Shown here: in pieces, positions 1-64,000 of the stretch | Layout of the letters: each line of letters opens with the position of its first letter | Numbering within the stretch: the first letter of the stretch is position 1 | NCBI GenBank assembly: GCA_964590415.1 | Contig: CAZPVQ010000005.1 | Coordinates: forward strand, 26,334 to 90,333 | DNA: 64,000 nt | Source of the DNA: an uncultured Methanoregula sp. | GTDB taxonomy: Archaea > Halobacteriota > Methanomicrobia > Methanomicrobiales > Methanospirillaceae | Direction of reading: 5' to 3' | Position numbers and translations under genes: made by a program | The notes under the pieces: model-generated | Told to the model about the DNA's origin: nothing | The model's input: only the letters and a program-made list of their open reading frames with translations | Databases searched by the model: none

Positions 1-2
1 GT

Positions 3-152
3 ATCGCTGGAAAAAGCATGCTTTGTATTTCAGAAGATGCGGGTTGCACCTGCAGGAAATGTCCGGTCACCCTGGAACTCGGTCTCACCTATCATGATTT
101 CTGTCTGAAAGGTGCAGAAGCCGCACAACGTTACGAACACGAAGTCCATTAA
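3..152 (+). CDS. Partial (3' end) Cys-rich DUF2769-like protein
   Basis: Manual translation IAGKSMLCISEDAGCTCRKCPVTLELGLTYHDFCLKG...HEVH* (TAA 150-152); the GKS..GCxCxxCPV..FCxKG pattern fits methanogen DUF2769 proteins. Followed by a T-tract. Confidence 0.7.
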   Translation: MAGKSMLCISEDAGCTCRKCPVTLELGLTYHDFCLKGAEAAQRYEHEVH

Positions 153-382
153 AGGGGTTTTTTTGGTTCTGGAGAAATGTTTTTTTTAAAAACCTGAACG
201 TTCACGCGGTTTCACCCCAGCCGCTTTGGCTCCGCCCAGATGCGATACGACCTGAACGGGTACTACGTCATCATCACTCTTGAGCACCGGGATTGCAAGA
301 GGAGACAGGCACGGTCCCCTCCATCATCCTGCAGGCTTTGAACTTAATACCCTGATAAAGGAATTTTACAGAGCCACCTTTT

Positions 383-1606
383 TCATATTCTTCTGCTGCA
401 ACCACACTTCTCCGCAGCCTTCGCGACAGCTTTTGCTACTGCCAGTGTCACTTCCCTGTCAAGAATATTTGGCAGGATGCGATCCCTCTGGGGTTTTTTG
501 AGAAAATCTGCAATCGCATGCGCTGCCGCAATCTTCATCTCATCGGTAATCCGTGTGGCACGGGCATCGAGCGCCCCCCTGAATATGCCCGGAAATGCGA
601 GAACGTTATTGATCTGGTTGGGGAAATCACTTCGCCCGGTTCCAACGATAGCCGCTCCGGCTTGCATCGCTGCATCAGGCCAGATTTCCGGTACCGGGTT
701 TGCCATTGCAAACACAATCGGATCCTTGTTCATTGACCGGATCATCTCTTCTGTGACTATTTCCGGCCCTGATACGCCGATAAAGACATCGGCACCCAGC
801 ATCGCATCCGCAAGTGTTCCCTCACGCGGCAGGTGATTAGTTTCCTCTGCAATGATGAACTTATACTTGTTTTTGTACAATCCTTCCCTTCCCCGGAAAA
901 TAATCCCCTGCGTATCACAGACAATGATCTCGTGCACGGCAGTGCAGACATTGGGATCATATCCGATGCATTTGAGTAACCGTGTGATTGCATAACCGGC
1001 AGCTCCGGCTCCACATATCACAATATTCAGGTCCTCATACCTTTTCCCGGTAACTTTACAGGCATTGAGAAGTGCTGCAAGAACAACAACCGCTGTTCCG
1101 TGCTGATCATCATGCATCACGGGAATACCGATGTCCTGCAGGGCATCTTCAACTTCAAAACATTTGGGTGCAGCGATATCCTCAAGATTGATGCCTCCAA
1201 AAACCGGCGCGATATTTTTTACCTGGTCGGTAAAATCCGTTTCATAATTTTCAAAACAGATAGGAAAAGCATCGATGTCTGCAAACTCCTTGAACAGGAT
1301 CGCTTTTCCCTCCATGACAGGTATCGCTGCATATCCCCCTATGTTACCAAGCCCGAGAACCGCAGAACCGTCAGTAACGATTGCAATTGAGTTCGCCTTC
1401 ATCGTATACTTGTATGCTAGATACTTATCCTTTGAAATTTCCCTGCAAACTTCGGCCACACCTGGCGTGTAAGCAAGGGAGAGATCATGTTTATTTTTCA
1501 GCGGAACCTTTGAGCGGATCTCCAGTTTTCCCTGGTGCTTGGCATGCAGGGCAAGCGCTTCTTTATCGATCTCACTACTTCCCGGTGTAAACAGCATCAA
1601 CCACAT
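383..1606 (-). CDS. NAD(P)-dependent malic enzyme (short type)
   Basis: LSLAYTPGVA, TDGSAVLGLGNIG, MEGKAILFK, NLEDIAAPKCF, HDDQHGTA, GAGAAG, MANPVPEI, GRSDFPNQINNVLAFPGIFRGALD. Start could be the ATG at 1597. Confidence 0.95.
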   Translation of the reverse strand: MWLMLFTPGSSEIDKEALALHAKHQGKLEIRSKVPLKNKHDLSLAYTPGVAEVCREISKDKYLAYKYTMKANSIAIVTDGSAVLGLGNIGGYAAIPVMEGKAILFKEFADIDAFPICFENYETDFTDQVKNIAPVFGGINLEDIAAPKCFEVEDALQDIGIPVMHDDQHGTAVVVLAALLNACKVTGKRYEDLNIVICGAGAAGYAITRLLKCIGYDPNVCTAVHEIIVCDTQGIIFRGREGLYKNKYKFIIAEETNHLPREGTLADAMLGADVFIGVSGPEIVTEEMIRSMNKDPIVFAMANPVPEIWPDAAMQAGAAIVGTGRSDFPNQINNVLAFPGIFRGALDARATRITDEMKIAAAHAIADFLKKPQRDRILPNILDREVTLAVAKAVAKAAEKCGCSRRI

Positions 1607-1628
1607 TCCTTATACGTGAGAGCGTTCG

Positions 1629-3656
1629 TCAAGGCAATGAATGTTGCTGGCAGACTGTCACTTTACCAGACTTCACACAATTCCTGCTTTTGTGCATTTT
1701 TCTCCCAGGAGGATGGCGAAATGCAAACGCTATTTCTTCCCACGCTTTTTCCAGCAGGTTGCGGTAATAGGGCAGATCAAAAGCAGCGGCGTTCCATTCA
1801 GGCTCAGCCTGGTATCTCCGGGCATCTGTCACTATGTACCGGATCTTCATACCCGGTGAAATCTCTACGCCATGCTTCCGGTATGCATGAACTGCCGTAC
1901 CTTCAATGCACCGTTGAGCATAGCTGAGCCGGCTTATCCGGCGGTTGATAACCATCGCCTTCGGATCTGCTGATGGAAGACACGTTACGGTCCTGCGGAA
2001 AATATTCCTGATCTCTTCTTTCTTATCTTCGAGCTCTGCGATGCTGGTGGCACCCGCCATGACCTCAAGCATCCGGCTTTGCATCGAGCGGATGAACTCC
2101 GGGGTATCGTGTCGCCGTGCCGCGATCCCCCGGACCTTCACGCTTCCATCAGACAGCCTGCCAAAATACCGGTTGTATGCGCCAAAACCGTCATTCATCG
2201 GCTGGAAAACAATCCAGTTGAAGTGATCGATCTCGGTGTGAATTCCAATCTCATTCTCGACCGATTGCTTCAGCAGAGCGACCGGAGATCCCTGAACCCA
2301 GAGACAGTCCACAATGCCGTGCAGCACCGTAAAACCCATTTCTTCTGCAATATCCTTCGTGCGGATCAGGATATCCCGGGACCGTCCCGTGATTCCTTCA
2401 TGCACTTCGATCCTCCCGAACTTCGCGTTCTTGTAGCCCGTATACCCAAAGCAGGTGACAAGCATCCACTTCAGGATTGAATCAATACCAGTGAGACGGG
2501 AATCCGTTTTCTTCAATCGTTTGGTAGTGATACGCAGATCAAGAAGAGGTTTCAGCGCTGCGGGTAGGAACCCAGCCCGTTCCGGGTGCCCGATCGTCTC
2601 GGGTGACAGGTTGGACTGCACGATAATCGAGGGATATAGGGAGGTGAAATCAAGTTCCTCCACGTTTTCGTAGATGCCTGGTGTCGGCTGGAGCATCATC
2701 CCGCCCCGGTCCGCAGCCTGAAGCCGTGAGATATGCCGGATCATCTCCGGGTCGCTCTTCCGGAACGGTACTGCAATACCCTGCTTCACTGCTTCATAGA
2801 CTTCATAACTGCTGATGAGGGTGCCCGGGGTGAAACGGGATGCAAGGTTCGGCGGGAGTCCTGAGAGTCGTGCGGCCATGAGCAACCCCTCAAGCCCGCC
2901 TTCCTGGTATACGAACGACTGTTCAGTGTCGATCAGGATACGCCCATCAGGAATGAGGGCGGATTCTTTGTGCTCCATTCTTCCGTAACTCCAGTACGAA
3001 CGGGCGTCCATCTGCCGGTACTTCCCGCTCCGTGAGAATGGCAGAGAAAGTCCGTGTTTTTGCGCCTCCTTCTGAATCCTGGGCATCCAGGTATCGGCAT
3101 CCGGCATGAGAATTACATCCGGGTCAATCGACCTTACGAGGACAAAGAGATCTGCAAGCACGTTCTTTGTCCGGCCGGTCAGCCGCTCGGTGCATTCGTG
3201 AATCACCTCAACATCAGAGCAGAGTCTGGGGAGTGCAGGATTGTCGTGAATGGTGATCTTCACACTTTTCAGATTGTGCAAGAATTCCGGAGAGAATCTT
3301 GAATCATTGTCTGCACTGCAGGGAAAGATCCCCTTCTCCGCCATGAAACGCTGGTCCCGGCGCACATCAACATTGAAGAGCTGCACATCAAATGCTGCCT
3401 GCTGTTCGATTGTTTCGGCAACATTACGGCCTGCATAGACTGAGTAGCCCGTGAGATCCCCAAAGAGGGTATGGATAGTGCACTCATCTGCACCGTACCG
3501 CTCTTCAAGGGTATCGATCATCTCATGATGAGCAGGCGGGTCGTGGAAGTGGATGAGGAAGGGGGGATGGTAATCGTGATGGATTTTTGTTACTGACCCC
3601 TCCTTTGTCCAGAGATCAATTCCTCCATTCCGGTACGCCGAGTCAATGATCCACAT
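1629..3656 (-). CDS. polB2: Family B DNA polymerase, archaeal PolB2 (Dpo2) group
   Basis: Motif A ELDFTSLYPSII; motif B LKWMLVTCFGYTGY; motif C HGIVDCLWV in place of YGDTDS; KVRGIAARRHD; no recognisable ExoI DxE motif. Confidence 0.9.
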   Translation of the reverse strand: MWIIDSAYRNGGIDLWTKEGSVTKIHHDYHPPFLIHFHDPPAHHEMIDTLEERYGADECTIHTLFGDLTGYSVYAGRNVAETIEQQAAFDVQLFNVDVRRDQRFMAEKGIFPCSADNDSRFSPEFLHNLKSVKITIHDNPALPRLCSDVEVIHECTERLTGRTKNVLADLFVLVRSIDPDVILMPDADTWMPRIQKEAQKHGLSLPFSRSGKYRQMDARSYWSYGRMEHKESALIPDGRILIDTEQSFVYQEGGLEGLLMAARLSGLPPNLASRFTPGTLISSYEVYEAVKQGIAVPFRKSDPEMIRHISRLQAADRGGMMLQPTPGIYENVEELDFTSLYPSIIVQSNLSPETIGHPERAGFLPAALKPLLDLRITTKRLKKTDSRLTGIDSILKWMLVTCFGYTGYKNAKFGRIEVHEGITGRSRDILIRTKDIAEEMGFTVLHGIVDCLWVQGSPVALLKQSVENEIGIHTEIDHFNWIVFQPMNDGFGAYNRYFGRLSDGSVKVRGIAARRHDTPEFIRSMQSRMLEVMAGATSIAELEDKKEEIRNIFRRTVTCLPSADPKAMVINRRISRLSYAQRCIEGTAVHAYRKHGVEISPGMKIRYIVTDARRYQAEPEWNAAAFDLPYYRNLLEKAWEEIAFAFRHPPGRKMHKSRNCVKSGKVTVCQQHSLP

Positions 3657-3897
3657 CTTCCCTCAGGAGCAATTCGATCTGGTCCTGGCGCTTGATGGTC
3701 TCAACGAGTACCGAGAAGACCGCAGCTTCGAGCGGATCATCGCAGGCAATGAACGCTTCACTCGAATGTTTCTTTGCCAGTTCCACCAGTTTCTCACCGT
3801 ACTGCTGATCCTCCTTTTTAAGTGCCCGTGATGACCGGGCCCAGCGGTCTGCAATGTTTTTCACCCCTTGACGGACACTCCCAAAACTTCTTCCCAT
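3643..3897 (-). CDS. Small helical PolB2-associated protein
   Basis: 84 aa MGRSF..W..SSRALKKEDQ..LVELAKKH..DPLEAAVFSVLVE; overlaps the polB2 start by 14 nt and shares TAATG with the upstream gene; resembles the small protein encoded beside polB2 genes. Confidence 0.75.
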   Translation of the reverse strand: MGRSFGSVRQGVKNIADRWARSSRALKKEDQQYGEKLVELAKKHSSEAFIACDDPLEAAVFSVLVETIKRQDQIELLLREDVDH

Positions 3898-4451
3898 TAC
3901 GATACCTCCAGAGTCTGCTGCGCATACGGAATGACCCCGCTATGACGAGATGAACGGGAGCTGCGATACAGGGTAGTACCGCTGCCATTGTCAGCCGGCG
4001 TGATCTCGATGATGTGGTCGGCCTGCCGCATCAGTAGAGAGAACGAGCGGTCGAGGGAGGGGGTATACAGGATCACAAGCGATTCACGACCAACTTCTTT
4101 GAGCATTCCCGCGATCTGCGGCAGCATATTCTCTGCTCCATCAAAAAGTGTCGGATCGTGCTCAAGGAGCACGACCGTGTGGCTCACCTCTTTCAGTATG
4201 GTGAAGAGCTGGTGAGCAGTGAATGCCCTGCGAACCTCAAAGTTTTTGGATGACCGGCTGATCGAAGAGAGGAGTTGTGAGTAATTACCGCTCACGTACA
4301 GGAAGAGAAAACGCTGGAGATCCGTGTTGCTGTTGAGTGCGGAGACCATCACCTTCCCGGGTGCGATCACCGCATTAAAGGTGCCTGGATGGAGCGTCAT
4401 CCCCTTACGGAGTTCGATCAACATAGCACCGGATATCTCCCACTCTGACAT
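3897..4451 (-). CDS. PolB2-operon accessory protein, probable inactive RadA/RecA-fold
   Basis: 184 aa; EVRRAFTAHQL followed by strand VVLLEHD resembles the RadA core; no Walker A GKT/S; first gene of the polB2 operon. Confidence 0.65.
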   Translation of the reverse strand: MSEWEISGAMLIELRKGMTLHPGTFNAVIAPGKVMVSALNSNTDLQRFLFLYVSGNYSQLLSSISRSSKNFEVRRAFTAHQLFTILKEVSHTVVLLEHDPTLFDGAENMLPQIAGMLKEVGRESLVILYTPSLDRSFSLLMRQADHIIEITPADNGSGTTLYRSSRSSRHSGVIPYAQQTLEVS

Positions 4452-4484
4452 GGATAAGGCTCAGGTATGAGCGGTGCGAAAGTG

Positions 4485-4490
4485 CTTAAA
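4485..4490 (-). promoter_or_regulatory. Probable TATA box of the polB2 operon
   Basis: TTTAAG on the minus strand about 34 nt upstream of ATG 4451. Confidence 0.5.
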
Positions 4491-5119
4491 GACGAGATTC
4501 TACTTTCTGCTGGAGAAGAGATCCAATTGCTGCGTCTCCGGGGTTGGGTCTCCATGCAGGGCTAAAAAGTAACCGGACATGGTAAAAGGCTTCTTTATAC
4601 TACTCTCCAATTATATTTTTTCGCGCTTAGCAGTGTTATTAAAAAAATGCAATTAAAAGCCTCGCCTAATTGTCATCTGATTAACGCACCAACATTATCC
4701 TTTTGTTTGAAAGGCTGATATCCTGTTACTGATGATGCAAAACTTGACCCTGAATTTATTGGAGGTACAATCCGACAGTTTCTTCGTGAAAATTCAGCTG
4801 AACAAATGGTAATTATGGATGTTTTGAAAGAACTTTAAAAGGTAATTACGTGATGTAAAGTGTGATTGTTTTTAATAAAAATAAATAGATTCAAACAAAG
4901 TGGAGAAGAAAAGATCCAATAAGACCGATAATACCTTTTATTGTGATTAAGATCATTCCGATAACAATAATCCAAAATACTCATTGAGATTAACTTCGAG
5001 TGTTGGTGTTTATGAAAAAAAACCCAATGTGGGGTTGCCTTCCAGTTTTGGTTATTTGGAGGAGGAAAATTTTAAAAAAGAGATAATATATGCCAGCGCT
5101 TAAGACTTAAAAAATTTTA

Positions 5120-5191
5120 CGCCTCGGCCGGGATTTGAACCCGGGTCAAAAGCTCCGGAGGCTTCTAGGATGTCCACTACCCTACCGAGGC
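5120..5191 (-). tRNA. tRNA-Arg(CCG)
   Basis: GCCTCGG/CCGAGGC acceptor stem, anticodon arm GAAGC-CTCCGGA-GCTTT, T arm CCGGG-TTCAAAT-CCCGG; CCA not encoded; TTTATAT box at 5224-5230. Confidence 0.95.
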
Positions 5192-5960
5192 ACATTTTTA
5201 CCTACTTATTCTCTTTCCCACCCATATAAATGCAAGGGATGGAGGGGGTGCATTTTTTTGGAGTGTTCTTTCGGGAGACCGGAAACTTATCAGCCTTCTC
5301 GTAATCCATGACAAGGCAGACATGCCATAGGAGTGTAAAGCCATCCAGATTGGTTAACCCTGCGGGATATGGTTAACCTGACTCTTTTTTGAGTGCATGA
5401 AGGGTAAGTTCGCTTATAATCCAAATCTCCCTATCTAGAGGTTGTTTTGGCGATAGGAAAGTGTCAGGATCGCTCAGATCGCAGAAAACCACGAATTACA
5501 AGTCACTTTTTTCGCTATCTCGAATCAACAGGGTTTTCCGGTGAAAATAACTTTGATTTGAGTCCGGAAAAATGTCCCTAACAGATCCTTATGGTTGGCG
5601 GATCTTTTTCCAAAATGCGCTGTCAGTCGTGAAAAAGGGAAAATGGCTGTTTTGATTATGCTCCGGTTCAGCGATATTGTCGAGAAACTGTCCGGAGTGT
5701 AATACCGCCATAAAAAAACGGGGGCCTCCTCAAACCCGGATTGAACAGATCGGTCCATCTTTGCAACAAGAGACCCGGATAGTCCCTGCTTATTATGCAG
5801 CCAAAGTGTTCAATGTCAGCACTGTATTTTGGATATAAATTGCAAAAACGGGGTCATATCCAAAATCGAAGTGCAATGCAAAGTTGCATAGCGAATTTAA
5901 TAAATAATAATCGAGTAAATTTATTCCTTACTCTTATGGAATCCTTAGAGGATTAAAATT

Positions 5961-7655
5961 ATGGAAGCAGACATACATCTGGAGAATCCGTATTTTCCTT
6001 GGACAAAAACTGAGGGAGATACAATAAAATGCTGGCTGAAGGGGGATTTGTTGTATAAGGATACAATATTGGAAGGTCCAGCGATAATATCTCTGTTTTC
6101 TTCTCTACCCTCTTCTTCTGGAATGTATGATGACGCACTCAAAGATCTTCTCTTTGGCTTTAGTGGTTCTTTTGCGCTGGTCATTGAAACCCCAGATAGT
6201 CTCCTGTGCGTGGTTGATCGCATCCGGAGTATTCCCCTATTTTATGCGAAAACAGACTCGCAATTCATCTTATCTGACGATGCATATTTTATTAAGAACA
6301 GGATAAAACCCCCATTTAATAAAAAAAATGGTGCTGAATTTTTAGTAACAGCATATGTTACCGGGCACGAAACGTTATTTGATGGATTATATCAAATCCG
6401 AGGGGGAGAATTTCTGGTTTATTCAAAAATCGATTGTCGTGTAACTACTTCCTTTTATCATCGATTCTGGCATGAAGGTTTTTTTTGTGATTCCGAAGAA
6501 GAGTTACTAAAACTTCTCGATGAGGTTTTTGTTCAGGTTTTTCAAAAACTTATTGCATCCACAAAAGGGAAAGGATTGCAGATTATCGTACCACTGAGTG
6601 GGGGACTTGATTCAAGGATAATTGTCGCGATGCTGAAACGTCTCGGTGTTGATGATGTAATCTGCTTTTCTTATGGAAAAAAAGGAAATCATGAAGCTGA
6701 AATCAGTAAAAAAGTAGCAGAAGTATTGGGATATCGATGGTATTTTGTTGAATATACCAATGACAAATGGTATCAATGCCGCCATTCAGAAGAAATGACC
6801 GCATATGAACGATATGCGGGTAATCTCGCCTCTCTGCCACATATTCAGGATTTCCTAGCATTACAGGAATTACAAAAAGAGGGTAAGATTCCTAAAAAAT
6901 CAGTTTTTATACCCGGCCATTGTGGAAATTTGATTGCTGGGGATTGTTTACCAAAAAAAATTCTGGAAATACCTCCAAATAATGATCAGTTTATCACATT
7001 CGCATTGCACGAACATTATTTACTCTGGCCCTGGAATGAGAGAGAGGGGGAAGAACTTGAGACACATTTCCGACACAAAATTCAACAATCGGTTGGAAAT
7101 ATTGCAATATATGATGCAGAATCCCTGGCAAATGTAATTGAATATTTCAACGGTAGTGAAAGACAAGCAAAATTTATTGTAAACTCCGTTCGAGCATACG
7201 AATTTTTTGGGTATAAGTGGAAAATACCTCTCTGGGATGCAGAAGATTTCTTTTTAAGAGTGCCGTTAAAATACAGGATGCGATACGGTGACAATTACTT
7301 GTATATGAATTATGCAAAAAAAAATTTGTTTATTGACGATAGAAAAAAATTATGGGATATTGACTGTACAACAAAACTCCATTATAATCCGAATAAAACA
7401 TTTAAGAAAAAATGTGAAAATATAATCGACAATAATAAACTGTTAAAGAATTGTTGGCATCGGTATTATTTTTTTAAAAGAAGAAAATTTGCCCTCAATA
7501 AAGAGTCAAATGCACATTTCGGAATGATTGAAAAAGAAAAACTTTCGACATTTTTCACCGGAAAAGAATTTCCGGCTTCATTTTTAACAATGAGCTATTT
7601 AGAGAAATTCATACCCTCCCCTTTGGATTTAATCGGGATTAAAAAACGTTTATAA
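5961..7655 (+). CDS. Asparagine-synthetase (AsnB)-like PP-loop amide ligase, glycan-cluster type
   Basis: PP-loop IVPLSGGLDSR; degenerate Ntn domain (DRIRSIPLFY) without N-terminal Cys; ERQAKFIVNSVRAYEFFG; visibly AT-rich. Confidence 0.85.
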   Translation: MEADIHLENPYFPWTKTEGDTIKCWLKGDLLYKDTILEGPAIISLFSSLPSSSGMYDDALKDLLFGFSGSFALVIETPDSLLCVVDRIRSIPLFYAKTDSQFILSDDAYFIKNRIKPPFNKKNGAEFLVTAYVTGHETLFDGLYQIRGGEFLVYSKIDCRVTTSFYHRFWHEGFFCDSEEELLKLLDEVFVQVFQKLIASTKGKGLQIIVPLSGGLDSRIIVAMLKRLGVDDVICFSYGKKGNHEAEISKKVAEVLGYRWYFVEYTNDKWYQCRHSEEMTAYERYAGNLASLPHIQDFLALQELQKEGKIPKKSVFIPGHCGNLIAGDCLPKKILEIPPNNDQFITFALHEHYLLWPWNEREGEELETHFRHKIQQSVGNIAIYDAESLANVIEYFNGSERQAKFIVNSVRAYEFFGYKWKIPLWDAEDFFLRVPLKYRMRYGDNYLYMNYAKKNLFIDDRKKLWDIDCTTKLHYNPNKTFKKKCENIIDNNKLLKNCWHRYYFFKRRKFALNKESNAHFGMIEKEKLSTFFTGKEFPASFLTMSYLEKFIPSPLDLIGIKKRL

Positions 7656-7766
7656 ATTTTTTTGGACAAAGATTGCCAGATATTCCTGTCATGAAGTTTG
7701 GTTAACCAATAAGTACCTATGATCCTATCAATGTTAATATCAAGATCCGGAAACAGGTATACTTCA

Positions 7767-8402
7767 TTAAAAGTTGCTTTGCTTTCTCTTTGCAAGTTGC
7801 ATGCGCTCTTCTGATATAACGGTTTGTCCTTCGAAATGAAATGTGGTCAGCTCGAGATTACCGACAGATTTCCCAAGGGATTCAATCCAATCTTCTCCTC
7901 GGAGTATACCGTGGAATTGCTGAAGGAATACTCCATGAGATACGACAAGAATTCTTTGGCCCATAAAATGGGTAATAACATACTCAAAGAATGCCTCAGC
8001 GCGGGCTCTCAATTCATCAAATGTTTCTGCCTGTGGGGGATTGAGTGAGTGGTAATCACCTCCAACTTTTATGAAATGAATGGGTGGCCTGAGGTGCTCC
8101 ACATCAGCATACGCACATCCCTGCAATATTCCATAGTTGCGCTCCTGGGCATAATATGAAGGGACAATTTTAATACGCCCCTCCGTAAGAATCTGAGCTG
8201 TTTCAGTTGCACGCCGTAGTGGAGAGACGAGGGCTACATCGAATTCCATAGATCTGACCCGTGCGGCAGCATGGCTCACATCATTTCTTCCCGCCTCATT
8301 AAGAGGAATATCGATAGTTCCGGCATACCGGTTTTCCTTGTTATAGTCCGTCTCTCCGTGCCTTACCGTAGTCAATGACCACGGGTTAGTCAAGGGTAAC
8401 AC
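7767..8402 (-). CDS. Histidine phosphatase family protein (dPGM/CobC-like)
   Basis: RHGET, SPLRRATET, QERNYG, VSHG motifs; start overlaps the stop of the enolase-like gene. Confidence 0.9.
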   Translation of the reverse strand: MLPLTNPWSLTTVRHGETDYNKENRYAGTIDIPLNEAGRNDVSHAAARVRSMEFDVALVSPLRRATETAQILTEGRIKIVPSYYAQERNYGILQGCAYADVEHLRPPIHFIKVGGDYHSLNPPQAETFDELRARAEAFFEYVITHFMGQRILVVSHGVFLQQFHGILRGEDWIESLGKSVGNLELTTFHFEGQTVISEERMQLAKRKQSNF

Positions 8403-9594
8403 CGGTCAGTCTGATAAGTTCATTAAACCGAATAATGGAAGAGTAGTCTGTGTACAAGGGTCCGATTTTCATGTATTCTACTCCGCCGAGTACCGTAAGA
8501 TGTGCAAGGAAAACAGACTCAGTGCTTATTGATCGATGTGAAGTAATGACGAGCTGCCCGAACCTCTGCGCCATGTCAACCGCTCTTTGAACTGCCGAGA
8601 CGGTCCCTGCCTGGTTTGGTTTGATAATTGTCCCATGAGTGTAACCATTGCGTGATCCTTGCTCAATTCTGTCAGCGTCCGATGAATAGAGATTGTCTCC
8701 TATGATTTTGCATTTGGATTGGCTATCAACCAGCAATTTCCACCCATTGTAATCATGTTCTTGAAAGGGATCTTCCAGTAACCCGACCCCATATTCATTG
8801 ATCAGGTCCACCCAATATTTCTCCAGCTCAGGAGTACTTCTGAAGGATCCATCTGTAACAGAGAACTTATAGCCGTCACCGTTCCACAAGTCACCTGCAG
8901 AAGCGTCAATCATTATGTCATATTCTTCTATCAGTCCGAGTCGCTCAAGAATATCTTGGAGAAAGCCAATACACTCCCTATTGTCGATAGTCTTGAACCG
9001 ATGCACAGGATTCTGATTCATAATAATCCGTTCGCATCGTGCAAGCCCTTCTTTAACTTCTCGCTGAATTTCAGCGTGATCTCGAATTACCTTGTGGACA
9101 TTATTACGCTTCGGCACAAGCAAATATTCCGAGAAATCACTGAGGACAGGGTTTGTATAAGCATGCTGTCCACCGTTGAGGATATTTAAGCACAATCGAG
9201 GGAATTCGGCTCCCATTCTTACTTCACGGTCTACCCAGAACTTATGCAGAGGGAAATGCATCGCGTTGAAGAATGCCAAAGAAAGCGCCCAACAATTATT
9301 GCGACCGAATTGCTTTGTTTTCAACTGCAGAAAGTCATCAAAGTCGGATTGAGTCAGGGAATTTACCAGCAACCCATACTCCTGGATTTCTCCTATGATT
9401 TTTTGGATATCCGAACGTGTTGTTCTATCCTCATAAATACCAATTGTCTCACCTTGAGGAGATGCACCTATACCGATATTTCCGTTCTCCAGTTCGATAA
9501 CAAATTCATTGGTGAAACCCATATGGGAGTTGAGAATCCGTGTACAATTAATGGATCTTATCTTGTGTGTAGCTTGTTCTACTTCCATGAACAA
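8386..9594 (-). CDS. Divergent enolase-family protein
   Basis: NILNGGQHA, MIDAS, LEDPF, GDNL, IKPNQAGT, SHRS, MKIG, FNELIRL align with enolase motifs; PSGAST and GDEGG are absent. Confidence 0.8.
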   Translation of the reverse strand: MFMEVEQATHKIRSINCTRILNSHMGFTNEFVIELENGNIGIGASPQGETIGIYEDRTTRSDIQKIIGEIQEYGLLVNSLTQSDFDDFLQLKTKQFGRNNCWALSLAFFNAMHFPLHKFWVDREVRMGAEFPRLCLNILNGGQHAYTNPVLSDFSEYLLVPKRNNVHKVIRDHAEIQREVKEGLARCERIIMNQNPVHRFKTIDNRECIGFLQDILERLGLIEEYDIMIDASAGDLWNGDGYKFSVTDGSFRSTPELEKYWVDLINEYGVGLLEDPFQEHDYNGWKLLVDSQSKCKIIGDNLYSSDADRIEQGSRNGYTHGTIIKPNQAGTVSAVQRAVDMAQRFGQLVITSHRSISTESVFLAHLTVLGGVEYMKIGPLYTDYSSIIRFNELIRLTGVTLD

Positions 9595-10091
9595 TCCTCT
9601 CCAAATCCGGACGGATCAATTAAGCACTTTGGCTGATCTAAATTATTCATTAAATGAAATAGTTAAATAGATGCCAAGAAGCGCTGCCTTGCATCATTTC
9701 GTATTTACAGAACATTCATTAAAAAAATATTTTTTTGCAATAACTTATAAAAACAACCGGACCACCCATTTTCTATTCTATCTCTTTTCAAATCATAACG
9801 TTCCTGAATTTTTTTAAAATAATGAGGGGATATCATGAACCAGTATCATCCGTCATGGCAAGCGGGCAGTAAAAGTCACTCGGCCGAGGAATACAACCTA
9901 TGAATACACGTCTGCATTCCGATGTTCTCTGGATAACAGTTTACATAGAGGTTTAAACGGAATTCTCGTTTGGTAAGGATGATCAGGAAGGATGAGTAAA
10001 ATCAAATATTTATTAAAATATTTGTTTATGTTTTTATTTCAAATTCCCAAGGGTTCTACAACATTCACAGAAAAGAATTGAGAAGGGTAGT

Positions 10092-11120
10092 TCAGATTTT
10101 TTTCTTTTCATACATGTGCCAGATTTTACAGGCACCTTCATGGCTGACCATACAGGGTCCGACCGGTGTTCTCGGATTACACACTTTTGAAAAGAGCCTG
10201 CAATCCGAAGGCTGGGCGATTCCCCTGATAACCTTATCGCAGATACAGGAGTTATGTTTACTGATATGTCTGAACACAATACTGAACTTTTTCTGAGCAT
10301 CGTACTGTTCAAACTCCTTCTTCAGCCGTAATCCCGAACCCGGAATCACCGGGAAGCCACGCCATTCGACATCATATGGCTCAAAGACCTCATACATCAC
10401 CTTTTTGGCTTTAAAGTTTCCTTCACGGGTGACTGCACGCGGGTAGGCATTATCTACCCGGTGCGTACCTTCCCGAACCTGGCGCACCAGCATAAGGAGC
10501 CCGAGCAGGATGTCATCAGGTTCAAAGCCAGCAACAACCTGAGGGACAGGGAACTGTTCGTAATCTTCGTATCCCGTCACCGTACAGACATGTCCGGGAA
10601 GCATGAACCCACCCAGCTTTGCTTCACCCTGCTCAAGCAGCCATTTCATCGCCGGGGGAACAATGCGATGACAAGAAAGGATGGAGAAGTTTTCAGGAGG
10701 TTTTGTGAGTATTGTTGCGGCTACAGTAGGCGCAGTTGTTTCAAATCCGACAGAAATAAAAACAACTTCTTTTGAAGTCTTCCGAGCAAATTCAACTGCC
10801 TTATGAACACCCTGCACCACCCTTATGTCACCACTACTTGATTCCAGTGACCCTTTTGATCCCGGAACCCGGAGAAGATCACCATACGTGGTAACAATAC
10901 AATCCTTGTCTGCGAGATCTAAGGCTGCGTCGATTTCTCCCTGAGGAGTAATACAGACCGGACACCCGGGACCCATGACGATTTTAAGCCGTTCCGGAAG
11001 TAGACTGCGTAGTCCGGTACGTGCTATTGCTGCCTCATGGGTGCCACAAATATGCATAAAAGTAATATCCCGATCTACCAGTTCATTAAGTGTCTCTGCA
11101 ATTTCTTTTCCCGTCACCAT
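10092..11120 (-). CDS. hypD: Hydrogenase maturation protein HypD
   Basis: ICGTHE, GPGCPVC, GFETT, PGHV and C-terminal CIC..C..F..VCNPRTPVGPCMVSHEGAC. Confidence 0.97.
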   Translation of the reverse strand: MVTGKEIAETLNELVDRDITFMHICGTHEAAIARTGLRSLLPERLKIVMGPGCPVCITPQGEIDAALDLADKDCIVTTYGDLLRVPGSKGSLESSSGDIRVVQGVHKAVEFARKTSKEVVFISVGFETTAPTVAATILTKPPENFSILSCHRIVPPAMKWLLEQGEAKLGGFMLPGHVCTVTGYEDYEQFPVPQVVAGFEPDDILLGLLMLVRQVREGTHRVDNAYPRAVTREGNFKAKKVMYEVFEPYDVEWRGFPVIPGSGLRLKKEFEQYDAQKKFSIVFRHISKHNSCICDKVIRGIAQPSDCRLFSKVCNPRTPVGPCMVSHEGACKIWHMYEKKKI

Positions 11121-11430
11121 GCAATCTTAAAAGGATGGAGCGGGAGACGAAATAAGATTACGTATAGGAATGCTGGCGTGAATGAAATGGGTAACAGTTT
11201 TATAGGAAAAACGATTTTTGGGTCTGTTTTGCGCAACCCGCCATTATTTGAGTCGATTCAATAGCCAAAGAAACCGGTATTTACGGGAAATTGCCGAACC
11301 ATTTGTTTATGAAGGTATCTAATCAAGAGTTGGAATGCAGGTTGAAAAAAATAATTATCAGTTTACCAGTTTCTCTGTGAAATTCATCTTGCGTAAACAT
11401 TTAAAATGCTTTCAGGCAGATCACTCTTTC

Positions 11431-12150
11431 ATGTTCGGTATTTCCACATTTTGTCTTCATGAGGAAACTCTTGCAACCGCACTTGAAAGAATCTCCTCTA
11501 TTTCTGACTATATCGAAGTGATGGATGAAGGTTTACATTATCTGGAGAATAGCGAACCGCTCATGAGTTATTCCACTCAATTTTCCATCCACGCGCCCTG
11601 CAGGGGAACCAATATCGCAAGTCTTCTTGAACCGATACGACGGGCAAGTGTTGACGTGATAGAACAGTGTTTTTTAATTGCCGCAGAGATAAATGCAGGT
11701 GTTGTCGTGCATCCGGGATATTTTGCATGGACAGAGGAGCGGAAAAAGGCAGAACGACAGTTGGTGACTTCGATGGCAGATCTTACCGCTCTTGCAAATG
11801 AATATTCAGTACCGTATTATATCGAAAATATGGGCAACTGGGATTATTTCTTCCTAAAAACTCCAGATGAACTGCCCCTGATTGGGGACACTCCATTCGC
11901 GCTGGATGTAGGTCATGCACACTTGAATTTTTGTCTTTCGGAGTTTCTCCAATTACCGGCCGGACATTATCATCTTCATGACAACAATGGAAAAGAAGAT
12001 TCCCATGTAGCTGTCGGCGATGGTACTATAGATTTTGATCCGGTGATGAAGGCAATTCAGAAAAACAAAGTAATGCCGGTGATTGAAGTAGCAACATTTG
12101 AGGGGGTGCTTAAAAGTATCCAGACACTCAATATGCTCAGCCCTCAATAA
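11431..12150 (+). CDS. Sugar-phosphate isomerase/epimerase / AP-endonuclease-2 TIM-barrel protein
   Basis: SIHAP, VVHPG, IENM, LDVGHAHL, HLHDNNGKEDSH metal ligands; probable start MFGIST at 11431. Confidence 0.85.
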   Translation: MFGISTFCLHEETLATALERISSISDYIEVMDEGLHYLENSEPLMSYSTQFSIHAPCRGTNIASLLEPIRRASVDVIEQCFLIAAEINAGVVVHPGYFAWTEERKKAERQLVTSMADLTALANEYSVPYYIENMGNWDYFFLKTPDELPLIGDTPFALDVGHAHLNFCLSEFLQLPAGHYHLHDNNGKEDSHVAVGDGTIDFDPVMKAIQKNKVMPVIEVATFEGVLKSIQTLNMLSPQ

Positions 12151-12256
12151 ATTCCTAATTGCGGAGATTATCATTGTTTCTTGAAAATGACCTGTGCGGT
12201 TTTCTAAAGTTCCGCAATGTTTTATAGGGATTACTAACAACGTAATTAGGCAATCT

Positions 12257-12298
12257 GCCTCAGTGGCATAGTGTCACAGAGCGTCATTGGTAATGACG
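12257..12298 (+). pseudogene. Decayed 5' half of a tRNA-Thr(GGT)
   Basis: GCCTCAG-TG-GCAT..AGAGC followed by a perfect anticodon arm CGTCA-TTGGTAA-TGACG; no T arm or 3' acceptor strand follows. Confidence 0.6.
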
Positions 12299-12330
12299 AA
12301 TGGTAGATGGGCAATTATTACAAATAGAGA

Positions 12331-12404
12331 GCCTATGTGACACAGCCTGGCAGTGTGCCTCCTTGGTAAGGAGGAAGTCCCGAGTTCAAATCTCGGCATA
12401 GGCT
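12331..12404 (+). tRNA. tRNA-Thr(GGT)
   Basis: GCCTATG/CATAGGC acceptor, D arm ACAC/GTGT, anticodon arm CCTCC-TTGGTAA-GGAGG, T arm CCGAG-TTCAAAT-CTCGG, U73; no intron. Confidence 0.95.
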
Positions 12405-12635
12405 TATATTTTAAAGTTAAAATTTTAGATCCATTTTTTGAATTAAATGTTATCGTCGGATTACCTTCTTTCTATTGTACAATTCTATCCCATTTCATAA
12501 AGTCCGGTTCTGGGCAATGCCTCGTAACATGGTCACAGTATTTTTTTGCCGGTTCCATGAACAAAGAAAAAACACTATCTCATTGACAAGGGGAATAGAG
12601 ACATCCAGGAAAAATTCGGGGTATTTTTTGATTTT

Positions 12636-13376
12636 TTATTTTATCTTCAGTTCTTCAATTACAGGACTATCAAAACTAATGAGAGAATCACTATTTGATA
12701 AATATATATCAACTCTTTCAATTTCTCTCTGTCCGGCTTTCACGGATAGTGCTGTCATCGCATGTGCTGAATCCCCTAGTTTAACATGAGACCGGCCATC
12801 AATATACGTATACCCGACACTTAGGTCAACTGAGATTGTGTGGTCTACCGTTTCAGGATTTATAAACTCAACATAAACAGAAACAACGTTATCGTTCTTG
12901 TAATAGTCTAGGATTTGTGCAGTCGGTCGAGCAGTCGGATTTGGAAATTCCACATCCCTTTGTAACCGTTCGCTGAAATCGACATTCACATACCTTCCGA
13001 ATTTGGTAATAACATTCTCCTGCTCACATACAGAACCCACGCAGACCCTTACGGTATGGTTCCCTTCAGAAACCATAAGGTAAAGGGGGTTGGTTGGTTT
13101 CACCATTCCTACAGTCTCGTTGTCAAGAATGACTGACAAGTTTGCCGGATATGATATCCCACTGATGGACACTCTCAGTGATCCTCTGGATATATTGGAA
13201 CTATTGCCAGTTTCATTCATAGATGTGTTTGAAACGGGATCCGATAGATTGGAAAAGGGGGCAAAACTTGGCGCAGCCGTCAAATTTGCTGAATTTTTAT
13301 TCGTCACAGTTAGACAACCCGCAGCAAGTATAAATCCGACAGATAGAAGCACGACAAATGGCACAAGTAATTTCAT
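12636..13376 (-). CDS. Hypothetical exported lipoprotein-like protein, possible PEGA-like beta domain
   Basis: Signal peptide ending LAAGC (lipobox-like), Ser/Asn-rich linker, beta-strand-rich body (VILDNETVG..VSEGNHTVRV). Confidence 0.7.
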   Translation of the reverse strand: MKLLVPFVVLLSVGFILAAGCLTVTNKNSANLTAAPSFAPFSNLSDPVSNTSMNETGNSSNISRGSLRVSISGISYPANLSVILDNETVGMVKPTNPLYLMVSEGNHTVRVCVGSVCEQENVITKFGRYVNVDFSERLQRDVEFPNPTARPTAQILDYYKNDNVVSVYVEFINPETVDHTISVDLSVGYTYIDGRSHVKLGDSAHAMTALSVKAGQREIERVDIYLSNSDSLISFDSPVIEELKIK

Positions 13377-13858
13377 AGGTGGTTTGTTACACGAAGTTTG
13401 ATTTTAATTTAATAATATTATGTTGCTATGCACCAATGCCTTGCCAGATTTAAGTATTTTAACAGATAACGTAAAGAATCGGGAAGATCCGAACAGATAT
13501 AACCCCAGAGAGCACATTTCGAAGGATCTTCCGTCACGACTTTTCATCTATCTATTGATGTGAAATGATACCGCAGATTATTGAATATTGATAATGAGAT
13601 TGACATTCGCGTTATGTTGGCATTTTTCAACGGTTGGTGCAGATTCCTATGGGGGGGAAATTGAAAAGAATATTATAAAACCTGGGGGCTTGTGTTTTAA
13701 ATCCTGAGTTACTCATTTGATACGCACTAAGTAATCTTTGCAGCCTGGTCATTAACCTCATGCCCAAACCCGGATTTTAATTCATAAAAGCACGGATTTG
13801 ATGATGAATATACCGTGTTTTTGTAAAAAGAAACGTATTCGGTTCATTTAGCATCATA

Positions 13859-15412
13859 TCAAGGGGTGTTCTGAACGAAATATACATTCATTGCATTCCT
13901 GTCTATGGTTGTTCTATATCCTGCAACGCGAAGTTCCATCATAGAGAGACGGAGCCAGCTCCCAAATTTCCCAGGGGAATTATTTTCAGGATCCATGGAT
14001 GACAAATCTGAGTAGCCCTTGGATTTTGCAGCGGGCATGAGGATATTTTGTGCTGCCCAGTAATCAAGCGCAACCGGATCAGTGCTCGCTACGATGATAT
14101 TCATTCTTGTTGCCTGTGCATAGGTTGTTACGGGACCCGAGGGTTTCATGTTTGCATTAATCCAAATCGCATCAAGAATGGTAATAGCGGGGAACCGGGT
14201 CTCTGCCATCTGGGTCCCCATTCCCCCTTCGTCAACAGTTAAATGTGCCCTGCTCCCCATCTGGGTGGTGAGCTTATCCGATGGAACCCCCATATAATTT
14301 TTCACAGCTCCTGTAACTCCGAAAGTGCCATGCGTTTTCAGGACGGGTACATTGATGATTTTCAGCCGGTCCTCCTCATATGAACGTGTTTCGGGATTCC
14401 ATATACCTTTTTTGAAACTCACATAAGTTCCATGCTGAGTCCTGAATTTCGGATACGAGACAATAAGGCGAGTTCTTGGATTGGGGGTCTCATTAACAAT
14501 ATACCCATCATTCATATCACCTTCGTCGTACTCATTCACTCGCTGTGTTGTTATGGTATCCCAAAGATATGTTGATACCCGATTTGTTCCGGAAAATGAT
14601 CTGGCTACACGCTCCATTGACTGGGACTTGTCTTCTGCATTATTCTTTGCATAGTTCAGGTTTCCTCCGGTACCTGTTGCTCCATATTGCGCCTGACCGT
14701 TATCAGCCACGATTATCTCCCCCGTGAATCCGTCAGGATGGTCTACAATTGCCTGAATCAGCGACCTGATGAGATCGGTATTTGTACCCCCGCGTTCATT
14801 CCACTGACCGTTTACTTTAATAATCACGACATCATCCTTTGCAATCAATCCAGATTTATCCGTCCCATTTCCTACAGCATAAAAGGGGGTTCCTTTACGC
14901 TCCATCAGTTTGAAGAGCTGGTAGACACCCCCGTCATTCCCCGAAGTACCGTTCACTACAAAGATATCTGAAGTAACAGAGGTCCCGTTTATTTTTTCTG
15001 CGATGGCATACCCGTCAAGGGATTGGGATGGACCGCTGGTGACGGGATCTGAAGGCAGACCTCCAAAAAAATACCATGCACCGATTATGAGAGTAAACGC
15101 AATTATACCAATACCCAAAAATCTTGCGGTCTGTCCGCGTCCATTTCCATTTGATCTGATAATAGATACCAGCGGGAGGAGATATACTGCGAACCAGAGA
15201 TTTGCTCCGGCTACTGATGCTTTCTGACAGGGATATTCTATACGTGAGGGTTTTGTGCCTGTCCTGAAAAGAAACCAGACAATGCAGGCCACCCCCATGA
15301 CAAAGAAGAAGAGATTATGGCGAATCCAGTGAATTACTCTTCGTTTTATTGTCATATCATGCATTTCCGATTCCATTGAATGCTGTTTTTTTGACAGGTC
15401 AATATCTTTCAT
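13859..15412 (-). CDS. Membrane-anchored DUF362-domain protein
   Basis: Three hydrophobic N-terminal segments with WFLFRTGTKPSRIEYPCQKA; DUF362-type motifs IKVN, NVPVLKTHG..VTGAVKNYMG, STDPVALD; start uncertain. Confidence 0.75.
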   Translation of the reverse strand: MKDIDLSKKQHSMESEMHDMTIKRRVIHWIRHNLFFFVMGVACIVWFLFRTGTKPSRIEYPCQKASVAGANLWFAVYLLPLVSIIRSNGNGRGQTARFLGIGIIAFTLIIGAWYFFGGLPSDPVTSGPSQSLDGYAIAEKINGTSVTSDIFVVNGTSGNDGGVYQLFKLMERKGTPFYAVGNGTDKSGLIAKDDVVIIKVNGQWNERGGTNTDLIRSLIQAIVDHPDGFTGEIIVADNGQAQYGATGTGGNLNYAKNNAEDKSQSMERVARSFSGTNRVSTYLWDTITTQRVNEYDEGDMNDGYIVNETPNPRTRLIVSYPKFRTQHGTYVSFKKGIWNPETRSYEEDRLKIINVPVLKTHGTFGVTGAVKNYMGVPSDKLTTQMGSRAHLTVDEGGMGTQMAETRFPAITILDAIWINANMKPSGPVTTYAQATRMNIIVASTDPVALDYWAAQNILMPAAKSKGYSDLSSMDPENNSPGKFGSWLRLSMMELRVAGYRTTIDRNAMNVYFVQNTP

Positions 15413-16118
15413 ATTATGAATACCCTGATGAAATCCCTGCAAGTTTCATTAATATTGGATTATGCTGTTGTTCTTCCATATGTGATTTCGCATTCTGACA
15501 AATTTTTAATTGTCCTAGTTTTTTTTATCCGCATTACTCCACTAGAACATCAGAATAAGTGATAACCTGCTGGAAACAAGTTCAGAAATTACAAACATCC
15601 TGACAGAATGGCCAGTTCATCTCATGTTGCCATTTGTTGTAATGTCAGAATGACCGGTATTACAGAGTAGGTATTTTCTTCTGCTGATTGAATTCCCCGT
15701 TGAAAATCCCTCACGGATTATCTACGGTGTTCTATCAACTAAGTAATTACCTTGGGATTGTCCCAATATGTTGTTTCGTTGCCAATTGGTAAGATACAGG
15801 TCATAACCACAATTTCGATCCCTTTTCCTAAAAACCGAAATAGTCTGGTATGCCAAGTCGGAGAGGGCGTGAAGGATAGTTCAGTGAAAGGTTCCCGGGT
15901 ACTGACAAGTCAGTTACACAGATAACCCCCTTGAATTTTTAACAGTTATGATAAAAAATTTTAACCATGTATTTGGTATTTCCTTTTTAAAAAAAACGCC
16001 AATATGTAATGTGCATACCAGTTAAAACTTTTTAAAAAAATTATAATGACCTGTAATTTTTTATATAGGTATTTATATAGGAGTATCCAACGGTAAATAA
16101 TTATTTCCTTTTTCAAAG

Positions 16119-16787
16119 GTGAACAGTGTGGATAGTGGAAAGATTATCGAAGATTCGTTGGAATATGCGAAAGAGGGTCTGATTGGAAAATGGAAGAAAT
16201 GGATACTTCTTGTTTTCAGCTGCATCGTGTTCCCGCTCTATCTGGGATATATCATACGAATTTTTCGTGGTGCAAATCCATCTCCGAAATTTGATAACTG
16301 GGGCAGCATGTTCATTGACGGAATCAGACTTTTCATTGTTGGTTTAATCTGCTCATTACCAGTACTTATCTTATCTTTTGTGCTTTTTGAAAGTGCAGAT
16401 ATGATAAGAACTTCAGTGAATCCCGTTACCATCGGGGGGTTGATAATTGCCATTCTTATGGGGGCGATTATTCTTGTTATGGTTGCCATTTCAGTCTTGT
16501 TGATTGTCATGACTGCAGGAGTTCGTTTTGCACGTACTGATTCTATTGGTGAAGCGTTCAATTTCGGAGCTATCCTTGCTCATATTGGCAGGATTGGCTG
16601 GATGACCTACACTATCGCACTGCTGATGATACTCATTACTCTAATCAACATAATAATAATCTGTCTTATAATAAACATGGTAATCCCCTACACCGGTATT
16701 ATTCTTTTCCTCATTCTGCTTCCATTTCTGAGTTTATTCTCTCCACGGTATATCACACTGCTCTATGAAAGTGCAGATGCAGCATAA
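16119..16787 (+). CDS. DUF4013 membrane protein
   Basis: DSLEYAKEGL..W.KWILL, GYIIRIFRG..P.FDNWGSMFIDG, RFARTDSIGEAFNF; several TM helices; likely start GTG 16128. Confidence 0.85.
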   Translation: MNSVDSGKIIEDSLEYAKEGLIGKWKKWILLVFSCIVFPLYLGYIIRIFRGANPSPKFDNWGSMFIDGIRLFIVGLICSLPVLILSFVLFESADMIRTSVNPVTIGGLIIAILMGAIILVMVAISVLLIVMTAGVRFARTDSIGEAFNFGAILAHIGRIGWMTYTIALLMILITLINIIIICLIINMVIPYTGIILFLILLPFLSLFSPRYITLLYESADAA

Positions 16788-17035
16788 TTTTTTATTTTGA
16801 TAACAGTCGAAGGGATATTACATTCCCTGGCTTTCCCCACTCGTGTTTAGTTTTTACGGGAATATCAAAAATCAAACGATCAAGATTATGGTATATAAAT
16901 AGTATTGATAAATATTGATACACATACATAAGTACCAGAAAGGGTATATGCCGATTATTTAAACCATTATAGGTGAGCATTAAGTGCAGAAAATACCTGA
17001 ATATCAAATGCTATTTACAGTGAGGTAAGAAATTT

Positions 17036-20000
17036 ATGAATAAGAGTGATGCTGAGGCATTGTTGCGACAGGGCATCGAACTCTATGATCTTGGCAGATA
17101 TCAGGAAGCCATCATCATGTTTGACCGGGCACTCGCCCTCTTTCCCGACCTTTCAAAAGCCTATTATTTCAAAGGGATAGCCCTGTATGACCTTGGCAAA
17201 TACGAAGATGCGATTGATTCCTACGATCATGCAGTTACAATCGATCCGGCTGACACAAATGCATGGTACAATAAAGCAGCAACACTTGCCCAGATTGGGA
17301 AGAATGAAAAAGCGCTCGAAGCATGCGATCGGTTACTCGCGACCTCCTGGGACAATGCAGAAGCATGGATCCTTAAAGGAATTGCCTTTTATGAATTGGG
17401 ACGCTTTAAGGAAGCCATTAGCGCATATGATCATGCGCTAACGGTCGATCCCCGCCATGCAAAGGTCTATTATAATAAAGGAATTGCCCTTGCTGATCTC
17501 AGTCGGCACAATGAGGCAATTTTAGCCTACGATAAGGCAATTGAAATTGTACCTACGTATGCCAGGGCATTCTATAACAAAGGAATATCCTTATATGACC
17601 TCGGAAAATACGCTGATTCCCTGAACGCTTTCAATAAGGCGTACGAATTGGATCCCACTGATATCTGGGTATGGTATTACCGCAGTTTCATTCTTGCAAA
17701 ACAGGAACAATACAGCGAAGCCAATGAATCGGCTGATAAATTCCTTGAATATGAACCGGGACATTCTGATATCTGGGCGATTAAAGGAATTTCATTGTTC
17801 AAAATCGGAAGATATGAAGACGCAATTACTGCACTTGATAGATCCCTTGAAATTGATCCCCTGATTGCTGATGCATGGCTTCACCGGGGACTGTCTTTAA
17901 ATAAGATTCAGAAGTTCAGCGATGCAGTTTTTGCGTTCAATAAAGCTATTGAACTTAGCCCGGAAAATGCCAGTGCATATTACAACCGGGGTATTGCCTT
18001 AGCCTATCAGAGTAAATACCGCGATGCTGCAATCGACTTCGATCATGTTCTCTCACTTGATCCAGAAAATTCCGATGCGCTGTATCTGAAAGGAGTTGCC
18101 TGTATAAAACTCAGCCGGTATGAGGATGCACTCGCTTCATTTACGCAAACGCTTTTAAAAACGGAACATCCGGCATCATTTTATTACCGTGGAATCGCCC
18201 TTACCAAGCTCGGCAGGCATAAAGAAGCAATCGAATCATTCGAACGAGCACTCGATCAGGATCCCCAATGCGCTTCCGCTGCATATCAGGAAGGAATAGC
18301 CTATGCGAATCTCGGCAGATTTGCCGAAGCTATCAGCGCCTATGACCTGGCATTAAAAATCAATCCACTATTTACCGATGCATTCTACAATAAGGGATTT
18401 GCACTCGCGAAACTGGGTAATATTAACGAAGCAATTCAGGAATTTGATAAGACCATCCTGCAGGACCGGGAAAACGCACAGGCATATCACCAGAAAGGCC
18501 TCCTGCTTGCAAGGCTTGGAAAATATGGTGATGCCATAGATTCTTACAACGAAAGTATTACGATCAAACCCTCATACGCCCAGACATACTTTGACAAAGG
18601 TCTCTCTTTAGCAAAACTCGAAAAGTTCGAGCTGGCAATCGATGCGTTCGAGCAGGCAATTGAAATCAATCCAAACTACGTAAACGCTTATTATAATCTG
18701 GGACTTGCGCTCCTTCGACTCGACAGATTTGACGATGCAATTTATGCATTTAATCAGGCGCTGGAAATTGATCCAGCAAATACCCTTGTGCTCTATCAAA
18801 GGGGAATTTCTCTCATGCAGATCAAGCACTATGCTGAGGCTGTTGCAGATCTGGATACTGTACTTGCACTCTTACCCCAAAATACCGGAGCGTTGTATAA
18901 CCGGGGGATCGCACTCTTTAACCTTTCAAGATATCAGGAATCGCTGGTAGCTTTTGATGATGCAATCGACCAAAACCCGGGACTGGTTGAGGGTTGGCTC
19001 TATAAGGGAATAACTCTCAACAACCTCGGCTTGCTGGAAGACGCAATTGTTGCATTTGACAAAGTACTCATGTTAAATCCAAGACACTCTGAAGCAGCAG
19101 TTCGTAAAGGAATCGTCCTTGTCGCCCTTTGTCGATTTGATGAAGCAATAGTGATCCTCGATCGTGCTCTTGAAGAGAAACCTGATAACGACTGGGCATG
19201 GTGTAACAGGGGCATTGCCCTCTCCGCTATCGAAAGATTTGAAGAATCAATCCAGTCATTTGACAAAGCTTTGGAAATCAACAACCGATGCACGCGTGCT
19301 ATCTATGAGAAAGCGAATGCCCTTTCAGCTATAGGAAACCAGTCCGAGGCAGTAGCACTCTATGATCATGCATTAGAGATTGAACCCGATAATCCAAGAA
19401 TTCTCTATTTTAAAGGGGTGGCCTTATCCCGTCAGGAACAGTATAACGATGCAATCGACACATTTAAACAGGCTCTTTCTCATGAACCGGAAAATGCTTC
19501 CGGATATTATTACCTTGGTGTTGCATATGCCGGAACTGAGCGATATTATGAAGCAATAACAGCGTTCGACCATTCCCTTGCGATTGAACCCTCAAATGCC
19601 CTCATCCACCATTTCAAGGGCATTGCACTCATCGCGATAGAGCACTATGATGAAGCTTTAGCCGAATTCAATCATGCCATTACACTCGATCCTGCTCATG
19701 CTCCGTCATATTATTATTTAGGGATTGTTCACCTCCAGTTAAAACAATATGAAGATGCGATCGCAGCATTTGAAAGAACAAATGCATTGGAGCCAAAAGG
19801 AAAAGATGCTATTGTCAGAAAGGGAATTGCTCTTGTCAAGCTCGAAAAAAATGAGGAGGCAGTTGCAGTTTTCAACAGATATCTTAAGGAAAGTCCCCGT
19901 GATGCCCTGGCATGGTGTTACCAGGGTATTGCACTTTCTTCCCTGGGACAATTTGAAAAAGCAGTTCAGGCATTCGATAAAACGATTGAGTTTAACCGGT

Positions 20001-23000
20001 CATGTGCCCCGGCATTCTATGGTAAGGGAAATGCTCTGGCCAGTATGGGAATGTACAAGGAGGCAATTTTATCTTATGATTGTGCTCTTGAATTTGAACC
20101 TGACAATTTGAAAACAAATTATCAAAAGGGAAGAACTCTCCAAAATAATCAGCAGTATGCTGATGCAATCAAGGCGTTTGAGAAAGCTCTTGCAATTAAT
20201 CCTACTTTTATTGATGCACTTTTCAACAAGGGACTTTGCCTCATTCAATTAAAAGAATATAGTGAAGCGATCGATATATTTGATTCTGCCCTTGTTATTG
20301 ATCCAGTCTGTTCCCCTGCACTATATAACCTCGGTTCTGCCCAATTGCAGCTCAAACAATATTCATTCGCGCTTGAAACCTTCGATCGTGTACTTGAGAT
20401 TTCCCCGCAAAATTCAGAGGCATTATATGGAAAAGGAATCGCTTTTTTACACCTTTTCCACTATCAGGAAGCACTCAATACATTTGAGAAAGCACTCGAA
20501 CAGAACCCGGCACACATTGATTCATGGCTTTACAAAGGTATTGCTCTGACAAATCTGGACCTCCCTGAAGAGGCTATTACGGCGTTTGATCATGCACTCG
20601 CATTAAACCCAAAACATACTGAAGCGGCAGTAAGAAAAAGTATCGAGCTTCTCCGGCTTCATAAGTATGAAAACGCAGTTACGATTCTCAGCAGTTCAAT
20701 TGAAGAACAACCCCGTGATCTATGGGCATGGTGTTACCTGGGCATTGGTTTTATCGCCCTCGAACGATTTGAAGAAGCTGTTCATGCATTTGATAAAACT
20801 CTCGAAATCAACCGGCGCTGTGCCCGTGCATTTTTTGAGAGAGGGAACGCCCTGCTCCATCTGGGAAAAACACTTGAAGCTGTCGTATCTTACGACCAGG
20901 CACTCGAAATTACCCCCAAAGATCCCAAAATTCTCTATCAAAAAGGTATTGCTCTCGCTCAGCGTGAAAGGTATGATGATGCCATCACGGCATTTGAGAA
21001 GTCTTTAGCCATCGAACCTGAAAACGCACTTGGTTTTTACTTCCTGGGGGTCTCATTTGCCGGACAGGAGCGATTTACTGACGCGATAAAGGCATTCGAT
21101 AAGGCAATAGCGCTTGATCCATCAAATGCTTCCGCCTATCATTTCAAAGGTGTTGCTCTCGTCCAGCGTGAACGCTACAGCGATGCCCTGAAGTCTTTTG
21201 AGACTGCCATTACACTCGATCCTTCAGATGCATTAAATTATTATTATCTTGGGGTTTCCTATCTGCAGTCAAAAAGATATGAAGAGGCTATTTCTGCATT
21301 TATTAACGCGACAGAAATTGATCCATCGCTAACAGACAGTTACCTTTATCAGGGTATCGCCAACGCTGAACTGTCACGGTATGAAGAGGCTTTACCACTC
21401 CTGGACAGAGCTTTATCAGCGAATCCGTCGAGTATCGAAGCATTGATCTGTCGTGCGAAATCTCTTGTCAAGCTTAGTCAGTTCTCTGAAGCTATCGAAA
21501 CACATGACCGGATACTTTCTCTGAATCCTACGATTATCGAGATCTGGATGCAGAAAGGAAATGCACTTTTTTCACTTGGCAGAAAACAGGATTCTATTCT
21601 TGCTTATTCGAAAGCACTTGAGATCAATTCAAATTTTACCGAAGGTTGGGTAAAAAAGGGCAATGCCCTGCATGATCTCGGCAAGATCCACGATGCTGTG
21701 GTCTCTTATACAAAGGCGCTTGACATCAACCCTGCCCTCATGGATATCTGGATGCGAAAAGGCGATGCCCTCAACGAGCTCGGGCGAACAGAAGACGCAA
21801 TCGCGGCATACACCAAATCCTTAAAAATTGACCCGGATCAGGTTGACGGCTGGGTTAAAAATGGGAAAGCACTCTATGAACTTGGGAGATACCAGGATGC
21901 AATAGATGCTTTGGACAATGCAATCAGCCTGAACCAGAGATGCATTGAAGCATTCCACTACAAAGGACTTGCACTGGAAAAAGTGAACAGAACCAACGAG
22001 TCGATCCATGCATTTGAGGTGCTCCTTGAAATCGACCCTCACAATAGCGATGCGCAATACCATAAAGGACTTGCACTAGCCAAACTTGGCGAGCACCGCG
22101 ATGCTATTGATGCATTCGACAAGACAATTGATATACTGCCTTCATTTGCACCTGCATGGTACAACAAAGGGAGATCCTTAATCCACAACGAAAAATATCA
22201 GGCAGCGATTGACGCATTTAACCGGGCGGTGGAGATTGATTCTGCATACACTGATGTATATTATTATAAAGGCTTCGCACTATTTAAACTGGAAAAATAC
22301 ACTGAAGCAATCGAATCACTCGATAAAAATCTGGAAAAGGATATAAGTAATGCTCAGGGACACTACCACAGGGGCCTTGCACTTTCTAAACTCGAGAGAT
22401 ATGAAGAAGCTCTGGAAGCGTTTGACAAGGCACTTATCTATGATCCTGAAAATGCCCTTATTTTTTATCACAAGGGCAGATCATATGCAGGGTTGAACCG
22501 GCACAGCGAAGCAACTTTTGCTTTTGAAAAGACACTTCAGTTAAAACCCAAATATCTCGAAGCACTGATGTGTAAGGGCATTGCGCTTTATAATCTTGGG
22601 AAATTCAAAGAAGCAGTAAAGGACTTTAACAAGATAATTAATGAAAATCCAAAAAATTACCATGCTCATTATCAGAAAGGAAGAGCTCTTTTTGATTTGG
22701 GGGATGTGTCCGAAGCCATCGAAGCTTATGACCGTACAATCGAGCTGGAGGCAAATTTTACTCATGCTCATTTTCATAAGGGTTATGCTCTCTTACAAGC
22801 ATCACAGTGTGAAAACGCTATTCTGGAGTTCGATCGCACTCTGGGAATTGACCCCAATTTTGCTGATGCGCATTACAACCGTGGTATTGCCCTTGCAAAG
22901 CTTTTCAGGTTCAACGATGCAATTATTTCATTTGATAAAACACTGAACCTCCTACCGGGTTATGCTCCCGGGTTTTTCCAGAAAGGACTTGCCCTCTATG

Positions 23001-26000
23001 CAATCGGCCACTACCAGGAGTCAATAGATATATTTGACCGCACACTGGAACTAAATCCGAATTCAGGTGAAGCTGCATATAATAAATCCATCGCACTGTT
23101 TGATCTGGGGCGAAATGAAGAGTCACTTGCTGCCTGTGAGATCGCACTAAAACTCAATCCGGAGTTTATCGAAGCAGAATACCAGAAAGGAAAAGCTCTG
23201 GTTGGTCTTGAACGGTATGATGTGGCAGTTGCTGCCTTTGATCGGACAATTGAACTGGATCCAACAAATGCACAGGCGTATTATGACAAAGGTCTTGCAT
23301 TGATACACCTTGGTAAGAATCTGGAAGCGGTTGCATCATTCGATCGTCTTTTAGAACTCATACCCAGTTTCGCTCCTGCATTCTTCCAAAAAGGTATTGC
23401 GCTGGCAAATGCCGGCATGTATAATGAAGCAGTATTTGCATTCAATATCAAGCTGGAGATTACACCTGACGATGCTGAAGCTCTCTTCCAGAAAGGAATC
23501 GCACTTGCACACATGGAAAACCATGAAGAAGCTATCACCGCCTTTGAAGCTGCTTCGGGTATTGATCCATTGAAAGCTGAAATTCACTTTCAGAGAGGAT
23601 TATCTCTGGCAGCATCCGGTTATCATAGCGAAGCGGTGAATGCATTTACCCATGCACTTAAGATCAATCCCGGGTATACGGATGCTATTTACCATAAAGG
23701 TCTCTCCCTCGCTGAACTTGGTGAGTTCAACGAGGCTATTGCAGCGCTTTCCAGCGCACTTGAAGTTTCTCCAACAATTGCAAATGCATGGCTGATAAAA
23801 GGATTCTGCTTGTTCGCCGTCGGGCGCCATCAGGAAGCCCTCATTGCCTATAACGCTTCACTTCAGATTGATGCAACAAATCCCCACACCTGGTTCTATA
23901 AAGGAAGAGCCCAGATCAGTCTCGAATACCATGCAGATGCAGTGAATGCATTCGATCAGGTGCTCGCTCTCGATCCGGAGTTCGCCGAAGCATTTTACTA
24001 CAAGGGAATCGCACTTGCCAAAGATAAGAAAATTGCGGAAGCGGCAGCAGCTTTCGAACAGGCTAATCGGCTGATGCCCGATTTTACTGATGCATATCTG
24101 CAGAAAGGGAGAGCACTTGCATTACTTGGTAGCTACCATGAGGCAGTAGAAGCTTTCAGGCAGGTGCTTGTATCAAATCCCGATGATCTGACCGCGCTGT
24201 ATGGTCAGGCCCGGGCATTAGACCACCAGGGGTTGTATAAGGAGGCTATTGCAGCTTACACCCATATTAACCAGATTGAGCCAGGATGCGAACGGGTTTT
24301 TTATTACAAGGGCATCGTGCTTGTTTTAACACAAACCTATCCTGAAGCTATCGACGCATTTGGCAGGGCTCTTGCCCTTAACCCCTCCCGGGATACGTCT
24401 TGGAGCGAGATGGGGAAAGCTTTAGCTATTCTCAAAAAATATGAAAAAGCGGTGGAGGCTTTTGATGAATTTCTCGCGCTTAAACCTGATTCGGTTGATA
24501 TCCTCTTTGAAAAGGGACTCGCTCTCTCCTACATAAAAAAGCCTGAATCTGCTCTGGGCGCATTTAACCGTTGCATCGAGCTCGGATTGAATAATTCCCG
24601 CGTGTATGCAGAAAAGGGACGGGTTCTTTTTGAACTGGAAAAACATGAGGATGCCTTAGCATCCTTCGATCGTGCCCTTGAAATTGATCCAAATGATGCA
24701 GTCTCTCATCGGGTCAAAGGAGAGATTCTGGCAAAGATTAACCGGCATGAAGATGCGATCACTGAGTTCGATGCCACCCTTATTATTGATCCGGAAAATT
24801 CCCAGGCTCACCGGATGAGGGGTGTCGCACTTGCAAAACTTGATCGGTATGAAGATGCTGTAGTTGCGCTGGACCGGGCAATGGAAAATGATTCGGCGAA
24901 TCCCGATCTCCTTGCATGCAAGGGATATTCCCTTTACAAATTAAACCGATACAAAGAATCAGTTGAAGCTTTCGGGAAATCTCTAAAACGCAAACCTCAG
25001 TATGTCTTTGCTCTGTTCTATCGCGGAAAAGCTCTTCTGCATCTCAAGCGCTGGGATGAAGCGACCACTACTTTTGAAAAGGTACTTACCCTTGATGAAC
25101 AGAACGCCGAGGCATGGTATTACCGGGGAATTGGCTACGAACACATCTCACTTTATGATGATGCTCTTAGTGCGTTTGATAAGGGTTTGTCTCTTGATAG
25201 TTCATGTGCAATCGCATGGTACCATAAAGGGTACGTTCTTGGTAAACTGAATCGGTTCGATGAATCAGTGCCATCCTTTGAACGTGCTCTTGAAATTAAT
25301 CCCCAAATGCAGGATGCAGCATATCACAAAGGACTTGCACTCGCAACTATCGGACGACATGATGAAGCTGTGCAGGCATTTGAGTTGGCACTCGTTCTCG
25401 GTCCAGCCACGGGAGCACTTTACTATTATCACGGATACTCTCTCATCGGAGCCGGGCGCGACAGGGACGCAATTATATCCCTGAACCGTTCACTTGAACT
25501 TACACCTGACGATGTTGCGGCAAACCTGGCAAAAGCGGAGACACTTTTCAGGTTGAACAGTTACAACGATGCTGTGGTCGCATTCGATAAGACACTCGAA
25601 TTGGATCCCCATAATGCTCATGCCGCATTTGGCAGAGGAAAGGCACTGTCCGCAGTCGGCCATGATGAAGAAGCATTAATTGCATACGAACAGGCACTAA
25701 GCCTGGATTCAACTCTTTCTGATGCTGCGTATAATAAAGGACTTGCACTCTACCGTCTGGGTAGATACCCGGATGCCATAAAAGCATTTGATTATACCAT
25801 TGAATACGTTCCGGGGAACGCTTTGGCTCATTACCATAAAGGACTTGTATTGAACGCAACGGGAAAATATGAAAAGGCAATCCGCTCATTCAACCAGGCA
25901 CTCACCTGCGATTCTTCCATCACAGATGCGACATATCAGACAGGGATTTCCTTTGCAAACCTCGGGAAACATGAGAAAGCACTTGGTGCTTTCGATAAGA

Positions 26001-29000
26001 TACTGGACCTTACTCCCGATAATGCCACGGTCCTGTTTATGCGGGCACGTTCTCTTGTAAAACTCCTTAGGTTTGATGAGGCGCTCCAGGCGCTTGAATC
26101 TTCTTTGAATCGGGAAAATACCATTGCTGATGTCTGGGTTCTCAAAGGAAGCGTGCTTTTTGAGCTCGAACGTATGCCAGATGCTCTCGAGTCATTTGAG
26201 AGGGCAATTTCCCTGGAGCCCGACAATAATACTGCCTGGTACCGAAAGGGGAAAATATATATTGAGCTTGGGAACCCACATGAGGCAATTACCTGCTTTG
26301 ATCAGGTCCTGTCTCATGATCAGGCTTGTGCTTCGGCATGGTTACGGAAAGGAAGTACCCTGCTCTCTATCAGTCAGTTTGAACCTGCACTGGAAGCCCT
26401 CACCCGGGCTCTGGAAATTAAACCTGGGTCTGCATACGGTTGGTATGATCGGGCAATTGCACTTTTAGAACTCGGCAGATATGAAGAAGCTGTCTCGTCG
26501 TACGACAGGGTCCTTTCTATCAACCCGAAATATGCAAACGCCTACTATGACAAAGGTGTGGCTCTTGCGAAATTAGGCAAAGATCGTGAAGCAGTTGAAG
26601 TATTTGATCATGCTACGGTACTTGATCCTAAATTTATCAGTGCTTTTTACGAGAAAGGACTGGCACTTAGCCGCCTCGCAAAAAATAAGGAAGCCATTGC
26701 TGCATTTGACCGGGCACTAGCTGTTGACACATCCTATTCTCCTGCATATTTCCAAAAGGGACTGATACTCAAAAACCTGAAACGGTATGATGAGGCTCTT
26801 TCGGCGCTCAGTGCAGCTCTCACCCTTGACACAGGGAATTATGATATCTGGTTTAACAAAGGCCTTGTACTAGCCTATCTGAAAAGATTTGATGAAGCAA
26901 AAACCACATTCGACCGTGCAATCACCCTCAATAACAACTCATTCGCTGCACATTATGAAAGAGGGTACGCGCTCATAAATCTGAAACAATATGAAGAAGC
27001 AATAACCGCATTTTCGCAAGCACTTGCTTTGGATGACCAGAACAGAGATGGACATTTTGAACAAGGACTCGCGTTTGCGATGCTCGGAAGATATGAAGAA
27101 GCCGAATCGTCGTTTTCAAAAGCTCTTGCCATTGACAATGACTTTGCCGAAGGATACTATAACAAAGGACTGGCACTGGAAAATCTTGGTCGGTACGATC
27201 AGGCGATTGGTGCATTCGATCAGATACTTTCTCGTTCTCCTGAATTTTCAGCAGCATGGTATCACAAAGGCATTGCATCTGAACACCTGGGCAAAGATGA
27301 GGAGGCTGTTGAGGCATTTGAGAAAGCCCGGCAAAAAGAGCCGCACAATATTTCATTGCTTTTTTCCGAAGGGAATGCACTTTTCCGGCTTGCAAAATAT
27401 GACGATGCAATTCGTATTTTTGATATTGCACTCGAAAAGGATCCTGATAATGGCGAGATCCTGTTTGAAAAGGGTAAGGCACTTGCAAAACTGGGACGGG
27501 ACGAGGAGGCACAGGAGATTTTCGGCTTTGCAGCTGCCCGGCTTCCCAACCGATACGAACCCCCCTATTTACAGGGATTGTCTCTCGTCTCGCTCGGCAG
27601 ATTTGAAGAAGCCGGGCATGCATTCGATGCAGCGCTCGAGATAAATAAAACAGATCCCGATATATGGTATGAGAAGGGATTAGTGCTTTCAAACCTCGGT
27701 CATCCTGCAGAAGCAATAGCTGCATTTGACGACAGCATTATATACCAGCCTGATAATCCCCGGGCGTTTTTTGAGCGGGGGAAAGCTTTTACCGTTCTTG
27801 GTAAATTTGAGGATGCAATCAGTTCATTCGATTGCGTAATTGACCATTTGCCAGAAAATTCCAGTGCCCAGTACGCGAAAGGTATCGCTTTGTTCCATAT
27901 CCGTAAATTTGAAGATGCTATCAAAGTTTTGGAAAAGACACTTTCCCTCAATAAGGATAACGCAGACGCACTGTATCATTATGCAGCTTCGTTTGCCGAA
28001 CTTGGAAGATATGATGAAGCTGCAGAAGCTTTCGGGCGTTTGCTTGACATTACTCCTGATAATGCACAGGTATGGTTTGAACAGGGTATCATCTTTGCAA
28101 AACTCACCCGTCACATAGATGCAATATCCGCATTTGATAATGCACTCTCCGTAAAACCGGATTATTTTGCTGCATATTATCACAAAGCGCGTTCACTGGA
28201 TATTCTGGAGCAATCCAGCGATGCAATTGTTGTCTATAATCAGGCACTTGATCTTGATCCGGCACATTCGCCGTCACTTCACTATAAAGGTGTAGCTCAT
28301 ACACGGATTGGCAGGTTCGAAGAGGCCATCAAAGCGTTTGACCGGACACTTGAAATCGACAGCTCCTTTGCAGAAGCTTGGTTTGACAAAGGAAAGGCAC
28401 TTGCATCACTGGGAATGTTCCGCGAAGGTATAAGGGCTTTTGATAAAGCCCTAATTATCGACAAGAATTATGCTGAGGTTTATTTCCACAAAGGACTTGC
28501 ACTGGCAAATCTGGGGCGGCACGATGAAGCCATTATTGCTTTCAATAAAAATATCGACCTTAATGCAGGAAATGCTGAAGCATTCTATCACAAAGGTTTA
28601 TCCCTTATAGCAACAGGAAGGCAAAAAGATGCACTCGATGCGTTTGACCTCGTATTACAGATTAATCCCATGTCTGTTGAAACGTGGTTACACCATGGTA
28701 TGGCTCTGGCAGATCTTGGAAAATATAGTAATGCAATCAACGATTATGACAAGACGCTAGGGATTGACCCGGTTAATGCCGATGCCTGGTACCTTAAAGG
28801 AATTTCACTCTTCGCAATTTCCGATTATAAGAATGCATATGAAGCGTTTTGTAACGCACTGGAAATACACCCGGATTTTGTGTCAGCGTTCTATTATAAA
28901 GGGCGTACACTCCATGAACAGGGAATGGACAACGAAGCAGTACTATCATATGACAATGCACTTGCAGTCCAGCCGAAACATATCGAGACACTTTACCACA

Positions 29001-30799
29001 AGGGTATAGCACTCACACACATCTCCCGATACGAGGCGGCAATCGTTTCATTTGACCAGGCACTACGCCTCCGGCCTACAGCCGCTTTTATCTGGACGGG
29101 AAAGGGGGTAGCCCTTTCTGCCCTTGGCCAGGACAAGGAGGCTATCAATTGTTATAAAAAGGCTCTAGGTATTGATCCAAAGGATGCACGGGCATATTAT
29201 TATCTGGGAGTATCTTTCTCCCGTATCGGAAGATATAATGATGCAATTAAAAACTTCGACTCTGCCCTCATAAACAGTCCGAAATGCGCTAAGGCTTTCT
29301 ATGAGAAGGGGCGGGCGCTTGCAAGTCTTTTAATGTATCAGGAAGCGATTGGTGCATTCGACCGGGCTCTTGGTGAGAATGGTATATCTTCTGATGTCTG
29401 GCTCTATAAGGGTATTTCAGAGGAAAATCTTGGGAGATATGATCGGGCGCTTGATTGCCTTGATCGTTCTATTTCCCTTGATGAAACAAACCCTTTGCCG
29501 CATTTGCATCGAGGAGCAGTATTAATACAATTGAACAGAAACAACGAGGCGCTGAAAGCATTTGATTTGGTGCTGACTCTCCAGCCGGAGTATCCGGAAG
29601 TCTTCTATTACAAGGGAATAACGTATCTGAAGCTTGGGCACTTTGATGAAGCAATAACAGCGTTTAATCAGGCTTTGGCGTTAAATGACCAGTACTCAGA
29701 GGTATACTATCATAAAGGAATAGCACTGGTCCACATTAAGAACTATCATGAATCAATAATTGCGTTCGACGCTGCGCTGAGAATAAATCCTGAATACCAG
29801 GACGCCCTTTACGAAAGGGGAAGAGCATTTATGCAGATCGGCAAGAATAAAGAAGCGATCGCATCATTCGATCGAATCCTTTCTCACAATCCCGGATTTT
29901 CTATTGCAATCTATCAAAGAGGCAGATCCCTTCTTGCACTTGGAAACCCGGATGCAGCAATCTCAGCTTTTGAACGGGCTTGGGAAATTAATCCAACCTG
30001 CTATCAGGCATTCTTCTGGGAGGGAAGGGCATATTTTGAGATGGGCAATTATGATGCGGCAATTACTGCTTTCGAGCATGCTCGGGAAAACAGCCATGGA
30101 AATGCTGATGTATATTACTTCATGGGAAAAGCTTACGCCGCACTGGATCAGCACAGGCTGGCAGTACAATCGTACGATCGATCTCTTGAGATCAATCCTA
30201 GCGCAGAGGTACTTTCGCATAAAGGTGTTTCACTCGCGGAACTTGGTATGTCCCGGGATGCTCTGGAAACATTCGAAAAAGCCCTGGAAAAGAATAGTAA
30301 CCTCGCTGAAGCCTGGATGGCAAAAGGTAATGTTCTGTATGACCTCGGAAAGCATCCGGAGGCTCAGGCTGCATATGAAAAAAGCCTTGATCTGGACCCG
30401 GAAAATGCGATTGGCTGGACACGTCATGGAATGGCACTTGCAGCCCAGGGTCAAAGCAGAGAGGCAATTGAATCATATGAAAGGGCGGTATCGGTTGACC
30501 CTACGTTCTCAATAGCTTATTTCACCAAAGGTAGTGCACTTATTGCCCTTGGACAGCACCAGGATGCCAGCGAAGCATTTACTGCTATGATATCGATCCA
30601 ACCGGATTTTGTGGACGCCTGGATCTATAAGGGCCGGGCATTACATGAGCTCGGGAAGTATCAGGAAGCTCTGACTACCTTCAAGCACGCTTTGGAAATC
30701 GATCCCGGGCGTAAAGAAGTCTGGAATGACATTGGGGAAATACTGGAAACGATTGGAAAACATGAAGAGGCCCAAATTTGTTACAAGAAGGCAAAATAA
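17036..30799 (+). CDS. Giant tetratricopeptide-repeat protein (4587 aa, about 134 TPRs, no other domain seen)
   Basis: Uninterrupted 34-aa repeats (W/Y..KG.AL..L.RY.EAI..FD.AL..DP) from about residue 5 to the C-terminus; no signal peptide or TM helix. Confidence 0.97.
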   Translation: MNKSDAEALLRQGIELYDLGRYQEAIIMFDRALALFPDLSKAYYFKGIALYDLGKYEDAIDSYDHAVTIDPADTNAWYNKAATLAQIGKNEKALEACDRLLATSWDNAEAWILKGIAFYELGRFKEAISAYDHALTVDPRHAKVYYNKGIALADLSRHNEAILAYDKAIEIVPTYARAFYNKGISLYDLGKYADSLNAFNKAYELDPTDIWVWYYRSFILAKQEQYSEANESADKFLEYEPGHSDIWAIKGISLFKIGRYEDAITALDRSLEIDPLIADAWLHRGLSLNKIQKFSDAVFAFNKAIELSPENASAYYNRGIALAYQSKYRDAAIDFDHVLSLDPENSDALYLKGVACIKLSRYEDALASFTQTLLKTEHPASFYYRGIALTKLGRHKEAIESFERALDQDPQCASAAYQEGIAYANLGRFAEAISAYDLALKINPLFTDAFYNKGFALAKLGNINEAIQEFDKTILQDRENAQAYHQKGLLLARLGKYGDAIDSYNESITIKPSYAQTYFDKGLSLAKLEKFELAIDAFEQAIEINPNYVNAYYNLGLALLRLDRFDDAIYAFNQALEIDPANTLVLYQRGISLMQIKHYAEAVADLDTVLALLPQNTGALYNRGIALFNLSRYQESLVAFDDAIDQNPGLVEGWLYKGITLNNLGLLEDAIVAFDKVLMLNPRHSEAAVRKGIVLVALCRFDEAIVILDRALEEKPDNDWAWCNRGIALSAIERFEESIQSFDKALEINNRCTRAIYEKANALSAIGNQSEAVALYDHALEIEPDNPRILYFKGVALSRQEQYNDAIDTFKQALSHEPENASGYYYLGVAYAGTERYYEAITAFDHSLAIEPSNALIHHFKGIALIAIEHYDEALAEFNHAITLDPAHAPSYYYLGIVHLQLKQYEDAIAAFERTNALEPKGKDAIVRKGIALVKLEKNEEAVAVFNRYLKESPRDALAWCYQGIALSSLGQFEKAVQAFDKTIEFNRSCAPAFYGKGNALASMGMYKEAILSYDCALEFEPDNLKTNYQKGRTLQNNQQYADAIKAFEKALAINPTFIDALFNKGLCLIQLKEYSEAIDIFDSALVIDPVCSPALYNLGSAQLQLKQYSFALETFDRVLEISPQNSEALYGKGIAFLHLFHYQEALNTFEKALEQNPAHIDSWLYKGIALTNLDLPEEAITAFDHALALNPKHTEAAVRKSIELLRLHKYENAVTILSSSIEEQPRDLWAWCYLGIGFIALERFEEAVHAFDKTLEINRRCARAFFERGNALLHLGKTLEAVVSYDQALEITPKDPKILYQKGIALAQRERYDDAITAFEKSLAIEPENALGFYFLGVSFAGQERFTDAIKAFDKAIALDPSNASAYHFKGVALVQRERYSDALKSFETAITLDPSDALNYYYLGVSYLQSKRYEEAISAFINATEIDPSLTDSYLYQGIANAELSRYEEALPLLDRALSANPSSIEALICRAKSLVKLSQFSEAIETHDRILSLNPTIIEIWMQKGNALFSLGRKQDSILAYSKALEINSNFTEGWVKKGNALHDLGKIHDAVVSYTKALDINPALMDIWMRKGDALNELGRTEDAIAAYTKSLKIDPDQVDGWVKNGKALYELGRYQDAIDALDNAISLNQRCIEAFHYKGLALEKVNRTNESIHAFEVLLEIDPHNSDAQYHKGLALAKLGEHRDAIDAFDKTIDILPSFAPAWYNKGRSLIHNEKYQAAIDAFNRAVEIDSAYTDVYYYKGFALFKLEKYTEAIESLDKNLEKDISNAQGHYHRGLALSKLERYEEALEAFDKALIYDPENALIFYHKGRSYAGLNRHSEATFAFEKTLQLKPKYLEALMCKGIALYNLGKFKEAVKDFNKIINENPKNYHAHYQKGRALFDLGDVSEAIEAYDRTIELEANFTHAHFHKGYALLQASQCENAILEFDRTLGIDPNFADAHYNRGIALAKLFRFNDAIISFDKTLNLLPGYAPGFFQKGLALYAIGHYQESIDIFDRTLELNPNSGEAAYNKSIALFDLGRNEESLAACEIALKLNPEFIEAEYQKGKALVGLERYDVAVAAFDRTIELDPTNAQAYYDKGLALIHLGKNLEAVASFDRLLELIPSFAPAFFQKGIALANAGMYNEAVFAFNIKLEITPDDAEALFQKGIALAHMENHEEAITAFEAASGIDPLKAEIHFQRGLSLAASGYHSEAVNAFTHALKINPGYTDAIYHKGLSLAELGEFNEAIAALSSALEVSPTIANAWLIKGFCLFAVGRHQEALIAYNASLQIDATNPHTWFYKGRAQISLEYHADAVNAFDQVLALDPEFAEAFYYKGIALAKDKKIAEAAAAFEQANRLMPDFTDAYLQKGRALALLGSYHEAVEAFRQVLVSNPDDLTALYGQARALDHQGLYKEAIAAYTHINQIEPGCERVFYYKGIVLVLTQTYPEAIDAFGRALALNPSRDTSWSEMGKALAILKKYEKAVEAFDEFLALKPDSVDILFEKGLALSYIKKPESALGAFNRCIELGLNNSRVYAEKGRVLFELEKHEDALASFDRALEIDPNDAVSHRVKGEILAKINRHEDAITEFDATLIIDPENSQAHRMRGVALAKLDRYEDAVVALDRAMENDSANPDLLACKGYSLYKLNRYKESVEAFGKSLKRKPQYVFALFYRGKALLHLKRWDEATTTFEKVLTLDEQNAEAWYYRGIGYEHISLYDDALSAFDKGLSLDSSCAIAWYHKGYVLGKLNRFDESVPSFERALEINPQMQDAAYHKGLALATIGRHDEAVQAFELALVLGPATGALYYYHGYSLIGAGRDRDAIISLNRSLELTPDDVAANLAKAETLFRLNSYNDAVVAFDKTLELDPHNAHAAFGRGKALSAVGHDEEALIAYEQALSLDSTLSDAAYNKGLALYRLGRYPDAIKAFDYTIEYVPGNALAHYHKGLVLNATGKYEKAIRSFNQALTCDSSITDATYQTGISFANLGKHEKALGAFDKILDLTPDNATVLFMRARSLVKLLRFDEALQALESSLNRENTIADVWVLKGSVLFELERMPDALESFERAISLEPDNNTAWYRKGKIYIELGNPHEAITCFDQVLSHDQACASAWLRKGSTLLSISQFEPALEALTRALEIKPGSAYGWYDRAIALLELGRYEEAVSSYDRVLSINPKYANAYYDKGVALAKLGKDREAVEVFDHATVLDPKFISAFYEKGLALSRLAKNKEAIAAFDRALAVDTSYSPAYFQKGLILKNLKRYDEALSALSAALTLDTGNYDIWFNKGLVLAYLKRFDEAKTTFDRAITLNNNSFAAHYERGYALINLKQYEEAITAFSQALALDDQNRDGHFEQGLAFAMLGRYEEAESSFSKALAIDNDFAEGYYNKGLALENLGRYDQAIGAFDQILSRSPEFSAAWYHKGIASEHLGKDEEAVEAFEKARQKEPHNISLLFSEGNALFRLAKYDDAIRIFDIALEKDPDNGEILFEKGKALAKLGRDEEAQEIFGFAAARLPNRYEPPYLQGLSLVSLGRFEEAGHAFDAALEINKTDPDIWYEKGLVLSNLGHPAEAIAAFDDSIIYQPDNPRAFFERGKAFTVLGKFEDAISSFDCVIDHLPENSSAQYAKGIALFHIRKFEDAIKVLEKTLSLNKDNADALYHYAASFAELGRYDEAAEAFGRLLDITPDNAQVWFEQGIIFAKLTRHIDAISAFDNALSVKPDYFAAYYHKARSLDILEQSSDAIVVYNQALDLDPAHSPSLHYKGVAHTRIGRFEEAIKAFDRTLEIDSSFAEAWFDKGKALASLGMFREGIRAFDKALIIDKNYAEVYFHKGLALANLGRHDEAIIAFNKNIDLNAGNAEAFYHKGLSLIATGRQKDALDAFDLVLQINPMSVETWLHHGMALADLGKYSNAINDYDKTLGIDPVNADAWYLKGISLFAISDYKNAYEAFCNALEIHPDFVSAFYYKGRTLHEQGMDNEAVLSYDNALAVQPKHIETLYHKGIALTHISRYEAAIVSFDQALRLRPTAAFIWTGKGVALSALGQDKEAINCYKKALGIDPKDARAYYYLGVSFSRIGRYNDAIKNFDSALINSPKCAKAFYEKGRALASLLMYQEAIGAFDRALGENGISSDVWLYKGISEENLGRYDRALDCLDRSISLDETNPLPHLHRGAVLIQLNRNNEALKAFDLVLTLQPEYPEVFYYKGITYLKLGHFDEAITAFNQALALNDQYSEVYYHKGIALVHIKNYHESIIAFDAALRINPEYQDALYERGRAFMQIGKNKEAIASFDRILSHNPGFSIAIYQRGRSLLALGNPDAAISAFERAWEINPTCYQAFFWEGRAYFEMGNYDAAITAFEHARENSHGNADVYYFMGKAYAALDQHRLAVQSYDRSLEINPSAEVLSHKGVSLAELGMSRDALETFEKALEKNSNLAEAWMAKGNVLYDLGKHPEAQAAYEKSLDLDPENAIGWTRHGMALAAQGQSREAIESYERAVSVDPTFSIAYFTKGSALIALGQHQDASEAFTAMISIQPDFVDAWIYKGRALHELGKYQEALTTFKHALEIDPGRKEVWNDIGEILETIGKHEEAQICYKKAK
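18671..21325 (+). repeat. Higher-order 15-TPR (510 aa, 1530 nt) duplication in the giant TPR gene
   Basis: 18671-19795 aligns without gaps to 20201-21325 at protein level, e.g. LNPRHSEAAVRKG..WAWCNRG..INNRCTRA vs LNPKHTEAAVRKS..WAWCYLG..INRRCARA. Confidence 0.85.
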
Positions 30800-30867
30800 C
30801 GTAAATCCATTTTTCAAAAAATAACTGAGAATTCCTTTTCTCAGGAAATAGTTAAAAAATAAAACCC

Positions 30868-30890
30868 GGGGGGACAATGCTTATCCCCCC
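30868..30890. terminator. GC hairpin between convergent TPR genes
   Basis: GGGGGGA-N9-TCCCCCC downstream of the giant TPR stop codon. Confidence 0.4.
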
Positions 30891-31232
30891 ATATGACTTT
30901 GTGCGATTACGATTATTTCCAGCACGGGGATTTTCACATTTTACGAGTGTAATGCAGCGGAGGAAAAACCCTGCCAGGGCGGCCATTTTTTAACTTCCTT
31001 AAAATACGGATTTTTTAATAATCTTTGAGAAGCACCTCAATTGCTATTGGCATAAACGCCACCACCACAAAAGGGGCGCTCAAACGGTGGATTGGCAGCT
31101 AAAAATTCAAAAAAATTCTACCCGCCAAACCTCGGAGAGTTCTTGAGGTTGGGGTCTTTCGAATACACCACAAATTTCATTATACAGATGTGAAATAATT
31201 CGTTTCATATTCGTCTCTCAAGAAAGGATTTA

Positions 31233-31991
31233 CTATTTTTCTCTTTTACCAATCTGTCGTGCGATAACCAGCATTGAAAGAAACCCGATTACTACTCCCA
31301 CAGAAACAGGAGACTGTGTGGGTTCAGATTTTGTTGAAGGCATTGCAGGTGTCACTATGCCGGCCTGAACAGTCGGGGAAGTCGTTCTCTGCAATTGTCC
31401 CGGGGGTGTCAAAGAGGTTTTTTCGCTCGCATTACCTGATGAAGTTGCATTCCGATTTTGTTCTGCAATGCGTTTATTCCCTGCGAGGTTCGGGTATGTG
31501 GGATCGAGCGCCTCGACTTTCTCAAAAGCAGCAATAGCTTCATCATATCTCTTCAATCCGGCAAGTGAGTAACCTTTAAAGAACCATGCTTTGGGACTGG
31601 CGGGATCAATGGCTACCGCAGTCTCGTATGCTTTTAGTTCCTCATCGAAGCGGCCGAGATTATACAGAATGACCCCCCGGTTAATCCACCCTTGAACATA
31701 ATCTGGTTTGATTTTAAGTGCTTGATCAGATGCAACAAGCGCTTCGCTGAATTGTTGTGCTCGGTTAAGGGCATCCGCTTTTCCGTTCCAGGCTTCAAAA
31801 TAATCCGGTTCGAGTATAATTGCCTTATCGTAAGCCTGAATAGACTCGGTGTAGGTTTTATTTTTCATGAAAGCATTTCCCTGCTCGAACAGACCGATAG
31901 CTTCAGCAGAGTATGCGGATACAGGAATTCCGATGCAGGATACCAACATCACCAGAAAAAGTGCTTCCCTGATTACTTTTTTTGTGTCCAT
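31233..31991 (-). CDS. Secreted, C-terminally anchored TPR protein
   Basis: Signal peptide (..CIGIPVSA), four TPRs, Thr/Pro/Ser linker, C-terminal SPVSVGVVIGFLSMLVIARQIGKREK (TM plus basic tail). Confidence 0.85.
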   Translation of the reverse strand: MDTKKVIREALFLVMLVSCIGIPVSAYSAEAIGLFEQGNAFMKNKTYTESIQAYDKAIILEPDYFEAWNGKADALNRAQQFSEALVASDQALKIKPDYVQGWINRGVILYNLGRFDEELKAYETAVAIDPASPKAWFFKGYSLAGLKRYDEAIAAFEKVEALDPTYPNLAGNKRIAEQNRNATSSGNASEKTSLTPPGQLQRTTSPTVQAGIVTPAMPSTKSEPTQSPVSVGVVIGFLSMLVIARQIGKREK

Positions 31992-32056
31992 ACTTTCCGG
32001 AATATATGTAGTATTGGTAAAACATAAAGAATACTTCAGGTTCCGGAGATTGGTCC

Positions 32057-33043
32057 TTATCGTGTCAGCACGAGAACCCGCCGGGTGAGGCTTTTATGTA
32101 CCCGCTGTTCATGGCGCTGCAGAATGGTCATGTGTTCTGCGACGATTTCTGAAATATCCTGATGCGTTACTACCACAGCCCTGTGCCCGGCTTTAAGCAC
32201 GCGACTAATCTCATCCAGAGCATCAGAATATAGATTTGCCATTGAATCTGTTTTTTTTATGCAGACTGATTGCCCGTAGGGAAAATCCGTCACCACCGCA
32301 TCGATGGAATGATTCCCCAACGGCAGAAGCGTTGCATCAGCAAGCATAAGATCCGATTGCGTAATATTTTGACGACTGCCATCAACCATCATCGGATCAA
32401 AATCACTTCCAATCGCATGCATCCCGAGTATCTCAGCTTCTATCAGGATACCGCCGGTACCGCAGAACGGATCAAGCATTACCTCACCTGCATGCGAACA
32501 GGTTAAATTGACGAGTGTACGTGCCATCCTTGGCATCATCACTCCCGGATGGAAAAAGTCCCGTTTTCCCGGATTACGCACATCATAAGATCCACGGTTT
32601 ATACTGAAAAGAACTTTGCCAAAATAGCACCGGTCTTCCGAAAGAATAGCCCGGTATTCTCTCTCTGGTTTGTCCAGTGACACCGTTCCCTCTATCATGG
32701 TTCCGATCATCTGTTCAAACTCCCTCTGTGAACAGGGATTTCTTGTATTGCAGCCGCCATGAATTTTTTTGGCTCGTCCTGCGAAGGACTGAGGGGTTTC
32801 AATGGCCAGTTCTCTAAGGAGTTTCTGGAAAGCTGAAAGATCAGGATCGCATTCTCCGAGATATTCCAAAACGACCTGCGTCATGGCAAGGCGGTGTGCT
32901 TCTTCTGGATCAGGTGCCTCAACAACTGCAACCTGAAGACGGCTATCAAGTAATTTTCCTATGCATTCGAGTTCAGCAAAGGGAAGTGTCGGGTTTTCAC
33001 CGGACAACTCGAAGAGCAGTCTCATTCTTATCTCATTGATCAC
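32057..33043 (-). CDS. trm11: tRNA (guanine(10)-N2)-methyltransferase, THUMP + SAM domain (Trm-G10/Trm11)
   Basis: ELSGENPTLPFAE, FFHPGVMMPRMARTLVNL, LDPFCGTGG, TDFPYG, RVHKSLTR. Confidence 0.85.
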   Translation of the reverse strand: MINEIRMRLLFELSGENPTLPFAELECIGKLLDSRLQVAVVEAPDPEEAHRLAMTQVVLEYLGECDPDLSAFQKLLRELAIETPQSFAGRAKKIHGGCNTRNPCSQREFEQMIGTMIEGTVSLDKPEREYRAILSEDRCYFGKVLFSINRGSYDVRNPGKRDFFHPGVMMPRMARTLVNLTCSHAGEVMLDPFCGTGGILIEAEILGMHAIGSDFDPMMVDGSRQNITQSDLMLADATLLPLGNHSIDAVVTDFPYGQSVCIKKTDSMANLYSDALDEISRVLKAGHRAVVVTHQDISEIVAEHMTILQRHEQRVHKSLTRRVLVLTR

Positions 33044-33118
33044 CGGCTCTCAAATAAGTGCGTAAAAAAATTGTAAAATTTCTTTGCTTGGAAAAGAATA
33101 ATCAGAAAAATGTTATAG

Positions 33119-34246
33119 TTACTTTTTACTTTTTTTTTTCCCCATGATTCCGGAGAAAAAACCTCCAGAATCACGACTCTTTCCTTCAAGCTCGGCAAGT
33201 TTTATGTAGAGTTCCTTCTGATCACTGCTGATGGACCTGGGGGTGACAAGTTTTACCCTGACCAGCAGATCACCGGGTTTTCCACGACGCTTGATCCCTT
33301 CGCCGGCAATTTTCAGCGCTGTATTGTGTTGTATGCCGGAGGGTACTTTCAGGTCAATATGTCGTTTATCTATCGTTTCAATTTCTATCGATGTTCCAAG
33401 CACTGCCTGAACGGGACTGATTTCGATGGTGATCTCGAGGTTATCTCCATTCCTGATAAAATGATCATGAGGTTTAACGTACACTTCAATAAACAGGTCA
33501 CCATTTGGTGCGCCAAAATCACCGGCTTCACCATATCCCTCCATACGAAGTCGCATACCATTATCGATTCCTGCGGGGATATGCACAGATACTTTCCGTT
33601 TCACCCGTGAATGACCGGACCCATGGCACTCTTTGCAGACTTTTTCAGGAATTTTTCCTTTTCCACCGCATTGACTACAGGTCATCATCCGGATGAACTG
33701 GCCGAAAGCTGAATTAGCTGCTTGTCGCATCTGTCCGCTGCCGCCACAGCGGGAACAGGTATTCAGTCGTTTTGTTTCGCTCCCCGTTCCGTTGCATGCA
33801 GGACAGGGTTCAGTGTGCATAACTTCTATGTCCCGGTCCAAACCGGATACTGCCTCTTCAAGACTGATCTGGATGCGCATGAGCAGATCGGCACCTGGCT
33901 GAGGGCCCGATCGTCTCTGACCTCCGCCAAAGAAATCAAAGATATCACCGAAACCCGAGAAGTCGGTGGAGAATCCTCCTCCCCCATATGCACCCCCACC
34001 GGTGTATGATCCTTTGGATGCATTGGTGAACGTTTCATGGCCCATGTTATCGTACTGTGCTTTCTTCTGTTCATCAGAAAGAACGCTATATGCTTCGTTG
34101 ATCCCTTTGAACTTCTCTTCTGCACCCTTTTCCTTGCAGACATCGGGATGGTATTTGCGGGCGAGGTTGCGGTATGCCTTCTTGATCTCCTTATCATCAG
34201 CACTACGCGGTATACCGAGGATATCATAATAGTCATCCGCACTCAT
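33119..34246 (-). CDS. dnaJ: Chaperone DnaJ
   Basis: J domain with HPD, G/F region, four CxxCxGxG repeats. Confidence 0.98.
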
Positions 34247-34254
34247 TTTTCAGC

Positions 34255-36102
34255 TCACTCTTCTTTCACGTTATAATCTGCATTAACAACATTATCATCA
34301 GTATTTTTATCAGGCTGTGGTGCGGCAGTGGACCCTGCCTGCTGTTGTGATGCCTGCTCTGCCTGAATCTTCTGGTAAATTTTGGTTGTGACTGCATAGA
34401 CACTTTCAGTCAGCATTTCCATTGATTTCTTAATTTCATCAAGGTTGTCATCAGCCAGCGCTTTTTTGACTGCAGCAATACCTTCCTCAACTTTTAGTTT
34501 GTCAGCTGTTTCAAGCTTGTCCCCGCTCTCTTTAAGCATCTTTTCTGCAGTAAAAACCGCAGTATCTGCCTGGTTGTGCAGCTCAATCTCCTCGCGCTTT
34601 TTCTTATCATCAGCTTCGAACTGTTTGGCTGCGTCCATCATCTTCCTGATGTCTTCGTCAGAGAGTTTCTTATCTCCCTTGATCGAGATCGCCTGCTGGT
34701 TGCCTGACCCAAGATCCTTTGCCGATACATGAATAATACCGTTTGAGTCAATATCAAAAGTGACTTCAATCTGGGGTATTCCACGGGGTGCCGGGGGGAT
34801 ACCAGTCAGCTGGAATTTGCCGAGAGTGAAGTTATCCTTTGCAAGAGCCCGCTCACCCTGTACCACATGGATCTCGACACTGGTCTGCCCATCAGCTGCT
34901 GTAGAGAATATCTGGCTCTTCCGCGTAGGGATGGTGGTATTGCGTTCAATGAGTTTGGTTGCGATACCCCCAAGGGTTTCTATACCCAGGGTAAGAGGTG
35001 TGACATCAAGCAGGACAATATCTTTTGTCTCACCGGTCAGCACAGCACCCTGAATACCCGCACCGAGAGCAACGCACTCATCGGGATTGATGCCTTTGTC
35101 GGGCTCTTTCCCGAGAATCTTTTTCACGGTATCCTGAACAAGGGGAACCCGGGTGGAACCTCCAACGAGAAGAACATGATCGATGTCCTTCGGCTCAAGC
35201 TTTGCATCGCTCAGTGCCTGCTTCACGGGTCCGACCGTGGATTCAACGAGATCACCAATCAGTTGTTCAAGCTTTGAACGGGTAAGATCTATGTTGAGGA
35301 ACTTTGGGCCACTCGTGTCCGTTGTAATATAGGGCAGGTTGATATTGGTGGACTGGCGCTGTGAGAGCTCGATTTTTGCATTCTCTGATGCATCACGCAG
35401 TCTCTGCATGGCATACGGATCATTGCGGAGGTCAACTCCCTCTTTTTTCTTGAACTCCTCAATAAGGTAATCTGTTACGCGTTTATCGAAATCATCTCCA
35501 CCAAGGAGGTTGTTGCCGGCAGTTGATTTTACCTCAAAGACTCCATCGCCCAGGGTCAGAATCGAAACATCAAATGTACCGCCACCAAGATCATATACCA
35601 GGACGGTGGCATCCTGCTCTTTATCTATACCATATGCCAAAGCACTTGCGGTAGGCTCGTTTATGATCCGCATGACATCAAGACCGGCAATCTTTCCGGC
35701 ATCCTTTGTTGCCTGCCGTTGTGCATCGTTGAAGTATGCCGGAACAGTGATAACCGCTTTTGAAATCTTCTCACCCAGATATGCTTCAGCATCGACTTTC
35801 ATCTTCTGCAGGATCATAGCCGAGATTTCCTGGGGTGAATAGTTCTTATCGTCGATCTTGATTTTTTCAGCTGATCCCATCTTACGTTTGATTGACTGGA
35901 TTGTCCGCTGGGGGTTGGTAACCGCCTGGCGTTTTGCCAGGCTTCCGACAAGTCGTTCTCCTTCCTTGGTGAATGCGACTATCGATGCGGTTGTCCGCCC
36001 TCCTTCTGCGTTTGGGATCACGATTGGTTTTCCTGCTTCCATGATAGACATACAGGAAAAGGTTGTTCCCAGATCTATTCCCAAAACCTTGTCTTTTGCC
36101 AT
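34255..36102 (-). CDS. dnaK: Chaperone DnaK (Hsp70)
   Basis: [46 protein letters not shown]. Confidence 0.99.
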
Positions 36103-36105
36103 TTT

Positions 36106-36672
36106 TTAGACCTCCTGATCTTTCTGGTTTCCTTTGGATACGACAACTTTTGCGTATCTTATTACTTTGTCATGCATACGATACCCGCGTGAAACTTCAT
36201 CAATCACCGTGCCCGCCAGTTCTTTTGAATAGATATGAGCGATGGCTTCATGTTCTGCAGGGTTGAATTGTTTTTGTTGTGCATCCAGGGGAGTTATGCC
36301 ATTGCGCAGCAATTGGGCATTAAGGAGCTGCCTGATCTGAAGGATACCTTCACGCAGGTGAGTATCATCCGTTTTTAATGCCCGTTCAAAGTTGTCCACC
36401 ACTTCGAGAATGTCAATGGCGAACCGTTCATTTGCAAGGGAGATGAGTATCTCCCTTTCACGAGCTGTACGTTTTTTGAAATTTTCAAAATCTGCAGCAA
36501 GCCTGATGTGTTGATCGTGTAATTCGGCAAAGGCTTTCTTTTGCGCTTCGATCTCAGCTGCATGCAGTTGAGATTCCGGCTGGGGATTTTCTACCAAACC
36601 GGAATCCTGTGCTTCGTTTTGTTCTGTACTGTGTTCTGCGTCGTGCATTGTGCATCCCATTTGATGTTCCAA
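36106..36672 (-). CDS. grpE: Nucleotide exchange factor GrpE
   Basis: RLAADFENFKKR, FNPAEHEAI, GYRMHDKVIRYAKVVV; true start may be an internal ATG (MGCTM/MHDAE). Confidence 0.97.
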   Translation of the reverse strand: MEHQMGCTMHDAEHSTEQNEAQDSGLVENPQPESQLHAAEIEAQKKAFAELHDQHIRLAADFENFKKRTAREREILISLANERFAIDILEVVDNFERALKTDDTHLREGILQIRQLLNAQLLRNGITPLDAQQKQFNPAEHEAIAHIYSKELAGTVIDEVSRGYRMHDKVIRYAKVVVSKGNQKDQEV

Positions 36673-36681
36673 TATCTATTG
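36670..36681. promoter_or_regulatory. Palindrome at the grpE-dnaK-dnaJ promoter (candidate repressor site)
   Basis: CAATA-TC-TATTG between the minus-strand TATA (TATATATA, about 36693-36700) and the expected transcription start. Confidence 0.35.
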
Positions 36682-37076
36682 TATTGTGGTTCTATATATA
36701 TTTTTATATCATTATCCAAAAAGAACCGTTAAATATTACTTATTTTTCATAATTGGGGTTGATTATTCGTCTAATTCGATATTCAGGCTTTTTTGAGATT
36801 TATTAAAGCGATTTAGGAGATACCAGGATACCCATAATTGGAAGATCAATTCCCATATAGGGTATTGAAAGGTTTGATCGCACGTTGCTCCCAAGTCCGA
36901 TGAACATCACCGCCCCGAAGGGCTGCCTGTAGATCTGATTAGTGATTATGCAAAATAATCCCTTTTCCTGCGGTACCTCGGAGAAAACAGAGCGGGGGAC
37001 CCTTGTTAAATATTCCGATTCATATCGGGAAATAATCTGCATACATTTTTCTTTCCTGTCCTGCATACACTAGACC

Positions 37077-38561
37077 ATGAAGTGGGCACTTCTCTCGGTC
37101 TGGGACAAGACAGGTATTATTGAGCTCGCACAGGAACTTCTGAGACATAAATACAACATAATGAGTTCTGGCGGAACCGGAAAGGCACTTGCTGATAAAG
37201 GTGTAAGGTTTACTGAGGTTTCCAGTTATACCGGATTCCCCGAGATGATGGATGGACGCGTGAAGACACTGCACCCAAAAGTCCACGGGGGACTGCTGGG
37301 GAGACAGCAGATTGATGATGCGGTGATGGCAAAGCACGGTATCAACCGGATCGACCTCCTGGTTGTAAACCTGTACCCGTTTGAAAAGATGTCCGGGCAA
37401 CGGTTGAGTCTTGAAGAATTAATCGAATTTATAGATATTGGGGGGCCGGCTATGATCCGGGCCGGGGCTAAAAATTATAAAAATGTCGCAGTTGTTGTTG
37501 ACCCGTCAGATTATCAGGAAGTGGTCAAAGCAGTTCAAAACGGCGGAATTTTCCTGGAACAGCGTCTCACGCTTGCAAAAAAGGCATTTGCCAGAACTGC
37601 AGCTTACGATGCGGCGATCAGCAATTACCTCTACCTGCTCGATGCTCCGTTTCCCTCAACGTTAACATTGCAATTCAATCATGGCAGGGAACTGAGGTAT
37701 GGTGAAAATCCGCACCAGCGGGCTGCAGTCTATGGCAATACGGGTATAGCCGGTGCTCAGCCCACACAGGGAAAGCAGATGTCATATAATAATTATCTTG
37801 ATGTTAACGCTGGTGTGGCTCTTCTTGGCGAATTTGAGGAACCTGCTGCAGTAATCATCAAGCACAATAATCCCTGCGGAGTTGCTATCGGCACTGATTT
37901 GCCTGATGCCTATGTCACAGCCCGAGAAGTTGATCCAGTTTCTGCTTATGGATCTGTTGTCTGCCTTAACCGGGAAGTTGATAAAAAAGTGGCTGAAGAA
38001 ATTTCCGGAACATTTGTTGAAGTTCTTGTCGCTCCATCATTTTCAAAAGAGGCTCTCAGGTTTATGGTAAAAAAAGAGAATATGCGTGTACTTGCAATTC
38101 CTCCGAGATCCGAATCTGATGAGATACGATCAATCGATGGGGGTGTTCTGGTCCAGCGAACTCCACCCTATCAGGAACATTGGGAAGTCATCACCGACCG
38201 TGATCCAACACCGTATGAGATGCGTGCTGTCCAGCTTGCCTGGAAGGTGTGTAAACATACGAAAAGCAATACCATCATATTTGCCGATCAGAAACGCACC
38301 TTGGGAATCGGCGCCGGGCAGATGAGCAGGGTTGATTCAGCAAAGATTGCCATTATGAAAGCCTGTGCCCCACTCAAAGGTTCAGCTGTTGCTTCGGATG
38401 CTTTCCTGCCGTTCCCGGACACGCTTGAAGTTGCCGCTCAGGCAGGGGCGACAGTCCTTGTACAACCGGGAGGATCTATTCGCGATAAAGAGGTGATCGA
38501 TGCCGCAAACCGGTTGCACATGGCTATGGTGTTTACAGGTACTCGATACTTCAGGCACTAA
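37077..38561 (+). CDS. purH: Bifunctional AICAR transformylase/IMP cyclohydrolase
   Basis: ALLSVWDKTG, GRVKTLHPKVHGG, IDIGGPAMIR, LRYGENPHQ, KHNNPCG, SDAFLPF, QPGGSIRD, FTGTRYFRH. Confidence 0.98.
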   Translation: MKWALLSVWDKTGIIELAQELLRHKYNIMSSGGTGKALADKGVRFTEVSSYTGFPEMMDGRVKTLHPKVHGGLLGRQQIDDAVMAKHGINRIDLLVVNLYPFEKMSGQRLSLEELIEFIDIGGPAMIRAGAKNYKNVAVVVDPSDYQEVVKAVQNGGIFLEQRLTLAKKAFARTAAYDAAISNYLYLLDAPFPSTLTLQFNHGRELRYGENPHQRAAVYGNTGIAGAQPTQGKQMSYNNYLDVNAGVALLGEFEEPAAVIIKHNNPCGVAIGTDLPDAYVTAREVDPVSAYGSVVCLNREVDKKVAEEISGTFVEVLVAPSFSKEALRFMVKKENMRVLAIPPRSESDEIRSIDGGVLVQRTPPYQEHWEVITDRDPTPYEMRAVQLAWKVCKHTKSNTIIFADQKRTLGIGAGQMSRVDSAKIAIMKACAPLKGSAVASDAFLPFPDTLEVAAQAGATVLVQPGGSIRDKEVIDAANRLHMAMVFTGTRYFRH

Positions 38562-38698
38562 TCTGTGCTTTTTTTCAATTTTAAGTCAATTTCTGCGATA
38601 AATTTATATTCTGCGAAATAATCATAGATATTTAAATCGTTTGTGGCTGCATGGTCATGGATGATTGGCAGGACTTGCCTTTCAAGAGGTTTACAGAT

Positions 38699-39358
38699 AT
38701 GGATTATGGTAGTATGATTGGTGAATCCTTTGAATATGCAAAGGAGGCTGTAGTTGGTAAGTGGAACAAGTGGCTGATGCTGATCATCGCAACTATCCTT
38801 CTCGCGCTTCCCCTGATGGGATATGCGATGAAGGTTCTGCGGGGTGAAAAACCAGCCCCGGAAGTTGACGATTGGAGCACTCTTTTTATTGATGGAATAA
38901 AATATCTTATCGTTTCCCTGATTTACGCGCTACCAATCATAATTGTCTGGATTCTGGTTCTGGGAGCCTCAGCTGCTGCCATAATGTCCGGCAACTACTC
39001 GGCAATGATGGCAGCATTCGGTGCTATGGCTCTCGGCGTATTGGTCATGTTCGTCCTTGGAGTTATCATTGCTGTCTTTGAGGTAATCGGAATAGTACGC
39101 TTTGCCCGAACCGGAAGCATTGGTGAGGCTTTTAATATTTCTGCTATTCTTGCAACCATCAACAAAATAGGCTGGGTTCCCTACATAATCGCACTGATTG
39201 TTCTGATGATTGTGGGAATCGTTGTTGGAATTATTATTGGTATCCTTACGATAATTCCGTACCTTGGTATCATTATTTATCTTTGCCTCATCGCTCCGGT
39301 AACACTCCTGTTTATGCGGTACATTTGCCTGCTGTATGACAGCGCTGGTGCAGCATAA
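38699..39358 (+). CDS. DUF4013 membrane protein (paralog of 16119-16787)
   Basis: MDYGSMIGESFEYAKE, GYAMKVLRGEKPAPEVDDWSTLFIDG, RFARTGSIGEAFN. Confidence 0.85.
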   Translation: MDYGSMIGESFEYAKEAVVGKWNKWLMLIIATILLALPLMGYAMKVLRGEKPAPEVDDWSTLFIDGIKYLIVSLIYALPIIIVWILVLGASAAAIMSGNYSAMMAAFGAMALGVLVMFVLGVIIAVFEVIGIVRFARTGSIGEAFNISAILATINKIGWVPYIIALIVLMIVGIVVGIIIGILTIIPYLGIIIYLCLIAPVTLLFMRYICLLYDSAGAA

Positions 39359-39549
39359 CCCAACCCTTTTTTTTATACTTTACGTTAGTACTGCCTGCCC
39401 GGTTTGTATTTATCCCGTCAATCGTCAGCATTCTGCAGTTTATACATAACACGAAACTGTCTGATGTATGACTTATTCCGTCTGATCTTGAAAAAACAGG
39501 AACTTCGATGCAACTTTCAGAACGTCAGGAAATATAAGCCCGGGAGTAC

Positions 39550-39745
39550 GCAATACTTGGCAGCTAGTAAAAAAATAGCTCGAGAGAATGCTCATTCACC
39601 AAGTAAAAGCATTCGGGAGGTTTCACATGGACTGACATGGAGCTTTCCCGAACAGGTACTACGATATTACTATTCCCGGCGCAGGGGAGCCGTGGGGAAC
39701 ACGGTCTTCCCCGCCGTTACCTCACCAGGGTTTTGCACACCATAT
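39550..39745 (-). ncRNA. Candidate structured non-coding RNA of unknown class
   Basis: Long GC hairpin GGCGGGGAAGACCGTG-TTCCC-CACGGCTCCCCTGCGCC plus GAATGCT/AGCATTC and AGCTA/TAGCT hairpins; TTTTAAAA box at about 39761-39770 would start transcription near 39740; strand inferred from that box. Confidence 0.3.
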
Positions 39746-39834
39746 CTGATAAAAAAATGAATTTTAAAAAACCCTCTGCTTGTAAAAAGAGTACGAGCGA
39801 GAAATATATTTTTTCTGAGGATAAGGTTCTATAA

Positions 39835-40062
39835 TCACCGAACGGTAACCTTATCGAGCCGTTTTGATCGATACCGGTTTTTGATATTGTCGGTAAAAAA
39901 TGTCCCTGTTGATTGAGCACTTAACAGATTTGCATAGATGTGGGAAGGAACATTTTGATATTGAAAAACCATCCCGGAATGGAATTCAATCTCTAAATTC
40001 TTTAAATGAGTATCGTAACCTACCGTTTTAAGGTTACAGGAATCAACGGGTTGTCTCTCCAC
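39835..40062 (-). CDS. KTSC-domain protein
   Basis: RQPVDSCNLKTVGYD..LEIEFHSG.VFQY.NVP..Y..L..A.S.G.FF..NIK. Confidence 0.9.
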   Translation of the reverse strand: MERQPVDSCNLKTVGYDTHLKNLEIEFHSGMVFQYQNVPSHIYANLLSAQSTGTFFTDNIKNRYRSKRLDKVTVR

Positions 40063-40241
40063 TGAATATCACCATAACTAAGAGGTGCTGTCAACAGATA
40101 ATGCTTGGTAATTTATAAAAATTACAAGGATAACACATTTTCATGATCTCAGCATGGATAGGGTGTATATCATGACTTTCTCACACATCGATTCGTAAAA
40201 TTACAATATCAGGTTGAATAAATTTTTAAATATTTCCAATA

Positions 40242-40256
40242 CTAACATTAAGTAAA
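40242..40256 (+). promoter_or_regulatory. Candidate Phr/HSR1 operator
   Basis: CTAAC-ATTAA-GTAAA (8/10 match to the A. fulgidus HSR1 site CTAAC-N5-GTTAG), between TATA TTTAAATA (40225-40232) and ATG 40258. Confidence 0.5.
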
Positions 40257-40257
40257 G

Positions 40258-40884
40258 ATGTATGATGCTGTTGAGGTTTCCCGCCTGCTCGACATCCTCG
40301 GGAACCGTAATCGCAGACGAATCATTGAACTGTTGCGACAGAAACCCTGTTTTGTCACTGAGATCTCCGAGACGCTGATGCTCTCACCAAAAGCAGTCAT
40401 CGATCATCTTCAGATGATGGAGCGGGAAGCCATTTTATCCTGCCAGATGGATGATCGTCGCAGGAAATATTATTACCTCGAAAATGACATCCTCATCGAC
40501 ATCAATCTTAAACAGGTGCGGGTACTTGCCGATGGAATCGATGACGATAGTCCCCGAAATGATCTTCTTAAAAATTCGGTCACCATGCTGGGGAGAATGA
40601 TTAAAGCTCACGACATGATCCTTTCTAATCTCGAACAGGTAAATCATGATATCGAAACAAAAATGAATGACCTTGCCCGAAACCATAAGGATTTATTCAG
40701 GAGCGAACGAGAGATTACTGTAATCATAGCGCTTTCGCATGACTCTCTTACGTTTCAGGAACTGGAACAGGTCACCGAAATATCACAAAAAGATCTTGGT
40801 GAGATCCTGAAACGGTTCGAACGTAAAGGACTCATCGGGCGGATAAAAGATCGGTATATACTCCGAGGCGTATATGAAGAATAA
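40258..40884 (+). CDS. ArsR-type heat-shock regulator (Phr/HSR1 family)
   Basis: SRLLDILGNRNRRRIIELLRQKPCFVTEIS..SPKAVIDHL..RKYY resembles the P. furiosus Phr N-terminus; overlaps an Hsp20-like gene. Confidence 0.8.
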   Translation: MYDAVEVSRLLDILGNRNRRRIIELLRQKPCFVTEISETLMLSPKAVIDHLQMMEREAILSCQMDDRRRKYYYLENDILIDINLKQVRVLADGIDDDSPRNDLLKNSVTMLGRMIKAHDMILSNLEQVNHDIETKMNDLARNHKDLFRSEREITVIIALSHDSLTFQELEQVTEISQKDLGEILKRFERKGLIGRIKDRYILRGVYEE

Positions 40885-41296
40885 TCCGAACAGTCCTTAC
40901 GACGATGTTTTTAATAACCTTGCAAAGATAGTTGAAGACATTGTAAAAAACATGCCCGATAACCATCACGCACGCATAGTAGGATACACGATAATTACCC
41001 GGCATCCTTCAAACGGAGACCCCGAAGTCTTCCAGGCCGGGGATCCCGGTGATGATGATGATGAAATTCCGTACGAAGTTGTGGAATCTGATGATATGAT
41101 TTATATCACCGCCACGATGCCAGCCAATCCAAAAAACGCTCCCTCTATTGACATCCAGAAAAACAACGTTCATGTCTCTATTGATAACCGGGACATTACT
41201 ATTGTGCTCGATAAACCTATTGACAGAATTCACAGTTACTATCGGATCCACCGTGGTTTGATGGATATCACGCTGAAAAAGATAAACCAATACTGA
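40874..41296 (+). CDS. Small heat-shock protein (Hsp20/CS-domain-like)
   Basis: EVVESDDMIYITATMP..IDIQ..RGLMDITLKK alpha-crystallin-type strands; coupled to the regulator. Confidence 0.7.
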   Translation: MKNNPNSPYDDVFNNLAKIVEDIVKNMPDNHHARIVGYTIITRHPSNGDPEVFQAGDPGDDDDEIPYEVVESDDMIYITATMPANPKNAPSIDIQKNNVHVSIDNRDITIVLDKPIDRIHSYYRIHRGLMDITLKKINQY

Positions 41297-41441
41297 TTAT
41301 CCTTGATTTTTTAAAACAGGTTTTGGACTCTAAAAATGTTCAAAAAACCTGACCACTCTCATAAATTTCACTCCTGCTACACCAGTTCCCTTAAATGATA
41401 AACTCCCGAAGAGTGAAAAAATCGCTGAACACAGGGAGAGT

Positions 41442-41468
41442 ATGGAGGGACTGGTTCTCCCTCTCCAT
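41442..41468. terminator. Hairpin between convergent hsp20 and nrdD
   Basis: ATGGAG (41442-41447) / CTCCAT (41463-41468) inverted repeat. Confidence 0.3.
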
Positions 41469-41545
41469 CAGTGTACCCGTGCTTTGTAAGTTATATAATT
41501 TCAAAAGGAATTCAACAGAGCCAAAATTTAGGTGAGACAGAAAGA

Positions 41546-43729
41546 TTATACTTTTACCGGCAAATCAGATGAGGCCCACGGGGTAATAGATTGCTTTCCC
41601 GTGCGCATCTCGTGGAACTGTCGTAGCGAGACGGTTATGTCCCGGGTGAAGGCAAAATACCCGATCTGAGTATTCCGGCAGAGTTTCATCGCCATATCCA
41701 TGAGTCCACGCGGGTCAGGACGTGCTTCACCCAGCCAGATATGGAAGATGTTTCCACCATCCACAATCGGGAAAAACACATGCTCGATCTCCATCCGTTT
41801 GGTGAGCGGAACATTCGCACCAGGTGCGACATGGGTTCCGTTCGTATAGTAAACAGGAAGATCTCGGCTCTTGCCCAGCATTTCCAGACCTTCTTCAATG
41901 TCACCCTTGATAACTTTTACAGCAGAACTATGATAACGACGATCGAGGAGGTCTGCAACCGCGAACCTTTGCCCTGTCGTTTCTGCCGGGGTACGTGCCA
42001 GCGCTATGGTCATGTTGTTCTTCTTTGAAAGTTCCCGACCATAGAGTTCCATTTCCGTCATCGCACGTATAGCGAGCCTGAACGCCTCTTTTGATTCGTG
42101 GAGCTGTTTACCCGTGTGATGTTGTACCATTTCATTGACGCCAACTACGCCAATCGTGTACACAAGTCCTTCAAGGTCGACAGCAAGCGCACCACGTTCG
42201 CCAGTATTCGGGTCTTTTGGGCGCTGCATCGCAAAAGGCATCCGGCTGTTCGCCCGAATCAGGTCCATCCAGCGACGCTTGATCTTAAAAATTTCCACTG
42301 AGACCTCCATGAGTGCCTTGAGTTCGGCAAAAAGTCGTTTATCATCCCCCTCAGCATTGTAAGCAGCCCGGGGGCAATTCACCGATACAACCTGCCATGA
42401 CCCCATAGAGAAGTGCCTGCCATCCTCAAAGAAAAGTTTCTTTTCAAAATCCGAATCTTTGTCTGCCACTGTAGAAAACTGGTAGGCACAGCACTGGTAA
42501 CAGGAAATTCCTTTACCAGCCCCGCGGTAAGCAGGAAGCTGGTTATCATAATAAGGTGTTCCGAACTTTGAAGCGAGCTCGAAGGTCATCAGGTATAATT
42601 CCTGGAAGGTGGGCAAGTCGGGATTTTTGCAGTTGTAATCTTCGCGTTCATTCATGAAATCGGGCTCAATTGAGATCTCGGGCTTTGGAAAGTTGAAGGG
42701 TTTTCCCCAGTAATCTCCCTCAAGCATTACTTCCATGAGTGCCTTGAAAAGCAGACGCACCTCACGCTCGAATTCCCCGTAGGTCCTGCGGGGTGCAGAT
42801 CTGCCATCCCATATCTTCCCTTTGTATATACAGGGCTTGTCCTGCCAGAGAGTAGGAACGCCAGGTGATAGTTGAATAGATGAAAAAACGAGCTGACCAC
42901 CGCGGGCAACCATCATCTGTGTCATTTCATACACAAACATCTGCATGTTCTGTTTGATCTCGTTATACGCCATTCCTTCCATATAAGGTGCAAGGAATGT
43001 GAGGAAATTGTAATAACCCTGTCCCCCGGCAAAATTTGTTTGTGCGGAACCGAGTGCTTTCACGGCATGGAGGATTGCAACCTCGGCACGTTTGGCAGGG
43101 CCTGCTACAGAAGCTTTCGTACCATTGCCGTCAGGCATAAGTCCATAGTAAAAGAAATAACGCAGATCCCAGTCCTGGCAGAACGGGCGGGTACCAAAAT
43201 ACTCAAGATCGTGGATGTGCATCTCTCCTGACAGGTGATGATCGGCAAGATCGGGAGGGAGCTGAAGCAGGTATTGTTCCTTCGAGATCTTGTCTGCCTT
43301 CTTCTTGTGAGAAGTCTCGGCATTTTCCTGAAGGTTGGCATTATCGTGCGCTTCAAATCCCCTGCCGACATCGATCTGATGTGCATCGAAAACCGGAGTA
43401 CCGACACGGGTGGAAACATTCCGGTACTGTATCATACCTTTTTCAAGGAGGGTGATATTAACGATCTCGCGTATAAGTGGCCCGGAGAGGGACTTTAAGC
43501 CCATATTCTTGATCCGGTTTTCTACATCATGCGCGATTTCCTGTGCGGTCGCTTCGTCGGCACCCTCATAGCCATAGAATGTTTCGACGAGTTTGGTTTC
43601 TTCTACAATCTGTCGGACAATGCGATTACGATCCCATTCGATGATGTGCCCGTCAGATGTTCGGACTGAGGGGAGTACGGGAACAGTGATTCCCTCAAAC
43701 GTAAGCTGCCTGGTCTCCCGGTGTGCCAT
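41546..43729 (-). CDS. nrdD: Class III ribonucleotide reductase NrdD with ATP cone, lacking the C-terminal Zn-ribbon/glycyl-radical domain
   Basis: ATP cone; HIHDLEY..RPFC; AQTNFAGGQG; finger loop ISCYQCCAY; SVNCPRAAY; TPAETTGQRFA; YYTNGTH; GGNIFHIW; ends YFAFTRDITVSLRQF..KV* with no CxxC or RxxGY. Confidence 0.92.
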   Translation of the reverse strand: MAHRETRQLTFEGITVPVLPSVRTSDGHIIEWDRNRIVRQIVEETKLVETFYGYEGADEATAQEIAHDVENRIKNMGLKSLSGPLIREIVNITLLEKGMIQYRNVSTRVGTPVFDAHQIDVGRGFEAHDNANLQENAETSHKKKADKISKEQYLLQLPPDLADHHLSGEMHIHDLEYFGTRPFCQDWDLRYFFYYGLMPDGNGTKASVAGPAKRAEVAILHAVKALGSAQTNFAGGQGYYNFLTFLAPYMEGMAYNEIKQNMQMFVYEMTQMMVARGGQLVFSSIQLSPGVPTLWQDKPCIYKGKIWDGRSAPRRTYGEFEREVRLLFKALMEVMLEGDYWGKPFNFPKPEISIEPDFMNEREDYNCKNPDLPTFQELYLMTFELASKFGTPYYDNQLPAYRGAGKGISCYQCCAYQFSTVADKDSDFEKKLFFEDGRHFSMGSWQVVSVNCPRAAYNAEGDDKRLFAELKALMEVSVEIFKIKRRWMDLIRANSRMPFAMQRPKDPNTGERGALAVDLEGLVYTIGVVGVNEMVQHHTGKQLHESKEAFRLAIRAMTEMELYGRELSKKNNMTIALARTPAETTGQRFAVADLLDRRYHSSAVKVIKGDIEEGLEMLGKSRDLPVYYTNGTHVAPGANVPLTKRMEIEHVFFPIVDGGNIFHIWLGEARPDPRGLMDMAMKLCRNTQIGYFAFTRDITVSLRQFHEMRTGKQSITPWASSDLPVKV

Positions 43730-43998
43730 TATTCACCTGATATCAGCTTTGATAGGTGCTCCCCATCCAGTTTACCCGCAGGAAAAAGATCCGCAGAAGT
43801 GTAGAAATCAGAGTCTTTTTGCAAAACTGGGGCTTCGTGTACAAAAACCCCATTCATACGCAGCTCCGTAAGGGATTCCGCAGTCGAAAGGTCACGCTCG
43901 AAATACGTATAGCCACCCTTCGTCAGAAATCCTTTTAAATTGTCACAATTCGGGCAATATTCAAGCGTATATACGATCAATTGCGATTTTTTCGGCAC
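43729..43998 (-). CDS. nrdH: Glutaredoxin/NrdH-like redoxin
   Basis: YTLEYCPNC, EAPVL; TAATG overlap with nrdD; likely GTG start at 43998 after a GAGGGTG SD (ORF extends to 44013). Confidence 0.85.
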   Translation of the reverse strand: MPKKSQLIVYTLEYCPNCDNLKGFLTKGGYTYFERDLSTAESLTELRMNGVFVHEAPVLQKDSDFYTSADLFPAGKLDGEHLSKLISGE

Positions 43999-44129
43999 AA
44001 AAAACACCCTCACACAGTTACCTATCCAATAGGCTTTCCGGAGATAAAAAAATCATGGTTTGTTCATTTTACCTGATATATCCTCTAAGCGATTAAGATT
44101 AGTAGGGGTATGAAATAATAGTACGGTAA

Positions 44130-44669
44130 ATGGTAAGATCGTTTATAGCACTCGAACTTTCTAAAGAAATCCAGGATCAGCTCGCTTTAGCTCAGGAGAC
44201 TATACGGGGGTGCAAAGCCCGACTTACGTATGTGGATCCAAAAAATATTCACATTACCACAAAATTTCTTGGTGACGTTGATGATGAAACACTCCGGAAA
44301 GTTATGGATGCACTCAGGTCTGTCACCTTTCCTTCATTTCCCGTAACCGTTGGCATCGTCACGGTAAACAATCCAAAACACCCGCACACAGTCTGGTGTA
44401 CAATCGGGGATAGCGGAGAGAGCGGGCGTTTATTCCACCTTATAGAGGATGTACTTGAACCTCTCGGTTTCGAACGTGAGACGCGCCGCTTCACCCCCCA
44501 CGCAACTCTGGCGCGGATTAAATCACCACATCCATCTTTGTTATCTGTGCTGAATACGCTGAATGATCAATCCTATGGCAGTTGCATGATCAGCAGTATA
44601 AAATTAAAAAAAAGTACACTCCTACCTCAGGGTCCGGTCTACGAAGACCTGCTGGAGGTGAAATGGTGA
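44130..44669 (+). CDS. thpR: RNA 2',3'-cyclic phosphodiesterase (2H family)
   Basis: MVRSFIALE, HITTKF and HATLAR (two HxT motifs). Confidence 0.93.
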   Translation: MVRSFIALELSKEIQDQLALAQETIRGCKARLTYVDPKNIHITTKFLGDVDDETLRKVMDALRSVTFPSFPVTVGIVTVNNPKHPHTVWCTIGDSGESGRLFHLIEDVLEPLGFERETRRFTPHATLARIKSPHPSLLSVLNTLNDQSYGSCMISSIKLKKSTLLPQGPVYEDLLEVKW

Positions 44670-46030
44670 AACGGTTGCCGATTGAAGAGCATGTATTGAT
44701 AAATCTCCGTCCAACTGAACAGGAACGCGATCATGTGTGTGGTCTGGCGAAACGCCTGCTCACCGCAATTGAACAAAGCGGGAAAGCCGAGGGAATGGTC
44801 GTAGGCTCGATTGCCCGGCATACATGGGTTCGCGGAGATCGGGATCTCGATATATTCATGCTCTTTGACCCGGGGTTGTCCCGCGAGGAACTTGAAACAG
44901 AAGGACTTGCACTCGCGCGGAGCATTGCATCCGTATTCTCTGACCGTTTCCATGAAAAGTATGCCGAACATCCGTATATCAATGCTTTTATCGATGATGT
45001 GGATGTAGATCTTGTTCCCTGCTATAGGGTGGATAGTGCCGCACGGATCCAGAGTGCCGTTGACCGCACCCCGTTTCACACACGGTACATTACCGACAAG
45101 ATCAATGGGTTAATCGATGATGTGCTCCTGCTCAAACAATTCACCAAAGCTGGCGGTATTTATGGTTCAGACCAGATGACGGAAGGATTTTCAGGGTATC
45201 TCTGCGAGCTCCTTGTGCTCCATTACGGGGGATTTACGCCACTTATCCGGGAAGCAGCATCCTGGCGGCCCGGGATTGTTATCGATATTGAGAACCATGC
45301 TGCAAAAAAATTCGAGGAACCATTGGTCGTCATCGATCCGGTCGATCCGAAACGCAACGTGGCAGCAGCAGTATCCTTGGATCGCATGGCAGGGTTTGTC
45401 GAACTGGCGAGGGGGTATGGTGAAAACCCTGTAACCGAATTTTTTTTGCATCCGATGGAACGCTGTATCCTGAAAAAAGAACTGGCCGCGACAATCGCTC
45501 AACGCAGGACACATGTTTTTGCTGTCATCTTTGCGACACCACAATACATTCCGGAGATTATTGTGCCACAGCTCAAGCGCAGTGTTTCGGCAATCAGAGA
45601 ACTATTGGAGCGGAACGGGTTTGCCGTCCATCACGCTTCGTATGATATGCAGTCAGAGGAATGCATGATCCTTCTTGAGCTCCTTGTGGGGAACCTTCCG
45701 GCAATACGCCGGCATATAGGGCCGCCACTCTGGAACCACGTAAATGCAGATAAATTCCGTGAAAAGCACCTAGCGGAACATCAGTCACGGCCATTCATTG
45801 AAGACGGGCGGTACGTGATTGAGGTGCAGAGGGAATATCAGACTGCAAAAAGCCTGTTGTCTTCGGAAGCTCTCATGAGTGTGAGCCTGGGAAAACATGT
45901 GCGACAGTCGCTGGAACTGGGATGGACCCTTTATGAGGGACCCGAATGCTGGAAGGAGGAGTTTGCACCATTCATCGCGGAATTCTTTGACCAGTGCTCA
46001 CCACTTTCACGGATCCGGCGGGAAAAATAA
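44663..46030 (+). CDS. cca: Archaeal CCA-adding enzyme (class I)
   Basis: VGSIARHTWVRGDRDLDIF, YAEHPY, VDLVPCY, SAVDRTPFH, GFSGYLCELL, DPVDPKRNVA; start MVKRLP overlaps the thpR stop. Confidence 0.96.
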   Translation: MVKRLPIEEHVLINLRPTEQERDHVCGLAKRLLTAIEQSGKAEGMVVGSIARHTWVRGDRDLDIFMLFDPGLSREELETEGLALARSIASVFSDRFHEKYAEHPYINAFIDDVDVDLVPCYRVDSAARIQSAVDRTPFHTRYITDKINGLIDDVLLLKQFTKAGGIYGSDQMTEGFSGYLCELLVLHYGGFTPLIREAASWRPGIVIDIENHAAKKFEEPLVVIDPVDPKRNVAAAVSLDRMAGFVELARGYGENPVTEFFLHPMERCILKKELAATIAQRRTHVFAVIFATPQYIPEIIVPQLKRSVSAIRELLERNGFAVHHASYDMQSEECMILLELLVGNLPAIRRHIGPPLWNHVNADKFREKHLAEHQSRPFIEDGRYVIEVQREYQTAKSLLSSEALMSVSLGKHVRQSLELGWTLYEGPECWKEEFAPFIAEFFDQCSPLSRIRREK

Positions 46031-46102
46031 AACAGATATCCTCCATTTACTCTTTGTAGTAATACCATTCTGCACATGGGCAGGAATGGGGGGATTTGAA
46101 GA

Positions 46103-47140
46103 TTACTTTTTTGAATTTTTCTTTATTTTTGCTAAAGCCAGTTTCTCAATGGCTGCAATATCAATACCCTGCATGACAGCTAGTTTCCGGTTCTTTACCG
46201 CATTGTCAACAAACCCTTTACCGGTCAGCGTGCGGACAATAAGTGTTGTCGATCCAGGGGTGCTTCCTATCGCACCTGCAGAGATGTCAGAAAATAGTGC
46301 AGTCAGATCCGTACAGAAATGGCAGCCTTTACGGATGCAGGTATCCAGTTCTGCGAGGGGTACAATCGTGGTACTGCCATCATGCTTAAGGATCTCTAAT
46401 TTTCCTTTTACATCGAGTTTTATAATTTCATGGGGTTCGAGATTGTAGTGGTTTTTGAGTTTTCCCTCAACAAGAGCGGTGTAATCGAATGTTTCTGTAC
46501 AGAAGAGTCCGATTACAAGGCGAATTGCTTTCCCGTACGGTTTTAAAAGATCATTATCACTTTCACGCATTCGTGCTACTGCCTGGACCGCACAGGGAAC
46601 ACCGATAACTGCAATCCGTTTGTACTTGTGCTCAATTGCAGCATACTTAAGCGCAGCAAGGAGTGGCACCCACCAGCTATACCGGCTACCTGCCTGCTGA
46701 ACAAGCACCTCCGATTTCGTGATCACAACAGAGGAGGGTTTCAGGGTCCAGCGATCTTCGGTAACCGTCACAACTGCATCTATTAGTCCCTCATCAAGAG
46801 CATTGGCAAGAATTGACGTGACGGCTCCCCCACTTTGCTTGTGGGGGACTTCAAATGTCGCTTTTGCACTCATAAGTTCGAGATAATACCCGAGTGTTTC
46901 TGCTGGCTGGCTACAGATCCGGGGACATACTGCATAACATGCCCCGCAATTGACATTATCGCTTGCCTGTTTGCAGTACCCGTTACTTCTTGGGCTTATT
47001 GCCATTCCTCCTTCATCAAATGAGATGGCATCCGCTGGACAGACCGCCACACATGCACCGCATCCCGAGCATTTACCTGTGTCCCAGACCTCGTTTTTCA
47101 AATCAAGATAACTTTTTGCAGCCATTACCATCACTCCCAT
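46103..47140 (-). CDS. FrhB/FdhB-like coenzyme F420-binding subunit with 2x[4Fe-4S]
   Basis: CSGCGACVAVCP, CGACYAVCP, QSGGAVT, GVPCAV, GLFCTE, CHFCTDLTALFSDISAG; last gene of the glt operon. Confidence 0.9.
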   Translation of the reverse strand: MGVMVMAAKSYLDLKNEVWDTGKCSGCGACVAVCPADAISFDEGGMAISPRSNGYCKQASDNVNCGACYAVCPRICSQPAETLGYYLELMSAKATFEVPHKQSGGAVTSILANALDEGLIDAVVTVTEDRWTLKPSSVVITKSEVLVQQAGSRYSWWVPLLAALKYAAIEHKYKRIAVIGVPCAVQAVARMRESDNDLLKPYGKAIRLVIGLFCTETFDYTALVEGKLKNHYNLEPHEIIKLDVKGKLEILKHDGSTTIVPLAELDTCIRKGCHFCTDLTALFSDISAGAIGSTPGSTTLIVRTLTGKGFVDNAVKNRKLAVMQGIDIAAIEKLALAKIKKNSKK

Positions 47141-47877
47141 GTGTATTTATTCGCAAATGGTCGTGCGCTTGCAGGAGAAATCCTCGAATAATCAGAGGTC
47201 AGTAGTGGGGTCGGATCAATACCGAACGTTCGTGCAAAATCCTCAATAATTGGTTGGATCATTGTCTTCTGCGCTTCTGTCGCTGACATTTGTTGGGCAC
47301 CGACCCCGAGGTTATTCTTGTCGACAATACCCCGAACATATATTTCACCACCGTGGATCCCGCTTCCAATGCCACGTTCTGCAATTGCAGGAGTGCCGGT
47401 TAATCCGAGAACAATCAGCAGACCTCCTGCCATATACTCACCGAGAAATGCCCGTGCTGCTCCTCCGACAACAAGGATCGGGCGTTTATCTGTGTACTGC
47501 TTCATGTGGATACCCCCTCGGTACCCGATGTTATCCCTCACGTACACCCTGCCGCCACGCATGCTGTGAGCTACTGCATCACCGGCACTACCATGAATAA
47601 TGATCTTTCCCATATCCATGGTATTTCCCGGTGCATGGTCAGCATTCCCATGAACGATGATTGTCGGGCCGCTCATGAACATGGCGAGATCCCCGCCAGG
47701 AACTCCATTGACCGTGAGCGTAACTCCTTCACCCCGGATACCATCACCAATGAATCGCTGCCCGAGAACATTATCTATCACGATCTCTTTTGCCCCTGAA
47801 GTAATCGCCGCCCGGATTTGCTGGTTGAGGTGTGTGTAGTGGAGATATTTTGCATCAATCCTGACTGATGTCGTCAT
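47131..47877 (-). CDS. Glutamate synthase GXGXG domain subunit (GltB3)
   Basis: NVLGQRFIG, NGVPGGDL, repeated G.AGD..G..MRGG and FLGEYMAGG. Confidence 0.9.
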   Translation of the reverse strand: MTTSVRIDAKYLHYTHLNQQIRAAITSGAKEIVIDNVLGQRFIGDGIRGEGVTLTVNGVPGGDLAMFMSGPTIIVHGNADHAPGNTMDMGKIIIHGSAGDAVAHSMRGGRVYVRDNIGYRGGIHMKQYTDKRPILVVGGAARAFLGEYMAGGLLIVLGLTGTPAIAERGIGSGIHGGEIYVRGIVDKNNLGVGAQQMSATEAQKTMIQPIIEDFARTFGIDPTPLLTSDYSRISPASARPFANKYTWE

Positions 47878-49388
47878 TACGCCCCCACCGTTTTCACATC
47901 AAGAACGTTCAAGAGTCCTTCATCCAGCATATAACCCCGGAGCCTGTCACGATTGCCCCTCAGGCTCTCAATACTGTTGATACCCGCAGCACCCATCAGC
48001 TCAGCGAGTTCGAGAGTCCAGCCATGAATCAGGTTCTCGACCTGCACGGATTCAATATCGGGATCAAGCCTTTTGGTGAGTTCTGGTTTCTGGGTGGCGA
48101 TACCCCATGCGCACTGCCCCCGGTAGCAGGTGCCGCATACGCGGCAACCCATCGCAACTAGAGCAGAAGTACCAATATATACAGCATCTGCACCGAGACA
48201 GATGATCTTTGCCACATCGGCACTTTCGCGAATCCCGCCACTAGCAATAATGGAAACTTTGTTTCTGATTCCCTGCTGGCGAAGTTTAGCGTCCACGCTC
48301 GCAACTGCTGCTTCAATGGGAATCCCGACATGATCTCGAAACACCCGTGGAGCAGCACCGGTACCACCGCGAAATCCATCAATTACTACAGCATCTGCAG
48401 AAGAACGCGCGATTCCAGCTGCAATAGCAGCTGAGTTGTGTACTGCGGCGATCTTCACAAAGACAGGTTTCTCCCATTCGGTCGCTTCTTTTAACCCTCG
48501 TACGAGCTGCTTGAGATCTTCGATACTATAAATGTCGTGATGGGGTGCAGGGCTAATAGCATCGCTTCCTTCCGGGATCATACGTGTGCACGACACATCG
48601 GCACAGACTTTTTCACCGGGCAGGTGCCCGCCGATACCCGGCTTTGCACCCTGCCCGATCTTGATCTCAATCGCAGCACCACGTTCGAGATAATTGATAT
48701 CCACACCGAATCGCCCGCTTGCAACCTGGACAATCATATTTTTCTGGTACGGATATAGTGATTCGTGGAGTCCGCCTTCACCCGTCCCCATGAAAGTCCC
48801 AATACGGCTTACCGCTTTTGCAAGCGCGGTCTGGGCATTTAAGCTGATTGCACCGTAGCTCATGTGCCCGATCATGATCGGTGTCTCGATCTGAAGATTT
48901 GGGGAGAGTTTTGTCAAAAGCTCTACCTCACCATTTGCGACTTCTTTAATGGATAACGATGAGGGCTTTTTCCCAAGATACGTGCGAAGCTCCATGGGTT
49001 CACGAAGCGGGTCGATACTTGGATTTGTTACCTGGCAGGCATCCAGTACGAGGCGGTCAAAAATAATCGGGTAGGGAAGTGCATTACCCATACCCGCAAG
49101 GATAATCTTTCCGGTCTTCGCCTGGTTAAATATATTCTCACGAACCTCACGCGTCCATACAGGGTGACTCCGATAATCCGTGGGTTTCTCATAGATACTG
49201 ATAGCATCCCTCGGACAGAATGCAGTGCAGCGGTGGCAGGCAACACAATTTCGGGAGTTCACCCGGATTGCATCACCATCATTTCGGAACACGTCATAGG
49301 AGCAATTATCAACACAGCGCCCGCAGAGCATGCACTGATCCGGGTCGATATCAACTTTATAGCGAAGAGGGATGCTGCCTATTGTCAT
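47877..49388 (-). CDS. Glutamate synthase FMN-binding subunit (GltB2) with N-terminal ferredoxin
   Basis: CMLCGRCVDNC, CVACHRCTAFCP, MSYGAIS, TGEGG, QVASGRFG, KIGQGAKPGIGGHLPGEKV, SPAPHHDIYSIEDL, GCRVCGTCYRGQC. Confidence 0.95.
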   Translation of the reverse strand: MTIGSIPLRYKVDIDPDQCMLCGRCVDNCSYDVFRNDGDAIRVNSRNCVACHRCTAFCPRDAISIYEKPTDYRSHPVWTREVRENIFNQAKTGKIILAGMGNALPYPIIFDRLVLDACQVTNPSIDPLREPMELRTYLGKKPSSLSIKEVANGEVELLTKLSPNLQIETPIMIGHMSYGAISLNAQTALAKAVSRIGTFMGTGEGGLHESLYPYQKNMIVQVASGRFGVDINYLERGAAIEIKIGQGAKPGIGGHLPGEKVCADVSCTRMIPEGSDAISPAPHHDIYSIEDLKQLVRGLKEATEWEKPVFVKIAAVHNSAAIAAGIARSSADAVVIDGFRGGTGAAPRVFRDHVGIPIEAAVASVDAKLRQQGIRNKVSIIASGGIRESADVAKIICLGADAVYIGTSALVAMGCRVCGTCYRGQCAWGIATQKPELTKRLDPDIESVQVENLIHGWTLELAELMGAAGINSIESLRGNRDRLRGYMLDEGLLNVLDVKTVGA

Positions 49389-50437
49389 GCAATAATCCTC
49401 CCGATGACAGGTTCACCGGCTTTTGGCATTGAGATACTATCAACATCCGGTTCCATCCTCCGGATTGCTGCTTCCTCGCTTGAGATATATAGTCGGTCTC
49501 CATATTCTCCGGAAACAAGCGGGCGCAGCTTGATCCGGTCGGTAAAGCCAACCAGCGTGTTTTCGTTTGCTACACAGATTGCAAAAGGACCATTCATGAG
49601 GGCTGATCCGTATGCAAGACGAATTGCCCTGTTGAGTTCCTGCTCCTTTGCCGGCATCCGGTCAATTTCCTCCCAGAAAGGTGGTGCAAGCGCCCGCACC
49701 GCCATCTTTTCAGAGAGCCCGTGTTTTCGTATCAACAAGTCGACAAGATAAGCAACCACTTCAGTGTCGGTATACATCGTACATTTATACCCGTAGCTTT
49801 CAATGTAACGCCGGTTGGTACCATAGGAGGTTATCTCACCGTTATGGACTACACTCCAGTTCAGGAGGTTGAAAGGATGTGCGCCCCCCCACCAGCCAGG
49901 GGTGTTTGTCGGGTACCGGTTGTGGGCAAGCCAGAGATATCCTTTATAATCCTGAATCCGGTAGAAGTCTGCAACGTCCTCAGGCCAGCCTGCAGCTTTG
50001 AATACGCCAAGATTTTTACCAGAAGAGAAGATGAGAGCACCATTTTTTTCCGCGTTGACTTTCATGACCAGGTGGGTAACGATGTCTTCATCAGGTGTGG
50101 TACTTTTCGGCATCAGGCTCCGGTCCGGGCGGAAAAAATAACGCCATGGTGTATGAACCTTCCGTATATTGGGCTGCTCATACGTTTTGATCTGTTCATC
50201 ATGGACGATAGTTCCCCATTTCTCAAGGAAGGTGTCAAGTGATGCTTTGTTTTCACGGATATTATCAAAAAAAACATGCAGCGCGAAATAATCCTTATAT
50301 TCAGGATAGATACCGTACGCCACGTAGCCTGCGCCTTCACCACTCCCCCGTTCATTCATCATGGAGAGTGCTTCTTTTATTTTGGCACCATCCAGACTTT
50401 CACGGTGTTTGTCCAGAACTCCTATAATACCACACAT
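49385..50437 (-). CDS. Glutamate synthase Ntn amidotransferase subunit (GltB1)
   Basis: N-terminal MCGIIG, ERGSGEG, HNRYPTNT, AHPF, HNGEI, TDTE, DRIKLRP. Confidence 0.95.
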   Translation of the reverse strand: MCGIIGVLDKHRESLDGAKIKEALSMMNERGSGEGAGYVAYGIYPEYKDYFALHVFFDNIRENKASLDTFLEKWGTIVHDEQIKTYEQPNIRKVHTPWRYFFRPDRSLMPKSTTPDEDIVTHLVMKVNAEKNGALIFSSGKNLGVFKAAGWPEDVADFYRIQDYKGYLWLAHNRYPTNTPGWWGGAHPFNLLNWSVVHNGEITSYGTNRRYIESYGYKCTMYTDTEVVAYLVDLLIRKHGLSEKMAVRALAPPFWEEIDRMPAKEQELNRAIRLAYGSALMNGPFAICVANENTLVGFTDRIKLRPLVSGEYGDRLYISSEEAAIRRMEPDVDSISMPKAGEPVIGRIIA

Positions 50438-50467
50438 ATTATCACAATATAGAATGATGTTGTAATG

Positions 50468-50505
50468 ATGAACATATGTTCATTCCATAATGAACATTCG
50501 TTCAA
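50468..50505. promoter_or_regulatory. Tandem TGAAC-N4-GTTCA palindromes between the divergent glt operon and glnA
   Basis: ATGAACATATGTTCAT (50468-50483, perfect 16-bp palindrome) and ATGAACATTCGTTCAA (50490-50505), 22 bp apart. Confidence 0.6.
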
Positions 50506-50540
50506 TCAGATTGGTTGAATAAGTATAAATACAAATGGGT

Positions 50541-50554
50541 GGAACATGTCTTCC
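50541..50554. promoter_or_regulatory. NrpR-type operator at glnA
   Basis: GGAA-CATGTC-TTCC is a perfect GGAA-N6-TTCC just downstream of TATAAATA (50524-50531). Confidence 0.75.
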
Positions 50555-51883
50555 AATATGCCAGCAGACGTAACAAAACTTTTAAAGAAAATCGAGGCGG
50601 ACAAAATTAAATTTATCCGCCTTCAGTTTACTGACATCCAGGGTCAGCCGAAAAACGTCTCGATCCCGGTTATTCAGGCAGAGAAAGCATTGACCGAGGG
50701 TATCTGGTTCGATGGATCCTCCATCGAGGGATTTGCCCGGATTGAAGAGTCCGACATGATGCTGAAACCGGACCCGGCAACATACGCGGTTCTTCCCTGG
50801 AGACCTCAGGAAGGAAAGGTTGCACGATTTATTTGTGATGTTCAGACCTACGGCAATAAACCATTCGACGGGGATCCCCGGTTTATCCTGCGCAAAACCA
50901 TCACTGATGCAGCAAAGATGGGGTTTACCTTTAATACAGGACCTGAACTCGAATTTTTCCTGTTTAAAATGTACGATGGCATACCAACTACTGAGTTTGA
51001 GGACCACGGTGCCTACTTCGATCTTGCTCCCACAGACTCTGCCGAAGATGTTCGGCGTGATGTTGTGTTGGCACTGAGCGATATGGGATTTGAAATTGAA
51101 GCCTCTCACCACGAAGTCGCTGACAGCCAGCACGAGATTGACTTCAAATATGGCGATGCCCTTACCACTGCAGACCGTGTAATTACCTTCAAGTTTGCAA
51201 CCAAATCGATAGCTCTCCAGTACGGACTGCATGCGAGCTTTATGGCAAAGCCTATTGCCGGCATCAACGGCAGCGGTATGCATACGCATGGGTCACTGGC
51301 CAAGAATGGTAAGAATGCTTTCTTCGATCCCAATGGTGAGAATCAGCTCTCCGACACCGCAATGTATTACATTGGGGGTATCCTGAAGCACGCTAAAGCA
51401 ATCACCCGAGTAGCGAACCCGACAATCAACTCCTATAAGCGGCTTGTTCCCGGTTACGAAGCCCCCTGTTATATTTCCTGGAGTGCAGCGAACCGCTCAG
51501 CCCTGGTCCGCGTACCGGCAGCCCGTGGCAACAGCACCCGTGCTGAGTTCCGCAGCCCGGACCCGATGTGCAACCCGTATCTCACCTTTGCCTGCATGCT
51601 AGCAGCAGGACTTGACGGTATTAAAAACAAGGTTATGCCTCCTGAAAGTACAAACACGAACATCTATCATCTCGATGAGAGAGCACGCAAAAAACTCCAT
51701 ATTGATATGCTCCCCGGCAGCCTTATGGAGTCCAATGCGGCACTCCTGAAAGATGAGGTACTGTGCAAGACTCTAGGTGATCATGTGGTCACAAACCTTT
51801 CGAGCATTGCACAGATGGAATCCGATTCATTCCGTCTTGCAGTACACCCGTGGGAGCTGGATCGCTACCTGGCAACATATTAA
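50546..51883 (+). CDS. glnA: Glutamine synthetase type I
   Basis: FDGSSIEG, ESDMMLKPD, GPELEFF, HHEVA, GSGMH, NSYKRLVPGYEAP, NRSALVRVP, EFRSPDP..NPYL; start may be ATG 50558. Confidence 0.98.
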   Translation: MSSNMPADVTKLLKKIEADKIKFIRLQFTDIQGQPKNVSIPVIQAEKALTEGIWFDGSSIEGFARIEESDMMLKPDPATYAVLPWRPQEGKVARFICDVQTYGNKPFDGDPRFILRKTITDAAKMGFTFNTGPELEFFLFKMYDGIPTTEFEDHGAYFDLAPTDSAEDVRRDVVLALSDMGFEIEASHHEVADSQHEIDFKYGDALTTADRVITFKFATKSIALQYGLHASFMAKPIAGINGSGMHTHGSLAKNGKNAFFDPNGENQLSDTAMYYIGGILKHAKAITRVANPTINSYKRLVPGYEAPCYISWSAANRSALVRVPAARGNSTRAEFRSPDPMCNPYLTFACMLAAGLDGIKNKVMPPESTNTNIYHLDERARKKLHIDMLPGSLMESNAALLKDEVLCKTLGDHVVTNLSSIAQMESDSFRLAVHPWELDRYLATY

Positions 51884-51941
51884 TTTTTTCGACCGCCTCT
51901 CGCAAGGAAACTTCGGAAATTTCCCAATCCAGCCTGTTATC

Positions 51942-51959
51942 ACCGGACTTTTTATCCGG
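51942..51959 (+). repeat. 18-nt element copy 1 (amt1 leader)
   Basis: ACCGGACTTTTTATCCGG; 17/18 identical to 53891-53908. Confidence 0.7.
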
Positions 51960-52152
51960 GATTATGCATGGTAACGGGAATTGGATCAGAAAAAATTGGC
52001 TTTATTATCGTGACACCAAGCAGGTGCTTTCAAAGACATCATGAAAGCCCGACGCGTTTGCTTTCGGCGTGACATGGCAGGGTCAGCCAGATTCTCTGAA
52101 GCCCCTTTTCTGTAATCTGCATTTTCCTCAAACACTCTTACTAAGGTGGAAA

Positions 52153-53349
52153 ATGACATTCGATTCAGCAACAACAGTATGGCTTATGGTTTCTGCAGCG
52201 CTTGTGATGCTGATGATACCGGGAGTAGGTCTTTTCTATGCAGGACTTGTTCGCAGGAAGAATATCATCTCGATGATCGCGCTTTCTTTTGTCGTTCTCG
52301 CTGTCGTCAGTATTTTCTGGATGGTGATAGGGTATTCGCTCGCTTTTGGCCCGGATATTGGCGGAGTTATCGGAAACCTCGATTATGCCTTCCTCAACGG
52401 AGTCGGAACAGATACAGGAGCGAAGGGATATCCTCCGCTGGGATTCATGGTCTTCCAGCTCTTCTTTGCAGCAGTGACCTTAACCATCATAACATCTGGT
52501 GTGGCAGAACGCGTCAGGCTCTCTTCATTTATTGTGTTCATGCTCCTTTGGACAACATTTGTCTATTGCCCGATTGCCCATTGGGCATGGGGAGGTGGGT
52601 GGGCGCAATCGATGGGACTTCTGGATTTTGCCGGAGGTACTGTGGTTGAGATCTGTTCTGGGTTTTCCGCACTTGCTATTGCCCTTGTAATTAAAAGCCG
52701 GGCCGGCTTTGGAAAATATTCGATGGAGCCCTACAATATTCCCCTGGCTCTGATCGGGGCTGCACTGCTCTGGTTCGGCTGGTTCGGTTTTAATGCGGGC
52801 AGTGCGCTTGCGGTGAATGGAATGGCAGTTATTGCATTCGTAAATACCAATGCTGCTGCCGCTGCAGGCACGCTTGCATGGATGGGAGCCAGCTGGTATC
52901 ACGGAAAACCAAGCTCGCTGGGCATGGTGAGCGGGGCGATAGCCGGCATGGTTGCAATTACACCCGCAGCCGGATATGTTACGCCAATGGTTTCGGTACT
53001 GATTGGTATTGTTGCCGGCCTGATCTGCTATGGTGCAATGTTATTCCGGATAAGGAAAGAACTGGATGAGAGCCTTGACGCATGGGCAATCCATGGTATA
53101 GGTGGCCTCTGGGGGACAATAGCCACCGGCATATTCGCGGCAATGGCTGTCTGCGGAATCTCCGGTCTGGTTGAAGGTAACACGCAGCAGTTTATGATAA
53201 ATGGAATTTCCGCACTGGCAGCGCTTGTCTTTTCCTTTGTTATCACCTATATTATCGCTAGTATGATTGACCGTACAATGGGACTGCGGGTATCATCGGA
53301 TGAAGAGTACGTGGGGATGGACATATCGCAGCATGGCGAGCGGGTCTGA
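52153..53349 (+). CDS. amt: Ammonium transporter, Glu-His pore variant
   Basis: [27 protein letters not shown] (Glu at the first twin-His position), [16 protein letters not shown]; start MTFDSA after an AAGGTG SD. Confidence 0.95.
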
Positions 53350-53359
53350 GGTCATCATC

Positions 53360-53689
53360 ATGAAAATGGTAAAAGCTATTATCAAACCGGAACGGTTTGA
53401 ACTCGTAAAAAAAGCACTAGAAGAAAAAGGGGTGACTGCCATGACTGCCACAGAAGTCCAGGGACGGGGAGAGCAGAAAGGAATTACACTCGAATATCGG
53501 GGAAAGCAGATGATCGTGGATATGCTTCCTAAGATTCAGATCGAGATCATCGTTCGGGACAAGGAGGTGGACGAACTTATCGCAACCATTATCGGTGCTG
53601 CAAGGACCGGCAGGATCGGCGATGGTAAGATCTTTGTCCTGCCGGTCGATGCCGCTATCAGGGTCAGGACCGGTGAAATGGAACGCTGA
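53360..53689 (+). CDS. glnK: P-II nitrogen regulator GlnK
   Basis: [38 protein letters not shown]. Confidence 0.96.
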   Translation: MKMVKAIIKPERFELVKKALEEKGVTAMTATEVQGRGEQKGITLEYRGKQMIVDMLPKIQIEIIVRDKEVDELIATIIGAARTGRIGDGKIFVLPVDAAIRVRTGEMER

Positions 53690-53818
53690 CAGGCTGCCCG
53701 TTTTTTTTTCAAACCGTCCATCAATGCGCGCCGACTTTTTCTCTTTTCCCTTTGCTTCGGATTTGTTTTGTATTCTGACGGCAGATTATTTTTGATAATA
53801 GATATATTTATTAACATA

Positions 53819-53832
53819 GGAATGAAACTTCC
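53819..53832. promoter_or_regulatory. NrpR-type operator at the amt2-glnK2 promoter
   Basis: GGAA-TGAAAC-TTCC is a perfect GGAA-N6-TTCC directly downstream of AT-rich TATATTTATTAA (53803-53814). Confidence 0.8.
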
Positions 53833-53890
53833 TTCCTGCGAGAGTTTCGCATGTTGTTTGGCTGCAGCAGACATATTATTGAAGATAACT

Positions 53891-53908
53891 ACCGGACTTT
53901 TCATCCGG
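53891..53908 (+). repeat. 18-nt element copy 2 (amt2 leader)
   Basis: ACCGGACTTTTCATCCGG; CCGGA-N7-TCCGG inverted repeat. Confidence 0.7.
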
Positions 53909-53985
53909 CAGGTATCTGAAAAGAACAGGAACGTTCATGTGATTCCCTGCAAGCAGATCACATTGAGTCAAAGGTGAACAAAAAA

Positions 53986-55188
53986 ATGGCAATAGACACA
54001 GGAACAACAGCATGGATTCTCGCCGCAACCGCGCTTGTCATGATTATGACTCCCGGCGTTGGTTTTTTCTATGGCGGTTTGGTACGGAGGAAAAATTTAA
54101 TCTCAATGCTCGCCCTGTCATTCGTTGCTTTTGCATTGGTGAGTATCCAGTGGGTACTGGTCGGGTACTCACTTGCATTCGGTAGCGATATCGGCGGGTT
54201 TATCGGAAGCCTTGAGTATATGGGACTGAACAACGTCGGAATGGAGCCTGGCCCATACAGCGCGGCAATTCCCGGACTATTGTTTATGGTATTCCAGCTC
54301 GTTTTTGCTGCGGTAACCGTGGCAATTATAACATCAGGCTTTGCAGAGCGCATTAAATTCAGTGCTTTTCTGATATTCGGACTTCTCTGGACGACCATTG
54401 TCTATGATCCGCTTGCCCACTGGGTCTGGGGTGGCGGTTGGGCTGCGCAGTTTGGTGCACTGGACTTTGCCGGGGGAACCGTTGTACATATCAGTTCAGG
54501 GTTTGCAGCTCTAGCCCTTGCACTCGTCATCGGAAAACGTGTCGGTTTTGGCAAGTATGCGATGGAACCAAACAACATCCCCCTCACCATCCTTGGTGCC
54601 GCACTTCTCTGGTTCGGCTGGTTTGGGTTTAACGCCGGCAGCGCACTCGGGGCAAACGGTCTTGCAGCTCAGGCTTTTGTCACCACCAATATTGCCGCGG
54701 CTGCTGGAGCACTATCCTGGCTTCTCATTAGCTGGCTTCACGGAAAACCAAGTTCTCTCGGGTTTGTCAGCGGTGCAATCGCCGGCCTTGTTGCAATCAC
54801 GCCCGGATGCGGGTATGTGACGCCTATGGGAGCCCTGCTGATTGGCGCAATTGGCGGAGCCATCTGTTATGGCATGCTTCTCTTCCGTATCAGGAAAGGT
54901 CTGGATGAGAGCCTGGATGCATGGGCAATTCATGGTATGGGAGGGCTCTGGGGAGCCCTTGCGACAGGGATCTTTGCTGTTGCAGCGGTAAATGGCGCAT
55001 CAGGACTGATTGAGGGGAATGTCAACCAGTTTGTTGCAAATGCAGTTGGTGCATTCGCCGCTCTTATCTATGCGTTTGTAGTAACATATGTCCTTGCAGT
55101 GATCATTGACAAAACAATCGGCCTGCGGGTCACGGAAGAAGAAGAGTATGTCGGTCTTGATATCTCCCAGCATGGAGAACGGTGCTAA
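53986..55188 (+). CDS. amt: Ammonium transporter, canonical twin-His
   Basis: [13 protein letters not shown] and WAIHG; [17 protein letters not shown]; start MAIDTG after an AAGGTGA SD. Confidence 0.97.
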
Positions 55189-55533
<345 letters not shown>

Positions 55534-55691
55534 AAATTGCCGGACACCCGACAATTTTAATCTGTTTTTTTATTATTTTTTAACTGTTTTGCTGGAGATT
55601 ATCCGGGTAGATAATTCAGAGAATGACAGTTCAAACACTCAAAATAACCTCTATGACGCACCAAATAATTTATTTTTTCAGATAAAAAAAA

Positions 55692-56048
55692 TTAAATATC
55701 GTATAAAATGCGCAGCTTTTGCTCAATATGTGGTGAAACAGGGTGAAGTCCTGGCAGGGTGAACGTCCCGATATCATCTTTCACTGACTCGTCAATATCC
55801 TCATCACTGATACCATGTTTATGGTGATCCACCAGTTCATGGAAAAATACTTTACCGCCCCCATGAACTATCCTGCACAGGTGGCTGCGTTTATCACCAG
55901 CTCTGATATAAAAGTATGAAGAGCCGATTAAAGATTTGCGATAGTCCTGCAATTGTTCCAGGATTATCTCGTATTCGGGTTCCGATGCATCCGGCATAAT
56001 ATAGTGTGGCAGCGGAGCCATGCCGGTTGTGTTCTTTGCTTTTGACAT
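55692..56048 (-). CDS. Hypothetical protein
   Basis: 118-aa ORF with protein-like composition in an otherwise empty slot; no family recognised. Confidence 0.6.
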   Translation of the reverse strand: MSKAKNTTGMAPLPHYIMPDASEPEYEIILEQLQDYRKSLIGSSYFYIRAGDKRSHLCRIVHGGGKVFFHELVDHHKHGISDEDIDESVKDDIGTFTLPGLHPVSPHIEQKLRILYDI

Positions 56049-56302
56049 TTCTCAAAGACCCCCTCGTTTTTTTCCTCCCTCGCTATGTACTTGTTTTCAC
56101 ACAGCTAAGGTACGAAGGCAATATCTTTCCTATGTATTTATAATTATCCATAACAGGGAGAGAGAGAGTGAGAGAGAGAAAAGCAGATTGTTATTTACAA
56201 TAGTGACTGAAAACCTATACTGCAATTATGATCCCGTGGCTCTCAGCAAATTTCAAACATTTTAAACCCAACGCAGCCATTGCCCTTAACGCCACGAGGC
56301 AT

Positions 56303-57376
56303 ATGAACAAGATCGAGAGAAAAAAACTTTTCTCACCTGATATTGAACCAATGCGGACTGCGGAAGGCAGGTGGTTCGAAGCAATTGTCTATGAGATGTT
56401 TCTGGATATCTCAAAAAAATCAAGTCAGATAAAATACCTTGCACGTAAAGGGGCAGATGCACCCCGGAAACGGGAAGATGTTAAACTTGGACAGAACGGT
56501 CTATTTTATTCGAAATATGGCGATATCACGGTCAGGGGAAATGGCCAGGACCTTGCCGAATTTGATATGCTGCTTGTCGATTCGGATAACCATGTTGCGT
56601 TTGCCGAGGTTGTGACATCACCTTCGGATTTAAAAGAGTTTGAACAGGAAATCGCATTCAAGAAACGGCTCATCGGATATCTTTACGACCAGAAGATCAC
56701 GCCATTTCTCCTTGTTTCATCTATAGATCTTTCCAACTATTCTGTTGTTAAAAGGCTTGGAAAGGATAAGACGAATGCAATTATTCATACAACTTCATGT
56801 GAGGAAATAAAATCAATTCTCAAACATTATCGCCCTCGTATTCTGTATAACAACCCGGAAAATCACCCAAACCTGATTCCAGCAACAGATTTCCCGATGA
56901 AACACCCGTTTGACTACAAGCGTTACCACGACGAAGTGCGGACTCATATCTTCGGTGAGATTGGAAAAGGAGTCGAACGGGAACTACCAAAGATCACCAG
57001 CCAGACCGGGCAGCTTGTTAAAAAAGTTCTCTATGGCGGATTGTTCCCTCAGTCGGTAAAATTACTGTGTGATTCCTACGGTCTGACTGTGAAAGGGAGA
57101 AAAATTGAATATGATGATTTTTTCAGGTTTTATTCCAAGGCAATCATTGCGACTGATCTTCCCAATTATGAACTGATCATCTACCTGCGTTCCCGACAGA
57201 AAAAAGAGTACCATAAAATGATCCAGGCAAAGGATGGGCATTTCAAATTTGAGCGACCAACCCCTTCGAAAGTTGGTTTTTTCCTCTGGCTTGAAGCCAT
57301 CCAGCCGAGTCTTGGAACGCGTATTACTTACCAGCTGCTGGAATCATTCACTATAACACGACAACTCAAGAAATAA
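56303..57376 (+). CDS. Hypothetical protein with a PD-(D/E)XK-like N-terminal domain
   Basis: GRWFEAIVYE..AEFDMLLVD..FAEVVTS pattern (catalytic Lys position is Val); ORF extends to 56228. Confidence 0.65.
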   Translation: MNKIERKKLFSPDIEPMRTAEGRWFEAIVYEMFLDISKKSSQIKYLARKGADAPRKREDVKLGQNGLFYSKYGDITVRGNGQDLAEFDMLLVDSDNHVAFAEVVTSPSDLKEFEQEIAFKKRLIGYLYDQKITPFLLVSSIDLSNYSVVKRLGKDKTNAIIHTTSCEEIKSILKHYRPRILYNNPENHPNLIPATDFPMKHPFDYKRYHDEVRTHIFGEIGKGVERELPKITSQTGQLVKKVLYGGLFPQSVKLLCDSYGLTVKGRKIEYDDFFRFYSKAIIATDLPNYELIIYLRSRQKKEYHKMIQAKDGHFKFERPTPSKVGFFLWLEAIQPSLGTRITYQLLESFTITRQLKK

Positions 57377-57443
57377 ACCAGTGATTTTTTTTAGAGATTT
57401 TCTGACAAGTTCCTAAAAAAATATAATATTTCGTTTACTTTAT

Positions 57444-59033
57444 TCAATCGAGAAGGGCACCCATTGCCTCATCGTACCGTGCACCCATGACATAGTCGAT
57501 GCCGGATACTTCTGCTGCTTCCGGGGTAAGTGCCATTAGGTCTTCACGGCTCATTGTCGAGAGCCGGAAGTTTCTGCTGCCCGCCATGATCTGCTGGAGA
57601 CCGGTCCTGAACTTCTGGGAGTATGTGTAGATACCGACCGCACCCATTGGAATATCCTTCATTCGTGCACCGTACTTCTCCTTGAGCTCTTCATAACAGA
57701 CAAAAATCTCTTCGATATTGTTACCATACTTCGAAACGGTCTTGGGAAGATCGCCTTCTTTGATCCACTTCTCAATATTCTTGCCTACCATGCCGGGGAT
57801 CATGAGTCCTCTGCCCATACAGACTGCCTTGAAATAGGGGCTACCCATGGCGAGTGCCTTGAATACACCAGGTTCATCGGAGAAACCACCTGCCATCGCA
57901 AGGTCCGGAATCCGGTAGCCTTTCTTGTCCAGCTTGCCGGCGAATTCATTAGCAAGTGATTGCAGGTAGAACGTAGGAATACCCCATTCGTTCATCATCG
58001 GCCACGGGCTCATACCAGTCCCGCCCGGTGCACCATCAATGGTGAGGAGGTCAATCTTTGCCTCTGAACTGTACCGGAGGGCCATTGCCAGTTCAACCAT
58101 GGAGTACGCGCCAGTTTTTAAGGTGACCCGTTTGAAACCGATATCACGCAGCCGGTCTACCTCTTCAAGGAAACCCTCTTTGGTGACAAAACCGAGCCGT
58201 GAGTGGCGTTCGAATTCCTTAATCGCACCTGCTTTGAAAGCCATCTGGTTCTCTTTCAGTGTCGGATCGGGTAGTACAATATAACCTCGTTTTTTGAGCT
58301 CGATTGCGCGTTCAAGCGACTTGACTTTGATCTCGCCTCCAATGCACTTGGCACCCTGGCCCCACTTAAGTTCAATCGTATCCAGGTTGTGTTTGCTCGC
58401 GACATACTCCGCGGTTCCAAGCCGGGTGTCTTCCACATTCATCTGGACGAGCATTTCTCCAAATCCATCGTAAAATTTTTTGTACACATTAATGCGACGA
58501 TCCATCTCGGGAGACTCAACAACTTTACCTTTGGCATCGCGCTTCAGACCGGGATCAATGCCACAGACATTTTCACCACAGACACACGTGATACCGGAGA
58601 TTGCTGCACCGATGGCAAAATGTTCCCAGTTAACCCGTGCTATTTCGGTTGATCCTAAAGCACCGGTGAAAATTGGCAGTTTCATCCGGACTTTTTTGTC
58701 CCATCCGTACTCGGTTTCGGTATCAACGGTTGAGAAGACCGCTGTGTCCGGACCGGCTTCGACACCATCAGGAAGTCCCCATGCACCGACAGCATATCCC
58801 TGAATATTCAGATGGGAATAATCAATAGGGTAGTTCTTGTCAGCACCTGCTGTTATCTCACCGAATGGACCGGGATATAAAACCTCCCTTCCCCGGAACG
58901 TTGATAACCAGATCTCGCAGCTGCCTTTGCATCCATCTAGGCAACGGGTACAGATACCAGAACATGGGGCGACATCCCGTGAACGGTTCACCGTCCCTGT
59001 TGCTTCATTTGCATTTGGTCGTCTAAGATTCAT
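57444..59033 (-). CDS. Stand-alone FMN-binding glutamate-synthase-family protein (second GltB2-like)
   Basis: ELKWGQGAKCIGGE, LKTG, TIDGAPGGTG, MAGG; N-terminal CSGICTRCLDGCKGSC. Confidence 0.85.
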   Translation of the reverse strand: MNLRRPNANEATGTVNRSRDVAPCSGICTRCLDGCKGSCEIWLSTFRGREVLYPGPFGEITAGADKNYPIDYSHLNIQGYAVGAWGLPDGVEAGPDTAVFSTVDTETEYGWDKKVRMKLPIFTGALGSTEIARVNWEHFAIGAAISGITCVCGENVCGIDPGLKRDAKGKVVESPEMDRRINVYKKFYDGFGEMLVQMNVEDTRLGTAEYVASKHNLDTIELKWGQGAKCIGGEIKVKSLERAIELKKRGYIVLPDPTLKENQMAFKAGAIKEFERHSRLGFVTKEGFLEEVDRLRDIGFKRVTLKTGAYSMVELAMALRYSSEAKIDLLTIDGAPGGTGMSPWPMMNEWGIPTFYLQSLANEFAGKLDKKGYRIPDLAMAGGFSDEPGVFKALAMGSPYFKAVCMGRGLMIPGMVGKNIEKWIKEGDLPKTVSKYGNNIEEIFVCYEELKEKYGARMKDIPMGAVGIYTYSQKFRTGLQQIMAGSRNFRLSTMSREDLMALTPEAAEVSGIDYVMGARYDEAMGALLD

Positions 59034-59282
59034 GAATACACTCCATTGGAATAACTGGATGACCTTCGATCTAAACGAAGATATGGTTTGAGCGAAAAAT
59101 CGATCTCAAACTAAATGATTTAAAACTCGTTCAGTAATAAGCGCTTGCTTTCCACCCTCATTTAAACTTTACTGTTTTAAACTGTAATGACCGCATGATT
59201 ATCACACTTTTTCTGGGAAAATTGGATCGAAAGTCAGGAAAATACTAAAAAAATTACCATTTTATAAAAAAAGACCAGAGGG

Positions 59283-60389
59283 TCAAATGACAATTAAATC
59301 GTATGCGCTACTTCCCATGCCTATCTCTTCAGCATACCGTACCTGACGGTATCCATCCGTCTGTGCATGTACACCCGTGAATTTGTCCTCTCCTTGAAGA
59401 TGATGGGTGGTAAGAAGCGAATCGGTAAACCCTGTTTGCCGGTTTACGAGGTCATAACTTGCTGCATCGATAGCCACAGGATCCTTTGAAGCGAGTATCC
59501 CGATATCCGGCACGATTGAGGTATCGCTGAACGGGAAACAGTCACAATCCGGTGTTATGCGGATGAGGAAGTTCATATACCCAATCCTTCCTTTTTTCGC
59601 CTGAACCACACCATAGGCATACTCAACCATCCGTTCCATAAATATCGGAATCTCAGTCTCCCAGTCAATATCTATCGCATGTTCCGGGCACACATGCATA
59701 CATTCAAAACACCCGATACACGCAATTCTGTCAATGACGGATTTCGTGTTTATTATCGTAATCGCTGTCTTCGGGCAGACTTCAGCACAGGTTCCACATC
59801 CTGAACACCTATCAGTGATGGTAAACGGGCGTGCATTGTGCTGTGCCCGTTTCCCTTCGGGAGGAGCGCACCCCATGGCAAGATTTTTTATGGCCCCGCC
59901 GAAGCCTGATACGATATGACCCTTGAAATGACTCATCACAATCATACTATCTGAGAGAGCGATGTCTCCAGCGATGGAAACTGAGTTAAAATGTTTTTTT
60001 TCAATTTTTACGCGAGCTACATTCTTTCCAAAGAGCCCGTCTGCAATAATTATCGGTGCCCCGGTTACAGCATAGTCAAATCCGTGCAGAATTGCAGTCG
60101 TGATATGATCCACTGCATTCGAACGACTCCCGAGATACAGGGTGTTGGTATCGGTCAGAAATGGTCCGCTGCCGCATGCTTTTACTTTGTCCACGACCTG
60201 ACGAACATACACCGGACTGATATAACCATCATTTCCCCGCTCACCAAAATGAAGTTTGATAGCGGTTCTATCATTTTTTGTAATAATTTCTGAAAAACCG
60301 GCGCGGTCAAAAAGCCGCTGAATTTTTGCCGTTGTGCTCTCCTGATCGGAATACGCCCGAAGGCTTGCAAAATAAACCGCACTTTTCAT
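59283..60389 (-). CDS. DUF362-domain protein with 2x[4Fe-4S] ferredoxin insert
   Basis: AIKLHFGE, TDTNTLY, SHFKGH..GGAIKNLAMGC, CSGCGTCAEVCP, CIGCFECMHVCP, TPDCDC, SKDPVAID; likely start MKSAVY. Confidence 0.9.
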   Translation of the reverse strand: MKSAVYFASLRAYSDQESTTAKIQRLFDRAGFSEIITKNDRTAIKLHFGERGNDGYISPVYVRQVVDKVKACGSGPFLTDTNTLYLGSRSNAVDHITTAILHGFDYAVTGAPIIIADGLFGKNVARVKIEKKHFNSVSIAGDIALSDSMIVMSHFKGHIVSGFGGAIKNLAMGCAPPEGKRAQHNARPFTITDRCSGCGTCAEVCPKTAITIINTKSVIDRIACIGCFECMHVCPEHAIDIDWETEIPIFMERMVEYAYGVVQAKKGRIGYMNFLIRITPDCDCFPFSDTSIVPDIGILASKDPVAIDAASYDLVNRQTGFTDSLLTTHHLQGEDKFTGVHAQTDGYRQVRYAEEIGMGSSAYDLIVI

Positions 60390-60453
60390 AGCAACAACCT
60401 CAGTCAAAAGAGGATATTTGCAAGTATACAGGTAAAAACTATCGTTGAGAGTT

Positions 60454-61821
60454 TTAGGAAAGGAAATCAAACGACCGGGTTTTTCTCCGGTTCTTTCCCT
60501 GTTTGATTATATCCCTAGACTTGTCGAAATACTGGCGTGACAAGAGTTCTTTTCCCAGTTCCTTGGAACAGATCCCAAGGCAGTTCCATGCCTCTGCATG
60601 GTTCGGGTTCTTCTCGACTATGCGATTGAGGGTCTGAACTGCTGATTCAAGGAGATCCTGTCGTTGTCGCAGTATGCCGATCGTTTTAAGCATCTCTGCA
60701 CGGGAAAACATGAACTCCTCATCATCCGGTGCGAGTTCAACCGCCCTGTCAAAATTCCGAAGTGCCTCAGCGTCTTTTCCCAGCACCCGGTAACATACAC
60801 CTCTGTCGTGCCAGACATTGGCATGCAAGGGGTCGATTTCTATCGATTTGTCAAAATACGGAATCGCTTCAGCATACTTTCCTTCCCAGAAGGAGAGCCG
60901 CATACCTTTCCTGTAGTTGGTTTTTGCCTTCCCCAGTATCTTATCAAACATACCGGCCTTGGAAGAAAGAGGAGTGCCTGGAGACTCTGCGGATTGTTCA
61001 GACAAGGTTACATGTTCCGCTCCCATCTCCTCAGTAACATCTCTCACTCTTCCCATTACACCAATGAAAATACCCTTGCTGTCGTAGAGTGCAGTGGACT
61101 TCATCCATAAAACGGTCTGGCGTCCTTCCTCCGGCGTCGCATTGGTCCACGCAGTGATTGTCCCCTTCTCTTTTTCGATAATGGTGTAGTGATTTTCAAG
61201 GAGAATAGCATCATCCTGAAAAATGAGATCACTGAGCATCGGTGATCTGTGCCCAAAAAAAGGAATCGAATATTCCCAATCTCCCTTGCCAAGCATGTCC
61301 GCCTCTCTGATTCCTGTCATGGCTGCCATTCCCTTGTTCCATACAATCACAGTACCTTCACGATCAATCACAAATGCAGGCTGGTTAAAAAAGTTGAATG
61401 CGTCCGAAAGGATTTTCTGGGTAGTTCCTGGTCCTCTTCCCATGTTTCTTCGGTCAACTGCCTGACGGATCATATGCACCATATCGAGCAGCTGATCCTG
61501 AACATCATCACCTTTTTTTAAGAAAAAATCTGCACCGTAATTGAGCGCTTCGATTGCGGCATATTCCCGGCCAACACCAGTGTAAATGATCAAGGGTGTC
61601 GTATTTCCCTTTGCCCGGATAATCTTTAAAAATTCGATTCCGTTGATATCCGGCAGATCGTAATCAACGACCATCGCATCGTATGTATTGCTTGTCAGGA
61701 GATCCAGTGCTTCCTGTGCGGAAACTGCTGTCTTTACATTCATGTTGCCAAAACGTTCAAGTAAGGGGCGTATAACCTCAAGCAGTGATTTCTGGTCATC
61801 AATAACAAGGACTGAAAGCAT
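60454..61821 (-). CDS. Response regulator: REC - PAS - TPR
   Basis: VIDD, VVDYDLP, YTG, LKKG receiver residues; PAS (VIDREGTVIVWNKG..MLGKG); C-terminal TPRs. Confidence 0.9.
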   Translation of the reverse strand: MLSVLVIDDQKSLLEVIRPLLERFGNMNVKTAVSAQEALDLLTSNTYDAMVVDYDLPDINGIEFLKIIRAKGNTTPLIIYTGVGREYAAIEALNYGADFFLKKGDDVQDQLLDMVHMIRQAVDRRNMGRGPGTTQKILSDAFNFFNQPAFVIDREGTVIVWNKGMAAMTGIREADMLGKGDWEYSIPFFGHRSPMLSDLIFQDDAILLENHYTIIEKEKGTITAWTNATPEEGRQTVLWMKSTALYDSKGIFIGVMGRVRDVTEEMGAEHVTLSEQSAESPGTPLSSKAGMFDKILGKAKTNYRKGMRLSFWEGKYAEAIPYFDKSIEIDPLHANVWHDRGVCYRVLGKDAEALRNFDRAVELAPDDEEFMFSRAEMLKTIGILRQRQDLLESAVQTLNRIVEKNPNHAEAWNCLGICSKELGKELLSRQYFDKSRDIIKQGKNRRKTRSFDFLS

Positions 61822-61870
61822 GCGGTAACCTTACGGGATCAAGGATGCAAAAAAATAAAAAGATTGGTAT

Positions 61871-62359
61871 CTATTCCCGCTTTCCCAAGTGGTGATCAAG
61901 CCAGAAGAGATGGCCGGGTATATCACCCATGCACATTACCTGTCCGAGAATTGCACTTGCATGCTCCTCTTCCTCAACCTGTTCTTTGACAAACCATTGG
62001 AGCATCTCAAAGCTCGCGTGGTCTTTTTCCTTAATGGCAAGATCAACAAGCCCGTTGATCATGGCGGTGACCTTCTGCTCATGGGCATACACTTCTTCGA
62101 ACACTTTGCCGGAAGAGGCCCACTTTGCTTTCGGTGCTTCGATATCAAGGAGACTTACTTTTCCCCCTCGTGCAAGAATATAGTCGTAAATCTTTAAGGC
62201 ATGAGACTGTTCTTCTTTTGCCTGTATTCTCATCCAGTGGGCGAATCCTTTCATATTAACGGATTCGAAATAGGAAGACATTGCAAGATACAGGTATGCC
62301 GAGTAAAACTCACGGTTCACCTGTTTGTTCAGGGCTTGTTCCATGGTCTTGGAAATCAT
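61871..62359 (-). CDS. ftn: Ferritin (non-heme, FtnA type)
   Basis: LNKQVNREFYSAYLY, QAKEEQSHA, HEQKVT, LQWFVKEQVEEE. Confidence 0.96.
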   Translation of the reverse strand: MISKTMEQALNKQVNREFYSAYLYLAMSSYFESVNMKGFAHWMRIQAKEEQSHALKIYDYILARGGKVSLLDIEAPKAKWASSGKVFEEVYAHEQKVTAMINGLVDLAIKEKDHASFEMLQWFVKEQVEEEEHASAILGQVMCMGDIPGHLFWLDHHLGKRE

Positions 62360-62441
62360 TTTTTACCTCCATTTATTCGATAATTAGTTTGTCGTTTATT
62401 AATCCTTTCGTAAAAGGCATGATTTGCCGGAGATTAAGAGA

Positions 62442-63073
62442 TTATTTTTTCTTCCGGGGTCGTATGAACGAATGAAACAGACCGGTGAGGGCATTGGGTT
62501 TTTTCAGGAGGAAAACTCCTTCATAAGCGCATACCGCACATCCTCAAAAAAAAAGAAGGCATGGGGATTTGTTGATTGAAGGTACGTTGATATACGGGGA
62601 ACATCAACACGGTTCACGAGAGATAGAATCAATTTTACATTTCCCCGCGAACCCGTGGCATCAAAGGTGGCAACACCATAATTTTCTGCCTGCATAAAAG
62701 AGACAATTTCTTCAATGGAGTCTTCTGTCGTTACAAAACGCAGAATCACATTCCAATTGAGACTTTCTCCTCAATCACGAGGCCGATATAGGTGCCCATT
62801 GCAAACCTGAAGGCAAATGCCAGAAAGTTAGCGATATTGGGAAGATTCTTCATTACGACATTTATGGCAAGGAGCCATATCACAATCTCAATAAGTGCGA
62901 TGATTGGAGCGAGACTCCTGACACCCTTGGCAATAAAAAATTACCCGGTTCGTATCCATGCTTACATCGCATATCCGGGCGAGAAATATCAGGATCGGCA
63001 GAATCACCCTGGTGTGGATTTCAGGATTGATAAAAAAAACGACAATTTTTCGCCTTGTCCCCCTTTGGTGCAT
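62442..63073 (-). pseudogene. Frameshifted DUF2179/UPF0316-family membrane protein
   Basis: LIFLARICDVS.. continues in another frame as IAKGVRSLAPIIALIEIVIWLLA..GTYIGLVIEEK after an extra T in a T6 run (plus strand 62935-62940); further indels near 62765 and before NEGVF..IRPRKKK* (TAA 62442-62444). Confidence 0.8.
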
Positions 63074-63350
63074 CGGAAGTTTTTTATCGGTTGATCAAGG
63101 TGATTCCTGTACCTCTATCAAGATTCTCTGGAAATGCTAAAAAAAGGTGTAATGGGGCTGAATCCCTTATTACGCGGATAATCCAGCCCGGTTTACTCAT
63201 GCATACTTTTGCGGTTCGGCATCAAATTTCTTTTTGCAGCCGGGAGCGCAGAAGTAATACATTTTACCCTTATATTCGCTGGTGAACTTTGCCGTTTTTT
63301 CATCAACCGTCATTTTGCAGATAGGATCAATCGCCATGCTTTCACCTCAA

Positions 63351-64000
63351 TTATCTCCCTTTCTTTGCCTCGGGTATATACTTTTTGAGTAACAGGGAGA
63401 GGCTTACGACTGTCACTGAACTGAGTGCCATCGCGAGTGCGGCATGTTCCGGTCTGAACATAAAACCAAAGGACGGATAGAGCACCCCTGCCGCGACCGG
63501 GATAAGTGCGACATTATAGGCAAAAGCCCAGAAAATATTCCCTTTGATCCGTCCCATCACTTTTCTGGAGAGCTGGATTGCCGCAACCGAATCAAGCAGG
63601 TCATCCTTGATCAGGACCACATCTGCGCTTTCGATTGCCACGTCAGTGCCGCTGCCGATGGCAATACCCACATCTGCCTGCGCGAGTGCAGGAGCATCAT
63701 TGATGCCGTCACCAACAAATGCCACGATCTCGCCTTTTTCCTGAAGTGTTTTTACTTCTGCAGCCTTGTCCTGCGGGAGCACTTGTGCAACCACCCGCTC
63801 AATCCCGATCTGGCGGGCTATGGCATCCGCGGTACGTTTGTTGTCGCCGGTAATCATAACAACATGAACTCCCATCACCTGGAGCTGCAGTACAGATTCC
63901 CGGCTTGTTTCCTTAAGGGTATCCGCTATCGCGATCACCCCCGCCATAGCTGTGCCGGCAGCAATAAGAATTGCCGTTTTACCATCCTGCTCAAGGGCTG
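63351..64000 (-). CDS. copA: Cu(+)-exporting P1B-1 ATPase, 3' part (runs off the window)
   Basis: MITGDN, VLPQDKA, GDGINDAPALAQAD, TM7 FAYN and TM8 MALSS Cu(+)-type signatures. Confidence 0.92.
   Translation of the reverse strand, partial: ALEQDGKTAILIAAGTAMAGVIAIADTLKETSRESVLQLQVMGVHVVMITGDNKRTADAIARQIGIERVVAQVLPQDKAAEVKTLQEKGEIVAFVGDGINDAPALAQADVGIAIGSGTDVAIESADVVLIKDDLLDSVAAIQLSRKVMGRIKGNIFWAFAYNVALIPVAAGVLYPSFGFMFRPEHAALAMALSSVTVVSLSLLLKKYIPEAKKGR

Follow-up and report, generated by a model that had tools for sequence, protein, structure and literature searches.

An enolase paralogue lacking the general acid, its histidine phosphatase partner and a neighbouring ligase in a horizontally acquired islet of a methanogen

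A 64,000-nucleotide stretch of DNA from an uncultured Methanoregula sp., called the window here, contains a gene for an enolase-like protein that lacks the general-acid loop and overlaps a histidine phosphatase gene. The locus raises the question whether this protein still serves glycolysis and, if not, what it might make together with its partner. A preliminary description had proposed a non-glycolytic enzyme working with a dedicated phosphatase or mutase, and had named a search for a canonical eno, a tree and a survey of gene neighborhoods as checks. The motifs and motif losses that it had reported were all present, in two overlapping minus-strand open reading frames. The features of the locus are as follows.

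5119 to 5192, minus strand: tRNA-Arg(CCG), left flank of the islet
5246 to 10091, no strand: low-GC insertion (islet) of 4.85 kb, carrying all three genes
5961 to 7655, plus strand: AsnB-like adenylating amide ligase, 564 aa, convergent with the pair and third member of the cassette here
7767 to 8402, minus strand: compact histidine phosphatase, branch 1 (His_Phos_1), about 208-211 aa, 125 bits
8386 to 9588, minus strand: enolase-family paralogue, 400 aa from the ATG at 9588 (the open reading frame reaches a TTG at 9594); clade signature xGETxS / GNPV / GDN / SHRSIST, without the Glu211 general acid
10092 to 11120, minus strand: hypD (hydrogenase maturation), right flank of the islet, outside the cassette

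The ATG at 9588 is the likely start of the enolase-like gene; it is preceded by a GGAGAGG ribosome-binding site, and the resulting 400 residues are the length of most homologues. The protein matched Pfam Enolase_C with 106 bits and the eno equivalog model TIGR01060 with 135 bits, which is below the curated cut-off of 300. In its AlphaFold model (pLDDT 89.6, pTM 0.90), the protein has the enolase superfamily fold. The top 50 PDB matches listed for the model were all enolases (TM 0.76-0.84, E about 1e-29 to 1e-26), and substrate-bound enolases, including structures with 2-phosphoglycerate, matched it at TM about 0.8.

The enolase-like protein resembles canonical enolase (EC 4.2.1.11) in its fold, in the three Mg ligands (tested, in yeast numbering, as Asp246, Glu295 and Asp320), and in Lys345, His373-Arg374-Ser375, Lys396 and Glu168. 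The Mg-ligand motifs read IDASAG, LEDPF and GDNLY, the second Asp of GDD (Asp321) being replaced by Asn, and the motifs IKPNQ, SHRSISTES, MKIG and NGGQHA were also found. Residues D230, E274, D300, K325, H353-R354-S355 and K376, as well as E156 (the equivalent of Glu168), were invariant in 24 aligned clade members with identities down to 32%. The Gln167 position is variable in the clade (S, H, P or T).

Unlike canonical enolase, the enolase-like protein has Pro in place of Glu211, and a hairpin takes the place of the entire GDEGG loop. The loss of this loop, already claimed in the preliminary description, was borne out by an alignment that included the canonical enolase of this genome and about 90 further enolases; in it, KGDEGAW corresponds to NQNPVHR. 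Among 35 clade members, with identities as low as 33%, the Glu211 position was never occupied by Glu and was Pro in 69%, with the loop reading xGNPVxx. Active-site loop 2 is longer than in canonical enolase and carries a conserved HAYTNP motif. The flap loop with Ser39 contains GET instead (SPQGETIG at the place of PSGASTG); its clade consensus, xGETxS, has Thr for Ser plus a new invariant Glu (Glu49). Judged from these alignments, the motif substitutions are neither chance nor decay: they are fixed across the 35 members examined, and dN/dS against relatives is low, about 0.1 (0.11-0.13) for both genes of the pair, indicating strong purifying selection. A catalytically dead binding protein or scaffold would be consistent with the loss of the general acid, and with an outlier cluster representative (P0127) that has lost the Lys and the His-Arg-Ser motif as well. 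We nevertheless consider a pseudoenzyme very improbable, because the remaining catalytic and metal residues are invariant across two domains of life under this selection, and because the gene is translationally coupled to that of an enzyme with an intact active site.

A canonical eno was found elsewhere in the same genome, adjoining rpS2, with 434 bits to TIGR01060 and an intact KGDEGAW. The enolase-like protein is therefore a non-glycolytic paralogue, as had been suspected, and a glycolytic isozyme is ruled out by this canonical gene together with the absence of the cassette from relatives; none of 100 genomes of the same order contained it. In the tree, the enolase-like clade was monophyletic (SH-aLRT 100) and separated from canonical enolases by about 1.8 substitutions per site. 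Its distribution is patchy and comprises Methanomassiliicoccus and more than 12 bacterial phyla, one carrier being the isolate Geothrix rubra (L043). The methanogen's sequence is nested among bacterial ones, and the methanogen shares the islet with Methanomassiliicoccus-type archaea. The clade genes adjoin neither rpS2 nor glycolytic genes.

The islet was acquired horizontally. Its site is empty in five congeneric genomes, and the gap between tRNA-Arg and hypD is 10-70 bp in relatives; the islet is present in one related metagenome contig (L098). Integration targeted to the tRNA gained no support, since neither direct repeats or att-like sites flanking the islet nor an integrase were found, and it is the 5' side of the tRNA that faces the islet. 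Spread on plasmids was likewise unsupported, as a tblastn search of 72,556 plasmids returned only canonical enolases with less than 30% identity. In the 497-bp leader, no riboswitch or known RNA was detected; Rfam at gathering thresholds gave only two tRNAs.

With GTG or TTG as its start, the phosphatase gene shares 17 or 8 nt with the end of the enolase-like gene, stop codon included. Its product scored 125 bits against PF00300 (gathering threshold 21.7), and it remained below every NCBIfam cut-off, the best being CobC with 92 bits versus 163. Across 47 partners, conservation reached 95% or more for the catalytic residues R14, H15, R64 and E87 and 90% or more for H156; the partners also have invariant residues of their own (H118, E126, R134 and Q161). 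In size and in the catalytic core (the RHG His, two Arg, Glu and a second His) the partner resembles PhoE (PDB 1EBB, 1H2E). The phosphatase gene lies directly downstream of the enolase-like gene in 48 of the 50 assessable loci, in two domains of life, which supports the dedicated partner proposed earlier, here one of histidine phosphatase fold. At control loci, which carry a canonical or other non-clade enolase, a comparable phosphatase was found in 0 of 33; the locus L090 had a weak 68-bit histidine phosphatase match.

The relation of the partner to cofactor-dependent phosphoglycerate mutases (dPGMs) bears on an alternative in which the enolase-like protein is still a 2-phosphoglycerate dehydratase, its acid having moved to Glu49 or Tyr146, and the partner a dPGM-type mutase, both forming a spare or specialized bypass from 3-phosphoglycerate via 2-phosphoglycerate to phosphoenolpyruvate. 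The substrate-binding and base residues are all kept, the new invariant Glu stands beside the Thr equivalent to Ser39, and the N-terminal motifs of the partner (RHGETxxNKENRxxG and ERxYGxLQG) are common to dPGMs, including the 211-aa mutase of S. pombe (PDB 1FZT), to which the partner aligns along most of its length. However, the dPGM models (TIGR01258, NF0107xx) gave at best 63.6 bits against a cut-off of 81.7, and matched only the N-terminal 100 residues. Mutases bind the second phosphate and the carboxylate through Lys100, Arg116/Arg117 and Asn186 (E. coli numbering). Alignment to PDB mutases paired LNK with CAY, WRRSYD with KVGGDYHS and HGN with HGV in the partner, so that equivalents of K100, R116/R117 and N186 are missing. 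We regard a glycolytic bypass as improbable: a canonical eno is available in the genome, the cassette is an islet at strain level that is missing from congeners and from the 100 genomes mentioned above, and the conserved neighbors are ligases and glycan genes rather than glycolytic ones.

The third gene in the islet encodes a protein with a PP-loop (SGGLDS) that starts with MEADIH and has no Cys2. It scored 48 bits against TIGR01536 (cut-off 267) and, by these sequence features, is AsnB-like but probably not an asparagine synthetase. Because the N-terminal Cys nucleophile is missing, the ligase is probably not glutamine-dependent. A carboxylate-amine ligase was present within 1.5 kb of the pair in 33 of the 50 clade loci, compared with 1 of 33 controls within 5 kb. 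Neighboring families were counted by Pfam tallies and iterated HMMs, BLAST clustering being too strict across phyla. The ligases come from four unrelated superfamilies, and the types found beside the pair were TupA-, RimK-, ST- or Ddl-type ATP-grasp, AsnB-like, PaaK-like and FemAB-like. In about a third of the clade loci, no recognizable ligase adjoined the pair. Some ligase-less loci adjoin unrelated genes (transketolase-like, PLP enzyme, class II aldolase, Na/H exchanger).

Common neighbors of the clade were flippases, Wzy, Wzt ABC transporters, glycosyltransferases, sugar epimerases, and PKD or beta-helix surface proteins. Of the bacterial and Methanomassiliicoccus loci, most sit within clear clusters for polysaccharide export and assembly. 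The methanogen copies (the window, L017, L098 and L099) consist only of the enolase-like, phosphatase and AsnB-like ligase genes, with no glycosyltransferase inside. This composition would suit a cassette whose product is a free small molecule, for instance a compatible solute or a secondary metabolite like an amide formed from glycerate or a different C3 acid. Pairs of AsnB-like and ATP-grasp enzymes make solutes such as N-acetylglutaminylglutamine amide, and a weak TIGR03104 match points in the same direction. We nevertheless consider a free product rather unlikely, given the polysaccharide clusters around most other loci, a paralogue of the islet AsnB-like gene that is operonic with a flippase in a glycan cluster of the same genome, and the large PKD surface proteins that flank L017.

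The neighborhoods also bear on a suggestion of the preliminary description, namely an analogy to phosphonate metabolism. Phosphinothricin biosynthesis uses homologues of enolase and phosphoglycerate mutase, and an enolase homologue beside a homologue of phosphoglycerate mutase fold may by analogy of gene type recall that pathway. However, no PEP mutase (PF13714) was found in this 96.7%-complete genome, in a search that matched 11 of 14 control genomes, nor among the families seen beside the cassette in other genomes. The analogy did not hold up, and we reject a phosphonate pathway as barely conceivable.

We propose that the pair and the adjacent ligase are a horizontally mobile three-part cassette that makes a three-carbon acid unit and attaches it, likely to a cell-surface glycan or glycan-linked peptide, and we put the probability of this reading at roughly 0.55. 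The pairing with a phosphatase and the frequent presence of an amide-forming ligase are what make a three-carbon decoration of surface sugars or peptides the probable product. Since glycan genes are missing from the islet itself, the acceptor is a guess based on the ligase paralogue elsewhere in the genome. Counting against this reading are also the loci with no ligase, the invariant Glu49, which might stand in for Glu211 as the acid, and the dPGM-like N-terminal motifs of the partner, which leave some chance of a mutase role. We infer the substrate, the type of reaction, the order of steps and the acceptor as follows. With the kept two-Mg site, His-Arg-Ser phosphate site and carboxylate Lys, the enolase-like enzyme would bind a 2-phospho-carboxylic acid of the 2-phosphoglycerate or phosphoenolpyruvate type and perform alpha-proton or enolate chemistry of the Lys345 type. 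Because Glu211 is gone, ordinary acid-assisted loss of the 3-hydroxyl would not take place, and the outcome may be inversion at C2, or addition or elimination at C3 of a group not dependent on acid catalysis. The ATP-dependent ligase, exchangeable between hosts, would then join the phosphorylated unit to the acceptor, and the histidine phosphatase would remove the phosphate before or after ligation.

A similar sequence of steps is known from capsule amidation in Campylobacter jejuni. There, Cj1437 makes serinol phosphate, the C-terminal TupA-like amidoligase of Cj1438 uses serinol phosphate or ethanolamine phosphate, and the phosphatase Cj1435 acts afterwards, taking the phosphate off (PMC11800379 and references therein). 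This system takes a phosphorylated, glycolysis-derived unit through TupA-like ATP-grasp ligation to a surface polysaccharide and subsequent dephosphorylation; the cassette would follow the same logic, and the ligase family is partly the same. In C. jejuni, however, a PLP transaminase or decarboxylase makes the unit and a phosphatase of HAD type completes the sequence, whereas the cassette has an enolase-family enzyme and a histidine phosphatase, and its unit would carry a carboxylate. In mycobacteria, an enzyme of histidine phosphatase fold that was once annotated as a phosphoglycerate mutase, the glucosyl-3-phosphoglycerate phosphatase GpgP, dephosphorylates a phosphoglycerate unit after its joining to a sugar. 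The joining enzyme of that system, the glucosyl-3-phosphoglycerate synthase GpgS, is a glycosyltransferase, unlike in the cassette, and no enolase homologue takes part.

In coenzyme M biosynthesis, ComA is a phosphosulfolactate synthase acting on PEP and sulfite, and ComB the 2-phosphosulfolactate phosphatase that follows. By analogy, addition of a nucleophile to C3 of PEP, giving a 2-phospho-3-X-propanoate that is then dephosphorylated, would be plausible for an enolase without the acid. ComA and ComB differ from the cassette in that they belong to unrelated protein families, serve a core cofactor pathway rather than a mobile cassette, and have no ligase partner.

As a tentative and rather doubtful specification of the proposed cassette, the enolase-like enzyme may carry out enolase chemistry in which a nitrogen nucleophile replaces water. 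Ammonia or an amine would be added at C3 of phosphoenolpyruvate, or removed from there, the compound concerned being 3-amino-2-phosphopropanoate (isoserine 2-phosphate). The loss of Glu211 would then be explained, as ammonium can leave without a general acid. Having both an amine and a carboxylate, isoserine 2-phosphate would be compatible with all the ligase types seen next to the cassette. Apart from its carboxylate, the compound is analogous to ethanolamine phosphate and serinol phosphate, which TupA-like amidoligases use. If true, such chemistry would open a new way to a beta-amino acid and give the classic enolase family a second function for the first time.

In a full-text search of the literature, we found no description of the enolase-like clade or of a cassette of enolase, histidine phosphatase and ligase. 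To our knowledge, only one function has been ascribed to the enolase branch of the enolase superfamily; a large, conserved clade present in two domains of life that lacks the general acid and is tied to a phosphatase would add a second. The cassette is also a candidate source of decorations on surface glycans or glycan-linked peptides, a field in which, as of 2017, no genes had been identified for the N-glyceroyl groups of nonulosonic acids (PMC5378307). For the methanogen, the 4.85-kb islet is a clean case of gene transfer, by which it gained a candidate surface-modifying function.

The preliminary description had placed two genes in 7767-9594 of the window, with the stop of an enolase-like gene overlapping the start of a phosphatase gene, and this arrangement was borne out:

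8386-9594, minus strand: enolase-like open reading frame, upstream member of the pair
7767-8402, minus strand: His_Phos_1 (histidine phosphatase) open reading frame (125 bits), downstream member, its start overlapping the enolase-like stop

The likely start of the enolase-like gene is the ATG at 9588, which is preceded by GGAGAGG and gives a protein of 400 aa, as in most homologues. In profile searches, the protein scored 106 bits with Pfam Enolase_C and 135 bits with the enolase equivalog TIGR01060 (cut-off 300), and no curated NCBIfam or Pfam model set its clade apart from enolase. A PDB sequence search returned only enolases as best matches (25-30% identity) and no clade member among solved structures. 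The AlphaFold model is of high confidence (pLDDT 89.6, pTM 0.90) and superposes with substrate-bound enolases at a TM of about 0.8.

The genome has a canonical eno elsewhere (395 aa, 434 bits, all motifs intact), on a separate contig directly upstream of the gene for ribosomal protein S2, so that the enolase-like protein is not the genome's only enolase, and the main condition named in the preliminary description as refuting its reading does not apply. We aligned the protein with this enolase and about 90 others, using yeast residue numbers. The three Mg ligands, Lys345, His373-Arg374-Ser375, Lys396 and Glu168 are retained, and the His159 position is mostly retained. KGDEGAW is replaced by NQNPVHR, a beta-hairpin in the model, with Pro in place of Glu211; SGASTG has become QGETIG, GDD has become GDN, and Gln167 is lost. 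All motifs listed in the preliminary description were present. The 35 full-length clade members inspected all share xGETxS (Glu-Thr invariant), DASAG, GDN and SHRS(I/V)(S/E)T, a longer loop 2 with HAYTNP, and xGNPVxx in place of GDEGG. A second, distinct enolase-like group (proteins P0183, P0229 and P0248) lacks both acids (Glu168 to Gln, GDEGG to xxSSG) and retains Lys345, SHRS and Lys396; it may be another non-dehydrating enolase lineage.

The protein database contained more than 120 clade clusters at 53-97% identity and about 25 half-identity clusters reaching down to 33%, beyond which scores fell into the range of ordinary enolases. A maximum-likelihood tree resolved the clade as a single branch (SH-aLRT 100), separated from bacterial and archaeal enolases by about 1.8 substitutions per site. 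The genome's real eno branched with the enolases of its own order, and the window protein grouped with Methanomassiliicoccus in a small archaeal subclade that is itself nested within bacterial branches. The clade tree was discordant with organismal phylogeny. In a survey of one genome per species, the distribution was patchy: Methanomassiliicoccus, Chloroflexota (Anaerolineae, Caldilineae, Dehalogenimonas), Bacillota, Bacteroidales, Acidobacteriota including the isolate Geothrix rubra, Aminicenantes, Actinomycetota, Planctomycetota, Nitrospirota, Caldisericota, Latescibacteria and Patescibacteria. None of 72,556 plasmids searched carried a clade member. In comparisons with three archaeal relatives, the enolase-like gene had a dN/dS of 0.08-0.13 and the phosphatase gene one of 0.10-0.13. 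Loss of the acid might suggest a dead enzyme, but this is unlikely because the catalytic residues are invariant and under purifying selection.

The proposal of a dedicated partner with histidine phosphatase fold was supported by adjacency. Of the 50 clade loci that could be assessed (window not counted), 48 have a phosphatase homologue whose start is only a few bases from the end of the enolase-like gene (median estimated gap -17 nt). In one of the others the homologue lies 681 nt off; the second, a Caldisericota contig (L049:1300-1419), is the one clear exception to the pairing, where a phosphatase remnant of only 40 residues separates the enolase-like gene from a RimK-like ligase gene. None of 33 control loci with canonical or other non-clade enolases had a comparable partner, the nearest being a weak 68-bit match in a Nealsonbacteria locus (L090:10001-11703). 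There, a canonical-type enolase on a long branch is directly followed by the weakly related histidine phosphatase, an arrangement that may represent a usual eno-dPGM pairing or else a pair of the clade type that arose independently.

Among 47 phosphatase partners, conservation reaches at least 95% for each of R14, H15, R64, E87 and R88, and at least 90% for H156; the family-specific H118, E126, R134 and Q161 are likewise conserved. Two dPGM-like motifs (RHGETxxNKENRxxG, ERxYGxLQG) are present in the N-terminal half. The residues with which mutases hold the carboxylate and the second phosphate are not conserved. Among solved structures, PhoE, a phosphatase of broad specificity, is the nearest relative. 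We read the partner as a putative phosphatase descended from a mutase-like ancestor, with mutase activity as an alternative.

Genes flanking the pair in 49 loci were scanned with Pfam and NCBIfam, followed by iterated HMM searches, with gene calls in other loci made by longest-ORF heuristics. In 33 of 50 clade loci, the 1.5 kb around the pair include a ligase of carboxylate-activating or amide-forming type, in contrast to 1 of 33 control loci even within 5 kb; the comparison is descriptive rather than statistical because the loci share phylogenetic history. The ligase gene is mostly the immediate neighbour of the pair, often in two or three tandem copies. The ligases belong to unrelated superfamilies: ATP-grasp (TupA-like, RimK-like, sugar-transfer-associated, Ddl-like), adenylating (AsnB-like), adenylate-forming (PaaK/F390-synthetase-like) and transferases (FemAB-like). 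Their types differ even between close enolase-like relatives; the pair forms the constant core, and the ligase is the swapped component. Flippases, Wzy, Wzt-type ABC transporters, GT1/GT2/GT4 glycosyltransferases, sugar epimerases and PKD or beta-helix surface proteins recur farther out. About one third of clade loci have no recognisable ligase and assorted neighbours. In two Patescibacteria (L053:3830-7892 and L054:8823-12891), an M14 carboxypeptidase and a Ddl-like ligase flank the pair, a layout that recalls VanH/VanA/VanY logic (hydroxy-acid supply, D-Ala-D-X ligase, carboxypeptidase).

Retention of the site for two metals, the phosphate site and the carboxylate lysine points to a 2-phospho-carboxylic acid of 2-PG/PEP type as substrate, and Lys345 to alpha-proton or enolate chemistry. 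With the acid at the end of strand 2 absent, ordinary hydroxide elimination should be crippled, which would leave, as the probable reaction, C2 inversion or C3 addition/elimination of a group that can react without acid catalysis (for example amine, thiol, sulfite or phosphate). A dehydratase with its acid moved to Glu49 or Tyr146, acting with a mutase, fits the distribution and context poorly, and we consider it very improbable. The suggested analogy with phosphinothricin biosynthesis found no support: a phosphonate-pathway role is unlikely because PEP mutase was not found in the genome. Since phosphatase and ligase are the only other conserved functions, the cassette would lead from a common metabolite to a dephosphorylated C3 unit joined by an amide (or ester) bond. 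The C. jejuni capsule offers an experimentally proven parallel: serinol phosphate or ethanolamine phosphate is attached to glucuronate by a TupA-like ATP-grasp domain, and its phosphate is stripped afterwards by a phosphatase (PMC11800379). C3-acid decorations of unknown genetics do exist, as surface nonulosonic acids bear N-glyceroyl groups whose genes were unidentified as of 2017 (PMC5378307); the cassette was not found in organisms with these groups.

No orthologue of the enolase-like gene was present in 100 sampled genomes of the order, where the best matches (at most 33% identity) were the genomes' own enolases. DNA comparison placed tRNA-Arg(CCG) 10-70 bp from hypD in five congeners (G104, G106, G103, G108, G041), compared with 4.85 kb (about 5246-10091) in the window. 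Apart from the enolase-like/phosphatase pair, this islet contains only an AsnB-like gene. A free small-molecule product of such minimal archaeal islets is possible. GC content is 0.36 in the 6-8 kb bin (AsnB-like gene) and 0.43 in the 8-10 kb bin (enolase-like gene), with about 0.43-0.49 in most of the window. Neither flanking repeats nor an integrase were found at the islet. A sixth congener, the closest one sampled, has an unrelated 2.1-kb insertion with small ORFs only at the same junction (L102:3546-5651, G107:C1), which looks like a recombination hot spot. A metagenome contig (L098) carries the same islet at 80-87% identity.

The islet AsnB-like protein has the PP-loop SGGLDS and lacks the N-terminal Cys. 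The closest relative of its gene (70-75% DNA identity) is a paralogue in the same genome (L101:7515-10645, G000:C5:175514-178644), which shares a 10-nt overlap with the gene of a Wzx-type flippase. The surrounding cluster also encodes GT1, GT2, DUF354 and three surface proteins of PKD or beta-helix type, and may be the acceptor pathway for the islet product. On two other archaeal contigs (L017, L099), the pair again occurs with a convergent AsnB-like gene, in other surroundings and with only 28% identity between these AsnB-like genes and that of the window.

Elsewhere in the window, a single ORF of 4587 aa spans 17036-30799. At 157-396, directly after the end of the malic-enzyme gene, some 210 bp match about 25 other genome sites (contigs C1, C2, C3, C5, C6) at 70-80% identity and no Rfam family, which suggests a dispersed repeat or an element of MITE type.

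Full-text literature searches found no published description of the clade or cassette. New here are the recognition of an archaeal subclade, an islet with exact boundaries whose site is empty in congeners, the swapping of non-orthologous ligases and the apparent dPGM-like ancestry of the phosphatase.

Follow-up and report, generated by a model that had tools for sequence, protein, structure and literature searches.

The genome of an uncultured Methanoregula species encodes what is very probably a naturally two-piece class III (anaerobic) ribonucleotide reductase (RNR), with a 727-residue NrdD as its large subunit. This NrdD ends before the radical tail because, in the whole order Methanomicrobiales, the tail is a separate, conserved protein of 120 residues. 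In glycyl-radical enzymes the radical glycine is described on the C-terminus of the catalytic chain, and the only exception known to us is GrcA/YfiD, the repair protein of pyruvate formate-lyase (PFL). A separate radical domain would break this textbook rule, and a separate, unlinked one appears to be the normal state of class III RNR in a whole order of methanogens, whose cultured members include species of Methanospirillum, Methanoculleus, Methanofollis and Methanolacinia. The window (the whole stretch of 64,000 nucleotides analysed) carries the gene of the large subunit, with the following features.

41546..43729, minus strand: nrdD core, 727 aa, the catalytic body of a class III RNR, a clean open reading frame
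41546..41548, minus strand: TAA stop at the core/GRD boundary, corresponding to about residue 671-676 of P. copri NrdD
41549..41629, minus strand: post-barrel tail S701-V727, from an alignment of 13 cores of several families
42476..42511, minus strand: finger loop G407-F418 (GISCYQCCAYQF) with C410, C413 and C414, from alignment with fused relatives
43178..43180, minus strand: Cys184 of TRPFC, the conserved active-site cysteine, from alignment with split and fused NrdD
43334..43342, minus strand: N130-A131-N132, putative NxN flap, from alignment to P. copri NrdD 8p23
43424..43669, minus strand: ATP-cone-like region, residues 21-102, a marginal PF03477 match (24.0 bits, cut-off 25.8)
43729..44013, minus strand: nrdH-like redoxin of the glutaredoxin fold, 94 aa, with a CPNC motif, from the reading frame and a Pfam scan

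The core comprises an ATP-cone-like N-terminus and an alpha/beta barrel, has neither a Zn site nor a glycyl-radical loop, and reads IGYFAFTRDITVSLRQFHEMRTGKQSITPWASSDLPVKV directly before the stop codon. Its barrel scores above the curated cut-offs of both class III NrdD families: PF13597 (Pfam NRDD) aligns residues 129-701 to profile positions 1-511 of 562 (444.7 bits, cut-off 26.2), and TIGR02487 aligns at profile positions 2-529 of 581 (474.1 bits, cut-off 326.35). The final ~50 profile positions, namely the Zn site and RxxGY, which a class III NrdD carries on the same chain, are absent, and the stop codon lies 27 residues past the end of the NRDD match. The original prediction that the protein stops before the Zn ribbon and RxxGY is therefore borne out by the end of the profile match. 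A frameshift, read-through or a tail hidden downstream were rejected: a six-frame search of the whole genome gives only two PF13597 matches, the second on another contig, and, in agreement with the earlier translation of the other downstream frames, no tail motif downstream of the gene. The range originally singled out, 41546-43998, takes in nrdD and most of nrdH.

The single-chain NrdD3 type was represented by the fused relatives L037, L038, L157 and L159. The RPFC cysteine and the finger loop (407-418), both reported originally, align with these enzymes; C184 is invariant among the split cores shown and the closest fused relatives, while the finger loop, with its three cysteines, is identical in L037 and L038. 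One of C410, C413 and C414 is presumably the thiyl-radical site. The claim that the enzyme keeps its ATP cone stands in part, as residues 21-102 align with the cone region of P. copri NrdD 8p23 but score only marginally against PF03477. In the P. copri enzyme the NxN flap is described as bridging the substrate and the C-terminal radical domain (PMC11226230), and N130-A131-N132 may be the functional flap of this core. Residue S701 occupies the position of the first Zn-site cysteine of the fused enzymes and is followed by an order-conserved L[KR]QFxE[YF] motif and then by ~20 variable residues; all 13 aligned cores read TRD[LI]TV[S/C/A/T]L[KR] and diverge thereafter. This post-barrel tail may have a role in docking.

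The stop codon of the nrdH-like gene overlaps the nrdD start as TAATG, and the coupling described at the outset is thus intact. The nrdH-like frame scores 22.5 bits against Pfam Glutaredoxin, just below the cut-off of 22.9, and in each of the 12 other genomes inspected a CPNC frame immediately precedes the core. The NrdD3 type, by the definition quoted in PMC4493059, has the extra active-site cysteine and lacks the formate-type/Glu signature; the finger loop of this core has three cysteines, as in its closest fused relatives. The 94-aa CPNC protein is the NrdH-like redoxin that an NrdD3-type system encodes with nrdD. Two FeThRed_B (FDR-like) matches, one with an in-frame TGA, are found elsewhere in the genome and are unlinked to nrdH-nrdD. 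A scan for bacterial-type promoters and terminators, models unsuited to archaea, gave no more hits around nrdH-nrdD than expected from shuffled sequence.

The two other components of the putative system are encoded on two further contigs of the same genome.

G000:C1:357993-358355, on a contig other than that of the core: small NrdD-tail frame, 120 aa, from a six-frame whole-genome PF13597 search
G000:C2, about 300776-301519, on a third contig: NrdG activase of the radical-SAM family, with a TIGR02495 match at 300809-301315

A separately encoded small glycyl-radical protein had been anticipated, as a free-standing frame of 60-150 aa with CxxC..CxxC..RxxGY, and the frame on C1 fits this description. 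It has 11 cysteines, several CxxC pairs and SRVTGY at residues 91-96, and matches PF13597 at profile positions 507-562 (516-562 in another scan), the core covering positions 1-511. Its cysteines and His would be expected to form three Zn sites. In P. copri NrdD the core spans residues 123-671 and the GRD residues 676-739 (PMC11226230); residues 77-116 of the small protein align to 697-737 of that enzyme, with Gly95 of SRVTGY at the position of its radical glycine, Gly711. According to the same paper, the GRD moves as a rigid body in single-chain NrdD, which makes a detachable radical module plausible. Residues C29, C32, C41, C44, C53, C60, H62, C71, C74 and C79, as well as H85, S91, R92, T94, G95 and Y96, are invariant. 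The small gene is under purifying selection (median dN/dS 0.10), and its N-terminal extension, which carries an additional zinc-ribbon module, is likewise constrained (dN/dS 0.12-0.17). The AlphaFold model has a mean pLDDT of 71, with values below 50 in the Gly loop, and a fold search with it returned generic zinc ribbons only (Nop10, Spt4, RPABC4 and eIF2-gamma), none at E <= 0.001.

The absence of nrdG from the window had been recorded correctly, and the whole-genome six-frame search places the gene on C2. The activase scores 141.9 bits against TIGR02495 (cut-off 131.15), contains the motif CPVRCTYC and is the only NrdG2 match above the cut-off in the whole genome; no ATG, GTG or TTG start was found upstream of its Fe-S motif in this genome. 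The dedicated activase of a class III NrdD is thus present, though not adjacent to nrdD. When the 160-nt upstream regions of three genes (nrdH, the small gene and nrdG) were compared within this genome, they shared no word of 8 nt or longer. Neither a PFL-like enzyme nor a member of the Gly_radical family (PF01228) was found in the whole genome. With no other glycyl-radical enzyme encoded, the core is the only candidate partner of the tail, the tail is the only candidate substrate of NrdG, and an obligate two-subunit class III RNR, rather than a pseudogene or an assembly error, is the most likely explanation. A complete class II RNR is also present, so that the class III enzyme may be dispensable.

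The distribution of the three genes was examined in 151 Methanomicrobiales genomes. The core was found in 128 of them, and its complete genes always end at about query position 706-727; the same end point recurs in orthologues across the order, including single-contig genomes, which settles the question, raised originally, of where the Methanomicrobiales orthologues stop. Lengths of 726-732 aa are found in over 100 orthologues that share 87-94% identity; identity of the core across the order is 75-94%, its catalytic motifs are intact and no frameshifts occur. NrdG was likewise found in 128 genomes, and the small protein was matched in 135, a count that includes two short tail fragments (frames of 32 and 42 codons, one at a contig start) and eight weak matches (E ~1e-4) inside 1142-1147-aa frames of a genus without the system. 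The remaining small proteins are 61-89% identical to that of this genome over nearly their whole length. All three components are present in nearly every genus of the order; the exception just mentioned comprises 21 genomes, several of them single-contig, with neither core nor NrdG in any of the 21 and with only the spurious weak matches to the small protein. In single-contig genomes the core, the small gene and nrdG are unlinked, lying 0.1-1.6 Mb apart. No full-length NrdD occurs in any searched Methanomicrobiales genome, every core being without the tail. Outside the order, in a phylum sample of 251 genomes, NrdD spans the whole profile (1-560 or 1-562) in a single chain. Free-standing tails related to the small protein occur in Methanococcoides and Alkanophagales, whose only NrdD genes are full-length; that of Methanococcoides burtonii is a 118-aa protein (WP_052286187.1). 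Inteins are frequent in the NrdD cores of the order, giving open frames of 1200-2000 aa with the match interrupted at ~183 and at 406-428.

The small protein could be a spare part of the GrcA/YfiD type, serving solely to repair enzyme cleaved by oxygen rather than as a constitutive subunit. It indeed resembles GrcA in size and layout (about 120 aa, the radical domain being C-terminal), it is a free-standing protein ending in a glycyl-radical loop, and its relatives in Methanococcoides and Alkanophagales coexist with intact NrdD. This reading is nevertheless very unlikely: no searched genome of the order has a full-length NrdD to repair, and the protein belongs to PF13597 and not to the PFL-type Gly_radical family, lacking a PF01228 domain. 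Since every core in the order is without the tail, the small protein must be a regular part of the enzyme, and as the only tail available it is a regular subunit and not a spare. The comparison with GrcA/YfiD drawn in the original prediction consequently holds for the part but fails for the role. That the truncated nrdD is a decaying, non-functional remnant, with dNTPs supplied by class II and the small frame coding for an unrelated zinc-finger protein, would agree with the complete class II RNR and with the survival of one genus without any class III components. A remnant, however, would hardly be 75-94% identical throughout the order, free of frameshifts and with its catalytic motifs preserved, nor would an unrelated small gene be expected to show a dN/dS of 0.10 with SR.TGY invariant, and the core, the small gene and nrdG are kept or lost together; we consider decay extremely improbable. 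A pseudogene had been named as a possible refutation should close orthologues be full-length beside another complete RNR; the latter exists, yet the orthologues are not full-length.

Another radical initiator, such as direct radical-SAM chemistry or a cobamide, acting on the core with no need for a glycyl radical, had been offered as an alternative to the split enzyme. Translational coupling links the small gene to cbiZ, which acts in cobamide salvage, and could be taken as a hint in this direction, but a perfectly complementary glycyl-radical tail and a dedicated NrdG are both conserved, their distribution following that of the core, and Pfam and TIGR profile scans show no cobamide-binding feature in the core. 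The idea explains nothing beyond what the small protein explains and can be given hardly any credence. It is close to inconceivable that a split intein joins the two polypeptides by protein trans-splicing, or that an assembly error or a frameshift has produced the gap. NrdD cores of the order commonly contain inteins, and Ser or Cys stands at the break; however, the core tail of 27 aa and the small-protein N-terminus of ~57 aa are far below the size of a HINT domain, no intein or HINT family was matched in Pfam scans of either protein, the final ~20 residues of the tail vary, and no conserved Asn precedes a C-extein nucleophile. An assembly error that would restore the C-terminus is rejected because the orthologues, more than 100 of them, have the same length and end point, and complete genomes are among those with this architecture.

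For the two-subunit enzyme, the analysis shows how the genes are arranged and conserved, that they are under purifying selection and that they occur and are lost together; we infer how the subunits assemble, in which order activation and docking take place, and what the reductant is. NrdG would abstract a hydrogen atom from Gly95 of the small subunit, which would dock non-covalently on the core with the Gly loop inserted into the barrel, probably aided by its own N-terminal Zn-ribbon module, which is specific to the lineage, and by the conserved LKQFxEY stretch in the core's tail. The glycyl radical would then generate the thiyl radical of the finger loop, starting the reduction of NTP, and the co-transcribed NrdH-like redoxin may return the active-site disulfide to its reduced state, as happens in the Methanosarcina NrdD3-type enzyme. 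Such an enzyme would be a natural system for studying the recognition of a free radical domain by an activase, the entry of the domain into the barrel and its exit, and the question of whether oxygen damage costs less when the tail can be detached.

It is conceivable, though doubtful, that the free-standing tail is an older and wider family, which served first as a spare or exchangeable 'radical cartridge' beside an intact NrdD and has been the sole radical subunit since the Methanomicrobiales ancestor. Methanococcoides and Ca. Alkanophagales would then keep the old form, and the ancestor of Methanomicrobiales would have lost the enzyme's own tail. Both kinds of free-standing tail have a CPxC knuckle spacer of 4 residues, versus ~13 in the fused enzymes, and an invariant His after the second CPxC knuckle that is missing from the latter. 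A tree of free-standing and fused tails built on 50 alignable columns neither showed nor rejected their common origin (p-AU 0.45). If this history is true, the radical sits on a consumable subunit, which is activated off the enzyme and, once damaged by oxygen, could be exchanged while the 727-aa body is kept.

Wei, Stubbe and co-workers are said to have described the class III RNR of Methanosarcina barkeri as a single-chain NrdD3-type enzyme working with an NrdH-like redoxin. The Methanoregula core is 60-64% identical to the fused NrdD3 relatives and has the TRPFC and finger-loop motifs in common with them; their tail, SR[VI]TGY..V.GWN..K.QEL.DR.RY, is 62-67% identical to the C-terminus of the small protein, an NrdH-like gene adjoins nrdD, and FDR-like genes are present in this genome. 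In the fused enzymes, however, the Zn site and the Gly loop form the C-terminus of the same chain (760-830 aa), whereas here an unlinked gene of their own encodes them together with an additional N-terminal Zn-ribbon module, and the first Zn-site Cys of the core has been replaced by Ser. In class I RNR (NrdA and NrdB) the radical is also stored on a separate small subunit docking on the catalytic subunit; unlike the protein described here, this subunit is unrelated and ferritin-like, holds a metal/tyrosyl radical and works by long-range transfer rather than by a loop in the barrel. GrcA/YfiD of E. coli and Y06I of phage T4 are autonomous glycyl-radical cofactors for PFL, of ~120-130 aa, with a free-standing glycyl-radical domain as the C-terminal half, activated by the activase of the parent enzyme and inserted into its barrel. 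GrcA, however, is a member of the PFL-type Gly_radical family whose N-terminus is disordered and which lacks a Zn site, and it is found beside intact PFL, which it repairs, while the small protein is of the NrdD type (PF13597), Zn-rich and the sole tail of its enzyme. The class II enzyme NrdJa/NrdJb of Pseudomonas aeruginosa (Crona et al. 2015, as cited in PMC9669993) is likewise a naturally split RNR catalytic chain with a separate, Cys-rich C-terminal Zn-finger part, but it is cobamide-dependent, its genes are adjacent, and the detached part is described as bearing reducing cysteines and not a radical. Among 128 phage genomes carrying RNR genes, a survey counted 6 cases of an nrdD coding sequence in two pieces (PMC3653736). 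As presented in that survey these pieces are adjacent, being parted by introns, endonuclease genes or short gaps, and the splits are sporadic, in contrast to a lineage-wide break at the boundary of the radical domain.

No description of a split class III RNR in archaea was found in the accessible literature, which covered RNRdb, Lundin 2015, Burnim 2022, the T. maritima and P. copri structure papers, the phage RNR survey, a 2024 paper on an aminoacyl-radical enzyme, a 2024 survey of archaeal fusions and fissions, and glycyl-radical papers of 2021 and 2026. A review of June 2026 gives spare-part proteins as known only for formate lyases and the matter as still open for other glycyl-radical enzymes. 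Genome annotation is affected by the split. No NCBIfam model is dedicated to the 120-aa protein, which is inconsistently named ('anaerobic ribonucleoside-triphosphate reductase', 'oxidoreductase', 'Spt4/RPABC4' or 'hypothetical'), and the truncated core is annotated as though complete.

The nrdD locus of the window comprises two genes:

43729-44013, minus strand: nrdH-like glutaredoxin-fold protein, 94 aa, CPNC motif (identified from ORF and motif)
41546-43729, minus strand: nrdD core ORF, 727 aa (identified from TIGR02487 and PF13597 matches)

The TAA stop of the nrdH-like gene overlaps the ATG of nrdD, so this coupling is intact, as first described. By its family matches, the 727-aa product is unmistakably NrdD, scoring 474 bits against TIGR02487 (cut-off 326) and 445 bits against PF13597. 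The original observation that it ends before the Zn-binding and glycyl-radical part is confirmed: the matches cover positions 1-511 of 562 in PF13597 and 2-529 of 581 in TIGR02487, both ceasing about 50 positions short of the model end. The C-terminus of the core reads ...IGYFAFTRDITV-SLRQFHEMRTGKQSITPWASSDLPVKV-stop, while the nearest single-chain relatives run on past this point (...TRDMTV-C-x13 and further). Among the motifs named earlier, the TRPFC cysteine (C184) and the finger loop GISCYQCCAYQF (residues 407-418) are present and identical to those of these relatives; the match to the ATP cone, also named, is borderline at 24.0 bits (cut-off 25.8). In alignment with P. copri NrdD, a single-chain enzyme of solved structure, N130-A-N132 falls on the NxN flap, and the aligned region ceases at the equivalent of about residue 670. 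That enzyme is described as having a core at residues 123-671 and a glycyl-radical domain at residues 676-739, the latter a mobile, largely rigid body that combines a structural Zn site with the buried Gly711 loop and ends in a C-terminal tail (PMC11226230). The break in the present protein thus falls exactly at a natural domain boundary.

Downstream of nrdD, on the opposite strand (window 40258-41296, plus strand), the ORF of a 208-aa protein carrying two winged-helix domains, one ArsR/HTH_5 and one MarR/TrmB-like, overlaps the start of a second ORF, whose 140-aa product gives a weak CS/HSP20-like match; no link of this pair to ribonucleotide reductase (RNR) was seen among the window ORFs and family matches.

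Searched in six frames with the NRDD profile, the whole assembly (G000; 2.29 Mb in 10 contigs, 96.7% complete) returned exactly two matches, namely the core (profile positions 1-511) and a second one on another contig, C1, inside a stand-alone CxxC/RxxGY ORF of the kind that had been proposed:

G000:C1:357993-358355: small protein ORF, 120 aa
G000:C1:358191-358343: second NRDD match, profile positions 507-562

The small protein has the sequence MDWTADQRTLAQKYKRLDDIPQKERKYKCHTCHLIVDNNPCPKCGETHLEIMCPLDHCHCTHEIISGIEYCPLCGKAVCPDCGSHDVTQISRVTGYLQDVSGWNASKQQELKDRMRYSVA. Its family profile aligns residues 77-116 with chain residues 697-737 of P. copri NrdD (E = 6e-8), so that Gly95 coincides with the radical glycine, and Tyr96 with the conserved tyrosine after it. 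The NrdG activase, likewise sought in the genome, is encoded on a third contig, C2 (TIGR02495, 141.9 bits, cut-off 131.15; motif CPVRCTYC). No PFL-like and no Gly_radical match was found in the genome; therefore, the tail can have no partner but the core, and NrdG no substrate but the tail. A complete class II RNR and, elsewhere, two FDR-like genes are also encoded. One of the two matches to FeThRed_B, the ferredoxin:thioredoxin-reductase family (L155, G000:C9:23854-24114, minus strand), carries an in-frame TGA, which may encode selenocysteine, result from a sequencing error or mark a pseudogene.

In the nrdG gene (L003:1468-2211, corresponding to G000:C2:300776-301519), none of the codons ATG, GTG and TTG occurs ahead of the CxxxCxxC motif. 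The gene carries ATA exactly where two sibling genomes carry ATG, and other relatives have ATA, ATC, or CTG/GTG/TTG immediately before NFGGF. Called from the first ATG by an ORF caller, it would give a 185-aa protein without the Fe-S site.

By the names its homologues bear, the genome belongs to Methanoregula/Methanoregulaceae, order Methanomicrobiales. As anticipated, orthologues end at the same position: more than 100 of them, 87-94% identical to the core, measure 726-732 aa. The core is found in 128 of 151 sampled Methanomicrobiales genomes, and its complete genes always end at query position ~706-727, in open frames of ~721-830 aa that are longer where inteins are inserted. In 13/13 cores from several families, TRD[LI]TV[S/C/A/T]-L[KR]-[QRE]-[FY]-x-E-[YFQM] is followed by ~20 variable residues and the stop, and the NrdH-like CPNC gene lies immediately upstream in all 12 other cores inspected, as in the window. 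Outside the order, in a 251-genome phylum sample, NrdD spans the whole profile (1-560 or 1-562; frames of ~600-830 aa), and the few apparent truncations are located at contig ends. Judged from these sequences, the separate core and small protein are a lineage-wide design, not damage.

The small protein is found in 135 of the 151 genomes, a count that includes eight weak matches (E ~1e-4) inside 1142-1147-aa frames, all from one genus, and two short tail fragments (G037 and G103, frames of 42 and 32 codons, one of them where a contig begins); all others cover nearly the full length at 61-89% identity. NrdG orthologues occur in 128/151. One genus of 21 genomes, several of them single-contig and 91-99% complete, has neither core nor NrdG (0/21 each), and its only small-protein matches are the weak ones just mentioned, which are spurious. 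The three genes lie ~0.1-1.6 Mb from each other in single-contig genomes, and no genomic argument for joint action of their products is stronger than this shared loss of unlinked genes.

Many Methanomicrobiales cores lie in 1200-2000-aa open frames (e.g. G004:C1:373476-376457 and G118:C11:963106-966078), with the match broken at ~183/184, beside Cys184, and at 406-428, beside the finger loop. In sequence these breaks look like inteins at catalytic sites; the copy in the window is free of them. One genome has a second, cone-less truncated core (G046:C1:285037-286968; residues 70-713, 673-aa frame) ~14 kb from the regular copy.

Sixteen residues of the small protein are invariant (C29, C32, C41, C44, C53, C60, H62, C71, C74, C79, H85, S91, R92, T94, G95 and Y96). 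The median pairwise dN/dS of its gene is 0.10 (20 genomes), falling from 0.17 in codons 1-28 through 0.12 in 29-62 to 0.06 in 63-120. Across 71 genomes the small protein diverges in step with the core (Pearson r = 0.89); since both follow phylogeny, this shows vertical co-inheritance and no more. Over its C-terminal 40-45 residues the small protein shares 62-67% identity with the tails of those fused enzymes that match the core over their bodies at 60-64%, so both pieces belong to the one NrdD subtype with the GISCYQCCAYQF finger loop. Residues 1 to ~57 have no counterpart in fused enzymes; they contain a short helix predicted at residues 5-13, a CxxC-x8-CxxC ribbon with weak resemblance to Spt4/RpoE'' and PolD zinc modules (E ~0.004-0.015), and a CP.D...C.H element. 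The 11 Cys and conserved His residues of the small protein could plausibly make up three Zn sites. In the AlphaFold model pLDDT is 80-88 at residues 1-50 and <50 at the Gly loop (91-96), as would be expected of a loop ordered solely inside the barrel. The N-terminal Zn module and the conserved LKQFxEY tail of the core probably replace the lost covalent link.

The complementary tail, its selection and its co-distribution with the core and NrdG support the proposal of a split RNR with a separately encoded glycyl-radical protein. Sequence conservation and purifying selection exclude a truncated pseudogene. A role of the small protein purely as a spare part is also excluded, because the genomes searched in the order have truncated cores and no intact NrdD to repair. 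Recourse of the core to another radical source is unnecessary, given that a conserved tail and an activase exist. Joining of the two polypeptides by trans-splicing is unsupported: family scans of core and small protein turned up no HINT motif, neither flank is long enough, and the tail of the core varies.

Comparative genomics lends good support to the proposed mechanism of such a two-piece class III RNR. Using S-adenosylmethionine and a reduced Fe-S cluster, NrdG would turn Gly95 of the small subunit into a glycyl radical, and the small subunit would dock with its Gly loop beside the finger-loop cysteine. NTPs would be reduced by thiyl-radical chemistry, as in other class III enzymes, and the co-transcribed NrdH-like redoxin would recycle the active-site cysteines.

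The system is homologous throughout to class III RNR and would work like one, but the radical domain, whose place on the same chain is a defining feature of the family as described, is here a separate gene product. The small protein resembles GrcA/YfiD in concept only, being of a different family, predicted to bind Zn and most likely obligate. A split class II RNR, NrdJa/b (PMC9669993), and sporadic split phage nrdD genes (PMC3653736) are reported; these differ from the present split in chemistry or in kind. No description of an archaeal split class III RNR was found in the open-access literature searched, and a 2026 review gives spare-part proteins as identified for formate lyases only, their existence for other glycyl-radical enzymes being 'yet to be determined'. 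Databases catch the small ORF via its Pfam domain under inconsistent names, and NCBIfam has no model for it.

The small-protein gene (GRD) belongs to a conserved gene neighbourhood in the order deoxyhypusine synthase, pyrF, GRD, cbiZ and an RPA-like OB-fold protein (L033:4306-8796, corresponding to G000:C1:356305-360795), in which cbiZ carries a Cys-rich zf-like domain. In G000 the small-protein stop and the cbiZ start share 4 nt; cbiZ starts at the same junction in 16 of 20 loci checked and 30 nt later in one (L023), and two (L025, L026) gave no match. Cobamide salvage supplies class II RNR, and the coupling could reflect coordination of the two RNRs or chance.

A search of 1.84 billion cluster representatives with the small-protein profile placed ~100 short proteins (39-208 aa) above the first full-length NrdD. 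These free-standing tails are of two kinds, that of Methanomicrobiales and a second found in Ca. Alkanophagales and in 4/4 sampled Methanococcoides genomes (e.g. M. burtonii WP_052286187.1):

L149:1477-1833, plus strand: second-kind tail, Methanococcoides
L150:1486-1842, minus strand: second-kind tail, Methanococcoides
L152:1486-1842, minus strand: second-kind tail, Methanococcoides
L147:1498-2037, minus strand: second-kind tail, Ca. Alkanophagales
L148:1471-1830, plus strand: second-kind tail, Ca. Alkanophagales

Second-kind tails (118-135 aa) have a helical N-terminus and a CPVH motif followed by CPxC-x4-CPxC-xxH...SR[VI]TGY. Both kinds share a shortened inter-knuckle spacer and a conserved His, absent from fused enzymes, which hints at a common origin that a 50-column tree neither confirms nor rejects. 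No truncated core was found in genomes with second-kind tails, where all NrdD genes are full-length (803 and 610 aa in the inspected Methanococcoides genome, 777-781 aa in Alkanophagales); these tails are candidates for genuine spare parts of class III RNR.
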